This document shows, one piece after another, positions 1-64,000 of a DNA stretch of 64,000 bases. How positions within the stretch are numbered: the stretch's first letter is position 1; every line of letters begins with the position of its first letter. The position numbers were made by a program, and so were the translations under genes. The stretch is from a virus: positions 5,454 through 69,453 of IMG/VR virus record IMGVR_UViG_3300020442_002247. One strand, written 5' to 3'. The notes beneath the pieces were generated by a model. That model had not been told where the DNA came from. It was given only the letters and a program-made list of their open reading frames with translations, and ran no database searches.

Positions 1-225
1 GGTTACAAAGGCTCAAGTGAATCTGATGCGGCGGCATTTTACTGCCCATACATTCCGTTGATGTCAAGCGGTGTTGTGTTAGATCCAAGTTCATTCGAAC
101 CAGTCGTTTCATTTATGACACGTTACGGTTACGTTGAGCTTTCAAACACAGCTTCATCTCTTGGTAACGCGGCAGATTATGTTGGCTTAGTAGATATTAC
201 TAACGGCAACGTATCTTTCAGCTAA
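1..225 (+). CDS. gp23: Major capsid protein (T4 gp23-like), C-terminal fragment
   Basis: Frame 1 reads GYKGSSESDAAAFYCPYIPLMSSGVVLDPSSFEPVVSFMTRYG...VSFS* (TAA 223-225). GYKG...FYCPYIPL...DP..F.P...FMTRYG is the conserved gp23 C-terminus. Not in the ORF track because it is 5'-truncated. Confidence 0.93.
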   Translation, partial: GYKGSSESDAAAFYCPYIPLMSSGVVLDPSSFEPVVSFMTRYGYVELSNTASSLGNAADYVGLVDITNGNVSFS

Positions 226-245
226 TATCATTAGATACTAGATTT

Positions 246-274
246 AAAATAGGCCCTTCGGGGCCTATTTTTTT
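246..274 (+). terminator. Rho-independent terminator after the capsid gene
   Basis: AAAATAGGCCC-TTCG-GGGCCTATTTT perfect stem with a UUCG tetraloop and a T-run. Confidence 0.9.
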
Positions 275-275
275 G

Positions 276-283
276 ACTAAATA
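276..283 (+). promoter_or_regulatory. T4-like late promoter (ACTAAATA)
   Basis: Variant of the TAAATA motif that recurs upstream of most late genes in this window. It lies ~8 nt before the riboswitch. Confidence 0.6.
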
Positions 284-291
284 ATAGTACA

Positions 292-349
292 ATCGTTCAT
301 CCTGGAAGGGGACGGAAGTAGCACAAGCGAAGGAACGCACTTTAACTGT
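292..349 (+). ncRNA. glnA RNA: Glutamine riboswitch, glnA-motif (glutamine-I) type
   Basis: AUCGUUCA-[UCCU GGAAG GGGA]-CGGAAGUA-[GC ACAA GC]-GAAGGAACGC. P1 is CGUUC(294-298)/GAACG(343-347), with P2, an E-loop (GAAGUA/GAA) and a short P3. Matches the glnA motif consensus as I recall it. Confidence 0.75.
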
Positions 350-365
350 AAAAGGGAGAAGTGTT

Positions 366-479
366 ATGGATATTTTCACTTTTTGGTGCTTCAAAAGAAT
401 ACTCAGACAGCATCGTATAAAAAAGATTCAATATATATTGAGACGAAAATCTTATGGCTTATTCAAAGGAAGTTATTGA
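366..479 (+). CDS. 37-aa basic small ORF downstream of the riboswitch (MDIFTFWCFKRILRQHRIKKIQYILRRKSYGLFKGSY)
   Basis: SD GGGAG at 354-358, ATG 366, TGA 477-479. Overlaps the iscU start and is below the ORF-track length cut-off. Confidence 0.55.
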   Translation: MDIFTFWCFKRILRQHRIKKIQYILRRKSYGLFKGSY

Positions 480-861
480 TCATTATGAAAGACCACGTAA
501 TGTTGGTTCTCTGGACAGTAGCGATGATAGTGTTGGCACTGGTATTGTTGGTGCTCCAGAATGCGGTGATGTAATGAAACTGCAAATTAAAGTTGATGAC
601 AATAAAATAGTTGACTGTAAATTTAAAACTTTTGGTTGTGGTTCTGCTATTGCTAGTTCTTCTTTGGCTAGTGAATGGATTTTAAATAAAACCATTACAG
701 AAGCAGAAAAAATACAAAATACAGACATTGTAGAAGAACTTAGTTTACCTCCTGTAAAAATACACTGTTCTGTACTAGCAGAAGATGCAATTAAAACCGC
801 CATAGGTGATTACAAACAAAAACAACATCAACGTCTTACTGACATTAGAGGCGGAATGTGA
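454..861 (+). CDS. iscU: Fe-S cluster scaffold protein IscU
   Basis: MAYS..VIDHYE.PRNVG, GAPECGDVM, FKTFGCGSAIASSS, LPPVKIHC: all three Cys ligands and the HscA-binding LPPVK motif are present. Confidence 0.96.
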   Translation: MAYSKEVIDHYERPRNVGSLDSSDDSVGTGIVGAPECGDVMKLQIKVDDNKIVDCKFKTFGCGSAIASSSLASEWILNKTITEAEKIQNTDIVEELSLPPVKIHCSVLAEDAIKTAIGDYKQKQHQRLTDIRGGM

Positions 862-947
862 AAACTCGTGACTTTGTTTTAGAAACAATATATGAGAAGA
901 AAACAGACAAAGGAACAGTTTGGTTAGTAAAAATTAAAAAAAAATAA
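858..947 (+). CDS. Possible 29-aa micro-ORF (VKTRDFVLETIYEKKTDKGTVWLVKIKKK)
   Basis: GTG overlaps the iscU stop (GTGA), GAGG at ~847-850, TAA 945-947. Confidence 0.3.
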   Translation: MKTRDFVLETIYEKKTDKGTVWLVKIKKK

Positions 948-966
948 CATTTTGGTTAAAATAAGG

Positions 967-995
967 TTGACTTTTATTTTAGGATATGCTATATT
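967..995 (+). promoter_or_regulatory. Sigma70-type promoter driving the ncRNA
   Basis: TTGACT(967-972)-17 bp-TATATT(990-995) with an extended -10 TG at 987-988 and an AT-rich upstream region. Confidence 0.8.
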
Positions 996-999
996 AGTA

Positions 1000-1223
1000 A
1001 AATAAGCAACAAGAGAGTAATTAACTCTTGTTTATTAGTGCATCGAAGAGGCGTTTACCAGAGCGTCGAAGATGGCTGTTTAGGGGTGGTACCCAGGCTT
1101 GGTAGTAGAAATACGCTGAGTCACATCGCTCTACCGAGCGGAAACAGGCTCCCTGGATTTGAGAATGGCATCTCGGTCGAGGGGTTGGAGGTGTAACCTA
1201 GTCCTTCCTAATATTGCTTATTT
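1000..1223 (+). ncRNA. Stand-alone highly structured ~220-nt ncRNA (possibly manA-motif-like)
   Basis: GC-rich, with no convincing ORF, between a promoter and a terminator. The 5' AAATAAGCAA (1000-1009) pairs with the 3' TTGCTTATTT (1214-1223). At least six internal hairpins and loop-loop complementarity (UACC/UGGUA) are visible. Confidence 0.75.
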
Positions 1224-1227
1224 CTTT

Positions 1228-1261
1228 AAAAGGTGTACAAGTTTACTTGTATGCCTTTTTT
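1228..1261 (+). terminator. Rho-independent terminator of the ncRNA
   Basis: AAAAGGTGTACAAG-TTTA-CTTGTATGCCTTTT stem (with G-U pairs) followed by a T-run. Confidence 0.85.
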
Positions 1262-1268
1262 CATTTGT

Positions 1269-1276
1269 GATAAATA
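1269..1276 (+). promoter_or_regulatory. T4-like late promoter GATAAATA
   Basis: Recurrent motif, also at 4539, 7923, 18555, 51163, 57002, 57743 and 60136. Confidence 0.75.
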
Positions 1277-1281
1277 CTTAC

Positions 1282-1355
1282 GTCAGATAGCGAAGCCATT
1301 AAGGTGGACTTATGCTGTACCCACAGCGTAGCGGCTAGAACCCGCATCGGACTTC
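1282..1355 (+). promoter_or_regulatory. Structured 5' leader (multi-stem junction) of the first MGRPINK gene
   Basis: GTCAGAT(1282-88)/ATCGGAC(1346-52) encloses three hairpins: GCC/GGT, TATGCTGT/ACAGCGTA and GCGG/CCGC. It ends just before SD AAGGAG. Confidence 0.5.
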
Positions 1356-1372
1356 TATAAAGGAGAAAACAA

Positions 1373-1834
1373 ATGGGAAGACCTATTAATAAAAGATATT
1401 TCGGAGTAGCAGGCACAGGTCCTACTGCGTCTGGAAACGAGATCAAAGTAAATTTTCACAACGGCTCGGGTGTCAAAGAAGGTTACATCGTTAAGCAACT
1501 AGGATCCAAAAAATTCCGTGTTGAAGAGATTGAGACAGCTGGAACATTTGATTGCACATTGAAAACAGGTGTTTTACCTGCGGCTTTATCTTCAGGTGAG
1601 ATGTCAATTTCAGTACAAGGCGTTGATTCAGAAACATATGGCGTAAGCAAAATAGCTGGACGTAAAGTAACTGTAGCTCAACCAAGTGCTACAGGTTCAA
1701 ACGCTCTAGACGGTACATCTATTAAATGGGCTCTTACAGGAGCCGCGGCTACTGGATTAGTTAGAATGGAAGAAGCTGGTGATGATAACACATTGTCTGG
1801 TACAGACGATGACGATTTCACTGAGGACGCTTAA
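1373..1834 (+). CDS. Putative virion structural protein (MGRPINK family, copy 1)
   Basis: Strong SD, late promoter, G/T/S/A-rich composition; paralogous to the next ORF. Confidence 0.65.
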   Translation: MGRPINKRYFGVAGTGPTASGNEIKVNFHNGSGVKEGYIVKQLGSKKFRVEEIETAGTFDCTLKTGVLPAALSSGEMSISVQGVDSETYGVSKIAGRKVTVAQPSATGSNALDGTSIKWALTGAAATGLVRMEEAGDDNTLSGTDDDDFTEDA

Positions 1835-1849
1835 GGTAGGAGTTAATTT

Positions 1850-2281
1850 ATGGGTAGGCCGATTAACAAAGATAAGATTGGATTTGGTGCAGGACGCATC
1901 AAAGTCACTCGACACTTTTTCACCGGCGGTTCTGAAGCTACTACAGCGGCACACATTCATAGACAAGCTGGCGATAACAAGTTTGTAATTAGATTAGATT
2001 CTAACGCAACAGGTGTGTTTACACCTGCTACTCACGTAGATGATGAACTAATGACACTTGTAAATAAAGCCAATGGTACATTAGTTGCAGGAGAATTTAA
2101 AATTGATGCAACAGGATCTGATTCAACAGTTTATCAAGTTACAAAACTTAGAAACAGAACTGTACAGCTTGAAGGTGGAGGTACAGAACAAACTGCTATT
2201 TACGGAATAGGAGTTGATGCAAGTGATAAGGAAGGTTCGGCACCTAATAATACGTTAAGTGTTAACTTACCTACGCAATAA
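1850..2281 (+). CDS. Putative virion structural protein (MGRPINK family, copy 2)
   Basis: SD AGGAG, the same MGRPINK..FG N-terminus, and a shared D(S).T.Y.V(S/T)K...R.V segment. Confidence 0.65.
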   Translation: MGRPINKDKIGFGAGRIKVTRHFFTGGSEATTAAHIHRQAGDNKFVIRLDSNATGVFTPATHVDDELMTLVNKANGTLVAGEFKIDATGSDSTVYQVTKLRNRTVQLEGGGTEQTAIYGIGVDASDKEGSAPNNTLSVNLPTQ

Positions 2282-2290
2282 ATTTTATAT

Positions 2291-2315
2291 TGTAGGGGTG
2301 AAAGCCCCTACATTT
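2291..2315 (+). terminator. Hairpin terminator/processing stem
   Basis: TGTAGGGG-TGAAAG-CCCCTACA followed by TTT. Confidence 0.65.
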
Positions 2316-2327
2316 AAAGGATTATAA

Positions 2328-3368
2328 ATGTCAAAAGTACTAAAAGTTGAAAATGGAAATTATACAGTAAAGGTTGAAGCCGGCGGTAACATAATTCTTG
2401 ATACTGCTAGGGGAACCAATACTGGTAATCCTGCTTTACCTGCTGGCACTGTGATTGTAAGAGGTAGTCTTGAAGTTGAAGGTAGTACAACTACTGTTGA
2501 ATCTAACGATACATTACTCAATGACAATATTATTACATTAAACAACGGTGAAACAGGTGCTGGTATTTCTGCTAGTAAAGGCTACAGTTCGGGATTAGAA
2601 GTTGATAGAGGATCTCTTGCAAAAGGTAGATTTATTTGGGACGATCAGATAGCTTGGACACTAGGAGGCGATAGCGGAACAGGTACTTGGAAAATTGAAG
2701 ATTCAACAAGCAAATTACTACCTTTAAAAACAAAAGGTATTGTTTCTGACGGTACATTATACATAAGCACGGGTAATCAAGTAATAAGTGTAACTGGCAC
2801 AAGTGACTATGAAACAGGAATATTCACTTACACCGGAAGTAACATTGTTGACAGTGGTAGCGGTGTTGTAATAGATGACGACAACGTTCCTAATACTAAA
2901 GCTGTAGTTGATTATGTGGCATTTGCTATTCAAAACGTTGTTCAGCCTAAAATTGAAGAAAACGACACAGTTGTAGAAACACACGATTTTCAAACAACAG
3001 GAACACCGAGTAGAGTAGATATTTCTATAGACAATAATGTTACAACTCAATTTTTTGCAGATAGAGTAGACTTTGACGGTATTAGACTTATAGGTACTAA
3101 GATAACAACAAACACAAGTAATGCTGATATGACAATAGAAGCACCTGGAGGCGGTGCAGTTATTGTAAATGACACATTACAAATTACAGAAACGCCAGGA
3201 GTAGACGACCCGGGTGTCACTGACCCAACTGCACCAACAGAAGGTATAAAACTTTACAGTAAAACCGAAGCTGGCGGACGTACAGGCTTATTCTTTGTAA
3301 ATAAAAGCAGTAGAAGAAGTGAAATAATAAGTAACGAAAGATCACTTGCATATAGCATGATCTTTTAA
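2328..3368 (+). CDS. Virion structural/fibre-associated protein
   Basis: 346 aa, beta-rich (GSLEVEGSTTTVES...DNIITLN, GLEVDRG), with a C-terminal hydrophobic helix RSLAYSMIF. Confidence 0.7.
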   Translation: MSKVLKVENGNYTVKVEAGGNIILDTARGTNTGNPALPAGTVIVRGSLEVEGSTTTVESNDTLLNDNIITLNNGETGAGISASKGYSSGLEVDRGSLAKGRFIWDDQIAWTLGGDSGTGTWKIEDSTSKLLPLKTKGIVSDGTLYISTGNQVISVTGTSDYETGIFTYTGSNIVDSGSGVVIDDDNVPNTKAVVDYVAFAIQNVVQPKIEENDTVVETHDFQTTGTPSRVDISIDNNVTTQFFADRVDFDGIRLIGTKITTNTSNADMTIEAPGGGAVIVNDTLQITETPGVDDPGVTDPTAPTEGIKLYSKTEAGGRTGLFFVNKSSRRSEIISNERSLAYSMIF

Positions 3369-3379
3369 AAGGATAGAAA

Positions 3380-3712
3380 ATGGCAATAGTAAATAGAAGA
3401 CTTACAACTACACAATTAGATGCAATAACAGTACCTTCTGGCAAAACGTATGCAATTACAAATGTACTTGTTTGTAATAACACTACAACAGATTGTAACT
3501 TTGATATGCATTTAATACCAAGTGGCGATCCATTAGATAATAATGTAACAAGGGTAATTAACGGTTTGGTGTTACCAGGAAGTGAAACTTTTACATTTGA
3601 CACTGAAAGAATTATTTTAGAAGTTGGTGATAAATTATCTTTTGTAGCGGCACCTGACGCAGGTAGTGGAAATACTAATTTAAGTGTTACAATAAGTTAT
3701 TTGGAAGTGTAA
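3380..3712 (+). CDS. Small ~110-aa virion adaptor-like protein (paralogue 1)
   Basis: Shares the TVP...I...V.N...L..GDK...V.ISY.E pattern with 11839-12168 and 27580-27906. Confidence 0.65.
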   Translation: MAIVNRRLTTTQLDAITVPSGKTYAITNVLVCNNTTTDCNFDMHLIPSGDPLDNNVTRVINGLVLPGSETFTFDTERIILEVGDKLSFVAAPDAGSGNTNLSVTISYLEV

Positions 3713-4533
3713 TGAGATTTATAAAACAGCAAACTACTAATCGTAGGAACCTCGCAGGTTTAGGGTTAAAACTAGATATCAATAACCATGCTGTGGTTGA
3801 TACTACTTCTACTATGCTAATTGCTAAAGGTACAACAGCACAAAGACCATCTTCACCAGTTAATGGTTACATAAGATATAATACTACAACAAATGAATTT
3901 GAAGGATATCAAAACGGTGCTTGGAGAAAATTTAAATTCAAAGAACCAAATCCAATCGGTATTACACAACAAAATTTAGGCAGTGGCGATGCTGTAGAAA
4001 CTATATTTGGTCCTCTAGATAGTGGTGATTCAGATTTTCCTACACCAGCGGCGGCACAAAATGCTATTGTATTAGTAGAAAATGTATTTCAAGTTGCTAG
4101 TACAAACTATTCAATAGTTCAAAACCCAGGAGGCACAAACACTATTGCGGCATTTGACAGCATAGACGGATCTACAGGACATCCTACAATTACAACAGCT
4201 ACTAACCATGGATTTAGTCAGTTTGATTTAGTTGCTGTATCAGGTGTTGAAGTTACTTCTCCTGGAGAAGGTGACGCATTAGAAAACATGAACACAGCAG
4301 ATGATAGTTCAAGCCCTAGCACATTTAGGGTTGAGGCAGTACCAGCTTTAAACAAACTTGTATTAGGAGTTGATGTTGCAGGTGGTACTATTGCCCAATA
4401 CACTGCAAACAGTGGTAAAATTTACAAATCAGGTTCAGTAACAGGACCGTATCTTCCAGGATACTATATTCAATTTACATCCGCTCCTCCATTAGACAAA
4501 CCAGTAACAGTACTACACAACTTTGACAAATAG
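3712..4533 (+). CDS. Virion fibre/baseplate-associated protein
   Basis: Contains the GTTAQRP...GYIRYNTTTNEFEGY...W module. TAATG coupling to the previous gene. Confidence 0.7.
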   Translation: MRFIKQQTTNRRNLAGLGLKLDINNHAVVDTTSTMLIAKGTTAQRPSSPVNGYIRYNTTTNEFEGYQNGAWRKFKFKEPNPIGITQQNLGSGDAVETIFGPLDSGDSDFPTPAAAQNAIVLVENVFQVASTNYSIVQNPGGTNTIAAFDSIDGSTGHPTITTATNHGFSQFDLVAVSGVEVTSPGEGDALENMNTADDSSSPSTFRVEAVPALNKLVLGVDVAGGTIAQYTANSGKIYKSGSVTGPYLPGYYIQFTSAPPLDKPVTVLHNFDK

Positions 4534-4538
4534 TTCCT

Positions 4539-4546
4539 GATAAATA
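4539..4546 (+). promoter_or_regulatory. Late promoter GATAAATA
   Basis: Motif directly before SD AGGAG and the TTG start. Confidence 0.7.
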
Positions 4547-4564
4547 TTGTACAGGAGATAAACT

Positions 4565-7500
4565 TTGGCACAGCTTGGTAGAATATCAGGACCATTATTA
4601 CAAGAAAATTTAGAAAGACAAGGCGTTGATCTAAAATTTAGGAACGACTTAAATTCTACACCTTTATTATATCTTGATGTTAACACAAAACAAGTAGCTG
4701 TAAATTATAACGGAACTCCTTTAGCAGATTTATATTTAAACAGCCCTATTGAGACAGTAAATTTAGCTGTTACAAGCGGAACTGCAACTATAGGTAATTT
4801 TACACTTGGCGGTGATACAATACAATTAAGTTCTGGCAACATGACATTAGATGCTGTGCAGAATATTAATTTAAGCGGCCTTGGTACAGATAACCTATTG
4901 TTAGATGATGCATATATAGGCACAAGAACCACTGATACAGATGTAATACTTGACCCATCTGGTACTGGTACAGTTGAATTTTACGCTAATACAACAGTAG
5001 ATGGTAATATACATGCAACACAGAATATTACAGCAGACGGAAACTTAGTATTAGGTAGTGGAAGTGAAGATAATATTGCACTAAACGCAGATATAACAAA
5101 TGATATATTACCTGATCAAACAGATCAATTTGCTATAGGCTCTGCTGGTAAGAAATTTTCACAACTATATTCCCCATTACTTAATGGTGAAGTTATAAAC
5201 GCTGGAACTTTATCAGTAAGCACACTTTCTGATTTAGGAGCACCAACAGGAAATGTATACTATGTAGCACAAAACGGAGATGATACTAACAGAGGAGATC
5301 ATCCTCAAGGCCCATTTAAAACAATAAAAAGGGCATTAGATTTTGCAGACGGAAGTAGTGGAGGTCCTGTAACAATTTATGTTTTACCAGGAGGATATGA
5401 AGAAGTAACACCACTAGTTGTACCAGCAAACACAACTATTTGTGGACTTGATATGCGTAATACAATTATACGTCCTGAAAGTGCATATCAAAGTAATGAT
5501 ATTTTCCATGTTACAGGCGAAGTTACAATTCAAAATTTAACTTTGAAAGATTTTTATTATGATAGTGGAAATGATAAAGGTTATGCATTTAGATTTGCAC
5601 CTAATGCTGTAATCAATACTAGATCACCTTACATACAAAACTGTACAGTAATTACCCAAGGAACTGCAACTAGTGCAAGTGACCCAAGAGGTTTCGACAG
5701 CGGAGATGCAGGTAAAGGAGCATTAGTTGACGGTTTATCTGTAACCACTACTAGTGAAGAAGCAAGTATGTTATTCCACAGTGTAACATTAATTACTCCT
5801 GGAGTAGATGCACTTACTATGACTAATGGTGTAAGAGTAGAGTGGTTAAATTGTTTTACATATTTTGCAAATAGAGGAATATATGTTACAAATGGAACAG
5901 GACGAACCGATAATAGAGACGGAAGCACAGTTGTCTACGGCGGCGAACTAAGAAGTATTGCAAGTGCTAACGTGTATGGAAATAAAGGAATAGAAGGTGA
6001 CGGTGATAGTGTACTTTGTTATCTAATTAATCACAATCTTGCATACATAGGTGTAGGCAAACGAGTTGATAACGATGAATCAAGAGCAATACAAGCAAAC
6101 GAAGTTATAAAATCTAATAGTGCAAAAATATTTTTCCAAACACAAGATCATACTGGTGACTTTAGGGTAGGAGATAATTTTGCAATAGATTTTGAGACTG
6201 GATCTACTTCATTGAATTTAGCCGCGGCTAGTTTTGCAAATTACAATTCTTTGATTATAGAAGATGCCAGTGGCATAACGCAAATATACGCAGATAGATT
6301 AGAAGTTGGAGATTTTATTTTAAGTGGCAATACAATACAAACTAGAAATTTAGATTTGACTTTAGATAGTTATGCTACTAACAATAAAATTAAATTTTTA
6401 GCAAATACGAATCTAGAACAAGACCTTAATTTACAAGATGGTATAACAATTTCAGGAAATTTTACATATGTAGGAGAACAAGTAGGTAACCAATTAGTGC
6501 TAGGAGCAAATATCGGAAGTGACGTGAATCCATCTACAACTGGTACTTTCAATTTAGGTGATAGCACAGATAGATGGCGTAGAATTAGTGCAAGTGAAAT
6601 AAACGTTAGTGATATAAAATTAGAAACCAATGTAATTACAACTACAGTTTCTAATGCTGATTTAGAATTTAGAGCTAGTGGTACAGGAAAAATATTATTA
6701 GCAAATAATAATCTAGAAGTTACAAATGACATAACAGCAAACGGCACTACAAATATAAACAATTTAAATGTATCAGGAAACTTAACTTTTTCTGGAGCAG
6801 TTGATTTTACACAACCTTTTACAACAGAAGACATCAATGTTGAAAGACTTAGCGTACCTGGATATGATTCACAGTTTGAAGATATAAAAATACAAACTAA
6901 TTTTCTAACAACAACCCAAAGTAATAGTAATTTAGAATTACGTGCATCTGGTTCTGGAATAATTGATATTGATAACTTAACAGTAGCTAACAACACTACA
7001 GTATCAGGAACATTTACTGTGTCTGACAGTAATAATTTTACAACTGTAAATTCAGAATTCGACACAGGTGATATTAAAATTTATCAAAATGTAATAGAAA
7101 CAACAAATTCTAATAGTGATCTAGAACTTAGGTCTTATACAGGTAGGATCAAAACTGCTGATGTATTTTTTGAAAATCCTACTACAATAAGCACAGCTTC
7201 TAATAATTTAACATTAGGTGGAGCAATTATTGACATGAGTTCGGCTAACAAGTACTTGCTATTGCCTAAAGGAACAACGGCACAAAGAGATAGCAATTTA
7301 GGATCTTTAAGATACAATACAGATAATAATGCAATTGAAGGATATTCAACAGCATATCTGCATACTAGGGGTGTGTTTAGTGAAGATAGAGCGGCTAGCG
7401 TTACAGCCCATGATACTAATGATACTTTAATTTTTAGAACTAATAATACTACACAAGGAACTTTAGATGCTACAAAATTAACTATGCACAATCTTACTGC

Positions 7501-7900
7501 TAATCAAATTAGTATTGATGGTAACAGTATTGTTGCAGAAAATAGTAATAGCGATTTAGAAATAGTAGCAACAGGAAACGCAAATGTATTTTTTGAAGAT
7601 TTTGAAATACAAGGCAATAATATTATACAAGTTAACACTAATAGTGGTACTACAATAAGTGCATCTGGACCAAACGGTTTGACACAATTTGGCGGTACTA
7701 ATGGAGTGCAAATTCCTGTAGGAACTACAGCTGAACGTCCTGGAACTGCTGGCACAGGACAATTAAGATGGAATACAACCACAAACGAACTAGAAGCATA
7801 TTCAGGCACATCTTGGGGTATAGCGTCTGGTGTACCACAAAATGTTTCACAGCAATTCGTTGATGATACCAACTTTGAAAACAGCTTAATCTTTGGATAA
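4565..7900 (+). CDS. Large fibre/structural protein with a pectin-lyase-like beta-helix and repeated 'TTNSNSDLELR' units (paralogue A1)
   Basis: TTG start with SD AGGAG. YYVAQNGDD..G....PFKTI..A...G.Y.E beta-helix cap and two C-terminal GTTAQR modules. Paralogue of 8033-11833. Confidence 0.8.
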   Translation: MAQLGRISGPLLQENLERQGVDLKFRNDLNSTPLLYLDVNTKQVAVNYNGTPLADLYLNSPIETVNLAVTSGTATIGNFTLGGDTIQLSSGNMTLDAVQNINLSGLGTDNLLLDDAYIGTRTTDTDVILDPSGTGTVEFYANTTVDGNIHATQNITADGNLVLGSGSEDNIALNADITNDILPDQTDQFAIGSAGKKFSQLYSPLLNGEVINAGTLSVSTLSDLGAPTGNVYYVAQNGDDTNRGDHPQGPFKTIKRALDFADGSSGGPVTIYVLPGGYEEVTPLVVPANTTICGLDMRNTIIRPESAYQSNDIFHVTGEVTIQNLTLKDFYYDSGNDKGYAFRFAPNAVINTRSPYIQNCTVITQGTATSASDPRGFDSGDAGKGALVDGLSVTTTSEEASMLFHSVTLITPGVDALTMTNGVRVEWLNCFTYFANRGIYVTNGTGRTDNRDGSTVVYGGELRSIASANVYGNKGIEGDGDSVLCYLINHNLAYIGVGKRVDNDESRAIQANEVIKSNSAKIFFQTQDHTGDFRVGDNFAIDFETGSTSLNLAAASFANYNSLIIEDASGITQIYADRLEVGDFILSGNTIQTRNLDLTLDSYATNNKIKFLANTNLEQDLNLQDGITISGNFTYVGEQVGNQLVLGANIGSDVNPSTTGTFNLGDSTDRWRRISASEINVSDIKLETNVITTTVSNADLEFRASGTGKILLANNNLEVTNDITANGTTNINNLNVSGNLTFSGAVDFTQPFTTEDINVERLSVPGYDSQFEDIKIQTNFLTTTQSNSNLELRASGSGIIDIDNLTVANNTTVSGTFTVSDSNNFTTVNSEFDTGDIKIYQNVIETTNSNSDLELRSYTGRIKTADVFFENPTTISTASNNLTLGGAIIDMSSANKYLLLPKGTTAQRDSNLGSLRYNTDNNAIEGYSTAYLHTRGVFSEDRAASVTAHDTNDTLIFRTNNTTQGTLDATKLTMHNLTANQISIDGNSIVAENSNSDLEIVATGNANVFFEDFEIQGNNIIQVNTNSGTTISASGPNGLTQFGGTNGVQIPVGTTAERPGTAGTGQLRWNTTTNELEAYSGTSWGIASGVPQNVSQQFVDDTNFENSLIFG

Positions 7901-7922
7901 CCAACCCTTAATACTGCATTTC

Positions 7923-8030
7923 GATAAATAATACTGTACGTAGAGTCGACCAAACTCTGAGTACAAAAAATACTGTGGTCAACCCGCAATGTAATGTGGT
8001 TGGAGGGACAGGATCCCCGTATAGGAGAAG
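7923..8030 (+). promoter_or_regulatory. Late promoter plus pseudoknot-forming 5' leader
   Basis: GATAAATA at 7923-30. Hairpin AGAGT/ACTCT with loop GACCA (7948-52) complementary to TGGTC (7976-80). Two more hairpins precede SD AGGAG (8023-27). Confidence 0.55.
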
Positions 8031-8032
8031 AG

Positions 8033-11000
8033 ATGGCAGTTGGTCGCATATCAGGTCCGCTCTTAAAGTCAAACCTTGTGAGAAACGGGGTTAACCTGGC
8101 TTTTGAGACAGACTTACTTTATTTAGACGTCAATAATAACCGAGTTGGTATTAAGACTGCTAATCCCCAGGCCGAATTAGATGTAAACGGCACTATACGT
8201 ACAACAAACCTTAATGTAACAACTGGAACAGCAGAATTTGGTGATATTAATATATCCGGCAGTACTATTAGTTCTGACTCTACTTTCTTAAATTTAGGAA
8301 CTTTAGATAATATAGTTTACAACAAGGTTGCATTAATAGATGATTTAAAATTAGAAAACAATACTGTAAGTACCACTGTTAGTAATGCAAATTTAGAATT
8401 TAGACCAAACGGAACAGGCAGTGTAAATGTACAAAGTAACTTAAATGTTACTGGAAATATACATGCTACTGGAAATATTAGTGCAGATGGAGATATAGTA
8501 TTAGGTGATGCTGATACTGATAGCATTACTTTTAATGCTGATGTTAACAGTAATATTGTACCAGATCAAGATAATACTTTTCAATTAGGTACACCTGCAA
8601 AAAGATGGAAAGATGTATATGTTGCAAACTTTAATGCAGATGCTATCACTACAACGTCACTTACAACAGGCGGAGTTGATTTACTTTTAAAACAAGGCAA
8701 TATAATTTATGTTGCAGAAAACGGTAATGATACTAATGACGGTGATCATCCACAAGATCCTTATGCAAGTCTTACTAAAGCACTAAGCGTAGCAACAGCT
8801 GGTGATACAATACATATATTTCCAGGAACTTATACAGAAGCATTTCCATTAACAGTGCCTGCAGGAGTAACAGTTAAAGGTCACACATTAAGAAGTGTAA
8901 TTATAAAACCTACAACAGCAACAGAAACAAAAGATGCATTTAAATTAAACGGTGAAGTAACCATAGAAGATTTGACTGTAATGGATTTTTATAGTGGCTA
9001 CAGCCGATACACAGTTACAGCTGGTGGAGGTTCAAGTGGTAGTGTTACTGTTAACATAGGTGTTGCACCTCAAGCCCATACATATGTCAGTGGTGGTAAA
9101 ATTAACAATACAAGTTTCAGTAGTGAAGTAAATGTAACTGGAGCAACTTATACTCACGGTACTGGAGAACTAGTAGTAACATATTCGGGTACTGTACCAA
9201 CATCAGGGCAAGACTTGATGTTAAAAGATTTAGTTTTTTCTTGTGCAAGTGGAGGAAATCACACTTACCCAAATAACGGATATGCATTTAAGTTTGCAAC
9301 TGATTACAGTGTTACTTCAAGATCTCCGTATATAAGAAATGTTTCAGTAATTACAAAAGGTAGAACAATTACTGCTAGTGATCCAAGAGGGTTTGCTAGT
9401 GGCGATGCTGGTAAAGGAGCGTATATAGACGGTGCATATGCGGCTACTGGTTCTAAAGAAGCTAGTGCATTATTTCATAGTGTAACATTTATCACACCGG
9501 GCGTAGACGGACTTACTTGTACTAACGGAGTAAGAATAGAATGGTTAAATTGTTTTACCTATTTTGCAAATCGCAGTATATATGCGTATGATAGCACACA
9601 AGGAAAATATTCAGACGGTAAAACAAGAATTAGATTAGGCGGAATATCAGGTACATTTGCCGCAGGAAACACAGTAACATTTACATCAACTGACGGAAGC
9701 ACAACAGTAAACATGACTGTTGAAAGTGTTGAGAATGATGTATTAGTTGTAGACGGTAGAAACACAAGCCTTGTTGATTTTGACTCAACACCACAAAGTA
9801 TTTCAAATGGCAGTGGCGCAACAGCAACAAGTATATTAAGCAATAATCTAAAAGACTTTGGAGCTGAAATTAGGACCATAGCCAGTGCATCTGTTTATGG
9901 TAATCAAGGATTAGTCGGCGACGGCCCGGGTGTTCTTGTGTATGCAATTGGACACAATTTAGCTTATATAGGAACAGGAAAAGAAACAACAAACGATCCT
10001 AGTGGTGTTACTCAAGCTAATGAAATTATAGAATCCAATGATGCAAAAATTAGATTTAGTAGTGTTGATCACAAAGGCGACTTCAGGGTAGGAAATTTAT
10101 TCCATGTTGAACAAGACACTGGTACTGTAAATTTTTCTGCAAATGAACTTAATATAAATCTTACAGAAGGTGCAACATTTACTGACGGATCTAACACAAC
10201 TTTTATAAATGGATCTAGAGTAGATACAGGAAATTTAAGACTAACAGGTAATACTTTATCATCTACAAGTGGTGATTTGAATATAGATAGTGCTTCTAAT
10301 TTAATTGTATTAAAAGATGATGTAGATTTAGACGGATCATTGAATGTAGCCGGCGATGCATTTATTGGTGGAAACATAACTTTAGGTGATGCTTCAAGTG
10401 TAAACATAACCATTGTTGCAAGAATAAATTCAGATTTAATTCCAAGCACAACAGATACTTTTAACTTAGGATCCGATGCACTACAATGGAAAAATTTATA
10501 TGTTAATGAAGTTGATGTTGATGATATTTTAATAGACACAAACTTTATTACTACTACAGCATCTAACGCAGATTTAGAATTACGTGCAAATGGCACTGGT
10601 AAGATTTTAATACCTTCCAATAATTTACAAATTGATAATAATCTAACTGTAAATGGCACAAGTAATCTTGGTACAACAAATATCACAGGTACAACATCTG
10701 TAAGTGGAGCAATAAGTTCAACAGGCAGTTTTACAGCATCAGGTATTTTAACAGCAAATAACAAACTTATTGTAACTAGTGATGCAGAATTTGAAGATAT
10801 CAAAATTAGCGGAAATCAAATTACAACTACTAATAGTAATTCTAATTTAGAGCTAAGAGCAAATGGTAGTGGTATAGTAAGTATACCTAGTAATAATCTA
10901 ACAGTCAGTAATAATCTTGTTGCAAACGGAACAATCACAGCAAACGCTTTAGATGTTGCAAATATTAATGCAACTACTTTCAATACAGATAATATACAAA

Positions 11001-11833
11001 TTACTCAAAATTATATTACAACGACTGATAGTAGCAGTGATTTAGATTTAAGAGCAAGTGGGTCAGGAGCAATTAAATTAGAAGGACTTACTGTAAATGA
11101 TACTACAATATCTTCAGCTACTAATATTACATTTAATCCGGGATCAGAATTATTAGTTATCGATAGCACAGGCGGATTACGATTACCAATCGGCACAACA
11201 GCCCAAAGAGACAATTCAGCCGGATCAGGACAGCTAAGATATAACACAGATTTAAATAGATTTGAAGGTTACGACGGTAGTAATTGGTTTAATTTAGCTG
11301 GAGTAGAAGATTTAGATGGCAATACTAAAATTACAGCTGAAACTAGCCCAGGAGCAAATGACAATGTAATTACTTTTAAAATAGCAGGAAGCGACATTGC
11401 AACTTTGACTAATACTAAATTTACAGTACCACAACTACAAGTAGATAATATCAATATAGACGGTAATGTGATAAGTACTAGTACTAACACAGATTTGCAA
11501 TTTTCTGCAAATGGAACAGGCGCTGTTAAATTTGAAAATTTTGCATTTAGTGGAAGTACTATAACAAATACTGTAACTGATGCTGTAACAGTTTTTCAAA
11601 ATTCAGGTACAGGATATGTTAGTTTTAGTGGTACTTACGGAATTGTTCTTCCGGTTGGTAACACTAGTGCAAGAGGAGCAGTAGCTCAAGGTTTAATACG
11701 GTATAATACCGATGACGAAAGGGTTGAATTATATGATGGGTCGCAATGGTTAAGTGTTGCAGGTAGTGCAGGAGGCATTACATTTGCAGAAGCTAAAGAT
11801 TTTTCCATTGAAGCGGCACTAATAGTTGGATAG
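8033..11833 (+). CDS. Large fibre/structural protein with a beta-helix domain (paralogue A2)
   Basis: True start is ATG 8033 (SD AGGAG; MAVGRISGPLL matches MAQLGRISGPLL of A1). Same domain order as A1. Confidence 0.82.
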   Translation: MAVGRISGPLLKSNLVRNGVNLAFETDLLYLDVNNNRVGIKTANPQAELDVNGTIRTTNLNVTTGTAEFGDINISGSTISSDSTFLNLGTLDNIVYNKVALIDDLKLENNTVSTTVSNANLEFRPNGTGSVNVQSNLNVTGNIHATGNISADGDIVLGDADTDSITFNADVNSNIVPDQDNTFQLGTPAKRWKDVYVANFNADAITTTSLTTGGVDLLLKQGNIIYVAENGNDTNDGDHPQDPYASLTKALSVATAGDTIHIFPGTYTEAFPLTVPAGVTVKGHTLRSVIIKPTTATETKDAFKLNGEVTIEDLTVMDFYSGYSRYTVTAGGGSSGSVTVNIGVAPQAHTYVSGGKINNTSFSSEVNVTGATYTHGTGELVVTYSGTVPTSGQDLMLKDLVFSCASGGNHTYPNNGYAFKFATDYSVTSRSPYIRNVSVITKGRTITASDPRGFASGDAGKGAYIDGAYAATGSKEASALFHSVTFITPGVDGLTCTNGVRIEWLNCFTYFANRSIYAYDSTQGKYSDGKTRIRLGGISGTFAAGNTVTFTSTDGSTTVNMTVESVENDVLVVDGRNTSLVDFDSTPQSISNGSGATATSILSNNLKDFGAEIRTIASASVYGNQGLVGDGPGVLVYAIGHNLAYIGTGKETTNDPSGVTQANEIIESNDAKIRFSSVDHKGDFRVGNLFHVEQDTGTVNFSANELNINLTEGATFTDGSNTTFINGSRVDTGNLRLTGNTLSSTSGDLNIDSASNLIVLKDDVDLDGSLNVAGDAFIGGNITLGDASSVNITIVARINSDLIPSTTDTFNLGSDALQWKNLYVNEVDVDDILIDTNFITTTASNADLELRANGTGKILIPSNNLQIDNNLTVNGTSNLGTTNITGTTSVSGAISSTGSFTASGILTANNKLIVTSDAEFEDIKISGNQITTTNSNSNLELRANGSGIVSIPSNNLTVSNNLVANGTITANALDVANINATTFNTDNIQITQNYITTTDSSSDLDLRASGSGAIKLEGLTVNDTTISSATNITFNPGSELLVIDSTGGLRLPIGTTAQRDNSAGSGQLRYNTDLNRFEGYDGSNWFNLAGVEDLDGNTKITAETSPGANDNVITFKIAGSDIATLTNTKFTVPQLQVDNINIDGNVISTSTNTDLQFSANGTGAVKFENFAFSGSTITNTVTDAVTVFQNSGTGYVSFSGTYGIVLPVGNTSARGAVAQGLIRYNTDDERVELYDGSQWLSVAGSAGGITFAEAKDFSIEAALIVG

Positions 11834-11838
11834 AAAAT

Positions 11839-12168
11839 ATGGCAGTACTTGTAAAAAATAAAGTTACAAAAACAATAGGCACAGTGCCGGTTATAATTGA
11901 TGAAACTGATTCTTCTAAAAGACATACAATTTTAGGATTAAGTTTTACAAACTTAACCAATCAATATGTTTATGTTAGTGTGCTTTTAAATGACGATACT
12001 TCTGTTGAAGGATACTACTTAAAGGATAGTATTTTACCAGCAGGTTCTAGTTTGAGAGCAGTTTCAACAGGTGAAAAATTAATTTTGGCACCAAATAACA
12101 CTTTAAAAGCAGTAGCAAGTGTCGATGACTCTGTTGATGTCATCGTAAGCTACGTGGAGACTTCATAA
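11839..12168 (+). CDS. Small ~110-aa virion adaptor-like protein (paralogue 2)
   Basis: Similar to 3380-3712 (LPAGSSL...GEKLIL...VIVSYVE). Confidence 0.7.
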   Translation: MAVLVKNKVTKTIGTVPVIIDETDSSKRHTILGLSFTNLTNQYVYVSVLLNDDTSVEGYYLKDSILPAGSSLRAVSTGEKLILAPNNTLKAVASVDDSVDVIVSYVETS

Positions 12169-12545
12169 TGTCATATTACATAGGAACAAGTCCAACAGAC
12201 GTAATTGGAAGTTTTATTAAAAGATATTTTTACGGTATGCGTAGAAATGATGACGGCGAATTATTTTTGATAGTTGCAGACCAACTTGCAGGAAATCAAG
12301 ATTCTGTTACTATAAACGAATTAGGAGTAGCAGAGGATAATTTTTTAGATTTTGAAGAAGGTATTGATTTCTTAGACGGAATAGACGCAAATCATAACAT
12401 TGTATATAAAAATTTAAGATATCAACAAATTAGATGGGATGACAGATCATTAGTTTACTATGTAGAACCAGACACAGGACAATTTGTGCAAAGAGTTACA
12501 GAAACTTATGTTTATCCGGACGGAATTTCGGGGACAGGATATTAA
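12168..12545 (+). CDS. Conserved hypothetical virion protein
   Basis: TAATG-coupled 125-aa ORF within the structural operon. Confidence 0.65.
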   Translation: MSYYIGTSPTDVIGSFIKRYFYGMRRNDDGELFLIVADQLAGNQDSVTINELGVAEDNFLDFEEGIDFLDGIDANHNIVYKNLRYQQIRWDDRSLVYYVEPDTGQFVQRVTETYVYPDGISGTGY

Positions 12546-12554
12546 GGAAAACAA

Positions 12555-15500
12555 ATGGCAGAATTTAAACTAGATAGATTTAAGTATAGTTGGAAAGGTG
12601 AGTGGACCACTGGAACTGATTATAAAAGAGATGACATAGTTAGAGTAGGTGGTAAGTCATATGTTTGTATTGTAACACATATTGCGGCGGCAAACTTTTA
12701 TGTTGATTTGTTGTATACTGTACCAGGTTCTAATCCTCCTGTTCCTGATCCTAAATGGGTAGTGATGACCAGTGGGTCATCTTTTGTAGGTAATTGGACT
12801 GTAGGCAATGCATACAATTTAGGAGACATAGTATTTAAAGATGGTACATTATGGAAATGCACAGGGAATGTAGCAAGTGCAACAACTTGGGCCACAGATG
12901 AAAGCAACTTTGAATTATTTTCAGCACACATTAAATTTATGGGTGCATGGACAACAGGAACAGACTACGGTAAAGGTGCACTGGTTAGATATAACGGAAT
13001 AGTATATAAATGTATTACATCACATACTTCACAAGCGGCATTAGAAGATGATCAAGCAAGTTGGGAAGTATTTTTTGAAGGTGTAGAATTTGTAGGTGAT
13101 TACGCAGGTGCAACAAAATACAATGTAAATGATCTAGTAAGATATGGCGGATCAATTTATAGATGTACAGTAGGTCATACATCAAGTTCATTAAATCCAG
13201 ATGTAATGGACTTAACAAAATTCACAGTTGAGTATCCAGGTTACCAATGGGAAAAAGATTGGGATTATCAAAAATATTATCAAACAGGTGATGTAGTAAG
13301 ACAAAGTGGTTATGTATATTACTGTGTAAACAGCAATGTAGATAGTGAACCGAGTGTAACAGATAGTACAAACAACTGGTTAGTACTTGCTTATGGTTAT
13401 TACTTTAAGGGTGATTGGTCACCAACAGGATTTTATAGACCAGGCGATGTTGTAAGTAGAGGCGGAGATCTTTATGTAGCAAAAACACAGATATCAGGCG
13501 GGGGACAAGAAGAAAGCACATTAGACTATGTTAATAGTGACTATTGGGACGTACTTGCAAAGAGTCAGTCTTGGTCTAAAGAAAACAATATAATTTATTA
13601 CAGAGTTTCTATTGGACCAGTAAATGATCAGTTAGATAGTCAAACTGGAGATCACAGATTTGTAATTGATGGTTCATACAAACCAGCATTGGTTTTTGAA
13701 AAAGGTGCAACATATGTATTTGACCAAAGTGATCCTACAAATGCATATTATCCTAACACAAACTTTGGCGAAATAAACAATGTTCATCCTTTAAACTTTA
13801 GTTCAAATAGTGCTAACGGACCATTGACAGACGGCGGAAACTATTACACAACTCATGTACATTATTATCTTGACAATGTAATGGTAACTAGAGAAACTTA
13901 CAATACTTTAGCTGATTTCTTAGCGGCAACTTATAGACGTGTTGAGATAATGGTTCATGCTGATACTCCAACACAACTTTATTATTTCTGTGACAAACAT
14001 TTATACATGGGTAACTCTGTTACTGTTATTGCAGGAAAAACAGGAGAATGGCAATTAGGAAAAGAATACAGAGTAAATGAAGTAGTATATCACTTAGGAA
14101 ACGCATACAAAAATAATACACAACACATATCAGATAACAATAACTATCCAGGAGATAATGGTAGTGGTTATGTGTATTGGGATCTACTTGTACAAGCTGG
14201 TCAACCAGCAGGTATGAACACCAGAGGAGATTTATTAACTTTTAATCTTAACAGAAGAGAACAAGATGACGGAAGTAGTTTTGGAAACACAAATGTTCCT
14301 ATTGGACGTAAAGAACAATTATTATCAGTAGACAGCAATGATACAGTGTTTTGGAGAGATTACATACACAATGCAGATGTAGTTTATGTTGATACTAACG
14401 GTGTTGATGATGCAGAGAATGGTTATGGATTATCTTATTACAAACCATTCAAGACTGTTAGATATGCTTTAGAATTTGTGGAAGATAATTTTGATCCATT
14501 AACTCCTGTTAAAGTTGCTGTGGCGACAGGTAGATATACTGAAATATGTCCAATGAGTATACCGGCAGGTTGTGTAGTAATGGGTGATGAACTTAGGTCT
14601 ACTACTATTGAAGCTAACCAACCTTTAACAGCATATGCTAATGACACTGACAAAGCTCAATCTTATTTTGATTATTTAAGTACAATAATTTTCGATGTAT
14701 TGAATAACAATCCTATTGTTTCAAAACCAGGTAATACTTTTACACAAAATTTAAACGCGGCACCAGCAGTTGGTACAGGTGTTACACCTACTATAGTTAA
14801 CCTAACCACTGATATAATGCAGTACATAAATTTTTATGTAAACAGCACTGGATTAGATGTAACTGTAACAGGAACTAATACACTGAATACTAATACAAAT
14901 TTTATTAACGGTGCAAACATATTACTAGCAAACAAAAAATTCCTTGCTAAAGATATGATAGAACATGTCAAATCAACATTTCCAGCTTATGTATTTGAAG
15001 AAGACAGAATGATGCATGATATTTTAGCATTCTTAAGAGGTATAGCTTATGATATGAAATATCCTGGAAACTATAAGTCAATTTTAGCGGCTAGAAGATA
15101 TTCAAATGCGGCTACAGGATCACAACTTGAAGATATGTTTTGGTGTAGAGATGTAACAGGCGTTAGAAACTGTACACTTGAAGGACTAAAAGGTACATTA
15201 AATCCTCCAGGTGTTTATGAATTATATCAAAGACCAACAGGAAAATCTTTCTGTAGCTTGGATCCAGGATGGGGACCAGCAGATAATAGAACTTGGATTA
15301 ACACTAGATCACCTTACTTACAAGGTGTAACTAACATAGGTACTTCATGTATAGGTAAAAAAGTAGATGGTGCATTACACAACGGTGGAAATAAATCCAT
15401 GGTTTCTAATGACTTTACACAAGTTATCAGTGACGGTGTTGGTGCATGGGTACTAAACAACGGTAGAGCTGAACTTGTATCAGTGTTTACATACTATTGT

Positions 15501-18500
15501 GCAGTTGGATACCTTGCAGATCAAGGAGGAATAATTCGTGCAACAAACGGTAACAACTCCTATGGAAAATATGGTGCAGTTGCAGATGGAATTGATGCAT
15601 CAGAAGTTCCACAGACTGCAACAGTTGATAATAGAAACAATGAAGCACAAGTAAGATCAGTTTTTGCAGGTACATTTAGTGATGAGATATTTGCATTTGA
15701 ATATCAAAATGCAGGACAAGAATATACAAATGCCAATGCAACAATTACAGGAGCTGGTGCTAATGCAAGTGTAGAATTTACAGATTTTAGAGATAATGCA
15801 CTGTTTGAAGCAAGAATAGTAAACCCACCAGATAGTGGAGCCGCAGGTGGATTAGGTTATTCCAAATATGGTAATAATGCACAATCTGGAAACACAACAA
15901 GTATTCAATTAGCAACAGCAGAAAGTTTTGCAGAAGCAGATATTTTAGGATTAAGAATAATAATTACAGCAGGTGACGGTACAGGACAATATGGTTATGT
16001 AACAGGTTATACTCCTGCAACTAGACAATGCACAGTATCAAAAGAAACAACAGGTCAGCCAGGTTGGGATCACGTATTACCAGGAAAACCAATTGCAAGT
16101 TCTTTAACTACAAATACACAATATGTATTAGAACCAAGAATAACCTTTAGTAGTCCAGGATTTGCAGATACATCAGCAAGTTTACCAGGAACTAACAATA
16201 TTGTAGATGCAACTTATGGCGAAACAACTCTAACATTTACAGATGTTGAAGGGACATTAGGTAGTGGAACTACAGACGATCAGGTTACACCAGCGCCGGC
16301 TAAATTTAATATTACAAAATCAGGCAAAAATTACGCTGTAACAGTATCTGATGCTGGTGCAGGTTATGCTTTAGAAGATACAATTACTATTGCTGGAACA
16401 GATTTAGGAGGTGCTTCTCCTGCTAATGATTTAACTATAATTGTAAAAGGAATAACAGACGATAGTACAAATGCAATTACATCCATTTATTCAAGTGGTA
16501 AAGGTGTTGCAGGAAAATTTGTTGTATTCAATGATGCAAATAATGTATATACAAGTGATGACGGAGTAAATTGGTCAGGATCTACTGTAAGTGCATCAGG
16601 AAGTTGGAAAAGACTTATAAGCGGAGGCAATAGATTTGTTGCAATTAGATTTGCACAAGGTGATGCATACAGTTCTAACAACGGAACGGTATGGACACAG
16701 AGAACAATGCCAGAAAGTGCAAACTGGTCAGACATAGCTTACGGTGGCGGCAAGTTTGTTGTAGTAGCTGAAGGATCAAACACAGTAGCCTACAGTGCCA
16801 CAGGTGAGTCCTGGTCTAGTGCAACAATGCCGGCAGATGATGACAGTACATTTACTCAATGGCAAGGTGTTGCATATGGAAACGGAAAATTTGTTGCAAT
16901 AGGTTCTAATAGAGAAGCCGCATACAGTAGTGACGGTTTAACTTGGACTCGAGTAAACAATGCTTTACCTGTAGGTGATTTTTATAACTGGGTAGGTGGA
17001 CTTACTTTTGGAAAAGGAAAATTCCTTGCTATTGCAAATACAGGAGATGTAGTTTACAGTTTTGACGGGCAAACTTGGTATAACGATACAATGCCAACTC
17101 AAGATGGTTCAACACAAATGAATTGGAAGTCATGTAAGTATGAACAAGGAATGTTTTTTGCTACTTGTGACACAGGTAATCAAGTTATAGGTAACGATGC
17201 TACAACAGGCGAAACTACTTTTACATGTACAAGTGAAGACGGTGTACACTGGACTGGCAGAAACTTGTCAGCACAGAAATCTTGGGTCACAAGTGCTCAT
17301 GGAAATCCAAATGGTGTACCTATACATTTATTACTTGCTGGAGGTGCTGGAGCAGATGCTGTAGCAATTTTAGACACAGGTTGTACAGCAAAAGGTAGAG
17401 CAGATTTAAGTAGTGCAGGTAAATTTAACGCAATTAAAATTTGGGATCCGGGTAGTGGTTATTCTACTGCTCCTACATTAACAGTAACAGATCCTAAAAC
17501 TTCTAGTTTAACATTACTGTTGTTCACTACTCAACGCTTAGGTGATGGAGTATTAGGACAACCTAGTTTTGTAAATAGCGGAATAGGATATAGATCTGCA
17601 ACAACAACTGTAGCAGTAAGCGGAGATGGATTTGCAGATATTATTCCTGGAGATGTAACAAGTGGTTCACAATTTGTAACATTACAAGGCGTAACAACTG
17701 TTCCAGGACCAGGAGCTCAGTTACTGTTTAGTACTATTCCTGATACTACTACAGCAGATCCAGATGATTTGAAAATTTTTAACGCTGTAGTAATTACGGA
17801 TTTAGGAGATGATGGTTCTGGATTAAACAAGAAAAGAATACGTTGTCAGATAAGTCCAAACTTAGAGATTGAAGATGATCTACAACATGACACAGCATTA
17901 ACAATCAGAGAACGTTACAGTCAATGTAGAATTTCAGGACATGACTTTTTAGATATAGGCACAGGAAACTTTGAAACAACAAATTATCCAGATATCTATG
18001 CTGGAGGTGCGTTTTTTGTAGCGTCACCAGAAAATGAAGTACTAGAACAAAACGGTGGTAGAGTGTTTTACACATCTACAGACCAAAGTGGTAATTTTAG
18101 AGCAGGCGAATTATTTGCAGTTGAACAGGCAACAGGTATTGTTACAATTAGTGCTCAATTCTTTGACCTAGATGGTTTAAGTGAATTAGCATTAGGTGGT
18201 GTTAGATTAGGAGGTTCTGGAGCAGTAATTAAAGAATTCTCAACAGATCCTTTCTTCTCAGAAGATAGTAATAATGTTATACCAACACAAAGAGCTATTG
18301 CTACTTTCTTAGCAAATAGACTTAGTGTAGGTGGATCCGATCTTGAAACTAACCAAATTATTGCTGGTAGAATAAGGATTGGTGGTCCACAAAACGTTAT
18401 TAACACAACTATAGACACAGAAATTACTGTACCAACACTAACTACTTTTGAAGGAGCAAGTACAAGTATTGCAGGATCTATTGTACAACAAATGATGTTT

Positions 18501-18533
18501 TTGAGACAACCATTTGATTCAGGAATGCAATAA
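12555..18533 (+). CDS. Giant virion appendage protein (1992 aa): CBM5/12-like repeats, cupredoxin-like insert, beta-helix, BNR-type propeller (paralogue B1)
   Basis: N-terminal W..GT.Y..GD.V.Y.G..Y.C...HTS repeats, S.DG..W propeller repeats, and the C-terminal GHDFLDIGTG...GGRVF.TSTDQ.GNFR.G block shared with B2. Confidence 0.82.
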   Translation: MAEFKLDRFKYSWKGEWTTGTDYKRDDIVRVGGKSYVCIVTHIAAANFYVDLLYTVPGSNPPVPDPKWVVMTSGSSFVGNWTVGNAYNLGDIVFKDGTLWKCTGNVASATTWATDESNFELFSAHIKFMGAWTTGTDYGKGALVRYNGIVYKCITSHTSQAALEDDQASWEVFFEGVEFVGDYAGATKYNVNDLVRYGGSIYRCTVGHTSSSLNPDVMDLTKFTVEYPGYQWEKDWDYQKYYQTGDVVRQSGYVYYCVNSNVDSEPSVTDSTNNWLVLAYGYYFKGDWSPTGFYRPGDVVSRGGDLYVAKTQISGGGQEESTLDYVNSDYWDVLAKSQSWSKENNIIYYRVSIGPVNDQLDSQTGDHRFVIDGSYKPALVFEKGATYVFDQSDPTNAYYPNTNFGEINNVHPLNFSSNSANGPLTDGGNYYTTHVHYYLDNVMVTRETYNTLADFLAATYRRVEIMVHADTPTQLYYFCDKHLYMGNSVTVIAGKTGEWQLGKEYRVNEVVYHLGNAYKNNTQHISDNNNYPGDNGSGYVYWDLLVQAGQPAGMNTRGDLLTFNLNRREQDDGSSFGNTNVPIGRKEQLLSVDSNDTVFWRDYIHNADVVYVDTNGVDDAENGYGLSYYKPFKTVRYALEFVEDNFDPLTPVKVAVATGRYTEICPMSIPAGCVVMGDELRSTTIEANQPLTAYANDTDKAQSYFDYLSTIIFDVLNNNPIVSKPGNTFTQNLNAAPAVGTGVTPTIVNLTTDIMQYINFYVNSTGLDVTVTGTNTLNTNTNFINGANILLANKKFLAKDMIEHVKSTFPAYVFEEDRMMHDILAFLRGIAYDMKYPGNYKSILAARRYSNAATGSQLEDMFWCRDVTGVRNCTLEGLKGTLNPPGVYELYQRPTGKSFCSLDPGWGPADNRTWINTRSPYLQGVTNIGTSCIGKKVDGALHNGGNKSMVSNDFTQVISDGVGAWVLNNGRAELVSVFTYYCAVGYLADQGGIIRATNGNNSYGKYGAVADGIDASEVPQTATVDNRNNEAQVRSVFAGTFSDEIFAFEYQNAGQEYTNANATITGAGANASVEFTDFRDNALFEARIVNPPDSGAAGGLGYSKYGNNAQSGNTTSIQLATAESFAEADILGLRIIITAGDGTGQYGYVTGYTPATRQCTVSKETTGQPGWDHVLPGKPIASSLTTNTQYVLEPRITFSSPGFADTSASLPGTNNIVDATYGETTLTFTDVEGTLGSGTTDDQVTPAPAKFNITKSGKNYAVTVSDAGAGYALEDTITIAGTDLGGASPANDLTIIVKGITDDSTNAITSIYSSGKGVAGKFVVFNDANNVYTSDDGVNWSGSTVSASGSWKRLISGGNRFVAIRFAQGDAYSSNNGTVWTQRTMPESANWSDIAYGGGKFVVVAEGSNTVAYSATGESWSSATMPADDDSTFTQWQGVAYGNGKFVAIGSNREAAYSSDGLTWTRVNNALPVGDFYNWVGGLTFGKGKFLAIANTGDVVYSFDGQTWYNDTMPTQDGSTQMNWKSCKYEQGMFFATCDTGNQVIGNDATTGETTFTCTSEDGVHWTGRNLSAQKSWVTSAHGNPNGVPIHLLLAGGAGADAVAILDTGCTAKGRADLSSAGKFNAIKIWDPGSGYSTAPTLTVTDPKTSSLTLLLFTTQRLGDGVLGQPSFVNSGIGYRSATTTVAVSGDGFADIIPGDVTSGSQFVTLQGVTTVPGPGAQLLFSTIPDTTTADPDDLKIFNAVVITDLGDDGSGLNKKRIRCQISPNLEIEDDLQHDTALTIRERYSQCRISGHDFLDIGTGNFETTNYPDIYAGGAFFVASPENEVLEQNGGRVFYTSTDQSGNFRAGELFAVEQATGIVTISAQFFDLDGLSELALGGVRLGGSGAVIKEFSTDPFFSEDSNNVIPTQRAIATFLANRLSVGGSDLETNQIIAGRIRIGGPQNVINTTIDTEITVPTLTTFEGASTSIAGSIVQQMMFLRQPFDSGMQ

Positions 18534-18554
18534 AGTACTAAGAGAAACATATAT

Positions 18555-18562
18555 GATAAATA
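18555..18562 (+). promoter_or_regulatory. Late promoter GATAAATA
   Basis: Motif 20 nt upstream of the B2 start, followed by SD GGAG. Confidence 0.7.
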
Positions 18563-18582
18563 TTATAACGGAGTTAACTTAA

Positions 18583-21500
18583 ATGGCAGAGTTTAAACTA
18601 GGTAGAATTAGATTTGTATGGAAGAATAATTGGGCTTCCTCAACAACCTATTACAAAGATGACGTTATCGCATATGGCGGTAAGATGTACCTTTGTGTGA
18701 TAGGACACACCAGTGCGGCGGACTTTTTTACAGATTTAGATGTAAGTCCTTCAAAATGGAATTTAGTAAGTGATGGTCAAACATGGAAAGGTGATTGGAC
18801 AACAGGCACCTATTATGTGTATAATGATATAGTTGCTTATGGTGCTAGACTGTATATCTGCCAGACAGTTCACACATCAGCCGCTGATTCAACACAAGGA
18901 CTTGAAGCTGACATAGATAAGTGGCAAATATTTGCCGAAGGTTTAGATTGGAAAGGTGACTGGACTACTAGTACACGTTATATAATTAATGATGTTGTAA
19001 AGTACGGCGGACAGGTTTATGTTTGTAACGAAGTACACACTTCAAATTCTACAGCTAATGGAGGATTAGAACAAGATCAATCCAAATGGGATTATTTAAA
19101 TAAAGGTGTAGAATACAAAGGCGAGTGGACTGGCTCAGCTGACAACGTACCAGGAACTAGATATAAAGTAAATGATATTGTACGTTATGGTGCGGCTCTT
19201 TGGATTTGTACAACTCATCATACTTCAACAGCAAGATTTTCAACTGACGTTGCAAATTGGGATCAATTTGTAAGAGGTTTTCAGTTCGAAGCAGATTGGG
19301 ATTTTAATAAAACATATCAACCAGGTGACGTTGTAAGATATGGTGGTAATCAATATATTGCAAAAACTAATAATTACGAAAAAAATCCTTTCACGCAAAA
19401 TGCAGACTGGGATTTATTTTCAGAAGGAATAAAATTTTTACAAGAGTGGGGATCAGATTCTACCGCATATGAATATAAGCCAGGTGAATTAGTTACACAC
19501 GGTGCATACACATATATTTGCACAGCTGATCATTCTAATCAAGAACCTCCTAACGCAAGTTACTGGAAAAGATTACATACTGGATTACGCTGGAGAGGAC
19601 AATGGTTAGATGACCAACAATACTTACTAGGCGATGTTGCTAGATACGGTGACAACTCATATGTTTGTATTAACGGACATTTATCAGAAGGTGACGACGG
19701 ATCTTCAGGAGCTGGAGCTGGAGCTGGAAATAGTAGACCAGACCAAGATACAAGTGGTACTTATTGGAATATAATTGCAGTTGGTTCAGAACAAAGTGTG
19801 CTTACTACCAAAGGCGATATGGTTTATTATGCAGACAACGGACCTGCAAGATTACCAATAGGTAAAAATGGACAAGTACTTCAAGTTAGTGCAGATAACA
19901 TTCCAGAATGGGCATATTTAGGAAATGCAGATGACGTTTATTTTGTTGCAGAACATGGTGTTGACAGCCCTGCACCAACTTATGGAAAAACTATTGATAG
20001 ACCTTTTAGAAGTATAAGATATGCGGCTGAGCAAATTGAAAAAGGTGCAAGAAATCCTAATGCCGGAAGATTATTAAACCTCAACAGACAGTTTGTACAA
20101 AAAGAAATTTTAGAATGGATACAATATCAAGTTACTAATACTATATCTCCTTTTACAGGATCATTTGTCTTTAATACAGAAAAGTGTGAAAGAGATATGG
20201 GACTTATTGTAGATGCTATAGTTCATGATATCACACACGGCGGAAATGTTAAGTCAAGAGAAGCGGCTCTATCTTATGTAAATGATACAGCTGGATCTCC
20301 ATACTTAACACAAAAAGACGAAACAGTAGCAGGTATTAATTATGGCGTAACAGTAATGCAAAATGTACTTGCACAAACTGCTCCAGGAACTAATTATCAA
20401 ACAGCAAACGGCGACAACAGTTCAGCCGTAGTTGCACAATATTTTGAAACTGGAATAACAGCAGAAACAGGAATAGCTAATGAAGTACAGCAATTAGCAA
20501 AAATAATTACAGACGCAATTACAGCTGGTGTAGCAACTAATATTCCTAATAGACTTATTAGAAATACTTTAATTAAAGTTTCAACTGGAAAGTATTATGA
20601 AATATTACCTATCATAGTACCAGCAGAATGTTGTGTTATGGGAGATGAACTTCGTTCTGTAGAAGTACAGCCTAGAAAAAATACAAATGCAATAGTAAAT
20701 AATCCTGTCAATTTTACACCTTCAGCAGTAGTTTATACTCCTACTACAGGTGAAATGGTTATTACTATAGGTAATCACAGTATACAAGTAGATCAAAAAA
20801 TTACTATTGCACCAAATAGTTTAACTTTTACTTGTGCTCAAGATAGTAATGCTACAAATCATACATATCCTAGAGCAGGTGATCCTGCATACAATACTGA
20901 ACTAACAGTTTCAGCAGTAACTGATACAACTATTACTGTAAATGTTGGTGTTAGTTCTAATACTACTGTGCATACTTTTGTAAATGCTTCACAAAATGCA
21001 ATTACATACGGGTCATACACATCAGGATTAACAAATATCAAAGACAGCATCTATAGTTTTACAGCTTTACGTAGAATGGAAGATGTTGTTGGAAGAGTTA
21101 TTAGAGGAACTACTGTAGCAAAAACAGCAGGGGCAACTGGTACTCAATCTTCAAACTTTCCATTAGGTGAAAAAGATCAAGAAACTGCAGGTAGACAATT
21201 ATCAAGAATTATTAGAAGAAATGTTGATCATGGACTAGGACAAAAACTAGAACAAGAACTTGCAGGCTTAGATGCAATTCACGATATTAATTACGGATAT
21301 GCTAGAAATTTAATTATAGAAAATAAAAAGTTTGCACAAGAAGAAGTTATTGGATATATTACAGAAAACTATCCTACACTAAAGTATAGCAAAACTAAGT
21401 GCAGACAAGACGTAGGATATATTATAGATGCAATAGCATATGATTTAACCTATCAAGGAAATTGGCAAACTACAAATGCTGGTCTAGCTTACTACAGTGG

Positions 21501-24500
21501 TAGAACAGGAACTCTACAATTAGATCCTTCACAAACTACACAAACAGTGGCAGCATATGGATATTTAAAAACAATTCTTCAAGCTATTGCACAAGATAAT
21601 TTAAATGCTCCAACTAAGCAATCTAATGTATCTCAAGTAAGAGGTACAGCAGGTAGTTCAGCCGCGGCAACAGCAGTTGGTGGTTATATCGATGGAATTA
21701 TTACAATTATCAATAGCGGAGCATCTTATGAACCTACTATTACATATCCAACAATAGGCGCATCAGTTGATGTAGGGTTAACACAAGCTTCAGATAAACT
21801 TGTTTCTGCTAAAGAACACATTGGTGAAAAAGCAGTTGATTTTATCAGCAAAAACTTTGGCACATACAAATACGACAGTGCTAAATGTAGAAGAGATTTA
21901 GGCAAGATTATTACTGATACATCATATGATATTGCAATGGGTACAAATTTTAATGCTGTATACACAGGTATCGCATACAAAAGAGGTAATAATCAATATA
22001 ACAACAATGTACAAAGAACACAAACAGTTGGTTCTATAAGACATGCTAGAGATTTACTTAAAACATCTGTAACTACAGACGGTTCAAGTGCATCAGGTTC
22101 AAGTAATGCTTCTACAAGAATTAGCACAGCATATGATGAAGTAGTTGATATTATTGAAAACGCTCCATTAGGAAATGCAATTCCAGGAGCAACAGCAGTA
22201 GATGCATTGAGCTTACCATCTCCAGCTGGCGTTGCACAAGATAAAGTAGATGCTAAAAACTTATTACAATCAAACAAAGCGTTTATTGCGGCAGATGTAA
22301 ATGCTTATGTTGCTGTAAATTATCCTTCACACTCGCATGATGCGGCAAAATGCACACGTGATACAGGATACTTTGTTGACGCTTTATCATATGATATACT
22401 ATACGGTGGTAATCAAGCAACAATGAGAGTTGCTGATAGTTTTATTGATGATGATTTAGTTTATGTTTACGGTGTAGATGGAAGTGCAACTGCAATTACA
22501 AAAGCGGCATATACGCACATGAAGTCTATTGTAGACGATATTGTTACAGAAACTTCTATAACTAAACAAACAGGAAACAGTGAAACACAAGTAACCAGTG
22601 GAAATCCAGCAACAGGCACAGAAGGTACTGCAATTCAAAATAATGTAGATCTTGTGTTAGACGTTTTAACACCAAGAACTCCTGCCGCTGGTACTACTTA
22701 TGATCCAGTATCGGGTGATTTAGTAGTAAACATCGGTGCTCATAACCTAGAAGTAGGTGGCGAAGTTAGAATTGCAGACGGAGCTATTAGATTTACTTGT
22801 GGACTTGATAGTAATGCAACTAATCATGACTATCCACGCTCAACAGATCCAGCTTCCAGTAAGAGATTAACTATTCTTGCAGAAACAGCAAATACAATTA
22901 CAGTAAACGTAGGACCATCACAAAACACTTCAACTCATGTGTTTGTAAGTGGTGTTGCAAATAGTGTGCTTGTGTTATTGCCAAAAGTAATTACATATCC
23001 AGATATTACTTGGGCTGATGCTGAATACAAAACTGCACACAGCGATATTTTAAGTGATAAAAATGATGTTATAAAATCTACAATACAGTACATTCAAGAT
23101 ACTTACAGTGGTTTCAAATATAACCATGCTAAGTGTACAAGAGATTTAGGATACATCATTGATGCGGCAAGATATGATTGGATGTTAGGTACTAACTTTG
23201 CAAGTATGATTGCGGCTTATTCATACTTGAGAGAACCAAGCAAAAAAGTACTTGGAGATCAAAAAGACTTTACACTTGCGGCTCTAGAATTTGAAAGAAT
23301 ACAGTGTAAGAAAAATGTAAACTTTAATCTTGTAGCACAGTCTGGTATTGATATGACTTTTGATTGGTTAAAAGATATCATATTTGGTGGAAGCTGTGAA
23401 GGTAATAATAGAACTACAGATATATTCAATAACCACAGTGCATCAAGACAGTTAGAATTAAACAAACCATTTATTGTTGATGAACTACAATCATATGTTG
23501 AAGAATACTTTAAAGGAAAAATTGATAAAATTGATTCGTCAAAAGTATTCACCACAGTATACAATACATTTACTCCAACAAATGCAGTATACACTCCTAC
23601 AACAGGTCAAATGGTTATTACAATTGGTTCACACACATTAACAACTGGACAGTTGGTTAGAATAGAACCTAACGGTATAACATTTACTTGTGCTCAAGAT
23701 AATAATGGAACAAATCACAGTTATCCAAGAGCATCTGATCCAAGTTATAAAGATGCATTACCAATTATTTCATTTGATGCAACTACTATTACAGTTAATG
23801 TTGGAATATCTTCTTATACTGGAACACATACTTTTGTAAGTGCATTGACTGGTGCAGTAAAACATGGCGGTACTTACTGGTTAAGTCAAAATCAAGAAAT
23901 TAAATTCCAAGGTGGAGAAGATAGCACATTATCAATTGAAGATACAGGATTAGAAGAATCATCAACTTATTTTGTAAAAGATATTTTAAGTCCATCAACA
24001 TTTACTATTAGTGCTACTAAAGGTGGTGCTCAATTAACCACAATGAGTGAAAGCGAAACAGGTAAAAACTTTGGATTTAAAAAAGCGTATGGCTATGAAA
24101 AAACAGCATGTACACGTGATGTAAATGCATACTTAGATGCTGTTAAATGGGATATGTTATGGGCTAAAGAATTTGTTAGAGAATACACAGACGGTGTAAG
24201 ATTAGTATTACCAGCAATGTATAAATCAAAATATGCGGCTAGATACTACATCAATGCTGTTAACGGTTCTCAAGAAGAAGACATGTACTACTTTAGAAAT
24301 GGTACAGGTTTAAGATTACAGTCAGTAAAAGGTTTAAGTGGAGACTTAGGTCCTGCAAATGCTAATGGAACAAGTAGACCAACAGCAGGTGCATATGCAT
24401 CGCTTGATCCAGGATGGGGACCAGATGATGAGCGTGTTTGGATTACTGCACGTTCACCATATGTACAAAATGTTACAACATTTGGTGATGCCGCAACTGG

Positions 24501-27500
24501 ACAACGAATAGATGGTGCATTACACAACGGAGGCAACGACTCAATTGTTTCCAATGACTTTACACAAGTTATCAGTGACGGTATTGGCGCACATATTCTT
24601 AACAATGGTAGAGCAGAACTTGTTTCTGTGTTCAGTTACTATGCACACATAGGATACTTGGCTGAAAGTGGCGGAAGAATTAGAGCTACAAATGGTAATA
24701 ACTCATACGGTGATTTTGGATCCGTAGCAGAAGGAGTTGATCCAGATGAAGTAGCAGTGACAGCAATAGTTGATAACCAAGATCAATACAAAGCTGTGAT
24801 TGATAATGTTGTTGTTGACAACAATCAGGTATTAGCTTTTGAATATGGACATGCAGGAAATGATTATACTGAAGCAAGTATGAGTATTTTTGGACCAGGC
24901 TCAGGAGAAGCTATTGAAGAAGATGAATTCAGAGACGATGGTGTTAATCAGGTTAGACTTCTTAACATAGATGATTCTAGTGGAGCAATTGGTGGCAGTG
25001 GGTTCCAGCTTGTATCAAATACTGCACAAAGTGGTAATGCAACAAGTATTACACTAGCGGCAACAGACGGAAATAGTTCAACAGCTTATCCTGGTATGAA
25101 ACTTTACATTACTGGAGGTAATGGAGTAGGTCAGTATGGTATCATTGATACATATAATTCAGGATCAAAAGTTGCAACAATCAAAAAAGATTCAGATGCA
25201 TCAGCTGGATTCGATCATATTGTAGCAGGAACAGCTATAGTAAGTCCAGACTCAACTAGTGTATATCAAATTGAACCAGCAATTAAATTTACAGGACCTA
25301 CAGATAGCAACTCAGCACACACTTTAAGCTCATCTAATAATTGGTCAGATGTTAGATGGATGGAAACTGGTGCTAATTTTACAGCAGTATCAACAACTAC
25401 AACAAGTGTTGCAGGTTCAGGTGCTACATTTAACGTAGAAAAAGTTGGAAGTAAATATTTTGTTACTTTATCAAGCGGTGGACAGGACTACACTAGATTA
25501 GATACATTAACTGTACTAGGTACAAATGTAGGCGGATCTACTACTACACATGATATTACTATAACTGCAACAACAGTAAATGCAACTACAGGTGCTATTG
25601 AAGCATTTGATTTTACAGGCAATGCAAATGGTGGTGTTTATATTGCACTACCTGGAACTAACGGTGCAACAGCAGGATCAACAAGCACAAATGGTACTAC
25701 ATGGACAGCTGAAACATTGCCAAGTCCAGGCGGTAGTGCATTTTGGCATAGAAGTGCAGACGGTTATTTAGACGATGGATCATCGACATTTAGAACTTCA
25801 CAAATGGTTATTGTTGCAACTCAAAGTAACAATGTTGCTTACACAACAGATGGCACTACATGGTCAACAGCTACTCTACCTAGCATGACTGCAGGAAGTA
25901 AAAAATACGTAGCATTCGCAGACCTAGGAGCAGGCTTTACAAGGTTTGTTGTTATTAACGAAGTTGATGACGATGTTTGTTATTCAGATGATGGTGGGGC
26001 AAACTGGACATTTGTTAGCGGAGCATTACCTGCGGCAGGATTTGAACATTTAACTAGAGGTGCAGGAAAATTTGTTGCAATTAAAAGCGGAGCGGCATGT
26101 TATTCAACAGATGGTATAACATGGTCAAGTGCATCAGGTGCACCGGCTTCAGAAACATTTGTTGACATGGCTTATGGTAACAATAGATTTATTGCTATTG
26201 CTTCAACTTCTAATGCATTAAGTTATAGTTTAGATGGCGGAGATAATTGGACAGCTGGTACATTACCAGCAGTAGCATCACCAACAGCATATAAGAGAAT
26301 TGCATACGGACAGGGAATGTTTGTTGCAACTCAAACTTCATCAAACTCAGCAGTTTGTAAATCAGAAGAAGGTTTAATTTGGTCGCAATACTCAGTTACA
26401 GCTGATCCTGGTACTCCAAGCGGACATAATGCAATAGCATTTGGTAATCCGGATAGAGCAGGACAGTTTGTGTTTATATCAAACGGTGCTTCTAAAAACC
26501 ATATTATTAAATCCGTAATAGGTTGTACAGCTAGAGGCAGAGCTAGTGTTGCAAGTGAAAAAATATTCAAAATTAGAATTGTAGAACCAGGATCAGGATA
26601 TGGATCAGCACCAACAATGACTGTTACAGATCCAGGAAATATTAATGATATCAACTTTACAGTTAGAACAAACAAAGGTGTATTAGCTAATCCTTCCTTT
26701 GTAACACGCGGTACAGGATTTACACAAGCATCAGCTGATGTAAACACTATCGGCAGTGATGGTAGAGCAGACTTTTTACAAGATGGACAGTATATTGCTG
26801 TAAGAAGATTAAGTGCAAAACCAGTAGACGGATCAAATGTAGTTTTTGACAGTATACCAAACAAAGTATTTAAACTAGTTGGCACTGTAAGTTTTGTAGG
26901 TAGTCAAGATGGATCTTATACATCATTCCTACAAGTAAGTCCACAAATGGCAAACGAAGATGCAGTTCCAGATGGTGATCCAGTTACTATAAGAATTAGA
27001 TATTCACAAGTCAGATTAACTGGGCATGACTTCCTTGATATTGGTACAGGCGGATTTACATCAACTAATTATCCAGGAACACCAACAGTAGCTCCTGATC
27101 AAACCAAAGAAACAAAAGGTCTAAATGGAGGTAGAGTATTCTTTACAACTACAGACCAAGATGGTAACTTTAGAGTTGGTGACTTGTTCAGTATTGAACA
27201 GTCAACAGGTGTTGCAACATTGGATGCTGAATCATTTAATATTGCAGGATTGCAAGAACTTACACTTGGAGAAGTTACACTAGGTGGTAACTCTGCAAGT
27301 ATTACAGAATTTAGTACAGATCCGTTCTTCACAGCAAATTCAGATACTATTGTTCCTACTCAGAGAGCAATCAAAGCATATATTGAGGCACAAATTGGAG
27401 GCGGTGGTGCTTCTCTTAACGTTAACAGTGTAACAGCAGGTGATATCTTCGTAGGATCAAATGTTATACAGAACGTTGCAGGAGGAGTGATAAATATTCA

Positions 27501-27567
27501 AGCAAGGATTAATTTCCAAGGCGGAGTTACAGGATTACCTGTAGCTTACAATTACTTTTTAAGATAG
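18583..27567 (+). CDS. Giant virion appendage protein (2994 aa) with CBM-like repeats, six helical KCxRD repeats, beta-helix and propeller (paralogue B2)
   Basis: MAEFKL(G/D)R start and C-terminal block shared with B1. Repeats are described under findings. Confidence 0.82.
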   Translation: MAEFKLGRIRFVWKNNWASSTTYYKDDVIAYGGKMYLCVIGHTSAADFFTDLDVSPSKWNLVSDGQTWKGDWTTGTYYVYNDIVAYGARLYICQTVHTSAADSTQGLEADIDKWQIFAEGLDWKGDWTTSTRYIINDVVKYGGQVYVCNEVHTSNSTANGGLEQDQSKWDYLNKGVEYKGEWTGSADNVPGTRYKVNDIVRYGAALWICTTHHTSTARFSTDVANWDQFVRGFQFEADWDFNKTYQPGDVVRYGGNQYIAKTNNYEKNPFTQNADWDLFSEGIKFLQEWGSDSTAYEYKPGELVTHGAYTYICTADHSNQEPPNASYWKRLHTGLRWRGQWLDDQQYLLGDVARYGDNSYVCINGHLSEGDDGSSGAGAGAGNSRPDQDTSGTYWNIIAVGSEQSVLTTKGDMVYYADNGPARLPIGKNGQVLQVSADNIPEWAYLGNADDVYFVAEHGVDSPAPTYGKTIDRPFRSIRYAAEQIEKGARNPNAGRLLNLNRQFVQKEILEWIQYQVTNTISPFTGSFVFNTEKCERDMGLIVDAIVHDITHGGNVKSREAALSYVNDTAGSPYLTQKDETVAGINYGVTVMQNVLAQTAPGTNYQTANGDNSSAVVAQYFETGITAETGIANEVQQLAKIITDAITAGVATNIPNRLIRNTLIKVSTGKYYEILPIIVPAECCVMGDELRSVEVQPRKNTNAIVNNPVNFTPSAVVYTPTTGEMVITIGNHSIQVDQKITIAPNSLTFTCAQDSNATNHTYPRAGDPAYNTELTVSAVTDTTITVNVGVSSNTTVHTFVNASQNAITYGSYTSGLTNIKDSIYSFTALRRMEDVVGRVIRGTTVAKTAGATGTQSSNFPLGEKDQETAGRQLSRIIRRNVDHGLGQKLEQELAGLDAIHDINYGYARNLIIENKKFAQEEVIGYITENYPTLKYSKTKCRQDVGYIIDAIAYDLTYQGNWQTTNAGLAYYSGRTGTLQLDPSQTTQTVAAYGYLKTILQAIAQDNLNAPTKQSNVSQVRGTAGSSAAATAVGGYIDGIITIINSGASYEPTITYPTIGASVDVGLTQASDKLVSAKEHIGEKAVDFISKNFGTYKYDSAKCRRDLGKIITDTSYDIAMGTNFNAVYTGIAYKRGNNQYNNNVQRTQTVGSIRHARDLLKTSVTTDGSSASGSSNASTRISTAYDEVVDIIENAPLGNAIPGATAVDALSLPSPAGVAQDKVDAKNLLQSNKAFIAADVNAYVAVNYPSHSHDAAKCTRDTGYFVDALSYDILYGGNQATMRVADSFIDDDLVYVYGVDGSATAITKAAYTHMKSIVDDIVTETSITKQTGNSETQVTSGNPATGTEGTAIQNNVDLVLDVLTPRTPAAGTTYDPVSGDLVVNIGAHNLEVGGEVRIADGAIRFTCGLDSNATNHDYPRSTDPASSKRLTILAETANTITVNVGPSQNTSTHVFVSGVANSVLVLLPKVITYPDITWADAEYKTAHSDILSDKNDVIKSTIQYIQDTYSGFKYNHAKCTRDLGYIIDAARYDWMLGTNFASMIAAYSYLREPSKKVLGDQKDFTLAALEFERIQCKKNVNFNLVAQSGIDMTFDWLKDIIFGGSCEGNNRTTDIFNNHSASRQLELNKPFIVDELQSYVEEYFKGKIDKIDSSKVFTTVYNTFTPTNAVYTPTTGQMVITIGSHTLTTGQLVRIEPNGITFTCAQDNNGTNHSYPRASDPSYKDALPIISFDATTITVNVGISSYTGTHTFVSALTGAVKHGGTYWLSQNQEIKFQGGEDSTLSIEDTGLEESSTYFVKDILSPSTFTISATKGGAQLTTMSESETGKNFGFKKAYGYEKTACTRDVNAYLDAVKWDMLWAKEFVREYTDGVRLVLPAMYKSKYAARYYINAVNGSQEEDMYYFRNGTGLRLQSVKGLSGDLGPANANGTSRPTAGAYASLDPGWGPDDERVWITARSPYVQNVTTFGDAATGQRIDGALHNGGNDSIVSNDFTQVISDGIGAHILNNGRAELVSVFSYYAHIGYLAESGGRIRATNGNNSYGDFGSVAEGVDPDEVAVTAIVDNQDQYKAVIDNVVVDNNQVLAFEYGHAGNDYTEASMSIFGPGSGEAIEEDEFRDDGVNQVRLLNIDDSSGAIGGSGFQLVSNTAQSGNATSITLAATDGNSSTAYPGMKLYITGGNGVGQYGIIDTYNSGSKVATIKKDSDASAGFDHIVAGTAIVSPDSTSVYQIEPAIKFTGPTDSNSAHTLSSSNNWSDVRWMETGANFTAVSTTTTSVAGSGATFNVEKVGSKYFVTLSSGGQDYTRLDTLTVLGTNVGGSTTTHDITITATTVNATTGAIEAFDFTGNANGGVYIALPGTNGATAGSTSTNGTTWTAETLPSPGGSAFWHRSADGYLDDGSSTFRTSQMVIVATQSNNVAYTTDGTTWSTATLPSMTAGSKKYVAFADLGAGFTRFVVINEVDDDVCYSDDGGANWTFVSGALPAAGFEHLTRGAGKFVAIKSGAACYSTDGITWSSASGAPASETFVDMAYGNNRFIAIASTSNALSYSLDGGDNWTAGTLPAVASPTAYKRIAYGQGMFVATQTSSNSAVCKSEEGLIWSQYSVTADPGTPSGHNAIAFGNPDRAGQFVFISNGASKNHIIKSVIGCTARGRASVASEKIFKIRIVEPGSGYGSAPTMTVTDPGNINDINFTVRTNKGVLANPSFVTRGTGFTQASADVNTIGSDGRADFLQDGQYIAVRRLSAKPVDGSNVVFDSIPNKVFKLVGTVSFVGSQDGSYTSFLQVSPQMANEDAVPDGDPVTIRIRYSQVRLTGHDFLDIGTGGFTSTNYPGTPTVAPDQTKETKGLNGGRVFFTTTDQDGNFRVGDLFSIEQSTGVATLDAESFNIAGLQELTLGEVTLGGNSASITEFSTDPFFTANSDTIVPTQRAIKAYIEAQIGGGGASLNVNSVTAGDIFVGSNVIQNVAGGVINIQARINFQGGVTGLPVAYNYFLR

Positions 27568-27579
27568 GAGAGTGTAAAA

Positions 27580-27906
27580 ATGGCAACAGGAAGATTAGGC
27601 GTAGCGGATTTAAGTGCAACTACTAATACAACAATTTACACAGTACCTACTGATAATTTTGCAGTAGTTACAGTAAACGTTTGTAATAGAAATTCGACAT
27701 CATCGAATATAAGAGTAGCAATGGCCGCAACAGATTCGCCGGCAAATACAGAGTTCGTTGAATACGACACTGAACTGGTTGGTCATGGTGTTTTAGAAAA
27801 AACCGGTATGGTAATGGACGCAGGTAAAAAAATTGTAGCTTATTCAAGTCAAGCTAATGTGTCTGTTGTTGTGCATGGAATAGAAACATCTACAGCAACC
27901 ACATAA
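27580..27906 (+). CDS. Small ~110-aa virion adaptor-like protein (paralogue 3)
   Basis: TIYTVP...VVTVNVCNR...LEKTG.VM..GKKIV; SD AGGAG. Confidence 0.7.
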   Translation: MATGRLGVADLSATTNTTIYTVPTDNFAVVTVNVCNRNSTSSNIRVAMAATDSPANTEFVEYDTELVGHGVLEKTGMVMDAGKKIVAYSSQANVSVVVHGIETSTATT

Positions 27907-27916
27907 GGAAAGCAAA

Positions 27917-28858
27917 ATGGCAAGAAAAATTACAACACGAGTAACTGGAGCACCTTTATTAGGAAGTCTATTTACTACAACTAATACTGTAAAAACACTA
28001 GCAACTGACGAAAATCTATTGTTAGATCCTAATGGTGCAGGTTTAGTAAACGTAATAGGCTATTTAAAAACTAGCGGACCAGCTAGTGGTCTTCAATTAG
28101 AAGATGGCGATGCTTCAAACAAAGTTACTATTTCAGTTCCGGATTTAAGCTCCGATTACACTCTCACTCTTCCTACAACTGATGGTGACTCTAGTCAAGT
28201 TTTGCAAACAAATGGTAGTGGAACATTATCCTGGGCAGACCTAGGAGTTTCTATTACAGACGATACTACAACTAATGCTACTAGATATGTGCATTTTTCT
28301 AGTGCAACCTCTGGAAATGTAAGTACTCTAAACGCTTCTAGTACAAAATTACGTTTTAATCCAAGTACTGGTTCTTTATTTTCAGGAGTAGTTACAGGAG
28401 GAACAGCGGCAAGTAATAACTTAGTATTAAGAAGCACAAGCGATGGTACAAAAGGACAAGTATATTTAGACGAAGCTACAGCAAGTTCGAGTACAACTAG
28501 TGGAGCTCTAAGGCTAGCAGGTGGTGCAGGTATTGCAGGAAGTGTATATGTAGGCGGTACTTTGAGTGCGTCTAATATTACTGAAACATCAAGTATAGCA
28601 TTAAAAACAAATGTTACACCTATTGAGTCTGCACTAGATAAATTAACACAACTTGTTGGTGTAACCTATGATAGAAAAGACGGCTCAACAAAAAATGAAG
28701 CAGGTTTAATTGCTGAAGAAGTCCATAAAGTTTTACCTAATCTAGTTACTTATAGAGACGGAAAACCTGAAGGAATCAACTATACAAAAATTAGTGCATA
28801 CATCATCGAAGCAATTAAGGAAATCAAAGAAGAAGTAAGAAACTTGAAGGGGTTCTAA
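27917..28858 (+). CDS. Tail fibre protein with a C-terminal S74 intramolecular chaperone
   Basis: TSSIALKTNV.PI..ALDKL..L.GV.Y......EAGLIAEEV.KVLP.LV...GINY......IEAIKE is the Peptidase_S74 autocleaving chaperone signature. Confidence 0.85.
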   Translation: MARKITTRVTGAPLLGSLFTTTNTVKTLATDENLLLDPNGAGLVNVIGYLKTSGPASGLQLEDGDASNKVTISVPDLSSDYTLTLPTTDGDSSQVLQTNGSGTLSWADLGVSITDDTTTNATRYVHFSSATSGNVSTLNASSTKLRFNPSTGSLFSGVVTGGTAASNNLVLRSTSDGTKGQVYLDEATASSSTTSGALRLAGGAGIAGSVYVGGTLSASNITETSSIALKTNVTPIESALDKLTQLVGVTYDRKDGSTKNEAGLIAEEVHKVLPNLVTYRDGKPEGINYTKISAYIIEAIKEIKEEVRNLKGF

Positions 28859-28861
28859 AAT

Positions 28862-29731
28862 ATGGCAACATTGAAGAACACTTCAGTTTCACAACAATTA
28901 ACGTTACCCTCAGGTACAACAGCACAACGACCTGTAAACCCACCTAACGGATCTATTAGATATAATTCTACAGAAAAATTCGCAGAAATTTATATGAATC
29001 GTGCTTGGAAACCTCTAGACGGTGCAGGCGCATTACCAAGAAATGGTTTACAAGTAGAACTCAGTTATGATGATCCTAACAGTTGGCCTGGTAGCGGTAC
29101 TAATTGGCTGGACACAAGTGGCAACAACAATGATTTTAGAATAGGAACTAATGTTCCTGATTCAGGTCAACAAGCAATGAACTTTAGCACAAATGATCGA
29201 TTAGCAATATACAAAACCAACAGTACAGATGTTCCAAACATGATAGCTAATGGCGGTGCAACCTATGTAGTTGTAACAAGAATTTTAAATAGTACATCAC
29301 AGTGGAGAACACTTACAAGAGGATGGAGTAATGATCATCATGTGATTATAGAAAGTGGTGCTTGGCGTATGGGTATGTATGACAACAACAGTGCTGGTTT
29401 TATGACCAACGGTTATGATCAAAGAAATCTTTGGACATATCCTGATGCGTACGGTGCATTTGTTTGGCGTTGGAGTGATTCAGACCAACCTACATACTGT
29501 TTTAATCATCAACTTGCGGCAGGCGGATTATACACAGCAAGTTTTAATAATTCTAATGGCAGATATAATAATAGTTTTCATTGTATTGGTGGACACCATG
29601 CTTCGAATAACCAAACATCAGGTGATCAACCATGGGGTTGGATAAAATATTTTGCGGCATACAATAGAAGATTTGACGATCCTGAAGTTGAACAAGCAAT
29701 TACACTATTAAGGTATAGGTATAATATTTAA
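28862..29731 (+). CDS. Fibre tip protein with a ConA/LamG-like lectin domain
   Basis: N-terminal GTTAQRP module, then GL...L...DPNSWPGSGT.W.DTSGN.N and a C-terminal W.G.I..F..YNR. Confidence 0.75.
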   Translation: MATLKNTSVSQQLTLPSGTTAQRPVNPPNGSIRYNSTEKFAEIYMNRAWKPLDGAGALPRNGLQVELSYDDPNSWPGSGTNWLDTSGNNNDFRIGTNVPDSGQQAMNFSTNDRLAIYKTNSTDVPNMIANGGATYVVVTRILNSTSQWRTLTRGWSNDHHVIIESGAWRMGMYDNNSAGFMTNGYDQRNLWTYPDAYGAFVWRWSDSDQPTYCFNHQLAAGGLYTASFNNSNGRYNNSFHCIGGHHASNNQTSGDQPWGWIKYFAAYNRRFDDPEVEQAITLLRYRYNI

Positions 29732-29740
29732 GGAAAGAAA

Positions 29741-31702
29741 ATGGCAGTACTACGTTCTACAGTAATTAATGATACAGGGTATTTAAGTTTACCAAGCGGA
29801 ACTACCGCTCAAAGATTAGGTGAAACTAACACTACTTTGGTTTACTTTACATCCGTAGGTGCTACAACATGGACTGTCCCTGCTAATATTGACACAGTTG
29901 AAGTGTTAGTAGTTGGTGGAGGCGGCGGTGGTGGTAACGACATGGGCGGCGGTGGAGGCGGCGGTGGCGTTGTCTATGAAGCGGCTTATGATGTCACACC
30001 AGGAGAAACAATTAACATTACAATAGGACAAGGTGGCTCAGGAGCACCATCAGGAACAAGCGGGCCAGCAGGATCTAATGGATCCAATTCAACTTTCGCA
30101 GGATCAAGCGGTACAATTACTGCATACGGTGGCGGTGGTGGAGCGTCGGATCATGATAGTTCAAGTTATCCTGCAGGATCAGGAGCATCAGGCGGTGGTG
30201 CCGCTGGAGGCGGAATGGGTCCAAGCGGTGGATCAAGTGGTTTTGCACAAGGCGGTGGCGGCGGCTACGGCGGTGGAGCTAGGGGTGTAAGTCTTTATCC
30301 AGATCAAGGAAATGATGGTTCTTGGGGTACAGGACATTGGTACCCAGGTGGTGGTGGTGGAGCTGGAGGCGAAGGCCAAAGTTATCCAAGACCACACGGC
30401 GGACCAGGAGTTCCAAACAATATAACAGGCACTGTTCTTTATTGGGGCGGTGGCGGAGGTGGCTCGGGCTACTCAAGCACTGGTGGCGATGGCGGCATCG
30501 GTGGAGGTGGCGGTGGAGCTGTCAATACCACATACGGCGGATTAGGTTATAACAACGGCGGTAATGGTGGTGGTGGTGGAACCAACACATGGGCTCAGAG
30601 ACCTGGCGGTAATGGTGGTGCCAATACTGGTGGTGGTGGAGGTGGTGGATCACACTATAACTCCAACAACTATGGTGGTACAGGTGGCTCAGGAATTGTT
30701 ATTGTCAAGTATGGAACAAATCCTGGAGATGATAATGCTGGCGCAGGTTCAATGCGTGTCAACAGTGAAACAGGATCCGCAGAATATCTTAGTGCAACTG
30801 GCTTATGGCAAAGTATGGCTATTCCTTTCAAAGAAAGAACAATCATTACAACAGCCTACATGTTAGGCGGTTACAAAAGCTCAGCCGCATGGAATAACGT
30901 AAACAGAACACAAGCAAGTACAGATGTTACAGTAAACCTAGGTGACGGTTCCCTTGAAAGATCATTTAATTACCAATGGGGAGGTAATGGAAGAGACATT
31001 GCTTATGTGTTTGGTGCAGGTAACGGACACGCTATTAATTCAAACTATATTATTGGTTATAACATGCGTACAGAACAACAATATAGCGGTTTCTCAAGTA
31101 GGACTATGTCATATAATGGTCTGAACAAGGGTGGTATATTTAGAGAACATTATGAATGTTATATCACTGGCGGTGGAAGTTCTAATATAGAACATTTTAA
31201 TTTTATTACAGAAACTATTGATCAAAACATTGGTGGCGGTTGGAGTTCGACAAGACAATGGGGTATGAGTTGGGAAAACGAAGGCATATTTTATTGGGCT
31301 AACGACAGTCGTTGGTATAACATGATTACTCGAACTACACAAACAAGTTGGAGTGGACAACCTTCAAACCATGATCAACAAAAATCTCAATGCAGTAAAC
31401 TCAATTACGGTTGGGCAGGTAACGAAGGATCATGGAATGGTGGCTATAATATGCGTAAAACTAACTTTATTACAAGACAAGCAAACATTAGTAGACATGG
31501 TAAGCCAAGAGGAAACTGTGGAGAAGAAAACTTTTCTATGGGGCAAGACTGGTGTTACATGTTAGGTAACTATGACGGCGCTCAAAACAATGGCTCGTGG
31601 AAATGGTATTATTACACAGATACAGGACCAAATCTAGGTAACTCTGGCCAGCCTAAAGGAAAAGGTGGTTCTAGTTCTGGAACATGTGCATGGAGAGATT
31701 AA
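29741..31702 (+). CDS. Glycine-rich fibre protein with a C-terminal Trp/Asn-rich beta-propeller-like domain
   Basis: VEVLVVGGGGGGG...GGSGIVIVKY glycine-rich domain; the C-terminal ~290 aa are paralogous to 31703-32743. Confidence 0.75.
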   Translation: MAVLRSTVINDTGYLSLPSGTTAQRLGETNTTLVYFTSVGATTWTVPANIDTVEVLVVGGGGGGGNDMGGGGGGGGVVYEAAYDVTPGETINITIGQGGSGAPSGTSGPAGSNGSNSTFAGSSGTITAYGGGGGASDHDSSSYPAGSGASGGGAAGGGMGPSGGSSGFAQGGGGGYGGGARGVSLYPDQGNDGSWGTGHWYPGGGGGAGGEGQSYPRPHGGPGVPNNITGTVLYWGGGGGGSGYSSTGGDGGIGGGGGGAVNTTYGGLGYNNGGNGGGGGTNTWAQRPGGNGGANTGGGGGGGSHYNSNNYGGTGGSGIVIVKYGTNPGDDNAGAGSMRVNSETGSAEYLSATGLWQSMAIPFKERTIITTAYMLGGYKSSAAWNNVNRTQASTDVTVNLGDGSLERSFNYQWGGNGRDIAYVFGAGNGHAINSNYIIGYNMRTEQQYSGFSSRTMSYNGLNKGGIFREHYECYITGGGSSNIEHFNFITETIDQNIGGGWSSTRQWGMSWENEGIFYWANDSRWYNMITRTTQTSWSGQPSNHDQQKSQCSKLNYGWAGNEGSWNGGYNMRKTNFITRQANISRHGKPRGNCGEENFSMGQDWCYMLGNYDGAQNNGSWKWYYYTDTGPNLGNSGQPKGKGGSSSGTCAWRD

Positions 31703-32743
31703 ATGGCAACACTTAAAAATACATCAATTAACGATACCGGTCATTTAACCATACCGGGGCAAGGGTCAAATACAGCTGGCAGTATAAGATTTAATACAGT
31801 AGACAATAGACCTGAAACTTTTTTACCAGAAGTTGCTGGTGGAGTTTGGACAAGCCAAGCATTACCGTATCTATCAAGGCAGATTATTACTACAGGTTAT
31901 ATTCATGCAGGATATGCAAGTAGTGTGGTTTTTAATAATACAAATAGAACCACTATTGCAACTGATACAACAATCGACTTAACAGGAGCAGGACAAACCC
32001 AAGAATTAGGACATAATTACAAAGCAAGTTTTTGGAGTAGAGATACAAATTATACAATAGGTGGGTATTCAGGTTCTCACTGTGGTGCATCAAGCACTAA
32101 TATTGCTTTTAATATGCGTACTGAACAAAGTCTTACAACTGGGTATAGTCGAAATATTCCTTGGAACACAAATAATCCAGCGTGTCTGCAACATGAATAC
32201 TTTAAAGGTTGGACAAGTATGGGCGGAACAAGTAATGTATATGAATGGACCTTTGCAAACGAGACACTGAATACAAGCTCGATAGGATCTAATCCAAATG
32301 CAGGTGGTTGGGGAACTAGTCACGAACATTACGGAGTTTGGATTGGTTCAGGAGAAGGATATAGATTTAATTTTGCTACTAGACAAAATCAAGGTGGCAG
32401 AAGTTTAAGAGTACAAGGAGATAAACATCAACATACTCTTACATTTAAACATGCATATCATATTGCAGGTAGAGAGGGTAATCCTAGCTCTAACTGGCGT
32501 GAAACTAACATGATTACAGATGCTACACAAAATGCAATCGGTTCAAAACCAGCTTATAGTGGAGAAGAAAACACAATTACAGGACAAGACTGGGGATATG
32601 GCTTGGGCTGGTATCAAGGATCACACGTTAATACCACATACAAGTTTACCTATGCAACTAGAGCCGGAATCAATACAGGCTCGTCTACACGACCAAAAGG
32701 TGTAGCAGGACAAAGTTCAGCAACGATGTCATGGAGAGACTAA
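31703..32743 (+). CDS. Receptor-binding-like beta-propeller protein (paralogue of the previous C-terminal domain)
   Basis: IITT.Y..GY.SS...NN.NRT...TD.T, GEEN...GQDW.Y.LG.Y.G and PKG..G.SS....WRD are shared with 29741-31702. Confidence 0.72.
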   Translation: MATLKNTSINDTGHLTIPGQGSNTAGSIRFNTVDNRPETFLPEVAGGVWTSQALPYLSRQIITTGYIHAGYASSVVFNNTNRTTIATDTTIDLTGAGQTQELGHNYKASFWSRDTNYTIGGYSGSHCGASSTNIAFNMRTEQSLTTGYSRNIPWNTNNPACLQHEYFKGWTSMGGTSNVYEWTFANETLNTSSIGSNPNAGGWGTSHEHYGVWIGSGEGYRFNFATRQNQGGRSLRVQGDKHQHTLTFKHAYHIAGREGNPSSNWRETNMITDATQNAIGSKPAYSGEENTITGQDWGYGLGWYQGSHVNTTYKFTYATRAGINTGSSTRPKGVAGQSSATMSWRD

Positions 32744-32778
32744 CCTTGGTAAATATTTCATAGTTTAGGAGATAATAT

Positions 32779-33732
32779 ATGTCAAAAGATGAAACTTTAC
32801 CACAGGAAAACAATTTAGATAGACTTACGCAATACAACTCACAAAGATACAACAGTGAAGTTCAAACTGATGTAAGCATGTTACCTGAAAAAGATCAAGC
32901 AGTAATTAAAACTGCGTTAAACAAAGAATGGACTAATCCTAGATATAAACTAAGATGGTTTGTTGGTCAAGCCCAGATTACCCCATTTGCAAAAATGCGT
33001 CAATATCTAATGGAGATTAAATCCAAAGAAGAATCCATTGAAAATATGGAATATGAAATCGCAAAACTAGAAGTAGAATATGATAGATTTAAAAGACTAA
33101 GTGATCAAGCAAATGATGATTTAGATAGAAGATTATATGATGTTGAGAAATGGAATGCAGAACGTAATGTGTACATGAGTAAAAGACGTTTACAAGATTG
33201 GTACTTAGAAAGACAAACACTCATAGATCTTTATAATGAATTCATGGCAAGTGACGAAGCATACCTACCTGACGGAAGCGGTCGTACATATATGGATATT
33301 TTAAATACCAAAGAAGAAGACGTATATGAAGCAGAGTATTGGACAAACAGATTAGCAAAACAAGCCGCAACAGACATGCTGTTTTACGGAAGAATTAATG
33401 GCGGAAATATGGATGCTATTTTAATGATGCCTCCGGAGCAACAGGCAGAAACTTTAGCATTGACAGTTAATTATAGTACAAAACTAAAAAGTTACCAAAC
33501 ACAATTAGAACACACTGCTAATGAACAATTAAAATTGGGTGATAAAACTTGGGATGATTTGAAATCCTTAGCAGAACCAGGAGGTATTGAAAATAAAAAA
33601 CTAGTTGAAGAAAAAACATCTGAACCTAATGGCAAGACTGTACATAACTTTGATGACAATACTTCAAAACAGATAAATAATAGTGAGCAACAAAAAGACG
33701 GAGACTTATTAGATAATGTATATCCTGTATGA
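32779..33732 (+). CDS. Hypothetical coiled-coil protein (possible fibre assembly chaperone)
   Basis: SD AGGAG, with late-like GTAAATA at 32749-55. Helical and charged, unlike the neighbouring fibres. Confidence 0.6.
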   Translation: MSKDETLPQENNLDRLTQYNSQRYNSEVQTDVSMLPEKDQAVIKTALNKEWTNPRYKLRWFVGQAQITPFAKMRQYLMEIKSKEESIENMEYEIAKLEVEYDRFKRLSDQANDDLDRRLYDVEKWNAERNVYMSKRRLQDWYLERQTLIDLYNEFMASDEAYLPDGSGRTYMDILNTKEEDVYEAEYWTNRLAKQAATDMLFYGRINGGNMDAILMMPPEQQAETLALTVNYSTKLKSYQTQLEHTANEQLKLGDKTWDDLKSLAEPGGIENKKLVEEKTSEPNGKTVHNFDDNTSKQINNSEQQKDGDLLDNVYPV

Positions 33733-34309
33733 AGCAATAGCAAGTGATGATCCAAGGTTAACTTCTAATATTCAGAAGAAAAATGATGCATGGCACTATG
33801 AAATAGCTTGGGTAGAACCATCAACTATTGAAGCAAATCCTATTAAATGGCTACGCTACAGAGAGATTACCACACATGAAGCAGAAACACCTAGGTTTTT
33901 CAATGCACTAGACGATGAAGTGCCAGTAATGGTTATCAAATCTAATGTAGCTGATTTGATAGAACCAACTAGTTTTAGTGATCCCGAGTATGAAAAGCAG
34001 ATGTATAAACTTACTCAAAATGACAAAGATAATACAGTAAGTTTAATGAAAAAAATCATGAAATTGCACACTGATAATCATGTTGATGATGAAGTAACAA
34101 GAAACAAACTTTACACAGCAATAGATGCTTGTAATACACTTACTGAGACTCAGATGTGCTTTGCTACTTATTTTGAATGGGAATGTGCTTATACTGCAAC
34201 TAGAGATAAAATACAGGAATTTGGTGTAGATTGGAGCATTCCTGCACCAAGAGGTGATAATCCGGAAGATACTAATTTCGTTGTTCCAACTGATAATCCC
34301 CCTAGCTAA
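33716..34309 (+). CDS. Hypothetical protein (possible fibre assembly protein)
   Basis: 197-aa ORF overlapping the previous gene, with SD GGAG upstream. Confidence 0.6.
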   Translation: MYILYEAIASDDPRLTSNIQKKNDAWHYEIAWVEPSTIEANPIKWLRYREITTHEAETPRFFNALDDEVPVMVIKSNVADLIEPTSFSDPEYEKQMYKLTQNDKDNTVSLMKKIMKLHTDNHVDDEVTRNKLYTAIDACNTLTETQMCFATYFEWECAYTATRDKIQEFGVDWSIPAPRGDNPEDTNFVVPTDNPPS

Positions 34310-34316
34310 AAATCAC

Positions 34317-34345
34317 TTTACTTTTTACTAAAAAAATGTTATAAT
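34317..34345 (+). promoter_or_regulatory. Sigma70-type promoter of the enzyme island
   Basis: TTTACT(34317-22)-17 bp-TATAAT(34340-45) with an extended -10 TG. An overlapping late-like ATAAGTA follows. Confidence 0.65.
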
Positions 34346-34370
34346 AAGTACACTATACTTCTGGTGAATT

Positions 34371-36044
34371 ATGAGAAAAATTTTTAGTGTACCGTTAAAT
34401 CCAAAATTAAATCCTGAGCAATATAAAACATATTGCAAATTTCTGCTTGAACATAAAGATTATATCAAAGACATTTATTTTACATCACGTATACCTCCTT
34501 TTATGCAGGATGCTATGGGCGATGTATTTGTATATAAAGAAGATTATGACTATGCCATAGATCAAGCACTTAACATACAAAATACTATAGGCATTCCAGT
34601 AAGTGCAACTTTTAATAATATCAAAGTACCTCCAACACAGAAAAATTTAGATATCTTTATCAAACATTTTAAACCTTTGTACGATAAAGGTATAAGAATT
34701 GCAACAATACCGCACACACATTGGATGGGTACCGGCCAAATTAAAAAAGCATTTCCTGAATTATACGTTAAAAATACAATTTTAAGAGATGTAAGAACTG
34801 CCGCAGAAATTGTAAATTTAGCTAAAAGAGGTTTTGATTATATTAACTTAGATAGAGATTTAATGCGTGATAGAGATACTCTTCTAAGAATAAAAACAGC
34901 TAAAGAATGGATTAAAGAAAATCTAGGAAAAGAAATTCACATTAGTTTACTAGCAAATGAAGGCTGTTTAGGAAACTGTCCTATGATGGTAGAACATTTT
35001 GAATTCAACAATTCAAGAGAAGGTTACGCTCCACAATATTTCAACGATCCTATTAGCAGAGTGAGCTGTCCAAAGTGGGACGTAGACGATCCTAGTGTAC
35101 ATTTAAAAACTGCAAATATACCTCCATGGAAAGAAGACTGGGACGAGTTTATAGACGAGTTAGGTATAGATGTATTTAAAATGCATGGCAGAGAAGCACC
35201 TAGTAGACTTTTTGAAACACTAGAAATAATAAAACGTTATGCAAAAAATGACGAAATATTAATTGATCATTTTAATGATTACTTAGAAGATAATAATCTT
35301 AAAGAAAAACCTATTAACGCTTGGCGTAAAAAAATTAAAAATTGCAAGTTTGATTGTTGGGAATGTCATTATTGTGATGATATATTTAGAGTAAAATCAG
35401 AAATAGAACACACGCCATTAGTAAAACATGTTGCACAATCTCTTTTAGATTCCGGCGTACCAAGTGTAAAAAATAAAGTATCAGGGTTAACAAGTACAAG
35501 AGTCAAAAGTTTAATGAATAGTTTTGCTTCAAAAATAGAAAATTATATGGAAGTTGGTGTCGGCAATGGCTCTATTTTTTGTAGTGTTTTAGAAAATAAT
35601 AAATTAAATGCTGTAGGCATTGATAACTTTGAATTACAGATGCAACCAGGAAGAAAAGATATTTCAACTTTGCCTGGATCTAGCTTTTTTACTTTAGAAC
35701 AAAATATAAATCAATGGCAAGGTGATAATCAAGTTGAAATTATTAACCAAGATATGTTTACAGTTGATACAAGTAAATTTAAAGGTAAAATTAATATGTG
35801 GTTTTATGATGGCCCGCATGACATAGAAAGTACTAAAAGAGCAGTTGAACATTATAGTAAATGTTTTGCAGACGAATGTCTACTAGTGTTTGATGATGCT
35901 AATTGGGATGGAGTTGTAGAAGGTGCAAGGCAAGGAATTAATTCTATTAATAGACTAGTAAGTTATGAAAAAATACTTTTAAATGAACAAGAAGATGCAA
36001 GTGCTTGGTGGAACGGCTTGTATATTGTGGTGTTAAACGTATGA
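34371..36044 (+). CDS. Peptidase U32-like Fe-S protein fused to a class I SAM methyltransferase
   Basis: TIM-barrel-type LDRDL.R, LANEGCLGNC, SC..W and FKMHGRE (cf. U32 KIEGR), plus a CxxxCxxCxxC cluster. The C-terminal MEVGVGNG...FYDGPH...FDDANW is Methyltransf_24-like. Confidence 0.7.
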   Translation: MRKIFSVPLNPKLNPEQYKTYCKFLLEHKDYIKDIYFTSRIPPFMQDAMGDVFVYKEDYDYAIDQALNIQNTIGIPVSATFNNIKVPPTQKNLDIFIKHFKPLYDKGIRIATIPHTHWMGTGQIKKAFPELYVKNTILRDVRTAAEIVNLAKRGFDYINLDRDLMRDRDTLLRIKTAKEWIKENLGKEIHISLLANEGCLGNCPMMVEHFEFNNSREGYAPQYFNDPISRVSCPKWDVDDPSVHLKTANIPPWKEDWDEFIDELGIDVFKMHGREAPSRLFETLEIIKRYAKNDEILIDHFNDYLEDNNLKEKPINAWRKKIKNCKFDCWECHYCDDIFRVKSEIEHTPLVKHVAQSLLDSGVPSVKNKVSGLTSTRVKSLMNSFASKIENYMEVGVGNGSIFCSVLENNKLNAVGIDNFELQMQPGRKDISTLPGSSFFTLEQNINQWQGDNQVEIINQDMFTVDTSKFKGKINMWFYDGPHDIESTKRAVEHYSKCFADECLLVFDDANWDGVVEGARQGINSINRLVSYEKILLNEQEDASAWWNGLYIVVLNV

Positions 36045-36667
36045 GGACTAGTATAAATGATATCTTTAGTGTGCCTATATACCAATCTCCTTTTGGACAT
36101 GTAGAAATAATCAGGGAGGAAATTAATAAAGCGATAGAACAATCAGATTTTAAAAATGAATGGCAACCTGATAATGATACTGCAACAACTACATATGTAC
36201 CTAATAAAGAAACAAATGTAATTGAAAAATTTAATATGTCCATTTTTAAAAAAGGCTTAATGTATCATTGTTATGAATATTTAAAACAAACACAGCAACC
36301 TTTTATTGATAATACTTTACAAGTAGATGCATCATGGATAAACATATTTTCTACAAAAGAGTTAATAGGTTACCATGAACACGGCTATCAACCTAATATG
36401 ATAAGCGGTGTGTACTATCATGAAGCACCTGAAAACTGTGGAGATATTATTTTTAAAAGTAGTAATCCCTATACTGTTAGCTTTCCCCACCCATCGCCTT
36501 TGTATAATAACTTATTTAAAATTAAAGCAGTACAAGGAAATATACTATTGTTTCCTAGCTGGATTCTACACAAAGTAGAACCTAATAAATCGAAAAATCA
36601 GAGATCATCTTTGTCTTTTAATGTAACATTTGATTATACATACTATAGTAGGAATGAAAATGAATAA
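36041..36667 (+). CDS. Putative 2OG-Fe(II) oxygenase (TIGR02466-like)
   Basis: SWINI...HEH...ISGVYY...GDIIF...LLFPSWILHKV.PN....RSSLSFN. Start placed at the ATGA overlap, 36041. Confidence 0.85.
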   Translation: MRTSINDIFSVPIYQSPFGHVEIIREEINKAIEQSDFKNEWQPDNDTATTTYVPNKETNVIEKFNMSIFKKGLMYHCYEYLKQTQQPFIDNTLQVDASWINIFSTKELIGYHEHGYQPNMISGVYYHEAPENCGDIIFKSSNPYTVSFPHPSPLYNNLFKIKAVQGNILLFPSWILHKVEPNKSKNQRSSLSFNVTFDYTYYSRNENE

Positions 36668-38192
36668 AAAAATAGAAAATATTATAATTTTTGGCGGAGG
36701 TACTAGTGGTTGGTTGACAGCTTCTTATCTACAAGCTAATTTAAGATTACCAACAAAAATTACTCTTATAGAAGATGCAAGTGCTGGCCCAATCGGTGTT
36801 GGTGAAGGTACACAACCGTTAACAGCCCAATTTTTATATGCTTGTGGATTAGATCCTAAACAATGGATGAAACCAAGTAATGCTAGTTTTAAATTTGGTG
36901 TTGAACTTACTGGTTGGAATGAAGATCCTTATTTTGTTGATAATGATAGTGTAAACAATTATATGCCAACTACAGGAATTTTTACAAGCGATTACTTTAT
37001 AGGAAAGCCGTATAAAGAATTTGCTAAATGGTATCCTGCTTATAGATTAGCCAAAGCAAACAAAAGTCCAAAGATGACTGAACTTTTAGATCATAACTAT
37101 AATCAAGGTTTAGATGGGTACGGTGCAGTGCATTTTGGTGCTTATGATATTATTACTGCTTTAAAAGAACTGTTAGGAGACAAAATAGAATATGTAGATA
37201 CAAAAATTTCTAGTGCTGAAACAGATGAAAACGGAATAACAAAATTAATTGACGCAGAAGGAAAAGAATATTCTGCAGATTTATACTTAGATTGTTCCGG
37301 CTTTAAAAGTCAATTACTAGAAAAAACATTAGGATCAGAATTTATTGATTATAAAAAAGAAGGTTGGTTGTTAAATGATAGTGCAGTAGCTATACCTACA
37401 CAATATAAAAATCCAGAAGAAGAATGTCATCCTTATACAAAAGCAACTACAATGACATGCGGTTGGAGATGGACTATTCCTACGTATGCACGAATAGGTA
37501 ACGGTTATGTATATGATAGTGATTTTATTTCTCCAGAAGATGCTGAAAAAGAATTAAGAGAAGCAATAGGAGATTTTGAAACTCCAGCAAAACATTTACA
37601 GATGAAATGTGGTACACACAAAGAAATTGCATTAAAAAACGTGTGCGGGATTGGTCTAGCTGGCGGATTTGTTGAACCATTAGAAGCAACTGGTATAACA
37701 TTTACAACTGGTGTAGTAAAATCTTTATGCGAGTTACTAAATGTTTTTGGATCAAATTGGAATCAACAAGTTACAGATAACTTAAACCAAGGTTGGTACG
37801 AAATGTGTATAGAAATATTAACATTTGTGTGGTCTCATTATTATTTTAGTCAAAAATCAGATACTCCTTATTGGAAAAAAATAAGAGAAAAAACTCCAAC
37901 TGAATTGCCAAGTGATGGGCAATTTATGTTAAATCAATATTTTCCGGAACTAAAAAGATTTTTGTTCTTCAGTAAACAAAGTATGTTTAGCTCACAGCAA
38001 TGGTTTAGCATGTTACATGCTGGCGGAGCATATAAAACTTTTGAAGGTACATTTGGTCATAGCGGAAAAGTTGAAGAATATATAGAAGACTTTTTAAAGC
38101 AACAAACTGCTAGAGTAGATAATGTTATTAAAAAGTTTCCAAATCAATATACATTTTTAAAGGATTGGTATGAAGGATGGACAGTAGATTAA
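36660..38192 (+). CDS. Flavin-dependent (tryptophan) halogenase family protein
   Basis: GGGTSGW (FAD), VGEGT, ASFKFG (catalytic Lys position), GWRWTIP (WxWxIP) and FVEPLEATG. Confidence 0.9.
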   Translation: MNKKIENIIIFGGGTSGWLTASYLQANLRLPTKITLIEDASAGPIGVGEGTQPLTAQFLYACGLDPKQWMKPSNASFKFGVELTGWNEDPYFVDNDSVNNYMPTTGIFTSDYFIGKPYKEFAKWYPAYRLAKANKSPKMTELLDHNYNQGLDGYGAVHFGAYDIITALKELLGDKIEYVDTKISSAETDENGITKLIDAEGKEYSADLYLDCSGFKSQLLEKTLGSEFIDYKKEGWLLNDSAVAIPTQYKNPEEECHPYTKATTMTCGWRWTIPTYARIGNGYVYDSDFISPEDAEKELREAIGDFETPAKHLQMKCGTHKEIALKNVCGIGLAGGFVEPLEATGITFTTGVVKSLCELLNVFGSNWNQQVTDNLNQGWYEMCIEILTFVWSHYYFSQKSDTPYWKKIREKTPTELPSDGQFMLNQYFPELKRFLFFSKQSMFSSQQWFSMLHAGGAYKTFEGTFGHSGKVEEYIEDFLKQQTARVDNVIKKFPNQYTFLKDWYEGWTVD

Positions 38193-38758
38193 GTTTATTT
38201 CACTCAGATTTATTTTTACGTAGAGATATAGGTACCAAAGATCAAATAGATGATTTACGGAGACAAATATTAGAAACTAAAAATACCGAAGGTACAGCAC
38301 TTACAGAAAATAATCCAAATTGCTGGAGGTCTAATGCTAATTATCAAAATTTAGATTGGCTAATGAAGGCAACACAAGAACTAACAATGCGAGCCGCTGA
38401 ATATTATTTTGAAATGGACGAATTTTTTAAAGGGTATGTTACACAAAAAAGAATCAATATAAATTATTGGACAAATGTTAACGATCCTGGAGGAGGAAAT
38501 GTACTTCATACACATGAAAAAGATTGCTTTGCGGCTGTATACTATTTAGATGCAGAAGATACCGGACTTATACATTTTAGTAATCCGGCTAATGTTCTTA
38601 ATCAATGCAATAGACAATCTCCTTTTACTAGATCTATGTCTTTACCACCAGAAGATAACAGTTTGATATTATGGCCTGCGTGGATTCCACACGAAGTTGA
38701 AGTAAATCAATCTAACAAACAAAGGATAAATCTTGCATTTAGCATAATGGTATCGTAA
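38177..38758 (+). CDS. Putative 2OG-Fe(II) oxygenase (TIGR02466-like)
   Basis: WTNVN.PGG.N.LHTH...AVYY...LWPAWIPHEV..N.S...RINLAF. Confidence 0.85.
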   Translation: MDSRLSLFHSDLFLRRDIGTKDQIDDLRRQILETKNTEGTALTENNPNCWRSNANYQNLDWLMKATQELTMRAAEYYFEMDEFFKGYVTQKRININYWTNVNDPGGGNVLHTHEKDCFAAVYYLDAEDTGLIHFSNPANVLNQCNRQSPFTRSMSLPPEDNSLILWPAWIPHEVEVNQSNKQRINLAFSIMVS

Positions 38759-39489
38759 TGAAAAATAAAATAGAATTTTTTTCTAAAGTAACTGGTGTAG
38801 CAGAAGCATTTCCTATAATACAATCAAAAGATTTTCATACTAAATGGATGAAAACCTGTATGGCTGATTATAAAACTAAGAAGAATACACTACAACCAAG
38901 TCATATACAAATGTGTCCTGGAATATTTGAATTATACAAATATGGATTTATGGTTCCGTTATGGCATGATACTGTGATCAAAGCATTTTCAGATAGAGAA
39001 GATTTTGATTATGTAATACCAAGTCAATACCTTAATGAATTACGTGGAGGAGATGCAGTTGGCACACATCCATATGAAGTAACAAAATTCTTACCAAAAA
39101 GACATTACAGTAAACATGCAGTAGTGAAAATGAATAGTCCTTGGCATATTGTTGCTCCTCCGGGAGTAAAATTTTTAGTATTACCTATTCCTTATCCGGA
39201 TACATATGAATTAGAACATACTATGGGTATTTTAGACCCAGCCGTAAGTACAGAGTTGAACTTTCAATTTTACTTAAATATTAACCAAGGAGAAATTATG
39301 CTTAAGGCTGGTACACCTATGATGTATCTTGTGCCTATTACAGAGCATGATTACAGTTATGAAGTAAGAGATATGAATGACCATGACAAAGCATGGTTAG
39401 AGAAACGTGAATATTTTATGATTTTTGGATTTAAATTTAACAAACAAAAGCTAAAAGAAACATTCACTAAACATTTTTACAGGAGATAA
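38758..39489 (+). CDS. Conserved phage protein, CPG...PW...GTP family (copy 1; DUF6065/dUTPase-fold-like)
   Basis: MCPGI...GF..PLWHD, KMNSPW and KAGTPM; paralogous to 39912-40694. Confidence 0.65.
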   Translation: MKNKIEFFSKVTGVAEAFPIIQSKDFHTKWMKTCMADYKTKKNTLQPSHIQMCPGIFELYKYGFMVPLWHDTVIKAFSDREDFDYVIPSQYLNELRGGDAVGTHPYEVTKFLPKRHYSKHAVVKMNSPWHIVAPPGVKFLVLPIPYPDTYELEHTMGILDPAVSTELNFQFYLNINQGEIMLKAGTPMMYLVPITEHDYSYEVRDMNDHDKAWLEKREYFMIFGFKFNKQKLKETFTKHFYRR

Positions 39490-39490
39490 A

Positions 39491-39952
39491 ATGCCATTAT
39501 CGGAAACACAGAGCCAAGAATGGATTCATGTAGAACAAATACTACGTGAACCTACTAATGCATATACAGCAAGAAAAATACAAAAAGATAGAATTAGAGT
39601 TAGAGATTTTTTGAGTACATTCTTAAATAATAGAGAACTTGTATTGACTTGGGAAGATGACGATGGAAAAGATGTTACAAGAATAGCTACTCTTTTTTAT
39701 GTGCAAGAAGAAGAAGGTGATTTTCCTGAAATGCCAATCACTAAAGAAATTATACATGGCGAAGAAGTTGAACAAATCCAACATGTAAAATTCTACACAA
39801 TGCCTGATTTAAAAGGCTATGTTGTTCATGTAGATAAAATAAAAGGTTGGTATACTCATAATAGAGGACTAGACCAAATAATGAACACAGCAAATAGACA
39901 AGGTAAAAAATATGTTAGATCGCCTGAAGAAGATTCTCAAACCACAGAGTAA
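39491..39952 (+). CDS. Hypothetical protein
   Basis: 153-aa ORF with SD AGGAG. Confidence 0.6.
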   Translation: MPLSETQSQEWIHVEQILREPTNAYTARKIQKDRIRVRDFLSTFLNNRELVLTWEDDDGKDVTRIATLFYVQEEEGDFPEMPITKEIIHGEEVEQIQHVKFYTMPDLKGYVVHVDKIKGWYTHNRGLDQIMNTANRQGKKYVRSPEEDSQTTE

Positions 39953-40694
39953 AGTAGAATTTGTAAGTTTATTACCAGAAGTCACAGAAATAATGCCAAT
40001 TATTCCTGCATCAAAACAACAGTATAATTGGGTAAAAAAAGCATACGAAAATTATAAAAATTCTGACTATAAAGGTAAAAACAATAGTAGCGACAGGTTT
40101 ACTCATGTGATGAGGTGTCCAGGCATGATAAGCCTGAATAATACTGGCTGGATACAAAGATCATGGCAAGATATAATTATTGAAACTAACGGAGATGGCA
40201 AAACATTTCAGTGGCGTACTCCTATAAATCAAAAAAATATAGACTGTGATCATGGCTGGAAGTGGGATTACATCAGTTATCATTCTGAAGATAATTATGG
40301 CGTCTATAATACTGATAAGAAAAACATACAATCTGTTGTAAAAGTTCAAAGTCCTTGGATTGTATATGTACCTAAAGGATATTCTCTACTGTGTATGCCT
40401 ATTCCTTATCCAGATAACCATGACTTTACAAGTTGTATAGGGTTCCTAGAGGATGCCGATAAAGGACCTAATTTTTTGAATGTACAAATGTTTTGGCATG
40501 TTTTTGACGGCACAACCAAGATTCCTGCAGGCACTCCGTTGTGTCAATACATATTAGTAAAGAAAGATAAAGTTGACTCAGTAGTAAGAAGATATGAGAA
40601 GAAAGATATAGATAATTTAAGATTAAGGGCACACTTGATAGACAGTAAGTTTGTACCAAATTACAATGATCTTAAAAAAGTAAGGTGGAACTAA
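39912..40694 (+). CDS. Conserved phage protein, CPG...PW...GTP family (copy 2)
   Basis: RCPGM...GW...SWQD, KVQSPW, PIPYPD and PAGTPL. Confidence 0.65.
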   Translation: MLDRLKKILKPQSKVEFVSLLPEVTEIMPIIPASKQQYNWVKKAYENYKNSDYKGKNNSSDRFTHVMRCPGMISLNNTGWIQRSWQDIIIETNGDGKTFQWRTPINQKNIDCDHGWKWDYISYHSEDNYGVYNTDKKNIQSVVKVQSPWIVYVPKGYSLLCMPIPYPDNHDFTSCIGFLEDADKGPNFLNVQMFWHVFDGTTKIPAGTPLCQYILVKKDKVDSVVRRYEKKDIDNLRLRAHLIDSKFVPNYNDLKKVRWN

Positions 40695-41272
40695 TGGAAG
40701 ATTTTATATATGAAAAACCAAATGCACTTAATAGAAAAGAATGTGCTGACGTTATTGAATATTTCGAAACAATGCGGAAACAAGGACTTGTAATTAATAG
40801 ACAAGCAATGGGTGACGGTCTAGCACACCATAAAAAAGACGAATCAATCTTTTTATTAGAGCCTGACACATTAAGATTAGAAAAAACAGCACCAACATCT
40901 GTTATGTTGATAGAAAAAATTAAAGATGCTTATGCCGAATATGTAAATGAATACAGCTTACTTAACCAATCTGCACCACACGGAATTTACAGTGTTAAAT
41001 TACAAAGGACAGAACCGGGTGGAGGATTTATGAGTTGGCATTATGAAAATGATGGAAGATTAGCTTCTAATAGATTTGTAGTTTTCTCAATATATTTAAA
41101 TGATGTTAGCGAGGGCGGCGAAACAGAATTCTTATATCAACGTAAAAGATTTAAACCTGAGCAAGGAAAACTACTACTATGGCCAGCAGCATTTACCCAC
41201 ACACATAGAGGAAATCCTCCTCTAAATGAGGTTAAATACATTGCAACAGGATGGATAGAATACTTTGAATGA
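40694..41272 (+). CDS. 2OG-Fe(II) oxygenase, prolyl-4-hydroxylase-like
   Basis: KLQRT.PGGGF..WHYE...YLNDV.EGGETEF...WPA.FTHTHRG.PP...KYIATGW. Start placed at the TAATG overlap. Confidence 0.9.
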   Translation: MEDFIYEKPNALNRKECADVIEYFETMRKQGLVINRQAMGDGLAHHKKDESIFLLEPDTLRLEKTAPTSVMLIEKIKDAYAEYVNEYSLLNQSAPHGIYSVKLQRTEPGGGFMSWHYENDGRLASNRFVVFSIYLNDVSEGGETEFLYQRKRFKPEQGKLLLWPAAFTHTHRGNPPLNEVKYIATGWIEYFE

Positions 41273-41517
41273 ACGAGTACAAGATATTAAATATATCACC
41301 AAAAGCTACCGATCAACAAATTAAAACTAAATTTAAAAAACTGTGTCAAATACACCACCCAGACAAAGGTGGTAATTCAGATAAATTTAGAATAATAGTT
41401 GATGCCTACAATAGTCTCTGCATAAAACGTAAAATGTCTACTATGAGTTTTGACGAAAGTGGCGATCAGTTTTTTAACAGATATTTTGGCAATAGTAAAC
41501 CACCTTATAGGAGATAA
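41269..41517 (+). CDS. DnaJ (J-domain) protein
   Basis: Y.ILNI...A...QIK..FKKL...HHPDKGG...F..I..AY with an intact HPD motif. Confidence 0.88.
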   Translation: MNEYKILNISPKATDQQIKTKFKKLCQIHHPDKGGNSDKFRIIVDAYNSLCIKRKMSTMSFDESGDQFFNRYFGNSKPPYRR

Positions 41518-41519
41518 CA

Positions 41520-41732
41520 ATGGGTGTTATTAAGATAGAAATATGTCCATATACACAAAAAGAAGGAACATTCCAAAATGAACAACATGGACGTATTTTG
41601 AAGTGGCAAAGGCAAAATATGTCAGTAAAACATGTGCTATCGCATGATAAAAGAGAGTTGTTATTTCACGAAGAAAAATATTACAAAAAATTTCAGGACA
41701 CTTGGTCTTACTACTACAGAAGAATATATTAG
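41520..41732 (+). CDS. Hypothetical protein
   Basis: 70-aa ORF with SD AGGAG. Confidence 0.5.
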   Translation: MGVIKIEICPYTQKEGTFQNEQHGRILKWQRQNMSVKHVLSHDKRELLFHEEKYYKKFQDTWSYYYRRIY

Positions 41733-41759
41733 CATAAATATGTATAGTTGGAGACTTAG

Positions 41760-43073
41760 ATGAGTAGAAGTGCTATATTTGATCGAATTAGAATTATACC
41801 AAGACCTGACGATTTTCTCGATAGAAACGTAGGAAGTAGTGGTGAAATCTTCTTTGATAAACAAGCAAATACATTACGTTTGTATAACGGAAAAGCTACG
41901 GGTGGTTTTTCAATACTTACAGCAGGAAATTTTACTCAACAAATAGCAAATACCGGCGTTGCAGTATTAGAAAAAACTGTTACTGTCGGTGTTGATTCTG
42001 TTGCAGGACAAGCTACAGGAGTTTTTTACATAGACGGTGTAGAGAAACCTATATTACAGTTTGTAAGAGGATATACTTACGTATTTGATCAATCTGATGA
42101 TTCAAATGCTAACTTTGGCGGACTATGGCATCCATTGATGTTTTCTACTACACAAGATGGAGATCTAGTACCAGGTGGTCTTCACTATGACCAGATTACT
42201 GCTGACCATGGCATAGTTTACTTACTAGATGACGATCCTGTTTCAATGAGGTACTATACAGACAATTTTAAAACTGCAACAACAAAAAAGATTTTAATTA
42301 CTGTGCAAAGTAATGCACCTGATACACTATGGTATTGGTGTCACTTTCATACTGGTCAAGGTAACCAAATAAATATTTCTGATCCAGGAACTGGTACAGG
42401 TAGCGGTAGTTCTAGTATAGAAGTTTCTGACACAGTACCTTCAACTCCTTCTGCAGGAAATATTTGGTTTAATAGCACTACCGGAAAGTTATATGTATAT
42501 GTTAATGACGGTGATAGTTCACAATGGGTGCAACCAGCATCAAGCACTGTAGGCGATTACACACTTTTATCTAATAAACCAACAATACCAACGTCAATCA
42601 CAGACCTTGGTATTACAGACGGCACGTCTGGACAAGTATTGCAAACAGACGGAGCTGGTACATTTTCTTTTACTACTGTAGCTACAGCAGGAATAATAGG
42701 AAGTTTTACTTTTACTGGTACTAACATTGATACAGACGATAGTAGTGGTATAACTATTACTCCACCGTTAACAGCAAATAGTGACTTAACTGTGCAAAAT
42801 GATTTAAATGTAGTAAATGATGTGTTTGCTAAAAACTTTATTTCAACAGGCACTGGTTCGCCAGAGTTTGATAGTGCTAGTAAAATTACATTTACAGCAC
42901 CAGACGGTGTTGTAGTTAATTTAGGTGCATTAAGGTTAGCAAATTTTAATAATGCTCAAAGAGATGCATATTCAGCAGACAACGGTGATATGATATATAA
43001 TACTCAAGACAACAAAATACAAGCGTATATAAATGGTGCGTGGAGACGCATAGATGACTCGGCGATAGTATAA
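41760..43073 (+). CDS. Fibre protein with a cupredoxin-like domain
   Basis: Late motif CATAAATA at 41733-40 and SD GGAG. LQFVRG.TY.FDQSD...HPL.FS...LWYWCHFHTGQG, plus fibre modules GNIWFNSTTG.LYVY and GDMIYN. Confidence 0.72.
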   Translation: MSRSAIFDRIRIIPRPDDFLDRNVGSSGEIFFDKQANTLRLYNGKATGGFSILTAGNFTQQIANTGVAVLEKTVTVGVDSVAGQATGVFYIDGVEKPILQFVRGYTYVFDQSDDSNANFGGLWHPLMFSTTQDGDLVPGGLHYDQITADHGIVYLLDDDPVSMRYYTDNFKTATTKKILITVQSNAPDTLWYWCHFHTGQGNQINISDPGTGTGSGSSSIEVSDTVPSTPSAGNIWFNSTTGKLYVYVNDGDSSQWVQPASSTVGDYTLLSNKPTIPTSITDLGITDGTSGQVLQTDGAGTFSFTTVATAGIIGSFTFTGTNIDTDDSSGITITPPLTANSDLTVQNDLNVVNDVFAKNFISTGTGSPEFDSASKITFTAPDGVVVNLGALRLANFNNAQRDAYSADNGDMIYNTQDNKIQAYINGAWRRIDDSAIV

Positions 43074-44635
43074 TGAGTGAAAAAGAATATACAGTAATTG
43101 TAAAAGCAGGTGTAAACTTAGAAGAAGTTGAAAATGATTTAACTGCTTCTTCGGGAGATTCTAGTTCTATACCTAATAGAAGTGTAGACATAGTTAATGC
43201 TAGACCCGGTAGTAGAAGAGCAACACACTTTGCATTAACTGATGAAGAAGCTAAGAATTTAGAAAACGATCCAAGAGTCGAAGCTGTAGAAATACCACCA
43301 GATCAAAGAGATGATATAAAGATAGGTTTTAACGCAACCCAAATTGCAAACTTTACAAAAGGAGGTAATCCAGATACTGATACTTCTAAAGTTAATTGGG
43401 GGTTAAAAAGAGCTAACATGCCTACAAATCTATATGCAAGTGGCACAACAACAGACCAAAATTACGAATATGCTTTAGAAGGTGAAGGTGTTGATATTGT
43501 TATACAAGATAGCGGAGTACAATTTGATCATCCAGAATTTATTGACAATTTAGGAAACAACAGATGTGTATCGTTTGATTGGTATTCAACTGGAGTATCA
43601 GGATCTTTAAATGCAAATTTTTATAGAGATTACGACGGGCACGGTACGCACTGTGCAGGAATAGTTGCAGGTAAAACATATGGTTTTGCAAAAAAAGCTA
43701 GAATATTCAGTCAAAAACTATCAGGACTAGAAGGTGCAGGAGATGCTGGTACAGGTATGCCTATACTAGATAGTTTTGATGCAATTAGGTTATGGCATGC
43801 TAATAAACCTGTTCAACCTAATGGATACAAAAGACCAACAGTGGTAAACATGAGTTGGGGCTATTTTAGTGAGGTAACAGGAAATCCTACAGGTGGCACA
43901 TATAGAGGAACAAGCTGGACTTACGGTGTTGATTATACAACAAGAACTGGGTTATGGGCAGGCACTGGCGTAGTTCCAGAATTGGCGGCACTGAGTGCTT
44001 CAAGAATGCCTAATCGTGTTACAGCAGTAGATGCTGAAGTCGAAGATTTAATTGCAGGCGGAGTGCATGTTGTTATTGCCGCAGGAAATGATTTTTATAA
44101 AGGTGATTTATCTACAGGTACTGATTATAATAATTCAGTAGTATATGGAGGATTAACATATTTCTATCATAGAGGAAGTAGTCCACATAGTGATAATTCA
44201 CTTATGGTTGGAAATATTGACACAGGAGTTCAAAATGATCAAGATAAAACATATCAAAGTTCAAGTAGAGGCCCAAGAGTAAATATATGGGCTCCAGGAA
44301 CAAATATTTTTTCATGTGTAAGTACAACAAATGTTTATAGTGGACTTGACTACCCTTCAAATACTAATTTTAAGATAGCAAAATTAAATGGAACAAGTTT
44401 TGCGGCTCCTCAAGTAGCTGGTGTTTCAGCACTTATAGCTGGTGCTAACCCACAGATTACTCCGGCTCAACTAAAGCAACAGATTACAGCAGATGCAAAA
44501 AATGTAATTTACGATACAGCTAGTGACAGTGATTATGACCAATTTGGAACAAGTCTACTAGGTGCAGATAACAAAATGTTGTTTAATAAATATGGTAGAC
44601 AACCTTTTAAATTTAAAAATATAGGATTAGGATAG
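43073..44635 (+). CDS. Subtilisin-like (S8) serine protease
   Basis: Catalytic triad motifs DIVIQDSG, HGTHCAG and GTSFAAPQVAG, oxyanion AAGN, and an N-terminal I9-like prodomain. Confidence 0.92.
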   Translation: MSEKEYTVIVKAGVNLEEVENDLTASSGDSSSIPNRSVDIVNARPGSRRATHFALTDEEAKNLENDPRVEAVEIPPDQRDDIKIGFNATQIANFTKGGNPDTDTSKVNWGLKRANMPTNLYASGTTTDQNYEYALEGEGVDIVIQDSGVQFDHPEFIDNLGNNRCVSFDWYSTGVSGSLNANFYRDYDGHGTHCAGIVAGKTYGFAKKARIFSQKLSGLEGAGDAGTGMPILDSFDAIRLWHANKPVQPNGYKRPTVVNMSWGYFSEVTGNPTGGTYRGTSWTYGVDYTTRTGLWAGTGVVPELAALSASRMPNRVTAVDAEVEDLIAGGVHVVIAAGNDFYKGDLSTGTDYNNSVVYGGLTYFYHRGSSPHSDNSLMVGNIDTGVQNDQDKTYQSSSRGPRVNIWAPGTNIFSCVSTTNVYSGLDYPSNTNFKIAKLNGTSFAAPQVAGVSALIAGANPQITPAQLKQQITADAKNVIYDTASDSDYDQFGTSLLGADNKMLFNKYGRQPFKFKNIGLG

Positions 44636-44647
44636 AAGGAGTAACAT

Positions 44648-46258
44648 ATGGCAATAAATTTTCCAAATAGTCCTTCAGTAAGTGATACACATGTTGTAGG
44701 TGGCACAACATGGCAATGGGACGGCACAGCTTGGAATATTGTTGGCAATTCAATTGAAGCAAACAAATTTACAAGTGTAACAGGTGATACAGGAAGTATT
44801 GTTGCAGATGCAACTGCTGATACATTTAAGGTAGCAGGTGGTACAGATATTTCAACATCCATTACAGGGGATGTGCTAACAGTAAACTTTACTGGAGCAT
44901 CTGGAGGCACTACACAAAATTTATTTGAAACATTTACAGCTGATCAAGGAAGCACTACTGCTAATACTATTACAGATACTTTGAGTATTGCTGGAGGCAC
45001 AAATATATCTACTCTAATTGCAACAGATTCAGATATAGTGACTATTAATATGGATTCATTTCCAATTAATTTTTTAAGTGATGTCGACACATCATCTAAT
45101 CCACCTAATGTAGGACAAGTTTTAAAATGGGATGGAGCAAAGTGGGCACCTGGTGCAGATGCAACTTCAGGAGGAGCAGGCACTGATGCAGATACACTTG
45201 ATGGGTTTGATAGTCAATACTTCTTAAATTATAATAACTTGCAAAATACACCAGCTGTGTTAACATTATCAAGTTTGAGTGTTGGTGTAGAAAATACACC
45301 TGCAGGAAATGGTGCTATAAGTTATGACAATACAACTGGGCAATTTAAATTTACACCACCAACAGCCGCAGGCTTAGGAGCATTAACCGCGGAAGTTAAC
45401 GACCTTTCATCAGCAGTTACATGGGCAAATGTACCAGATGCAAATATTACACAAAGTTCAGTAACCCAACACCAAGCGGCATTAAGTATTACAGAAAGCC
45501 AAATAAGCGATTTACAAAGTTATTTGACATCTGTATCAGCAAGTGATCTTAGTGCAATTAGTATAGACGCACTAAGTGATGTAGATACAACAACATCTGC
45601 ACCTAGTAGCAATGATGTATTAGCTTGGGATGGAGCTAAATGGGCACCTAGTTCAGCCGCAGGTGGAGGTGATGCTAACCAGAATGCATTTAGTAACATA
45701 GCCGTTGCAGGACAAAATACTATACAAGCAGATACCACTACTGATACACTTAATTTAATAGGGTCGGGCGGTATAAACATCACAACTAATGACAGTTCAG
45801 ATACTGTTACAATAGGATTTACAGCAACTGGTTTAAACTTTAACACCTTACAAGATGCTAATAATGCTAGTTTAAATGTTGCATTAATTTATGAACCAGC
45901 AATAGCAATGCTTAGGGTATCAGCAGTAGGACAATCGGCCTACTTATTCAATTCACATTATTCAGGAAACAATCCAACAATTTATGCACTTGCAGGTACT
46001 ACTATTGCTTTTGATTTAAGTAGTGCAGGATCACATCCTTTTGAAATACAAGATCCAACATCAAATCCTTACAATGTAGGATTAGTATATGTTGACAGTT
46101 CCGGAGGCGTGCAAACAGGAAGTAATGCACAAGGTAAAGATAGTGGTGTTTTATATTGGCGTATTCCTGAGTCTATTAGTGGAAATTATAGATATCAATG
46201 CACAGCACACCCTGCTATGGTAGGTGCAATTACAATTAAAAGATTGTCAGTAATTTAA
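44648..46258 (+). CDS. Fibre protein with repeats and a C-terminal cupredoxin-like domain
   Basis: MAINFP.SP...W.WDG.AW, repeated LSDVDT...VL.WDGAKWAP and TADT..DTL...GG.NI units, then HPF...YQCTAHPAMVG. Confidence 0.78.
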   Translation: MAINFPNSPSVSDTHVVGGTTWQWDGTAWNIVGNSIEANKFTSVTGDTGSIVADATADTFKVAGGTDISTSITGDVLTVNFTGASGGTTQNLFETFTADQGSTTANTITDTLSIAGGTNISTLIATDSDIVTINMDSFPINFLSDVDTSSNPPNVGQVLKWDGAKWAPGADATSGGAGTDADTLDGFDSQYFLNYNNLQNTPAVLTLSSLSVGVENTPAGNGAISYDNTTGQFKFTPPTAAGLGALTAEVNDLSSAVTWANVPDANITQSSVTQHQAALSITESQISDLQSYLTSVSASDLSAISIDALSDVDTTTSAPSSNDVLAWDGAKWAPSSAAGGGDANQNAFSNIAVAGQNTIQADTTTDTLNLIGSGGINITTNDSSDTVTIGFTATGLNFNTLQDANNASLNVALIYEPAIAMLRVSAVGQSAYLFNSHYSGNNPTIYALAGTTIAFDLSSAGSHPFEIQDPTSNPYNVGLVYVDSSGGVQTGSNAQGKDSGVLYWRIPESISGNYRYQCTAHPAMVGAITIKRLSVI

Positions 46259-46518
46259 GTTTTAACAGATAACAGGCTTTGTACCTCAGATCTTAATCGT
46301 ACAATTTTTTCTCTATCATCAGAAGCAAGATTAGGTCTAATAAATCCACCCGCTCTAGAATCATGCTGTTGGTCTATTGATTCTGCTACACGCATTATTT
46401 CTTTGCATAATTTTAAAACTTTTTCTTGTATGTTTTTATTAGGTTGAGATCTAGCAGTTTTTTTGAAACCTTCTATTTCTACTCTAAGCGTACTAGCATG
46501 TGTTAATTTATTCAGCAC
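46255..46518 (-). CDS. Hypothetical helical protein
   Basis: 87-aa ORF ending the minus-strand operon; converges on the fibre gene. Confidence 0.55.
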   Translation of the reverse strand: MLNKLTHASTLRVEIEGFKKTARSQPNKNIQEKVLKLCKEIMRVAESIDQQHDSRAGGFIRPNLASDDREKIVRLRSEVQSLLSVKT

Positions 46519-46885
46519 TTTTATTCTCCGGATTTATTGGTTTTGCAGGTATAACAATATGTGTATCACTTCCTGCATTATTATTTACCTCAGAAACAGA
46601 GCTATTATCTACTAGAGCTTCTAAAGAACAAGGTATTAATGGAGGAGCATGAAATACACTACCTTCCTGCATTTCTTGATCATATATTTGTCCTGTAGAT
46701 GTATCTATATATCTTAACTTAAATTTACCTGTATTAACAAAGTAATGTTTTTCTTTTTCTTTATGATAGTGTAAAGGAGTTTTATTTCCGGCTTTTTCAA
46801 ATACTAATATTTTACCTTGGTAATTTGCTGTTGATGCCCAAAGTAAATCATAACCGTAATCTGTTTTAATTGAATTGTTTGCCAT
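46508..46885 (-). CDS. Cupin-fold protein (sugar isomerase-like)
   Basis: YG.DLLWA....Y.GKIL.F..AG.K..LHYH.EK.K...V..G.F...PP..P. Confidence 0.7.
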   Translation of the reverse strand: MANNSIKTDYGYDLLWASTANYQGKILVFEKAGNKTPLHYHKEKEKHYFVNTGKFKLRYIDTSTGQIYDQEMQEGSVFHAPPLIPCSLEALVDNSSVSEVNNNAGSDTHIVIPAKPINPENKSAE

Positions 46886-48077
46886 TGATTTTATTTTCCA
46901 TGTTTAATCCTTTTATGTTTTGATACCAAGAATGTAATCCCCAAGTGCCATATTCTGTGTCATTACTACTAGATTTAAATTCTTTGTCTACTAATCGATT
47001 CATAATTTTACTTTTGCTTGATTTTACAGTATTGAAAAATTCAGCAAATTCTGTATCATAAAACACTCTATTTTTATATAATTTATTTGCTTTGTGCTGT
47101 GCGTTTATCCAAAAATGAGTGTCGTATTTACTGCCTGCAAGGTAATGTAAATTTATCATATTTTCTACTTGTTTTAACTTCAATGTGTAGACATTGTTAA
47201 TATAATCTAAAGAGTCGTTTACTCCTAACACATACCCTGCACAAAGTTTACTAACCATTATCATAGAACTAATAGAAGTAGCTTCTAATGGTTCCAAAAA
47301 GAAACTTGCGTTACCATTGTATCCTACACGTTCTTCAAAATTTGTATTTCTATAATAATTTTTAAAACTAAAGGCATTTGTAGTTTCACTAGGTTGTAAA
47401 TTAAATTCTTCAAAAATATTTTTTACATCTTCTTTTACTTCTTCTAAAGAATTTAATTTATTATTGTACATATATCCTATACTACATCTGTTTTGTAATG
47501 GTATTCCCCATACCCAACCATATGGTCTAGCAACAGTTAACGTATAATCAAACTTTGGTTCTGGCCAAAAACATTGAGTAACATAAACACTGTTGACTGG
47601 TATGTATTCAGTTAGGTTATAATCTTCGTATGACTTAGGCTTGCCCGAACAATCTAGCACATAGTCACTGTCATTATTGTGTGTATCTTTATTACCTTGT
47701 ATAATTTTTACATTAGGATAATTTTCTTTAATTTTTTGTTCTATAAAATCCTGTAATTTTAATGCGTTGAAATGAATTGCAACATTAGGGGTCATAAATT
47801 TATGCGTATAATCACAACCTGTAGTGGTATATCCTATTTTTCTAATTCCATTTTTATAATTACCGTCAATGTTTTTTAGGTCCGGCCATCCAAATCCTAA
47901 ACTTTCTCCTAACATGTTTACAACATCTAAGGTAGTGCCTTCTCCTACAGCTTGTGGATTAATTTCAGGATCGTATATCCATTCTATTTCTAAATCATGA
48001 TAGTTAGATATATTAGCAATATTTGCAACTGAAATACAACCTGCTGTGCCCTTGCCTATGACTGTAATCTTTTTCAT
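46866..48077 (-). CDS. Second flavin-dependent halogenase family protein (short form)
   Basis: VIGKGTAG, AVGEGT, YKNGI, DCSG, GWVWGIP and FLEPLEATS. Confidence 0.85.
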   Translation of the reverse strand: MKKITVIGKGTAGCISVANIANISNYHDLEIEWIYDPEINPQAVGEGTTLDVVNMLGESLGFGWPDLKNIDGNYKNGIRKIGYTTTGCDYTHKFMTPNVAIHFNALKLQDFIEQKIKENYPNVKIIQGNKDTHNNDSDYVLDCSGKPKSYEDYNLTEYIPVNSVYVTQCFWPEPKFDYTLTVARPYGWVWGIPLQNRCSIGYMYNNKLNSLEEVKEDVKNIFEEFNLQPSETTNAFSFKNYYRNTNFEERVGYNGNASFFLEPLEATSISSMIMVSKLCAGYVLGVNDSLDYINNVYTLKLKQVENMINLHYLAGSKYDTHFWINAQHKANKLYKNRVFYDTEFAEFFNTVKSSKSKIMNRLVDKEFKSSSNDTEYGTWGLHSWYQNIKGLNMENKINGKQFN

Positions 48078-48502
48078 ACTAAATCAATTAATTTGAACAC
48101 TGTTTCTAGTTTAGTTAAAATAACTTTATTTGAAAGTGTGTTTCTCAATCCTTGGTGTAATGGTTTTGGCCATTTATTAAACGATACCCAAGCATAACCA
48201 TTGTGTTCTATATTTAAAGTTGGTATAAACTCCTTTTCTATTACACAAAGGTATGTATGGAATTTAAATTTACTATCATTACTAATAAATGTTTCAAGAG
48301 GTATGGTTTTGATAATAGAAGTTTCGCCTATTTCTTCTTTTATTTCACGTTGTAAGGCTGACCACGGTGTTTCTTTGTCTTCATTTGTACCACCAACAAG
48401 TCCCCATAGATCTTTCTGTTTGCCTTGCGTTCTATGTAGAAATAAAAAACGCTTTGATTTTTTGGCGTAGAATAATGCACCACTACAGATAATTTCTTTC
48501 AT
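48074..48502 (-). CDS. NUDIX hydrolase
   Basis: WGLVGG.NE..ETPWSALQREIKEEIG Nudix box. Confidence 0.9.
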   Translation of the reverse strand: MKEIICSGALFYAKKSKRFLFLHRTQGKQKDLWGLVGGTNEDKETPWSALQREIKEEIGETSIIKTIPLETFISNDSKFKFHTYLCVIEKEFIPTLNIEHNGYAWVSFNKWPKPLHQGLRNTLSNKVILTKLETVFKLIDLV

Positions 48503-48515
48503 ATAACTAATTATC

Positions 48516-49979
48516 TTAGAATTTTATACGCCAGGTTCCTTGTGGATACTCACCTTCAAATGCAAGTAGCCATTCACCTTTTTCAAATTTGTATTGTATT
48601 CCTGTATTTAGATTTGTGGTATAGACTGTAGTATTAGCATTACTGCTAGAATCAAATACTATATGCCATTTAGACCCATCCCATTCTACTATGTCATTAG
48701 CTCCTGCAATAAAGTCTGTACCGTCTGCATTTTTCCATGCATCAGCACCGTCAGTGTTAATAGCATCACCAATAGATTCGTCAAGTAACAGTATTCGTGT
48801 ACCTGTGGTTTTTAAAGATAATGGATTTGTTTTAGAAGGATCAATTATGAAATTTATCTTTGTATTGTCTCCTGTAGGTCCAGTTATAACTGTGTCTGTT
48901 GGTAATGTATCTGGATCCCAATTAACTGTAAGCATGTATTCGTTAAGAGGATTAATTGTAACAGTACCACTTATTTCATTAGTCAAATCAGAGCGTTTCA
49001 ATCTTAGCTCTGTTATTCCTGATTGATATGTTTCCGTAAATGCCTCCATCCAACCTGGCCATGCAATTTTTCCTTCCACACCATTTTCTACTAATTGTGC
49101 TGTATTGTTTAATACTAATAAATCGTAATTTTTATATGTTGTGGTTTGTAAACTAGTGGTTTGAGATTTTTCTTTATTTTGAACAAATTCATTTACAACA
49201 TTTCCATTTTCATCTATAGACACCTTTGCTTTTGTAGTTGCTTCAGGTCGAGCAGTATCTGCAAATGCTAATTGTTCTGGCATAGATAAATGTAAATTAA
49301 TTGTTCCTTTAGATTCGTCAAATATACTTGTAACGATATTAGTAACAACGCCAAGTTTTTTAACTTTTGTAGGTGGTGAAATATAAATTGGTGAACTAAA
49401 ACCTAATGTAGCTACATCTATTTCACTTTCTGTCCCCATTGGAATACTTCTACTGCTAAAATTTACAGTTTCTAAATTTAAAACAGACAAACTGGTCCAA
49501 TCAACATAGTTGTCTGTAGTCTGTATTTCTAAACTAGGATTGAACAGCATCATGATTTGTTCCATGATCTGTAATTTTTGATCTGTATTTGTTGACCAAA
49601 CATCCACGTTCACTGTTAAATTATAAGGAGTGGGCATGAGTCTTTCAACAGTATAATTTTTACCTTGAGTGTTTAAGTATTCTTTTCCTGTTTCATCATA
49701 CGCTCTTTCTCTTAAATTTAATTTATTAACATAACTACTGTCTGCTAATCTATTACGATCTAATTCCAAGCCAGTAATGTATACAGCCATCCTTGGTGCA
49801 GAAGGAATAGCATTTTCACTGTTTTTGTTTATAATAGAAGCTACCTGCCTAGTCATATCACCATACATAACAGGTACTTCTACAAGTTTTGCTTGATTAT
49901 CTTTATAAGAAAAATTACTAAACAACCTTACAATTTGTGTAATATATCTTCGTATTTGTCCATCATAAAAGTGTTGCAT
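48516..49979 (-). CDS. gp15: Tail terminator / sheath stabiliser (T4 gp15-like) with a C-terminal extension
   Basis: MQHFYD.QIRRY..Q...LFS, VPV.YG, PRM, MP.PY.L......DQ.LQI.EQI...FNP. Confidence 0.82.
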   Translation of the reverse strand: MQHFYDGQIRRYITQIVRLFSNFSYKDNQAKLVEVPVMYGDMTRQVASIINKNSENAIPSAPRMAVYITGLELDRNRLADSSYVNKLNLRERAYDETGKEYLNTQGKNYTVERLMPTPYNLTVNVDVWSTNTDQKLQIMEQIMMLFNPSLEIQTTDNYVDWTSLSVLNLETVNFSSRSIPMGTESEIDVATLGFSSPIYISPPTKVKKLGVVTNIVTSIFDESKGTINLHLSMPEQLAFADTARPEATTKAKVSIDENGNVVNEFVQNKEKSQTTSLQTTTYKNYDLLVLNNTAQLVENGVEGKIAWPGWMEAFTETYQSGITELRLKRSDLTNEISGTVTINPLNEYMLTVNWDPDTLPTDTVITGPTGDNTKINFIIDPSKTNPLSLKTTGTRILLLDESIGDAINTDGADAWKNADGTDFIAGANDIVEWDGSKWHIVFDSSSNANTTVYTTNLNTGIQYKFEKGEWLLAFEGEYPQGTWRIKF

Positions 49980-49981
49980 GT

Positions 49982-51145
49982 TTAGTTATCCGTCTTAGGT
50001 CTTAGAGCTTTGCTCAAACTTTGTCTTTCTTGTACTGATTCATCTGCTATTGTATTTGTTTTTACATTATTAATGAAACTAGTTTTTTGTGTATTACGTG
50101 TATCGGTATTAGTCATTGTCATTCTGACTTTATCTTCCATCTTGACCCATCTACGGCCATCATATCTAAATAATCTATTAGGTAACATATCTGTCCTCAA
50201 AAAATAATCGCCTTCTACTTGTCCTGTTGGAAAACTTATACCATGTCCAAATGCTTCACCGTTTGGTGCAATACCATCTCCTAATAGATATCCGTCGTAT
50301 CCTTTACGTTTAGGAGTTTGTGTAACTCTATCTGCAAGTTCATTTGCAGTACTAGCATCTAATTCACTAGTATCAGTTGTTACAATATCTATAGTGCCAT
50401 CTTCTTTAGTTGCAACAGTGTATAAATGACTTGTTTCATATCCACTTTGTTTGGTGTCTGCTTCGGCTTGTTTTACAACAGCATCATTAATTTCTTTTTG
50501 TTTGTTGTAATTACTCATTAAATCTCTAAGAGTATCACCACCTGGATTTTCTTCTTCAGCAGGTTTATCTAAAATATCTTTAAATTCCTGGCTATCTACT
50601 ATTTGCTTTAGTTTTAATCTATAAAGATGTGGATACCAAGTAGGACTATAACCTTCCGAAGCACGACTGACTTCTTCAACAACATAATATCTTTTCATAG
50701 AAGTTGTAAAATCGCCTAATGCGTATTCATCTCTTAAGTGTGGGAGTTCAATTACGTCTCCACTAATAAATTTTCTACCCAGAGTTTTCACTGAGTTATT
50801 AATATGTACAGTCATAAAAAGTGTATCATTAGCTAAGAATAATCCAAACTGCGATAAATTAAAATCAATATCTTGCACATTATATACACCTCTTATAGTG
50901 TATATGTCTTGATCGTACTTTCTATCCCTGTTTTCTAAAAATAGTAAATCCTGTATATTTGTTTCTTGAAATACATCATATTGAGGTTGATCAGCAGTTG
51001 CGTCTGCTGATGCTACTTGTTTAGGACCTAAATATTTGTGTACATGAACGTCTGTTCCGCCCACAGTAAACATTTCATAGATACGGTCATCTATAAATTG
51101 ATAATCTCGGCCCTTTTCTGGTTTGTATAAAGATAGTCTTGGCAT
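49982..51145 (-). CDS. gp14: Neck protein (T4 gp14-like) with a C-terminal extension
   Basis: DLLF.E...Y....LSQFG...GDVIELPH, located between gp13 and gp15. Start MPRLSL. Confidence 0.72.
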   Translation of the reverse strand: MPRLSLYKPEKGRDYQFIDDRIYEMFTVGGTDVHVHKYLGPKQVASADATADQPQYDVFQETNIQDLLFLENRDRKYDQDIYTIRGVYNVQDIDFNLSQFGLFLANDTLFMTVHINNSVKTLGRKFISGDVIELPHLRDEYALGDFTTSMKRYYVVEEVSRASEGYSPTWYPHLYRLKLKQIVDSQEFKDILDKPAEEENPGGDTLRDLMSNYNKQKEINDAVVKQAEADTKQSGYETSHLYTVATKEDGTIDIVTTDTSELDASTANELADRVTQTPKRKGYDGYLLGDGIAPNGEAFGHGISFPTGQVEGDYFLRTDMLPNRLFRYDGRRWVKMEDKVRMTMTNTDTRNTQKTSFINNVKTNTIADESVQERQSLSKALRPKTDN

Positions 51146-51150
51146 ATACA

Positions 51151-51170
51151 TATTTATCGAACGATAAATA
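51151..51170. promoter_or_regulatory. Back-to-back divergent late promoters (palindrome)
   Basis: TATTTATCG-AA-CGATAAATA gives CGATAAATA on both strands, facing gp14 (-) and gp13 (+). Confidence 0.78.
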
Positions 51171-51187
51171 CTATGGAGAAATAGTTT

Positions 51188-51946
51188 ATGGCAACATTAT
51201 CAACAAAGAAGCAAGAGATATTCGATTATGTCAATAATATGCTGGGCGGCGGCATGGTTGATGTTGAATTAGATCCAGCTCACTACGAAACTGCAATTAC
51301 CAAAGCATTAACTAGATTTAGACAAAGGTCAGATAACTCTGTTGAAGAAGCATATTTCTTTATGCCAACTGTAATTGATCAAAACGAATATACTTTGCCA
51401 AATGAGATAATAGAAGTTAGACAAATTTTTAGAAGAAGCATAGGATCAAGATCAGGCGGTGGAGATGGTGGTACTTTATTTGAACCTTTCAATTTAGCAT
51501 ATACAAATACCTACTTGTTAGCTAGTTCTAACATGGGTGGTTTAGCAACTTATAATATGTTTTCGCAGTATCAAGAACTTGTAGGAAGAATGTTTGGTTC
51601 TTTCATTGAATTTAAATGGAATACAGCAACAAAAAAATTAACTATTTTACAAAGATCAAGAACAGAAGAAACATTACTACTAATGTGCTACAACTATCGT
51701 CCAGACGATCAGCTATTAGATGACTACCTAGCAAAACAATGGATAAAAGATTATACACTAGCTACATGCAAATACATGCTAGGTGAAGCAAGAAGTAAAT
51801 TTGCTACTATTGCAGGTCCACAAGGTGGTGGACAACTCAATGGTGACACTCTTAAAAATGAAGCGGCCGCTGAGATTGAAAAATTAGAACAAGAAGTAAG
51901 CACAGCTATTCCTGGTGGTATGGGATACGGCTTTACAATTGGCTAA
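51188..51946 (+). CDS. gp13: Neck protein (T4 gp13-like)
   Basis: LG...VDVEL...HY..AI..AL, W.KDY.LA..K..LG....KF....GP.GG.QLNG and a C-terminal F.IG. Confidence 0.85.
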   Translation: MATLSTKKQEIFDYVNNMLGGGMVDVELDPAHYETAITKALTRFRQRSDNSVEEAYFFMPTVIDQNEYTLPNEIIEVRQIFRRSIGSRSGGGDGGTLFEPFNLAYTNTYLLASSNMGGLATYNMFSQYQELVGRMFGSFIEFKWNTATKKLTILQRSRTEETLLLMCYNYRPDDQLLDDYLAKQWIKDYTLATCKYMLGEARSKFATIAGPQGGGQLNGDTLKNEAAAEIEKLEQEVSTAIPGGMGYGFTIG

Positions 51947-52583
51947 AACTAAAAAATTTTTAAAATGTAAATATGCCAGTGAAGTACCTGGCTGGACATC
52001 AACATTACAACACTCACAGTATATAAAATTAATAGAACAATTACCTGATAAACCAAAAATTTTAGAAATAGGTTGTGGTTATGGTAGGAGTACATGGGCT
52101 TGGTTAGATGTAATACCAAAAAATACAGATTATTATATTTTAGATAATTTTAATTTAGATTTTAATGATAATTTTAAAACTGGATATACAGCATGGCGTC
52201 AATTTACCACACCAAAGCAAAATAGGAAATTTACACAAAGAGTACGAGATAATAAATTTACGCAAAGAGAAATATTTGATAGAATAATTACTCGACATGC
52301 AAAATATAATAATATTAAAGAAATATGGCATATGTCAGGCGATACTTGGGTAGAAAGTGAATTTTTTGACAAAGAATGGGATTTAGTGTACTTAGATGAT
52401 GATCACAGCTACAGTGCAGTGAAAAAATGGTTAGAAATATTCTCTAATGTGCCTATAGTTTGCGGCGATGACTATAATACTACTTGGCAAGGTGTGGTAT
52501 CAGCTGTAGATGAATATACATATAAAACAAATTGTAGTTTACAAATTATGCCTCATAATTTTTTTGTAATAAAAAATACTTGA
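51915..52583 (+). CDS. Class I SAM-dependent methyltransferase (Methyltransf_24-like)
   Basis: ILEIGCGYGRST, DLVYLDDDHSY, CGDDY...GV..AV.E. The true start may be TTG 51939. Confidence 0.82.
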   Translation: MVWDTALQLAKTKKFLKCKYASEVPGWTSTLQHSQYIKLIEQLPDKPKILEIGCGYGRSTWAWLDVIPKNTDYYILDNFNLDFNDNFKTGYTAWRQFTTPKQNRKFTQRVRDNKFTQREIFDRIITRHAKYNNIKEIWHMSGDTWVESEFFDKEWDLVYLDDDHSYSAVKKWLEIFSNVPIVCGDDYNTTWQGVVSAVDEYTYKTNCSLQIMPHNFFVIKNT

Positions 52584-52608
52584 CATTTTAGGAATAATCT
52601 CTTATACT
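52580..52608 (+). promoter_or_regulatory. Sigma70-type early promoter
   Basis: TTGACA-17 bp-TATACT upstream of the dNMP kinase. Confidence 0.85.
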
Positions 52609-52630
52609 AATTACAGTATAAGGATTCATT

Positions 52631-53224
52631 ATGATTATTGGTATTTGTGGACTCATTGGAAGTGGCAAAGGTAGTGTCGCTGATATTCTTGTAGAAGAAC
52701 ACAATTTTAAAAAAATAAGTTTTGCAGACAAATTAAAAGATGGAGTTGCATCTGTGTTTAATTGGGATAGACAGATGTTAGAAGGAGATACTAATGACTC
52801 GAGAAAATGGCGAGAAGAAAAAGACGATTTTTGGTCAAAAGAAACTGGTGAAACAATTACACCGCGCCTTGTCCTTCAATTATTTGGTACTGATTGTATG
52901 CGTAGTGGTTTTTTTGATGGTATCTGGGTAAGCCTTGTAAAAAAACATCTGTTAGAAAATCCTGATGCGAATTATGTAATACCAGATGTGAGATTTGAAA
53001 ACGAAGCTAAAATGATACATGCATTAAATGGACACGTTTGGCAGGTTCGTAGAGGACCAGATCCTTTATGGTTTAGACTATATAAAGACTTAGGACAAGT
53101 TCCCGAAGATGTTCATAAGTCGGAATGGGCTTGGGCAAATATACAAATGAGTGCAATATTAGCTAATGACGGCTCATTGGAAGACCTTAAAAGTCTGGTA
53201 AAAGATCTCCTTGTTTCCATTTAA
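52631..53224 (+). CDS. gp1: Deoxynucleoside monophosphate kinase (T4 gp1-like)
   Basis: MIIGICG.IGSGK P-loop, SFAD.LK, TPR.VLQ.FGT, DVRF.NE and H.SE. Confidence 0.92.
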   Translation: MIIGICGLIGSGKGSVADILVEEHNFKKISFADKLKDGVASVFNWDRQMLEGDTNDSRKWREEKDDFWSKETGETITPRLVLQLFGTDCMRSGFFDGIWVSLVKKHLLENPDANYVIPDVRFENEAKMIHALNGHVWQVRRGPDPLWFRLYKDLGQVPEDVHKSEWAWANIQMSAILANDGSLEDLKSLVKDLLVSI

Positions 53225-53522
53225 CTCCTTCTTTTTGTAATACTCTTTGGCAGTTTGCACAGATTGTTTTTAAGTTTCTATATGATGTGTTACGTAAAGA
53301 ACCGTCTATATGATACACATTAAACTGCTCTAAATGTTTGCTTTTAAAACCGCATTTTTCACAGAGAGGTTTTTTATCATATCCTGCTTGTTCCCACAGG
53401 GGTATGCCGTGACCAATACCGTTCCTTAAACACTGTTCACATTTTTTTCTATAAAATGTTTTTCCGTTTTTCTTATAATTAACTGCGGCAGGTCTTTTAC
53501 CACATACACATAAAGGTCTCAT
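53187..53522 (-). CDS. Zn-finger / HNH-like protein
   Basis: CxC...CxxC and CxxC...H.DG...N....NL.T.CANC. Late motif GCTAAATA lies 4 nt upstream on the minus strand. Confidence 0.75.
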   Translation of the reverse strand: MRPLCVCGKRPAAVNYKKNGKTFYRKKCEQCLRNGIGHGIPLWEQAGYDKKPLCEKCGFKSKHLEQFNVYHIDGSLRNTSYRNLKTICANCQRVLQKEGVKWKQGDLLPDF

Positions 53523-53634
53523 GTTGTATTTAGCTCACCTTTTCAACCCCTTTTTGATATGTTTTATTACATATTTTTCCATTCAATTTGCTAAATACAT
53601 GTAGAATGTACATATCCACGATAGGAGAAATAAA

Positions 53635-56600
53635 ATGGCAGGATTAGTATCACCAGGCGTACAGGTTAGCGTTGTTGATGAAAGTTTTTACACACCAGCT
53701 GAACCAGGTACCCTTCCAATGTTATTCGTCGCAACTGCGGCAAACAAACAAAACGGTTCCGGCACAGGTATTGCACCGGGTACCCAAACAGCAAATGCAG
53801 GTAAACCTTACCTATTAACTTCGCAAAGAGATCTAGTAGATACTTTTGGCGATCCAGTTTTCAAAACAGACACAACCAACAATCCAATTCACGGTAGTGA
53901 ACTTAACGAATATGGATTACAAGCGGCTTACTCATACTTGGGTATTGCTAACAGAGCTTATGTTGTAAGAGCAGATCTAGACGTAGGACAATTAGAAGCA
54001 AGTGCAACAGCACCCGCGGCAAATCCAACAGATGGAACATATTGGTTTGACACTAAGAATACACTATGGGGTATTCAAGAGTGGAATGGTGCTTCAGTAT
54101 TAAGCGGCGGACAAAACTTTACTAATAAAGTTCCGATTGTAATTACAGATGAAACACAAACAAGCAATACAGGGTCATTAAGCACAAACGGATACACCGG
54201 CGTTATACCTGCCAGTACAGTCGGCGCCGTTGGTGATTATGCTGTAGTTGCAACTTCAACTTTAAATAGAATATACTACAGAAACACTTCAGGTACTTGG
54301 GTACTTGTAGGAAGTGATGCATGGACTAAGAGTTGGGCAACTGTAAAAGGTTCAACTTCTAATCCTTCATTTGCAGGCACTGCAAATATTACTATTAATG
54401 AAACTGCGGTTGCAGTTAATACTTCAGATACTGTAACAAATGTTGCAAGTACAATTAATGGACTTAGTATTCCTGGAGTTACAGCGGCGGCGGTAGATGG
54501 TAGATTAGAAATCTACAGTGATGGTAATTCATTATCTGAAGATTCAACGCTAAGTGGTGAAATAATTATTGCAGGTGATTCGACTAGGTTAACAGAGCTA
54601 GGAATTACAGCAGGAACTTATTATCCACCTATTTGTCAAATTTCAAAACACACAAGTATTCCAGAATGGAAAACAGGAGATACTTACACAAGACCTACAG
54701 GTAGTGTTTGGATGAAAACAACTACTCCTAACTTGGGTGCAAAATACGTTGTTAAGAAATGGAATGACAGCACAGCATTATGGGAAACTTCAAATCCAAG
54801 CATATATGCATCTAATAACGAAGCTATCTTTAACATGGACAAAACAGGCGGCGGAGCAAACATGCTCACTGGCGATTTGTATGTATTAAGTAATGTAGCT
54901 GGAGATGTTAGACCATTAGCTACTTTTAAATTATATCGTAGAAATGGAATTGCACCTACAACAATTACAGGTGCAAAAATTATTGCTGGAAGTATTAGCA
55001 GTGGAACAGCTTCATTTACAGTACAAAGTACTGATAATTCACAACTTGCTTTTAATGCGGCTGTTACTGTTTCAGGTACATATACTGGAGCGGCTTCAGA
55101 TGCAAATGTTTTAGCAGGCGCTATAAATGATGCAAATATTGAAAATGTAACTGCAACTGTAAATGCTCAAAACAAAGTTGTAATATCACATGCTTTAGGC
55201 GGAGAAATTAAATTTGTAGATACAAATAGTGTTCTTACAGAAGCTGGGTTTACACCATTTGTAGATGCAAACACAGGCACTCCAAACTTATCTTATGTAC
55301 AAGGTACAGACAGTGGAACAAGTCCTTTACAATTACAAGCTAGCCTTTGGAAAGTTCTTTCTTATACTGCTAGTGATAGTGAAGTTACAGCAACAACAGC
55401 AGAAGGTACTTTATGGTACAATTCAACTGTTGATGAAGTAGACATCCTTGTACACAATGGAAGTGAATTTGTAGGTTATCTATATGACGGATCAAGCGGA
55501 CAAGCCGCAACAGCAAGTCCTTACTATAATGTAGATGCTACAAAAGAAACAGATCCTGCAGGACCTATTGTAGGTGCAACAGCACCAACAACACAGAGTG
55601 ATGGTACTGCATTGGTAACAGGTGATCTTTGGATTGATACTTCAGACTTAGAAAACTATCCAAAACTTTACAAACATAATGCAGACAGAACTGATTTACC
55701 AGTTGCAAACAGATGGTTTGCTGTTGATACAACAGACCAAACAACTGAAAATGGTATTCTGTTTGCTGATGCAAGATACAACACACAAGGAGCTAACTCA
55801 AATACAGCTGGAGATATTGATGACTTGTTAGCAAGTGATTACATGGATCCAGACGCTCCAGATCCTGCATTATATCCAAAAGGCATGTTGTTATGGAATA
55901 CTAGAAGAAGTGGTTTCAATGTTAAAAAATACAGAAGAAACTACATTAACACAGCAACTGATAATACAAGATACAACGATCAATCAATGGCAAGTTATTT
56001 TGCAAATCGTTGGGTAACAGAATCAGCTAATCAACCAGATGGTTCTGGTAGCTTTGGTAGAAAAGCTCAGCGTAAAGTTGTTGTACAAGCACTTCAAGCA
56101 CTAGTTAACAGTAATGAAGATATTAGAGATGACGAGTCAAGAATCTTTAACATGATGGCATGTCCTGGTTATCCAGAACTAATTGGCGAAATGAAATCAC
56201 TTAACTTCGATAGAGGCTTAACAGCATTTATAGTTGGAGATTCACCGTTTAGATTAAAAGCCAATGCAACTGACATTAACAATTGGGCAACTAATGTTAA
56301 CAATGCAGTGGAAGATAATGATAACGGTTTGGTTACAGCAGATCCATACTTGGCAGTATTTTATCCAAGTGGATTTACAAGTGATAACTTTGGTAAAAAC
56401 GTTGTTGTACCACCAAGCCATATGATGCTTAGAACTATTGCACTTAGTGATCAAGTTTCTTTTCCATGGTTTGCACCAGCAGGCACAAGAAGAGGCGGTA
56501 TATCAAATGCAAGTTCAACAGGATTTATTGATGCAGAAGGCGAATTTAAATCAGTAGCATTGAACGAAGGTTTGAGAGATACTTTATATGCAAATAATGT

Positions 56601-56997
56601 AAATCCAATTACGTTTATTACAGGTGCTGGTTTAGTAAACTTTGGTCAAAAAACAAGACAACTTACAGCAAGTGCTCTTGATAGAATCAATGTATCTAGA
56701 TTGGTAATATATCTACGTAGCCAACTTAATGTTCTTGCAAAACCTTACTTGTTTGAACCAAATGATAAAATTACAAGAGATGAAATAAAACAAGCGGCTG
56801 AAAGTTTATTATTAGAACTTGTAGGTCAAAGAGCACTTTATGATTTCTTAGTAGTTTGTGATGAATCAAACAATACACCTGCAAGAATTGATAGAAACGA
56901 GCTTTACTTAGATATTGCTGTTGAACCTGTTAAGGCAGTTGAGTTTATTTACATTCCACTTAGACTTAAAAATACTGGAGAAATAGCAGGATTGTAA
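53635..56997 (+). CDS. gp18: Tail sheath protein (T4 gp18-like), large
   Basis: LVSPGV.V..VDES, PWFAPAG..RG, RD.LY...VNPI, FGQKT...SALDRINV.RL, FEPND..TR, CDESNNTP..IDRNEL..DI...P.K.VEFI. Late motif CTAAATA at 53591. Confidence 0.96.
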   Translation: MAGLVSPGVQVSVVDESFYTPAEPGTLPMLFVATAANKQNGSGTGIAPGTQTANAGKPYLLTSQRDLVDTFGDPVFKTDTTNNPIHGSELNEYGLQAAYSYLGIANRAYVVRADLDVGQLEASATAPAANPTDGTYWFDTKNTLWGIQEWNGASVLSGGQNFTNKVPIVITDETQTSNTGSLSTNGYTGVIPASTVGAVGDYAVVATSTLNRIYYRNTSGTWVLVGSDAWTKSWATVKGSTSNPSFAGTANITINETAVAVNTSDTVTNVASTINGLSIPGVTAAAVDGRLEIYSDGNSLSEDSTLSGEIIIAGDSTRLTELGITAGTYYPPICQISKHTSIPEWKTGDTYTRPTGSVWMKTTTPNLGAKYVVKKWNDSTALWETSNPSIYASNNEAIFNMDKTGGGANMLTGDLYVLSNVAGDVRPLATFKLYRRNGIAPTTITGAKIIAGSISSGTASFTVQSTDNSQLAFNAAVTVSGTYTGAASDANVLAGAINDANIENVTATVNAQNKVVISHALGGEIKFVDTNSVLTEAGFTPFVDANTGTPNLSYVQGTDSGTSPLQLQASLWKVLSYTASDSEVTATTAEGTLWYNSTVDEVDILVHNGSEFVGYLYDGSSGQAATASPYYNVDATKETDPAGPIVGATAPTTQSDGTALVTGDLWIDTSDLENYPKLYKHNADRTDLPVANRWFAVDTTDQTTENGILFADARYNTQGANSNTAGDIDDLLASDYMDPDAPDPALYPKGMLLWNTRRSGFNVKKYRRNYINTATDNTRYNDQSMASYFANRWVTESANQPDGSGSFGRKAQRKVVVQALQALVNSNEDIRDDESRIFNMMACPGYPELIGEMKSLNFDRGLTAFIVGDSPFRLKANATDINNWATNVNNAVEDNDNGLVTADPYLAVFYPSGFTSDNFGKNVVVPPSHMMLRTIALSDQVSFPWFAPAGTRRGGISNASSTGFIDAEGEFKSVALNEGLRDTLYANNVNPITFITGAGLVNFGQKTRQLTASALDRINVSRLVIYLRSQLNVLAKPYLFEPNDKITRDEIKQAAESLLLELVGQRALYDFLVVCDESNNTPARIDRNELYLDIAVEPVKAVEFIYIPLRLKNTGEIAGL

Positions 56998-57031
56998 TTA
57001 TGATAAATAATAGTAGATTAGGAGCAATATA

Positions 57032-57658
57032 ATGGCGATATCAACACTATCAAAAATGACAGTGCCTTTGGCAAGCGGAGATTCTGCTAGTAACCAAGGC
57101 TTGTTAATGCCTAAACTTCAGTATAGGTTTAGGGTGTCTTTAGAAAATTTTGGTGTATCAACACCAACAACAGAACTTACAAAACAAGTTATAGATGTAA
57201 CTCGTCCTAATGTTAGTTTTGATCAAATGACTATTGACATTTATAATTCACGTGTATATTTGGCTGGTAAACATACTTGGGAACCAATTACAATTAATTT
57301 ACGTGAAGATGTTAATAACAATGTACAAAAACTTACAGGCGAACAATTACAGAAACAATTTGACTTTTATGAGCAATCAAGTGCGGCTTCCGGACAGGAT
57401 TACAAATTTACAACTAGAATGGAAATTCTAGACGGTGGTAACGGAGTTAACACTCCAACTGTATTAGAAACATTTGAGTTGTATGGTTGCTACTTAGAAA
57501 GTGCAAATTATAATACTTTAGCATATGCAACATCAGAACCAGTTACAGTAACATTAGCTGTTAGATATGACAATGCTGTACAATCACCACAAGGTACAGG
57601 AATTGGTACTGCAATAGGCAGAACAGTGAACACGCTAGTAACAGGCGGTGGCGCTTAA
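57032..57658 (+). CDS. gp19: Tail tube protein (T4 gp19-like)
   Basis: Follows the sheath. PKL.YRFRV...RP.V......AGK..WEPIT...L.GC........Y. Late promoter GATAAATA at 57002. Confidence 0.88.
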   Translation: MAISTLSKMTVPLASGDSASNQGLLMPKLQYRFRVSLENFGVSTPTTELTKQVIDVTRPNVSFDQMTIDIYNSRVYLAGKHTWEPITINLREDVNNNVQKLTGEQLQKQFDFYEQSSAASGQDYKFTTRMEILDGGNGVNTPTVLETFELYGCYLESANYNTLAYATSEPVTVTLAVRYDNAVQSPQGTGIGTAIGRTVNTLVTGGGA

Positions 57659-57687
57659 TACTAACACTAAATCCTAATCTATTTCAT

Positions 57688-57720
57688 ATAGGGGTATTAT
57701 TGCAATACCCCTATTCTTTT
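57688..57720 (+). terminator. Rho-independent terminator after the tail tube gene
   Basis: ATAGGGGTATT-ATTGC-AATACCCCTAT then TCTTTT. Confidence 0.85.
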
Positions 57721-57770
57721 ATATACCCACTTAATAACAATCGATAAATACTATACAGGAGCAAAAAGTA

Positions 57771-58823
57771 ATGGCAAGTTTTAACGGTTTTTTAGATAAT
57801 TTAGGAGACGGCTTATTCAATCCTAAAGGCAATTTAGGAGATGCTAGACATGCATCTAGAACTTTTGTTGAAGATAGTTTTAGACTTGCACCTAAAGTAA
57901 AATTTCTTTATCACGTAGCGTTTACATTTAGCCCTTCAGCGTTAAAAGCTATACCTACATTTGAAAACAGACATAAGTTAGAAGCAGGATTACTAGTAAA
58001 AGCCGCAGATTTACCAAAGTACTCAGCTGTAATAGATAGTAGAAAAAGCTATAATAGAATAAAAAATATTCAAACAAGTATTCAATATGATCCTGTAAAC
58101 ATTACTTTTCACGATGACAACTTAGGTATAAGCACAGCTTTATTAGAAGCCTATTATAGATATTACTATGCTGATGGTAATTATGGTGTATACCCTGTTG
58201 CATATAATAAGGTAGCAAATAGTACAAATTCGCAACCTGGTGATAATACATATTTAGGATCAGGCTACAATGGTTACCGTTATGGTTTAGACAACAACAG
58301 TTCAGAGCCATTTTTTACAAATATACAACTTAGTCAAATGACTAGAAAAACTTATACCACATACACATTAGTCAATCCAATTATAGAAAATTGGGGGCAT
58401 GATTCTGTTGATGCTTCAGACGGCGGAGGTACAATGCAAAATCAAATGACTGTAAGATACGAAGCTGTATGGTATGATAGAGGACCGGTAGAAGCTGGAG
58501 CAGATGGAAATCCAAAAGGTTTTGGATCAGTAGAACATTATGATAAAACACCTAGCCCAATTACATTAGCAGGCGGAGGTAATTTAGGACTTGGAGGTAT
58601 CTTAGGTGTTGGTGTTGATTTATTTGATTATGCACGTACAGGTAAAGGATTTAGTAGTCCTTTAGCGGCAGGATTAGCGGCGGCACAGTTAATAGGAAAT
58701 GTTAGAGGACTTAGTTCAGAGGGTGTAAGAAGTGAGGGATTTAGTGTATTGAAAAAAGGAATAGGAAGTATAGGCGGAGTTGACGTAAGCGGTGTTGCTA
58801 ATACTATATTCCCGAAAGGATAA
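57771..58823 (+). CDS. Tube-like baseplate/tube initiator protein (gp48/gp54-like)
   Basis: Tube-fold motifs LVK..DLP.Y......YN.......I.YDPV.ITFHDD and L.NP.I......D......M...YE. Late promoter at 57743. Confidence 0.65.
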   Translation: MASFNGFLDNLGDGLFNPKGNLGDARHASRTFVEDSFRLAPKVKFLYHVAFTFSPSALKAIPTFENRHKLEAGLLVKAADLPKYSAVIDSRKSYNRIKNIQTSIQYDPVNITFHDDNLGISTALLEAYYRYYYADGNYGVYPVAYNKVANSTNSQPGDNTYLGSGYNGYRYGLDNNSSEPFFTNIQLSQMTRKTYTTYTLVNPIIENWGHDSVDASDGGGTMQNQMTVRYEAVWYDRGPVEAGADGNPKGFGSVEHYDKTPSPITLAGGGNLGLGGILGVGVDLFDYARTGKGFSSPLAAGLAAAQLIGNVRGLSSEGVRSEGFSVLKKGIGSIGGVDVSGVANTIFPKG

Positions 58824-58826
58824 TCA

Positions 58827-59189
58827 ATGTCAGAATTACCAGTTAAAGAACAGAAATCAGAACAAAGAGTAGTAGAATTTTTTGACAACTACTATAACAA
58901 AACACTAGAATTTCCAAGTAATGAATTTGATGCTGTAATAGGATTTTTTACAAAACGAGGTTTTGACAAAACTTCTGCAATTAGTGTTGGACAAAGTTTG
59001 TTAAAACAAGCAAAATTAGATAATGTAAAAACATTTGAATTACTAGATACCTTAAAGGGTTTAGAGGAAGTACAATTGAGTAGAGTAGTTACAGAAGTTC
59101 TTAACTTCCAAAGACATAAAGGATCTACTTTAGGTTTTAAAGTTGATACCAACATAGAATATTTTGAAAAAAGAAATATTGTAGTATGA
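58827..59189 (+). CDS. Conserved hypothetical phage protein
   Basis: 120-aa ORF with SD AAGGA inside the late operon. Confidence 0.65.
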   Translation: MSELPVKEQKSEQRVVEFFDNYYNKTLEFPSNEFDAVIGFFTKRGFDKTSAISVGQSLLKQAKLDNVKTFELLDTLKGLEEVQLSRVVTEVLNFQRHKGSTLGFKVDTNIEYFEKRNIVV

Positions 59190-59190
59190 T

Positions 59191-59625
59191 ATGGCAAGAT
59201 TCGCACAGGGAAAATTTGTTTGTAAAAATCCTGGCAAATATGTAGGTACCAAAAAGCCTACTTATAGAAGCAGTTGGGAATTTGCTTTTATGCGTTTTTG
59301 CGATGAGCACCCGGGCGTAACACAGTGGGCTTCTGAAGCAATAAAAATTCCATATAGAAATCCATTAACAGGAAAAAACACAATTTATGTTCCTGATTTT
59401 TTTATTAATTATTCAGACAAAAACGGTTCTACTCATGCCGAATTAATAGAAGTAAAACCACAAAATCAATCATTAAGAGAGAAAGTTGGTAATAGTAGAC
59501 ATAATCAAGCCAGTTACATACTTAACAAAGCTAAATGGGGGGCCGCAAATCATTGGTGTAAACAACAAGGACTACGTTTTAGAGTAATAACCGAGAAAGA
59601 TATTTTCCACCAAGGCATGAGATAA
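59191..59625 (+). CDS. gp4: Head completion nuclease (T4 gp4-like, TnsA-type fold)
   Basis: G.F...NP.KY.G.....YRSSWE..FM..CD......WASE...IPY......Y.PDF......EVKP...N.AKW.AA...F..ITE. Confidence 0.9.
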   Translation: MARFAQGKFVCKNPGKYVGTKKPTYRSSWEFAFMRFCDEHPGVTQWASEAIKIPYRNPLTGKNTIYVPDFFINYSDKNGSTHAELIEVKPQNQSLREKVGNSRHNQASYILNKAKWGAANHWCKQQGLRFRVITEKDIFHQGMR

Positions 59626-59658
59626 AATAAATAATACTAGCATTTAAAGGTTATTACA

Positions 59659-60144
59659 ATGACTAAAAAATTAGAAGATTTACTAAACCTGCCAGATTCT
59701 AAACAAATAGTAGAAGAAAGCAGGAAAGAAAAAAAAGAAACTGCTATAGTTGAACAAGAAGATACTATGCGTAGTATCCAAGAACTTGATAAAATACAAG
59801 CCGCTTTACCTCAAGTCAAAGGGCTTGGTGACTTAGGTGATACAGAGCTAGATGAAGTAGCTACTAAAAGTATGGATGCTTATGAAGATTTAATGGACTT
59901 AGGCATGAATGTTGAATCTAGATATAGCGGAAGGATTTTTGAAGTTGCTGGACAAATGTTAAAAACAAATTTAGATGCTAAAAATGCAAAACTAGAAAAG
60001 AAACTTAAAATGGTTGAACTGCAATTAAAAAAAGAAAAACTAGATAAAGAAAGCGGGCCAGAAGGTGATATAGTGCAAGGCGAAGGATATGTAGTAACAG
60101 ACCGTAATAGTTTATTAGAAAAACTAAAGAAAATGGATAAATAG
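59659..60144 (+). CDS. Helical protein, possibly terminase small subunit (gp16-like)
   Basis: A..AYEDLMDLG...E.R......FEVA..ML....A....K...L and a C-terminal DRN.LL resemble small-terminase architecture. This is inference only. Confidence 0.5.
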   Translation: MTKKLEDLLNLPDSKQIVEESRKEKKETAIVEQEDTMRSIQELDKIQAALPQVKGLGDLGDTELDEVATKSMDAYEDLMDLGMNVESRYSGRIFEVAGQMLKTNLDAKNAKLEKKLKMVELQLKKEKLDKESGPEGDIVQGEGYVVTDRNSLLEKLKKMDK

Positions 60145-60163
60145 ATAATATAGGACTGATACA

Positions 60164-60730
60164 ATGAAAACTTTTACAGAATATTTAACAGAATCAAAAA
60201 AAACATACCATTTTAAAATTCGGATCGCTGGCGAATTACCAGAAGGTTGCGAAGATAAAATGGAAAACGCACTTAACAAATATGAAATTATCAAGTTTAA
60301 CAAAGTTAAAACAGGACCAATTTCAGAAAAACCAATGGACTTTCCGAAACTTCAAAACATGGAAGTTACACATTACGAAGCAGAATTGACATATCCAATT
60401 ACTGCACATATTTTAGAAAAATATTTAAGTGATAATATTCCTTGTAGTCATGAAAGATTAATTGTACGAGGTGAAGGTGATCCTGTAGAAGAATATCAGC
60501 CAGACGATCCTAAAGAAGAACCATACGAAGCAAAATTAAATACACCAGAAATGGAACAGGCAGATCCAGATTGTCAAGACAAAGTAGGACAAAACAGGAT
60601 TATGGATCTGCTTAAAGAATTAGAAACAGCTCGTAAAGATAGGGAAATAGATCCAATTGACGGAGTCAAAGCAGGTGAATCCAAAGATATTGGAAATGAA
60701 GAAAATGCAAAAAGTCCTATAGGGAGCTAA
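60164..60730 (+). CDS. Probable internal head protein with a capsid-targeting-like N-terminus
   Basis: MKTFTEYLTE resembles the T4 capsid-targeting sequence MKTYQEFIAE. Late promoter GATAAATA at 60136. Confidence 0.6.
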   Translation: MKTFTEYLTESKKTYHFKIRIAGELPEGCEDKMENALNKYEIIKFNKVKTGPISEKPMDFPKLQNMEVTHYEAELTYPITAHILEKYLSDNIPCSHERLIVRGEGDPVEEYQPDDPKEEPYEAKLNTPEMEQADPDCQDKVGQNRIMDLLKELETARKDREIDPIDGVKAGESKDIGNEENAKSPIGS

Positions 60731-60731
60731 C

Positions 60732-63700
60732 ATGCGTGAATTACTTGACATTGTATCAGAAACACAACTCAACGAAGCAACATACGACAGAGAACTAGAC
60801 AAAATTGTAGCAAAAGTTTTGCGAGGATCTGCAGGTTTTAGTAAAGGTAAAATGATTGACAGAGACCTTGTGCTAAACAAAGGCTTCAATATGGCTACAA
60901 AGTTAGACAACACTAGAGATAAAGATAAGTTATCTTTAGGTAATCTTCTTGGAAAAATTAAAGACTTTGTTGTTACTGATGATTTTTTAGAAAGGCAATA
61001 TTTTGGAAAAATAGCAAAACGTCTACGTCTTGACGGTATGTTTATGAACGATGGAAATTTTGTTACTACTGATGTTGACGAGTTTGATCGATACCAATCA
61101 GGTAGCGGAAGTCAAGAAGATGCAGAACGTCAAAACAACATGGGCATACTTCCAGGAAAAATTGCAAAAAAATTTAATATCAAATTAAAAATGAAAGGTG
61201 CGGCAGACGATGCAATGGATAAAGATTCTCCGCCAGCCAAAGAATACAGATTACAAAATAATGGAAGTCGTGTTAACTTTAACATAAAAAAAGATCAGCC
61301 ATATGTTGATGAGATTGAAGACGGCAAAAAAATTCGTACATACGGAACTGTAGAATTGCTCCAAGCACGTTTTGGTAAAGATGCAGATATACAAGGTGCA
61401 GGTATGGCGGCTAAGGCAGATGCTGGTAAAAAAGCAGATGCTCCTTCAAATATAAAATTAGATGATGCAAAGAAAAAATTAAAAAGATTTAAAGAACTTC
61501 TTGCAAAAGCTGAAGCAGACTTAAAACAAAAATCTGAAGCATGGAGACCAAAATCACTAGCAGATCAATTACTAGAACAATATTTTTTAGCTGAAGCACT
61601 TACAGATGACGAAGCAGATGAACTTGCACAGTTAGCAAAAGAATTAGGTAGTGTACCAGAGTTTGGTGATGATGTAGATGATGAAATTTCAGATGCACTT
61701 AACAAACATGGAATTTGGTTGCAAAACTATAAAAAATCATTTTCTATAAAAACCCCACCACAAGACCAACCAGGCGATAGTACAGCAGGAATAGACGGGC
61801 CAGCAGATACTATGCAAGGTGATCCAGCTTTATATGATCCTAACTATGCAGATGATGCACAAGCTACAGATAAAACAGCCAAAGACATTGATAAAGATGT
61901 TTATGGCGATCCAGCTTTATATGATCCTAACTATGCAGATGATGCACAAGCAACTGATCCTGCAAATAAAAAATTAGCTGACTTTGAAAAAGGCGAACTG
62001 TTAAAATTTTCTAAGAGTGGTAAAAAAGGTCTTGCTAATGACGCAGATGAAGTTGGTGCAATCAAAGAATTACAAAACAGACTAAAAGAAGTTGGTATTG
62101 ATATTACTGTATCAGGAAAATATGATCGTGCAACTGTTGATGCTGTAAAACAATTCCAAGAAATGCTAGGTACAAAGCAAGACGGTGATGCGGGTCCTAA
62201 CACGATTGGTGCAATTATGAAACTTGGTAATGCTCCAAAAGCATATACCTACTACTCACAACTTAAAAGAGTTGTCGAATTACAAAAGAAAGCCAAAGGT
62301 ACTACAGCAGGTGAAAGCATTAGATATTTTAGCAATGTAGTTCAAGGTGTGTTATTTGAAGCTCTAAGTGATGCTGAACAAAAAGAGTTAAATGATCTAC
62401 TTACAGGACTTAAAAGTGTTTTAGAAGATCCTGAATATCAAGCTAATCTTCCGAAGCCTATGACTGATTTAATAGGTCAAGTTGACATGTCACAAATGCC
62501 AAAAGGTGCAGAAACCGGAGCCGCACAAACTGCTGATGCAGGAGGCGCTGGCAAAGGTAGATTTATTCCTGTACCTGATGAACTTAAATCAGAATTAGGA
62601 TTAGACGAAAGACCATATTTTATAGATACAAAAACACAAGATGGTATGATTTTTATTCTTGCAGATCCAGTGGGCAAAATTAATCCTAGAGTTGATCCTA
62701 AAAAACTAGTGAGAAATATAAAACAATCATTTGGCGTATCAGATAGACAAGGAACATTAATAACGGACTATCTAAACAAAAACAACATTCCTTATAACGA
62801 TGATATACCTGGAACATTAAAAGATGGTCCAACAGCAATGGGTGCAAAATCTGACACAGCCAAATCTGCTGATGCGGGAGGAGACGATACAGAAGGGGGC
62901 GTCGGCGGCGAGGAAGGTGAAGTTTCAGATGTAACACCTGATGATGCAAAAGGTGAAGCAGTTTATAAAGTTGTTTCTGGATCAGGACAAGGTAGAAATT
63001 TTAAGAGCTTTGATGCAAATGGTAATGTAATTGATCAAGGTAGAGGTGGTGGGCCTAACTTACCAGATGAAGAAACGTATAAAAAATCAGTAGCCTCTAA
63101 TACAGACACAGCTCAGTCAACAGATGCATCGGGAGAAGTAGACGCTGAAACTGTTCCAAAAGCACTGGCTGGTGACCCAATAGAACAAGCAACTGCTTTA
63201 AATGTTGCAATGAAGGGCGAAGGACTACTTGGAAAATTTTCGAGAGCTGTAAGCACAGATGAAGATGCTATTTTTAAAGTATTTCAAAAAATAAATTCAC
63301 AAGCAGAATATGATGCTGTAGCAAGTGCATATAGGAAAAAATATGGTGCAGATTTATACTCAGCAATCAAAGGCGAACTATCACCTAAGGAAGAATATAA
63401 AGGACCAGATGGTCAAGTAATGGGTACTGCCCAAACACTTATATTTGATAAAATAGATAATAAATTTGCAGGTGCACCAAAAGATGCTAATGCTACAACT
63501 GCTAAAACAGAACCAGAGAAGAAAGCTGATGCAACTACAACAACACCTGTGTACACTGTAAAATCAGGTGATACTTTAGGAAAAATAGCACAAGCAAATA
63601 ATACCACTGTTGATGCAATAGTAAAAGCTAACCCAGAAATTACTAACGCAAATAAAATTAGTGTAAATCAAAAAATAAAAATTCCAGGAGTAACAAGCTC

Positions 63701-64000
63701 AGCACAGGCAAATCAAGCTAGTGCAGATACTGCTATGGGAGCAAATACTACCACAGCCCAAACAACAGATCAAAAATCAAATGTTGCATCTGTAGAACCT
63801 AGACCAGCTAACCAAAGTGGCAGAAACAGATTACAAGATAAATGGGATAAAAAATATGGACAGACTCATAATCCAGATGGGTCTCCAAAAACTGAAAGCA
63901 AGGAGTACGATATGACTAAAGTTAACGAAGCGGCTTCTATGAATATATCAATGAGCGGTGACAACGCAGGAGAAGTTTCCGAACTTGTTAGTATTCTTAG
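60732..64000 (+). CDS. Large multidomain protein (3'-truncated): PG-binding domain, annexin-like repeat, LysM
   Basis: ATG 60732 with SD GGGAG; the frame appears open to the window end. PG_binding_1 (IKELQ.RL...G.......G.YD..T..AV..FQ.......DG.AGPNT, ~62050-62220), annexin-like (~63190-63385) and LysM (YTVKSGDTL..IA......V..I..AN, ~63552-63686). Confidence 0.82.
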   Translation, partial: MRELLDIVSETQLNEATYDRELDKIVAKVLRGSAGFSKGKMIDRDLVLNKGFNMATKLDNTRDKDKLSLGNLLGKIKDFVVTDDFLERQYFGKIAKRLRLDGMFMNDGNFVTTDVDEFDRYQSGSGSQEDAERQNNMGILPGKIAKKFNIKLKMKGAADDAMDKDSPPAKEYRLQNNGSRVNFNIKKDQPYVDEIEDGKKIRTYGTVELLQARFGKDADIQGAGMAAKADAGKKADAPSNIKLDDAKKKLKRFKELLAKAEADLKQKSEAWRPKSLADQLLEQYFLAEALTDDEADELAQLAKELGSVPEFGDDVDDEISDALNKHGIWLQNYKKSFSIKTPPQDQPGDSTAGIDGPADTMQGDPALYDPNYADDAQATDKTAKDIDKDVYGDPALYDPNYADDAQATDPANKKLADFEKGELLKFSKSGKKGLANDADEVGAIKELQNRLKEVGIDITVSGKYDRATVDAVKQFQEMLGTKQDGDAGPNTIGAIMKLGNAPKAYTYYSQLKRVVELQKKAKGTTAGESIRYFSNVVQGVLFEALSDAEQKELNDLLTGLKSVLEDPEYQANLPKPMTDLIGQVDMSQMPKGAETGAAQTADAGGAGKGRFIPVPDELKSELGLDERPYFIDTKTQDGMIFILADPVGKINPRVDPKKLVRNIKQSFGVSDRQGTLITDYLNKNNIPYNDDIPGTLKDGPTAMGAKSDTAKSADAGGDDTEGGVGGEEGEVSDVTPDDAKGEAVYKVVSGSGQGRNFKSFDANGNVIDQGRGGGPNLPDEETYKKSVASNTDTAQSTDASGEVDAETVPKALAGDPIEQATALNVAMKGEGLLGKFSRAVSTDEDAIFKVFQKINSQAEYDAVASAYRKKYGADLYSAIKGELSPKEEYKGPDGQVMGTAQTLIFDKIDNKFAGAPKDANATTAKTEPEKKADATTTTPVYTVKSGDTLGKIAQANNTTVDAIVKANPEITNANKISVNQKIKIPGVTSSAQANQASADTAMGANTTTAQTTDQKSNVASVEPRPANQSGRNRLQDKWDKKYGQTHNPDGSPKTESKEYDMTKVNEAASMNISMSGDNAGEVSELVSIL
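61821..61951 (+). repeat. Perfect 44-bp direct repeat (61821-61864 and 61908-61951)
   Basis: GATCCAGCTTTATATGATCCTAACTATGCAGATGATGCACAAGC occurs twice, 87 bp apart and in frame (DPALYDPNYADDAQA). Confidence 0.9.

Follow-up and report, generated by a model that had tools for sequence, protein, structure and literature searches.

What does a glutamine riboswitch regulate when it lies between the major capsid gene of a phage and a gene for an iron-sulfur (Fe-S) cluster scaffold? The question is raised by a stretch of DNA of 64,000 nucleotides from a marine T4-like phage (IMG/VR record IMGVR_UViG_3300020442_002247, positions 5,454 to 69,453), referred to here as the window, whose numbering is used throughout. 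A preliminary description gave the order capsid terminator, riboswitch, Shine-Dalgarno (SD) sequence, 37-codon open reading frame (ORF) and iscU. Each of these elements was found where it had been placed, all on the plus strand. To our knowledge, glutamine riboswitches are mechanistically understood only in cyanobacteria, where they gate an inhibitor of glutamine synthetase (GS). For the locus as a whole, we consider it likely that positions 277–452 form a small mobile cassette with a glutamine-ON switch, and that this switch regulates not iscU but the peptide, whose probable field of action is the nitrogen metabolism of the host.

The RNA at 292–341 matched the full Rfam model (positions 1–53) of the type-I glutamine riboswitch (glnA RNA, RF01739), scoring 51.7 bits where the gathering threshold is 35 (E 1.9e-08 in the 64-kb window). 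Its P1 helix is formed by 294–298 and 333–337. The junction letters CGUUC...ACGGAAGUA...GAAGGAACG of the three-helix architecture are invariant in 34 related RNAs (alignment A1), and P2 and P3 each contain two pairs with compensatory changes on both sides. P1 is invariant among these RNAs and thus provides no covariation information. Judged by its sequence, the window RNA is a true glnA-type (type-I) glutamine riboswitch, as had been proposed, and would be expected to bind glutamine. The second covariance model named in the preliminary description was that of Glutamine-II (Downstream-peptide) RNAs, known from marine picocyanobacteria and cyanophages, where they accompany DUF4278/YRG peptides (Weinberg et al. 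2010, PMC2864571). These systems resemble the window in having a glutamine aptamer before a short conserved ORF, but the window RNA scored only 9.1 bits with this model (RF01704; gathering score 33, E 8), and the window peptide has no YRG motif.

Positions 1–225 encode the 3' end of the g23-type major capsid protein gene (Pfam PF07068 Gp23, E 3.2e-18). Of 120 viral loci with the riboswitch, 33 have this 74-amino-acid capsid tail immediately before it (25 at 74–95% identity, 8 at 49–54%). The intrinsic terminator of g23 (246–274) is predicted by RNA folding as a hairpin of 11 pairs at 246–271 (−17.6 kcal/mol, z −3.97, equalled by 1 of 200 shuffles) followed by a run of seven Ts. A simple consensus terminator scan of the window did not list this hairpin. 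The terminator is kept in L123, L124 and L125, three relatives without the cassette, and in many that carry it.

The left end of the cassette is a box resembling a T4-type late promoter, CTAAATAA at 277–284 (CTAAATA 277–283). T4-type late promoters serve late genes and have a TATAAATA-like box approximately 6–8 nt before the transcript start. TAAATA was found 8–22 nt before the aptamer CGTTC in 48 of 116 distinct upstream sequences, and the box is not present in the cassette-less L123, L124 and L125. The preliminary description had placed a late-type promoter directly after the capsid terminator. The box is present there and recurs in relatives, but CTAAATA is not enriched in the 64-kb window (14 matches compared with 21.5 expected). 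The late-promoter reading therefore comes from conservation across related loci and not from the window alone. The window is a block of baseplate, sheath and fibre genes; the riboswitch-peptide unit sits behind a late-type box within this structural-gene block and may be transcribed late.

The 37-codon ORF (366–479) is preceded by AGGGAG at 353–358, 7 nt before the ATG at 366, and GGAG is conserved at the SD position in alignment A1. In agreement with the first description, the ORF is unannotated and basic, has a strong SD and overlaps iscU (by 26 nt). Its codons 1–29 (366–452) are native, whereas the last 8 are an out-of-frame reading of the iscU insert. The ORF belongs to a family of 38 distinct members (family A). 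At all 38 loci at least 28 codons are open in frame, compared with 4 of 38 per other frame and 12.8% of shuffles. The conservation and dN/dS analysis that had been suggested for this ORF gave dN/dS values of 0.07–0.80 in 41 of 48 close pairs (those computable), all of them short (84 nt) and not independent of each other. Family A is very divergent (mean column identity 29%). An amino-acid pattern nevertheless persists despite the strong nucleotide divergence, with aromatic residues at 4 and 7, Cys at 8, and basic residues at 10–11 and 17–20. The distance from the SD to the ORF is constant. The small ORF is coding-like and probably a real gene.

AlphaFold2 predicted one helix spanning residues 3–31, with pLDDT values of 91, 95, 86 and 54 per block of 10 residues. 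Confidence falls over the last 7 residues, which correspond to the iscU-overlap part. Together with the net charge of approximately +8 for the native 29 residues, this model suggests that the native peptide is a micropeptide of about 28 residues, basic and formed by a single helix. When 1.84 billion representatives were searched with a profile, 22 clusters were obtained, all of 29–72 amino acids, and none of the 22 contained a longer fused form. Pfam relatives of the window peptide or of the peptide of another locus (L043) were not found at E values up to 1. A PDB profile search with the family-A alignment A2 gave chance-level matches only (E ≥1.5), and the protein atlas search gave no usable match and a low 'recognition' value.

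The shortness of the peptide, the lack of a known family and the low recognition value would also fit a small ORF that codes for no product. In that case the riboswitch would act on RNA only, through its stability or on tmRNA, and the open frame would be a by-product of a conserved RNA. We regard this as very improbable: the restriction of the open frame to one phase, the dN/dS values below 1, the amino-acid pattern kept while the nucleotides diverge, and the fixed SD spacing all argue against it. The same explanation draws support from the Methylophilales phage Melnitz, the riboswitch of which is read as a controller of ssrA in the available excerpt of Buchholz et al. 2022 (PMC9004378); the 32-codon ORF described below is not mentioned in that excerpt.

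In Melnitz (L001), the aptamer and leader are 85% identical to the window over 309–368, and an unannotated 32-codon family-A ORF lies directly behind the riboswitch (L001 3057–3152). Melnitz thus shares the aptamer, the leader and the peptide family with the window. The two differ in their surroundings, as a two-piece tmRNA adjoins the Melnitz switch, whereas the window cassette follows g23 and precedes iscU. The Rfam tmRNA models end at L001 2933 and 2978 and the riboswitch follows at 2986–3034; it is hard to see how a switch lying downstream of the tmRNA gene could control that gene. Most likely, the Melnitz switch controls the unannotated 32-codon gene and not the tmRNA, a reading that would correct the published assignment. 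A Melnitz-type ssrA context was also considered for the window and rejected, as ARAGORN gave no tmRNA or tRNA there, which again argues against an RNA-only role. In several phages, the cassette follows an ssrA or tRNA gene.

The viral aptamers were surveyed for what lies behind them. Among 133 aptamers in 120 viral loci, 13 were the first of a tandem and 5 lay too near the end of the locus, leaving 115 assessable. All 115 precede an ORF of 18–78 codons (112 with ATG and 18–65 codons, 3 with GTG and 78 codons). In this sample, 27 ORFs are of the YRG kind, and YRG peptides from other loci scored 19.9–26.5 bits with DUF4278. At least five further peptide families were found behind the same sensor in viral DNA. 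The regulated product is therefore most likely the peptide and not iscU.

How the switch could regulate translation is suggested by a hairpin in which 337–343 (the last base of P1 and its 3' flank) pairs with 358–364 (the last base of the SD and the spacer before the AUG). This hairpin (337–364; −9.0 kcal/mol, z −3.40, equalled by 1 of 200 shuffles) is also part of the minimum-energy structure predicted for the complete leader. On the 34 RNAs of alignment A1, 92.6% of the cells of this helix are paired, and one pair is U-A in 17 and C-G in 16 RNAs. The arms covary, as seen in the pairs GCACCT/GGGTGT, GCACTTT/GAAGTGT, CATCTTT/GGAGATG, GCGCCT/AGGTGC and CAATCTT/GAGATTG. Pairing of the aptamer 3' flank with the 18 nt that precede the AUG reached at least five contiguous pairs in 68 of 89 distinct viral leaders, with a mean of 5.58 contiguous pairs in the 89 leaders compared with 3.95 in shuffles. 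The arrangement of a translational ON platform, in which the 3' flank of P1 pairs with the ribosome-binding region, is thus present as a covarying helix. In the window, this helix takes in only the last base of the SD and the spacer, and most of the SD lies in the loop.

A similar arrangement is known from Synechocystis sp. PCC 6803, in the leader of gifB, which encodes the GS inactivating factor IF17. According to the available excerpt of Klahn et al. 2018 (PMC6212724), the ribosome-binding site of this leader pairs with a stretch that begins at C68, and IF17 synthesis is activated by glutamine. The window shares with it the aptamer family, the pairing of the ribosome-binding region 3' of P1, and a small basic product. 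By analogy with the excerpted gifB work, we infer that the window switch is of the ON type. When glutamine is absent, 337–343 would pair with 358–364 and block the ribosome; when glutamine is bound, P1 and its 3' neighbour would be locked into the aptamer, the helix would open and the peptide would be translated. The two systems differ in that the gifB promoter is controlled by NtcA, whereas the window cassette has a T4-type late box, and the owner of the cassette is a phage of a probably heterotrophic marine host, unlike Synechocystis.

The gene behind the peptide (454–861) encodes an Fe-S cluster scaffold. Its product matched NifU_N (PF01592, E 1.2e-50) over profile positions 1–125 of 127, and human ISCU and bacterial IscU scaffold chains with E values of about 1e-57. 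The alignment to ISCU places the three cysteines in ECGD, GCGS and HCS contexts and includes the LPPVK motif. Compared with other phage-borne iscU genes, the window thus holds a full-length IscU with cysteines and LPPVK motif, and among the viral iscU loci compared, only in the window does iscU lie directly behind a riboswitch-peptide cassette. IscU relatives are encoded by 477 viral contigs. In phage C48C1, iscU lies behind a helicase gene block, and a bacterial-type iscR-iscS-iscU-iscA-hscB-hscA operon is present on the contig labelled 'Acinetobacter phage MD-2021a'.

Comparison with relatives resolves the locus into two pieces. By blastn, L124 matches the window at 1–282 and 453–2357 with 96–97% identity, and L123 and L125 behave alike. 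The 170 nt in between (283–452), comprising the rest of the promoter box, the riboswitch, the ribosome-binding site and the first 29 peptide codons, are absent from these nearest relatives. Rfam found no riboswitch in L124, and the three nearest iscU-bearing relatives (IscU 95–98% identical) have none. Conversely, cassette-bearing relatives without iscU match the window from 1 to about 440 and again from about 937 onward. Contigs from RNA libraries join 278/282 to 459 in runs X3 and X22, with letters of the L125 and L123 forms between. Logan contigs of RNA libraries from marine or seawater samples contain near-identical pieces of the region, which show its presence only. These sequence comparisons show that the cassette (283–452) and iscU (453 to about 936), an independent auxiliary gene, are inserts that occur separately from each other at a single hot spot behind g23. 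The cassette would have landed directly before the separately acquired iscU, lost its own stop and come to read 8 codons into iscU. The window copy of the peptide would thus carry a foreign 8-residue tail, which could impair it.

This modularity bears on the proposal that the riboswitch controls iscU as well as the peptide, tying Fe-S scaffold supply to host nitrogen status. No terminator-like site was found between 274 and 1228, so a shared transcript is expected, and iscU is probably co-transcribed with the cassette in the window phage. In agreement with the preliminary description, iscU has no clear SD of its own: the sole SD-like letters are GAG, 10 nt upstream. No stable local structure is predicted for its start region (−1.8 kcal/mol, z +0.66). 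Ribosomes admitted by glutamine would end 23 nt inside iscU and could re-initiate at its AUG or open iscU. However, the 26-nt overlap is long for termination-reinitiation, and ribosomes crossing the iscU start could equally hinder its translation. The iscU genes of the cassette-less L123 and L124 likewise have no SD, so its absence is a trait of this iscU with or without the cassette, and the nearest relatives express iscU without the cassette. The arrangement is also unique among the sequences searched. None of 80 viral iscU loci contained the aptamer motif, and no other viral contig combined the aptamer with an IscU N-terminus within 100–130 nt, a pattern that recovers the window as a positive control. 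Only 1 of 120 riboswitch loci contained iscU, approximately 5 kb from the riboswitch. The claim that iscU is a target of this riboswitch class is therefore not upheld, and control of iscU in this phage is unlikely. IscU would share the transcript through a local accident, and the eye-catching link between riboswitch and iscU would be a product of recombination and not a new regulon.

With the peptide as the preferred target, its role has to be considered. The cassette is not confined to phages. On small marine Burkholderiales chromosomes, a promoter, a tandem riboswitch and a 35-codon family-A ORF are followed directly by a terminator, and the bacterial copies have TTGACA-type promoters. Leader-peptide attenuation was rejected, as the ORF of these units is followed at once by a terminator, and the unit has no gene behind it. 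In the family of a Pelagibacteraceae MAG (G003), the riboswitch was found in only 2 of 121 sampled genomes. GS and PII are encoded in all three cassette-bearing genomes tested. Among 29 genomes from one family of these small Burkholderiales, 8 have the tandem riboswitch and 18 have GlnE, without overlap, and 3 have neither. That all 8 cassette genomes lack GlnE points to control of GS, although the anticorrelation may reflect one clade and one evolutionary event.

In its most specific form, this would make family A a glutamine-induced GS inhibitor, a non-homologous analogue of IF7/IF17 that replaces the lost adenylyltransferase GlnE in streamlined marine Burkholderiales. T4-like marine phages would have captured it behind a late promoter and would use it to stop the host from assimilating nitrogen while glutamine is abundant, and recombination would also have placed IscU behind the leader. 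This full scenario is doubtful. The window peptide has no match to DUF4278 (PF14105), is half as large as IF7 and is predicted to form a single helix. A complex prediction with two GS chains and the 35-amino-acid family-A peptide of the same Burkholderiales MAG gave no answer (score 0.00) and is evidence neither way. In addition, the available excerpt of Buchholz et al. 2022 (PMC9004378) reports that OM43, the host of Melnitz, lacks glnA, which would rule out GS as the target in that host.

The reported lack of glnA is in line with a peptide that is real and induced by glutamine and yet unrelated to GS, namely a late cationic amphipathic helix whose targets would be membranes or nucleic acids, as in the timing of lysis or the binding of RNA or ribosomes. 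The charge of about +8, the single predicted helix, the late-type box and the position inside a structural module agree with this, as does the location of the cassette behind an ssrA or tRNA gene in several phages. We regard such a role as a serious possibility, somewhat short of an even chance. A stand-alone unit in free-living bacteria argues for a cellular, non-lytic function, the sensing of glutamine points to nitrogen metabolism, and the 8 cassette genomes of one family without GlnE also speak against it. Host nitrogen metabolism is the probable target of the peptide under nitrogen-replete conditions, with GS as a possible point of action; a role like that of IF7/IF17 is an analogy that serves as a lead.

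These predictions are cheaply testable, as peptides of 28–35 residues can be synthesised and Melnitz and its host are in culture. For the biology of glutamine riboswitches, the finding would mean that the same sensor gates an unrelated, previously undescribed micropeptide family that is common to marine heterotrophs and their phages.

The window belongs to a T4-like myovirus and spans its block of structural genes, with PHROGs annotations for baseplate wedge, tail sheath, sheath stabiliser and fibre proteins; the IMG/VR record that contains it is 69.4 kb long, with a completeness of approximately 20% (CheckV). At 12555-27567, this block contains two directly adjacent, very long ORFs of 1992 and 2994 aa. 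Behind the 3' end of a Gp23-type capsid gene (1-225), all elements named in the preliminary description were found: a strong terminator hairpin followed by a T run (246-271; -17.6 kcal/mol, z -3.97), a CTAAATA box (277-283), a glutamine riboswitch (292-341), an AGGGAG Shine-Dalgarno site (353-358) located 7 nt upstream of an ATG, a 37-codon ORF (366-479), and iscU (454-861; NifU_N, E 1.2e-50), which overlaps the small ORF by 26 nt.

The RNA is a full-length match to the Rfam model of glnA-type glutamine riboswitches, RF01739 (51.7 bits, with a gathering score of 35 and an E value of 1.9e-08 over the full window), as originally proposed. Since the Glutamine-II model reached only 9.1 bits on the window RNA, we assign it to the glnA type. 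Nucleotides 337-343, which comprise the last base of aptamer helix P1 and its 3' flank, are complementary to 358-364, a segment made up of the final Shine-Dalgarno base and the entire spacer up to the AUG. The minimum-energy fold computed for the ligand-free leader contains this hairpin (-9.0 kcal/mol, z -3.4) but not P1. We surveyed 89 distinct leaders of viral aptamers with a downstream ATG ORF (those without an ORF were dropped). In 68 of the 89, the 8-nt flank can form at least five contiguous pairs with the 18 nt immediately preceding the AUG, and pairing averaged 5.58, compared to 3.95 in shuffled sequences. The platform arms covary, with several matched versions among these leaders. In an alignment of 34 distinct leader RNAs of family A, the basic micropeptide family to which the 37-codon ORF belongs, the platform helix is paired at 92.6%; one of its pairs alternates between U-A (17 sequences) and C-G (16 sequences), and compensatory changes were also found in aptamer helices P2 and P3. 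Klahn et al. 2018 (PMC6212724) describe the same kind of ribosome-binding-site pairing by nucleotides 3' of the aptamer in the gifB leader (C68 and the following nucleotides), and show that glutamine activates IF17 synthesis. Based on leader pairing, covariation and this precedent, the window element is most likely a translational ON switch: 337-343 would sequester 358-364 in the ligand-free leader, and glutamine would turn translation on. Here, we infer both glutamine binding and the direction of the switch.

Scanning IMG/VR for the aptamer core yielded at least 120 loci holding at least 133 aptamers. Of the 133 listed, 13 were the upstream member of a tandem pair and five lay too near the locus end, which left 115. 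Among these listed matches, an ATG ORF of 18-65 codons starts at +12 to +60 behind 112 of the 115 aptamers, and a 78-codon ORF that starts with GTG follows the remaining three. The downstream ORFs sort by motif into several unrelated families: family A (40 instances; aromatics at positions 4 and 7 and Cys at position 8, followed by a basic helix), YRG/DUF4278-like peptides (27), families B (14), F (9), E (9) and C (7), and other ORFs (6). Pfam DUF4278, the IF17 domain, was matched by the YRG peptides only, and a Pfam search with family A gave no match.

Family A was analyzed as 38 distinct peptides out of 42 loci. At all 38 loci the frame is open for at least 28 codons from the ATG; each of the alternative frames is this open in 4 of 38, and shuffled sequences are in 12.8%. 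For 48 of the 703 pairs (70-99% identical over the first 84 nt, and not independent of each other), dN/dS was computable in 41 and ranged from 0.07 to 0.80. Judged by its sequence, the small ORF noticed in the preliminary description is thus conserved and probably coding. A profile of 37 members (Melnitz omitted) searched against 1.84 billion representatives returned 22 clusters, every one 29-72 aa in length, indicating that there is no fused longer form. A 72-aa protein-library entry (P0001) is a head-to-tail duplication of the peptide with two profile matches. AlphaFold2 predicted a single helix (residues 3-31) for the window peptide, with pLDDT values of 91, 95 and 86 for consecutive ten-residue blocks and 54 for the tail. 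In the accessible parts of the literature we found no description of the non-DUF4278 peptides, and short ORFs may stand in supplementary tables. Taken together, a real glutamine riboswitch cassette whose predicted product is a new micropeptide family is well supported.

A late-type promoter was proposed for this transcript. Among the matches listed, 48 of the 116 distinct upstream sequences have TAAATA at 8-22 nt from the 5' end of the aptamer. CTAAATA itself shows no enrichment, with 14 matches in the window where 21.5 are expected; a late transcript we infer only. Since cassette-less relatives do not have the CTAAATA box, it belongs to the cassette. Bacterial copies carry TTGACA-type promoters in its place. 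By eye, GTA-N8-TAC boxes, which we take to be NtcA-like, were seen approximately 35-45 nt upstream of riboswitches preceding YRG and family-F peptides (L019, L024, L034, L006, L016 and other collected loci), which suggests a cyanobacterial type of control at these loci, in contrast to the TAAATA box found in the group of the window. In several viral loci (L050, L055, L095, L054) the cassette begins a few bases past a tRNA-like 3' end (GGTTCGA...CCA), and in Melnitz-like loci right after ssrA; landing sites seem to include positions next to RNA genes in addition to the one behind g23.

It had been proposed that the riboswitch may control iscU along with the small peptide. The window IscU matches human ISCU and bacterial IscU scaffold chains (E ~1e-57) about as closely as these match each other, and contains the cysteines and LPPVK. 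A 29-codon GTG ORF (858-947) inside the iscU insert overlaps the stop codon of iscU (ATGTGA). The viral contigs L123, L124 and L125, whose IscU is closest to that of the window (95-98% identical), are also the closest relatives of the region. All three carry iscU directly 3' of the capsid terminator, in L123 and L124 without a Shine-Dalgarno site. L124 aligns to 1-282 and 453-2357 at 96-97% and does not have 283-452; an Rfam scan of it found manA and freshwater-2 RNAs and no glutamine riboswitch. Other relatives, which have a cassette of family A, B or C 3' of the same capsid gene, match from 1 to ~440, resume at ~937, and do not have iscU. Because relatives carry either one alone, the window contains two independent inserts in tandem. 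The junction at 452/453 falls exactly where the peptide stop codon lies in relatives; the 37-codon ORF therefore ends in 8 codons of out-of-frame iscU sequence. No aptamer motif was found within 1.5 kb in the best 80 of 477 iscU relatives, and iscU occurs in only 1 of 120 riboswitch loci among the matches listed, ~5 kb away. A pattern of an aptamer followed within 100-130 nt by the IscU N-terminus recovered the window itself and no other viral contig. In two public runs there are contigs that connect 278/282 to 459 through letters of the L125 and L123 form, indicating that the cassette-less form circulates in marine samples; as reads were aligned at 88% likeness, these contigs may derive from relatives. 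As no terminator-like site was found between 274 and 1228, iscU is probably on the cassette transcript in the window phage, and a glutamine-dependent coupling of iscU is conceivable, if unsupported. By these genomic comparisons, iscU is a neighbour of the riboswitch, not its target, and the link is incidental.

Behind g23, a stretch of 1.1 kb holds three families of cis-regulatory RNA. A manA RNA (RF01745; 1008-1217) scored 55.8 bits against 55.2 and was found only with lax filters. It is preceded by a sigma-70-like site (TTGACT-17-TATATT, 967-995), followed by a terminator (1228-1259), kept in L124 and L013, and looks like a stand-alone small RNA gene. In the 1292-2281 region, a freshwater-2 RNA (RF02980, 72.9 bits; also in L124, L051 and L013) has its 3' end within the start codon that opens a 153-aa ORF (1373-1834). 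The next ORF (143 aa, 1850-2281) also begins with MGRPINK; in tblastn within the riboswitch loci the two share part of their matches, and Pfam has no family for either.

Glutamine riboswitches are already in print for T4-like cyanophages and Melnitz-like phages (PMC9004378, PMC9964418, PMC9602691). For Buchholz et al. (PMC9004378), the riboswitch belongs to the "3' domain of ssrA" and controls the tmRNA. In Melnitz (MZ577097, L001), the Rfam tmRNA models stop at 2933 and 2978, and the riboswitch (2986-3034) comes after. Behind it lies an unannotated 32-codon family-A ORF on the plus strand (3057-3152), across which a minus-strand hypothetical CDS is annotated. For this part of L001 (2560-3160), the published riboswitch-controlled tmRNA looks like a misreading.

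With a stricter pattern and one genome per species, nine bacterial loci were found. Seven come from MAGs and a single-cell genome of Burkholderiales or Betaproteobacteria, one of them on a 198-kb contig, and have a sigma-70-type promoter and two tandem aptamers. The four fully shown contain a 35-codon family-A ORF with a terminator directly 3'; of the other three, two contain ORFs of 36 and 48 codons, and the third is truncated where the locus ends. Small-genome marine Burkholderiales that carry promoter, tandem riboswitch, family-A peptide and terminator are represented by loci L208, L209, L211 and L213 and by genomes G001-G002 and G132-G139. The other two loci are Pelagibacteraceae MAGs (L206, L210; one on a 263-kb contig) with a single aptamer and a 70-codon family-B ORF. 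This 70-aa protein has a GTSGY motif and is followed by a small Cys-rich ORF; its family also sits behind g23 in phage contigs. Under stricter filters, only 2 of 121 sampled genomes of the family of Pelagibacteraceae MAG G003 had the riboswitch.

In the family of the Burkholderiales group, 8 of 29 genomes carry the tandem riboswitch and 18 carry GlnE. The two never occur together, three genomes have neither, and all eight carriers are among the 11 without GlnE (Fisher probability ~4e-5, although the eight may be one clade and the exclusion a single event). Glutamine synthetase and PII were present in all three cassette-bearing genomes tested. Cyanobacteria are not known to have GlnE and use riboswitch-controlled inactivating factors; this family likewise has the riboswitch only where GlnE is absent, a parallel that we regard as a lead, not proof. 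The OM43 host of Melnitz is without glnA according to Buchholz et al. (PMC9004378), which counts against this lead. Control of glutamine synthetase would be the most interesting reading of the role of family A.

What the first reader, a model, noticed from the sequence alone, without database searches (positions are those of the whole stretch)
967..1261. Stand-alone ~220-nt structured ncRNA with its own early promoter and terminator
Seen: an extended -10 sigma70 promoter, a GC-rich ORF-free segment whose ends pair over 10 bp (1000-09/1214-23), and a terminator. Internal helices: AACAAGAG/CTCTTGTT; CATC/GATG enclosing GGCGTTT-ACCA-GAGCGTC; GGG-TGGTA-CCC; GGCTTGGT/GCTGAGTC capped by GTA-GAAA-TAC; CGCTC-TACC-GAGCG; CCCT...TGAGA/TCTCG...AGGG; GGAGG/CCTTCC. 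Two loops carrying UACC could kiss the UGGUA loop, giving alternative pseudoknots. From memory, parts (UAGGGGUGGUACCC...UACC...GGAGGUGUAA...CCUUCC) resemble the manA RNA motif of marine phages, whose function is unknown; this is unverified. Here it looks like an independent early transcript rather than a cis-regulator.
Basis: partly seen in the sequence, partly recalled or inferred. Interest (0 to 1): 0.8.

Follow-up and report, generated by a model that had tools for sequence, protein, structure and literature searches.

The report
Free-standing manA RNA gene in phage
The flagged stretch is a real folded RNA of an uncultured marine giant phage that belongs to the already catalogued manA RNA family, and here it looks like a small gene of its own with a promoter and a terminator, not a switch for the next gene.

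Summary
Window 1008-1217 (+) matches Rfam manA RNA (RF01745) at 55.8 bits, just over the 55.2 cut-off.

The unit recurs in 59 of 80 related viral contigs. No reading frame is conserved across it. On 43 unique sequences, 87.6% of cells pair, against 38-54% in slid controls.

- **Promoter:** a TTGAC-N15-TGnTAnnnT promoter (967-995) is kept in 41 of 43 sequences.
- **Terminator:** a hairpin plus T-run (1228-1261) is kept in 41 of 43, with many different stem sequences.
- **No switch:** no anti-terminator pairing was found.
- **Downstream gene:** it has its own GATAAATA late-promoter motif (1269-1276) and a freshwater-2 leader.

Elsewhere, 24 of 34 confirmed manA RNAs abut tRNA genes. The other 10 have a promoter directly upstream; 7 also have a terminator hairpin. 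So this is a free-standing RNA gene, not a 5' leader.

A July 2026 preprint reports that manA RNAs build RNA-only cages in vitro. The L5/L7 loops used there are complementary here and change together once.

Transcript ends and timing are not shown. This scan already reached the same reading on related DNA from other genomes. Verdict: a new, divergent member of a known family, of moderate interest.

The parts
967..995 (+). sigma-70-type promoter: -35 TTGACT (967-972), 17-nt spacer, extended -10 TGcTATATT (987-995); predicted start near 1002
   Evidence: 10 of 12 matches plus TG. (the only perfect TTGAC-N15-TGNTATA in 64 kb). (both elements with proper spacing in 41 of 43 unique relatives; the spacer sequence varies). 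The start site is inferred, not measured.
1000..1223 (+). folded RNA body, including a lineage-specific closing helix P0 (1000-1007 with 1216-1223) that lies outside the paired part of the Rfam model
   Evidence: fold z = -4.3. (72 pairs, 87.6% of cells paired, 41 pairs with a change on both sides; 0 of 500 shuffles reach this). P0 is 81.6% paired, with little covariation.
1008..1217 (+). match to Rfam manA RNA (RF01745), model positions 1-192
   Evidence: 55.8 bits against a gathering score of 55.2.
1086..1091 (+). loop GUGGUA of the hairpin GGG/CCC (my L5; loop numbers are inferred from the preprint's text)
   Evidence: conserved GUGGU of the model. (complementary to the loops at 1057-1060 and 1132-1135).
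1108..1111 (+). GAAA tetraloop capping the long hairpin 1096-1122 (my L6)
   Evidence: The Rfam consensus has gaaa at this place.
1132..1135 (+). loop UACC of the hairpin 1126-1141 (my L7), complementary to GGUA of L5
   Evidence: A divergent clade has L5 GUAGU with L7 ACUAU or ACUGU, one compensatory change.
1228..1261 (+). intrinsic terminator: 14-pair stem-loop followed by T6 (1256-1261)
   Evidence: (hairpin plus T-run in 41 of 43 unique relatives, at least 10 different stem sequences, -7.4 to -18.2 kcal/mol). (no anti-terminator).
1269..1276 (+). GATAAATA late-promoter-type motif serving the downstream gene (not part of the RNA gene; it marks its boundary)
   Evidence: 15 ATAAATA in the window against 36 expected. 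Twelve of the 14 on the + strand lie 18-97 nt upstream of a long ORF. The motif is present after the terminator in 26 of 43 unique relatives.
1292..1375 (+). freshwater-2 RNA (RF02980), the leader of ORF 1373-1834; a neighbour, not part of the manA gene
   Evidence: 72.9 bits against a gathering score of 49.9.

Best explanation
This is a free-standing gene for a manA-family RNA in an uncultured marine giant myovirus.

**Proposed mechanism.** Host-type (sigma-70) RNA polymerase starts near 1002, a few bases before the first helix. It stops at the intrinsic terminator at 1228-1261. The product is a discrete untranslated RNA of about 260 nt whose two ends are clamped by helix P0. The next gene (1373-1834) is served separately by its own late promoter motif and freshwater-2 leader.

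**What the RNA does.** The fold is the manA fold. By analogy with the manA RNAs solved in a 2026 preprint, it most likely acts as a self-associating RNA particle. Exposed loops (GUGGUA with UACC) would pair between copies to build closed oligomers. Its task in the infected cell is unknown.

**Shown here:**
- family membership;
- conserved structure;
- a conserved promoter and terminator;
- absence of a conserved ORF and of an anti-terminator.

**Inferred:**
- the transcript ends and early timing;
- self-assembly of this particular variant;
- any cellular role.
For: **Membership.** RF01745 at 55.8 bits against 55.2, full-length model.

**Structure.** On 43 unique relatives, 87.6% of cells pair, against 38-54% when partners are slid. 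41 of 72 pairs change on both sides, against 12-27 slid, and 0 of 500 shuffles reach this.

**Non-coding.** The 52-aa frame is open in 6 of 43.

**Own promoter.** Both elements are kept in 41 of 43 over a variable spacer.

**Own terminator.** A hairpin plus T-run in 41 of 43, with at least 10 unrelated stem sequences.

**No switch.** The best pairing of the terminator's 5' arm with the RNA body is no better than for shuffled arms. Mean z is -0.20 and 0 of 43 fall below -2.

**Separate downstream promoter.** GATAAATA at 1269-1276 has the same form and position as the motifs before 11 other long ORFs of the window.

**Separable module.** Of 80 related loci:
- 59 hold the whole unit;
- 4 are cut by a contig end;
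- 2 hold a partial unit;
- 8 have the freshwater-2 leader and ORF without it;
- 7 gave no hit.

In several relatives other genes lie between the unit and the ORF, and the upstream gene differs.

**Family-wide layout.**
- In Synechococcus phage S-CREM1, manA lies exactly between tRNA-Leu and tRNA-Asn.
- Of 34 confirmed manA RNAs from a pattern scan, 24 have a same-strand tRNA within about 11 nt of an end, 19 of them on both sides.
- The other 10 have a TTGACA/TATAAT-type promoter 4-15 nt upstream. Seven of these also have a strong terminator about 68 nt downstream.

**Assembly.** The preprint 10.64898/2026.07.01.735769 reports 60-mer, decamer and octamer RNA-only assemblies of manA RNAs. L5-L7' kissing loops are used in both structural groups. 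Here L5 and L7 are complementary, and a divergent clade changes both together.

**RNA data.** Contigs of 3 of the 4 metatranscriptome runs laid (3 studies) carry the RNA body of relatives.
Against: - **No measured ends.** No transcript start or end was measured. The runs laid are contigs, which cannot show ends, strand or level.
- **Contigs that cross the boundaries.** One RNA-library contig covers 965-1205, which includes the promoter. Another bridges the terminator (1200-1351). Read-through or DNA carry-over is therefore not excluded.
- **Upstream read-through.** No terminator was found between the upstream NifU-like gene (ends 861) and the promoter. Upstream transcripts may run into the RNA.
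- **Borderline score.** The Rfam score is just over the cut-off. Only 19 of 80 relatives pass it and 40 of 80 reach E <= 0.01.
- **Weak loop evidence.** L5/L7 complementarity is short (4-5 nt). It drops to 3 nt in some relatives, and the co-variation is a single event. Sequence cannot tell pairing within one molecule from pairing between molecules.
- **Analogy only.** The solved manA RNAs lack P0 and a terminator hairpin, so assembly of this variant is an extrapolation.
- **Not independent.** The 34 manA loci were picked with a pattern that fixes the L5 sequence, and they include near-identical copies.
Confidence: 0.6

Rival explanations
1. A riboswitch or attenuator. The manA fold would be a ligand-sensing aptamer. 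The hairpin at 1228-1261 would be its expression platform, gating read-through into the freshwater-2 leader and ORF 1373-1834. This is how the family is catalogued (cis-regulatory).
For: Rfam types manA as Cis-reg. Weinberg et al. 2010 list it as a riboswitch candidate found in potential 5' UTRs (passages seen). The order promoter, structured RNA, terminator, gene is also that of a transcriptional riboswitch. One RNA-library contig bridges the terminator.
Against: - No anti-terminator: mean z -0.20 and 0 of 43 below -2, and the best pairing site moves between relatives.
- The terminator stems are unrelated between clades while the RNA's 3' part is conserved.
- The downstream gene has its own late-promoter motif.
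- That gene occurs without the unit in at least 8 relatives.
- Other manA RNAs sit between tRNA genes.
Confidence: 0.08
2. The 3' part of the upstream message. The RNA would be made mainly as the tail of the NifU-like mRNA (454-861), or of late capsid read-through. It would be cut out by processing or would act as a 3'-UTR stabiliser, and the promoter-like site would be incidental.
For: No terminator was found between 861 and 967. A 246-nt contig from an RNA library covers 965-1205, so it includes the promoter. The number of promoter-like sites in the region is no more than chance.
Against: The two promoter elements are kept in 41 of 43 unique relatives while the spacer between them varies. 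The unit keeps its promoter in relatives with a different upstream gene, for example a 50-aa ORF in L003 and L007. Unrelated manA loci also carry a TTGACA/TATAAT promoter 4-15 nt upstream (11 of the 11 examined).
Confidence: 0.12
3. A free-standing RNA with another job. It would be made as proposed but act as a monomer: a decoy or sponge for a host protein or defence system, a ribozyme, or a base-pairing regulator. It would not be a self-assembling particle.
For: The stand-alone layout fits any trans-acting RNA. Many manA RNAs sit in phage tRNA arrays, where other RNAs of unknown function are also found. The assemblies were made in vitro at about 3 mg/mL RNA with 10 mM MgCl2 and a 50 deg C step (methods passage). 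That need not reflect the cell.
Against: Several manA variants from different sources form defined closed oligomers rather than aggregates. The loops used for this are conserved or compensated here. No target complementarity or catalytic motif was sought or found.
Confidence: 0.18
4. A small protein gene: the 52-aa GTG frame at 1038-1196 is translated.
For: The frame is open in the window and in 5 other unique relatives.
Against: It is broken by internal stops or frameshifts in 37 of 43 unique relatives. No frame is shared by all of them. I saw no ribosome-binding site ahead of the GTG (read by eye). The changes preserve base pairs instead.
Confidence: 0.01

Closest known systems
manA RNA motif (Rfam RF01745; Weinberg et al. 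2010, PMC2864571)
   Same: Full-length match over the gathering score. It has the same helices, the same long-range helix, the conserved GUGGU loop, the ACC-bearing loop and the GNRA-capped hairpin. It is carried by a phage.
   Different: - The match is borderline (55.8 bits), against 84-180 bits for 34 other phage manA RNAs.
- The long-range helix is AU-rich (AUUAG/CUAAU instead of GGGAG/CUCCC).
- The junction after that helix is shorter.
- There is an extra closing helix, P0.
- The carrier's capsid protein is closest to GAP32-like phages of about 350 kb, not to cyanophages.
- The layout is that of a gene of its own, not of a 5' UTR.
[quoted passage not shown]
   Same: Same Rfam family. L5 and L7 are complementary here and L6 is GNRA. 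These are the loops that the preprint's text names as intermolecular contacts.
   Different: The solved RNAs are other variants (named A0F1, 67AA, 6FAB, pho_A28C and pho34_A767). Their sequences and figures I could not see, so my loop numbering is inferred from the text. Nothing is known about assembly of a variant that carries P0 and a terminator hairpin, or about assembly in cells.
ROOL, GOLLD and OLE: large RNAs that form RNA-only multimers (10.1101/2024.12.08.627333; search listing and abstract only)
   Same: Structured non-coding RNAs of unknown function, made as free RNAs, that form homo-oligomers. That ROOL and GOLLD are often phage-borne is recalled.
   Different: They are unrelated in sequence and much longer, several hundred nucleotides by the manA preprint's text. 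No Rfam match to them was found in the window.
manA RNAs inside phage tRNA arrays, e.g. Synechococcus phage S-CREM1 (OP535465; PMC9964418)
   Same: Same family, also not in front of a protein gene. The ends are set by neighbouring signals, so a discrete RNA is expected.
   Different: In the arrays the ends would be set by tRNA processing; that is inferred. Here they are set by a promoter and a terminator. The window holds no tRNA gene.
Transcriptional riboswitches (aptamer followed by a terminator)
   Same: The order promoter, structured RNA, hairpin with T-run, gene.
   Different: There is no alternative pairing between the RNA and the terminator. The downstream gene has a separate promoter motif. 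No ligand is known for the family.

Membership tests
manA RNA (RF01745) | Covariance-model score at or above the curated gathering score (55.2 bits) | tested here: met
   55.8 bits, model 1-192 of 192, window 1008-1217. The margin is 0.6 bit, and the whole-window scan with fast filters missed it.
manA RNA (RF01745) | The family's helices are present and kept by compensatory changes | tested here: met
   87.6% of cells paired against 38-54% slid, and 41 of 72 pairs changed on both sides. One helix (1151-1154 with 1180-1183) is only 48% paired in the MAFFT alignment, where the divergent clades are poorly aligned.
manA RNA (RF01745) | Long-range helix closing the core (marked 'pseudoknot?' by its discoverers) | tested here: met
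   1034-1038 with 1208-1212: 95.8% of cells paired, and 3 of 5 pairs changed on both sides. It differs in sequence from the consensus GGGAG/CUCCC.
manA RNA (RF01745) | Conserved GUGGU loop, ACC-bearing loop and GNRA-capped hairpin between them | tested here: met
   GUGGUA at 1086-1091, GAAA at 1108-1111 and UACC at 1132-1135.
manA RNA (RF01745) | Position in the 5' UTR of a protein-coding gene (the catalogued cis-regulatory type) | tested here: not met
   A terminator follows the RNA and a separate late-promoter motif precedes the gene. This is a catalogue label, not a structural criterion. It also fails for 24 of 34 other members, which abut tRNA genes.
manA RNA (RF01745) | Self-assembly into closed RNA-only oligomers (reported in the 2026 preprint) | not testable with these tools
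   Only loop complementarity could be checked. Whether the RNA oligomerises needs native gels, size-exclusion or cryo-EM.
Riboswitch with terminator platform | Mutually exclusive pairing between the aptamer and the terminator (an anti-terminator) | tested here: not met
   the duplex energy of the terminator's 5' arm with the RNA body is no better than for shuffled arms (mean z -0.20; 0 of 43 below -2).
Riboswitch with terminator platform | Specific ligand binding | not testable with these tools
   No ligand is known for manA. No follow-up was found in the paper library.

The most novel reading that the evidence does not exclude
Marine giant phages would make, from a dedicated host-type promoter inside their late gene block, an RNA that closes into a pentamer-based RNA-only shell in the infected cell. 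That would be an RNA compartment or decoy particle that holds or hides something, such as a host factor or a small molecule. The family's catalogue label as a gene-leader switch would then be wrong. The single metatranscriptome contig that joins 1210 back to 1018 leaves open that part of the RNA is also circularised or permuted.
Probability: 0.15. Interest if true: 0.85.

Novelty: new member of a known kind. Interest (0 to 1): 0.45.

Why it matters
manA has been an orphan 'riboswitch candidate' since 2010. A 2026 preprint reports that it builds the first natural RNA-only icosahedral cage in vitro, yet still describes it as a putative 5'-UTR element.

The gene layout bears directly on whether those cages can matter in cells. 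It says how the RNA is made: as a discrete free molecule, released either by its own promoter and terminator or by flanking tRNA genes.

This window shows the layout in a phage lineage whose capsid protein is closest to GAP32-like giant phages rather than to cyanophages. It also gives defined ends for constructs (about 1002 to 1223 or 1261) and a natural compensatory L5/L7 pair to test.

The point is not new within this scan. Several earlier reports reached the same reading on related DNA. I found no paper that states it. The supplements of Weinberg 2010 and of the preprint, which I could not open, may mention the tRNA neighbours.

Tried and rejected
**Searches of the cultured-phage collection**
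- blastn and megablast of the region, and of the first 20 kb, found nothing.
- tblastn with ORF 1373-1834 found nothing. The lineage therefore has no cultured member there.
- blastn with the S-CREM1 manA found only ACG-2014f phages at 72% identity. That is too little for a survey, so I used a pattern scan instead.

**RF01745 in cultured capsid relatives**
- The family was not found in three cultured capsid relatives (MG592671, JN882285, PV764938), nor in G006 and G065.
- This is no evidence of absence. G006 does hold the unit by nhmmer, so the first-look filter misses divergent members.

**Small protein.** Rejected.

**Riboswitch with terminator platform.** Tested and not supported.

**TTGAC after the terminator's T-run**
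- I considered this TTGAC, seen in many relatives, as a second promoter.
- It fits in L007, L006 and L063 (TTGACA, 17 nt, TAAAAT, read by eye).
- It does not fit L003-like loci, where the ORF starts 18 nt after it. I do not rely on it.

**Metatranscriptome runs**
- The index shares were small (0.05-0.11).
- All runs laid are contigs, so depth, ends and strand cannot be used.
- Run X8 had no cover of the RNA body.
- Contigs of X1, X4 and X5 stop near 1205-1220, but alignment clipping at a variable site explains much of that.
- The joint from 1210 back to 1018 rests on one contig in one run with 33 letters on the shorter side.

**Literature.** The reviews PMC10043782 and PMC5473149 hold no whole-word 'manA'.

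**Not attempted.** I ran no protein structure or complex jobs, as none was relevant.

Full report
**What is there**

The window is part of a 69,453-base viral record that CheckV rates about 20% complete.
- It opens with the end of a Gp23-type major capsid gene (1-225).
- A NifU/IscU-like gene follows (454-861), behind a glutamine riboswitch at 292-341.
- After the flagged region come ORFs of unknown family and large baseplate- or fibre-type proteins.
- The capsid protein of a close relative (L003) is most like those of giant myoviruses of 349-469 kb. These are Sinorhizobium phage Phosso (70.5%), Vibrio phage 2.275.O (69.4%), and Cronobacter phage GAP32 and its kin (67.4%). The carrier is therefore not a typical cyanophage.
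- No cultured phage in the collection matches the region or the downstream ORF.

**Identity of the RNA**

A focused scan against Rfam places window 1008-1217 (+) in manA RNA, RF01745. The score is 55.8 bits against a gathering score of 55.2, and all 192 model positions are matched. A search of the whole record repeats this.

The whole-window scan with fast filters did not list it, so the match is real but borderline.

The fold is unusually stable: -90.9 kcal/mol, z = -4.3 against 200 shuffles. The body is 46% G+C in a 35.5% genome.

**Relatives and structure**

Using ORF 1373-1834 as an anchor, I fetched 80 related viral loci.
- RF01745 reaches E <= 0.01 in 40 of the 80 and passes the cut-off in 19.
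- nhmmer with window 960-1380 finds the whole unit in 59 of the 80.
- Four more are cut by a contig end and 2 hold a partial unit.
- Eight have only the downstream leader, and 7 gave no hit.

The 59 loci plus the window give 43 unique sequences. I wrote the structure from the Rfam alignment plus the closing helix and counted it on a MAFFT alignment of these 43.

| Measure | Observed | Control |
|---|---|---|
| Cells forming a standard pair | 87.6% | 38-54% with 3' partners slid |
| Pairs changed on both sides (of 72) | 41 | 12-27 slid; 27.4 in shuffles |
| Shuffles that reach the observed value | 0 of 500 | |

- The end-to-end helix P0 is 8 pairs (1000-1007/1216-1223). It is conserved but hardly covaries. 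It lies outside the paired part of the Rfam model, and I saw no equivalent in the other manA loci I read.
- The 52-aa frame at 1038-1196 is open in only 6 of 43 unique sequences.

**Is it a gene of its own?**

Five lines of comparative evidence say yes.

1. *Promoter.* TTGAC and the extended -10 TGnTAnnnT, properly spaced, are kept in 41 of 43 unique sequences while the spacer varies. The site at 967-993 is the only perfect TTGAC-N15-TGNTATA in the window. The count of promoter-like sites alone is not above chance.
2. *Terminator.* A hairpin followed by a T-run comes after the RNA in 41 of 43. The exceptions are L008 and L028. There are at least 10 unrelated stem sequences, at -7.4 to -18.2 kcal/mol.
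3. *No switch.* The terminator's 5' arm pairs with the RNA body no better than shuffled arms do. Mean z is -0.20 and 0 of 43 fall below -2. The best site moves about.
4. *Separate downstream promoter.* ATAAATA is depleted in the window (15 against 36 expected). Yet 12 of the 14 copies on the + strand lie 18-97 nt upstream of a long ORF, mostly as GATAAATA. This resembles the T4-type late promoter; the T4 consensus is recalled. One copy sits at 1269-1276, between the terminator and the freshwater-2 leader (1292-1375, 72.9 bits) of ORF 1373-1834. It follows the terminator in 26 of 43 unique relatives.
5. *Separable module.* The leader and ORF occur without the unit in at least 8 loci. In others, genes lie between the unit and the ORF: a 133-aa ORF in L003, and a 578-aa plus a 158-aa ORF in L007. 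The gene upstream of the unit also differs.

**The family elsewhere**

In Synechococcus phage S-CREM1 the annotated manA (96.6 bits) lies between tRNA-Leu, which ends 1 nt before it, and tRNA-Asn, which starts at its last base.

A pattern built from the printed consensus found 38 viral loci. 34 pass the manA cut-off, at 84-180 bits.
- 24 have a same-strand tRNA within about 11 nt of an end, 19 of them on both sides. Distances are from pattern-based ends and are good to about 10 nt.
- The other 10 all carry a TTGACA/TATAAT-type promoter 4-15 nt upstream.
  - 7 of them also have a strong hairpin plus T-run about 68 nt downstream.
  - 2 have a T-run right at the RNA's end.
  - 1 has a tRNA-like sequence that ARAGORN does not call.

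These loci include near-identical copies, and the pattern fixes the L5 loop. The figures describe a sample, not the family.

**What it may do**

The paper library holds no functional follow-up on manA as a switch.

A note from this scan led me to the preprint 10.64898/2026.07.01.735769. I read its abstract, its manA passages and its section on interfaces.
- It reports that manA RNAs form a 60-subunit icosahedral cage, decamers and octamers in vitro.
- These are built from a pentamer that is held by intermolecular kissing loops.
- L5-L7' is used in both structural groups. L6 makes a GNRA-receptor contact in one of them.

I could not see the figures. I take L6 to be the GNRA hairpin and L5 and L7 to be its neighbours; this numbering is my inference.

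On that reading the window has L5 GUGGUA, L6 GAAA and L7 UACC. UGGUA can pair with UACCG (5 pairs, one of them G-U).
- A divergent clade of 6 unique sequences has L5 GUAGU with L7 ACUAU or ACUGU. Both sides have changed, which counts as one compensatory event.
- L3 (UACCA) and often L9 (ACCA or ACCG) are also complementary to L5. In some relatives L7 is UCCC and matches only 3 nt.
- Sequence cannot tell contacts within one molecule from contacts between molecules.

**RNA data**

Contigs of three metatranscriptome runs from three studies carry the RNA body of relatives.
- In X5, a 69-nt contig is identical over 1080-1143.
- In X4, a 141-nt contig covers 1080-1210 with 4 differences.

Contigs cannot show ends, strand or level.

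Two contigs speak against clean boundaries. One spans 965-1205, which includes the promoter, and one spans 1200-1351, across the terminator. One contig in X5 joins 1210 back to 1018; this remains unexplained.

**Verdict**

- The element is a divergent member of the known manA family, carried by a phage lineage whose capsid protein is closest to GAP32-like giant phages.
- It is laid out as a free-standing RNA gene. The early timing and the exact ends are inferred.
- The most likely mode of action, self-association into closed RNA particles, rests on analogy with other family members.
- This scan had already reached the same reading on related DNA from other genomes. The finding is therefore a replication rather than a discovery.

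Noticed in passing
window 292-341 and 454-861: A glutamine riboswitch (RF01739, 51.7 bits) sits ahead of a NifU/IscU-like Fe-S scaffold gene. The carrying phage has a capsid closest to GAP32-like giant phages of heterotrophs, not to cyanophages.
   Followed up: partly
window 1269-1375: The freshwater-2 RNA (RF02980) begins about 15 nt after a GATAAATA late-promoter-type motif. It runs into the start codon of ORF 1373-1834. It therefore looks like the leader of a late phage mRNA. ORFs 1373-1834 and 1850-2281 share the N-terminus MGRPINK.
   Followed up: partly
window, whole (15 sites listed): ATAAATA is depleted to 15 copies against 36 expected. Nearly all copies lie just upstream of long ORFs, mostly as GATAAATA. 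This gives a usable late-promoter map of the window.
   Followed up: partly
L007:3687-5899 (also L006, L063): After the manA terminator these relatives carry a 2.3-kb insert. It holds a 578-aa ORF whose sequence looks like a TonB-dependent outer-membrane receptor (read by eye; no family search was run) and a 158-aa membrane protein.
   Followed up: no
L139 and L142, directly after the manA RNA: A sequence resembling the tRNA-Gly of the related locus L155 follows the RNA. Its arms are altered and ARAGORN does not call it; it may be a decayed or variant tRNA.
   Followed up: no
window 1018 and 1210 (run X5): One metatranscriptome contig joins 1210 back to 1018 (goes back 193 letters, 33 letters on the shorter side). 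An Illumina adapter abuts 1028 in another record. This may be an assembly artefact, a tandem copy in a relative, or a joined RNA. An earlier scan note reports joined ends for a manA-like RNA elsewhere.
   Followed up: no
L122:1246-2144 (S-CREM1, record 9745-10643): wcaG RNA, three tRNAs, manA, another tRNA, an abiF-motif RNA and one more tRNA lie head to tail on one strand. This makes a mixed array of tRNAs and other structured RNAs.
   Followed up: partly
L058:5725-6008 and L057:5116-5399: These two relatives hold only the 3' two-thirds of the unit (from about window 1087 on), and the loss is not due to a contig end. It may be a natural 5' deletion.
   Followed up: no
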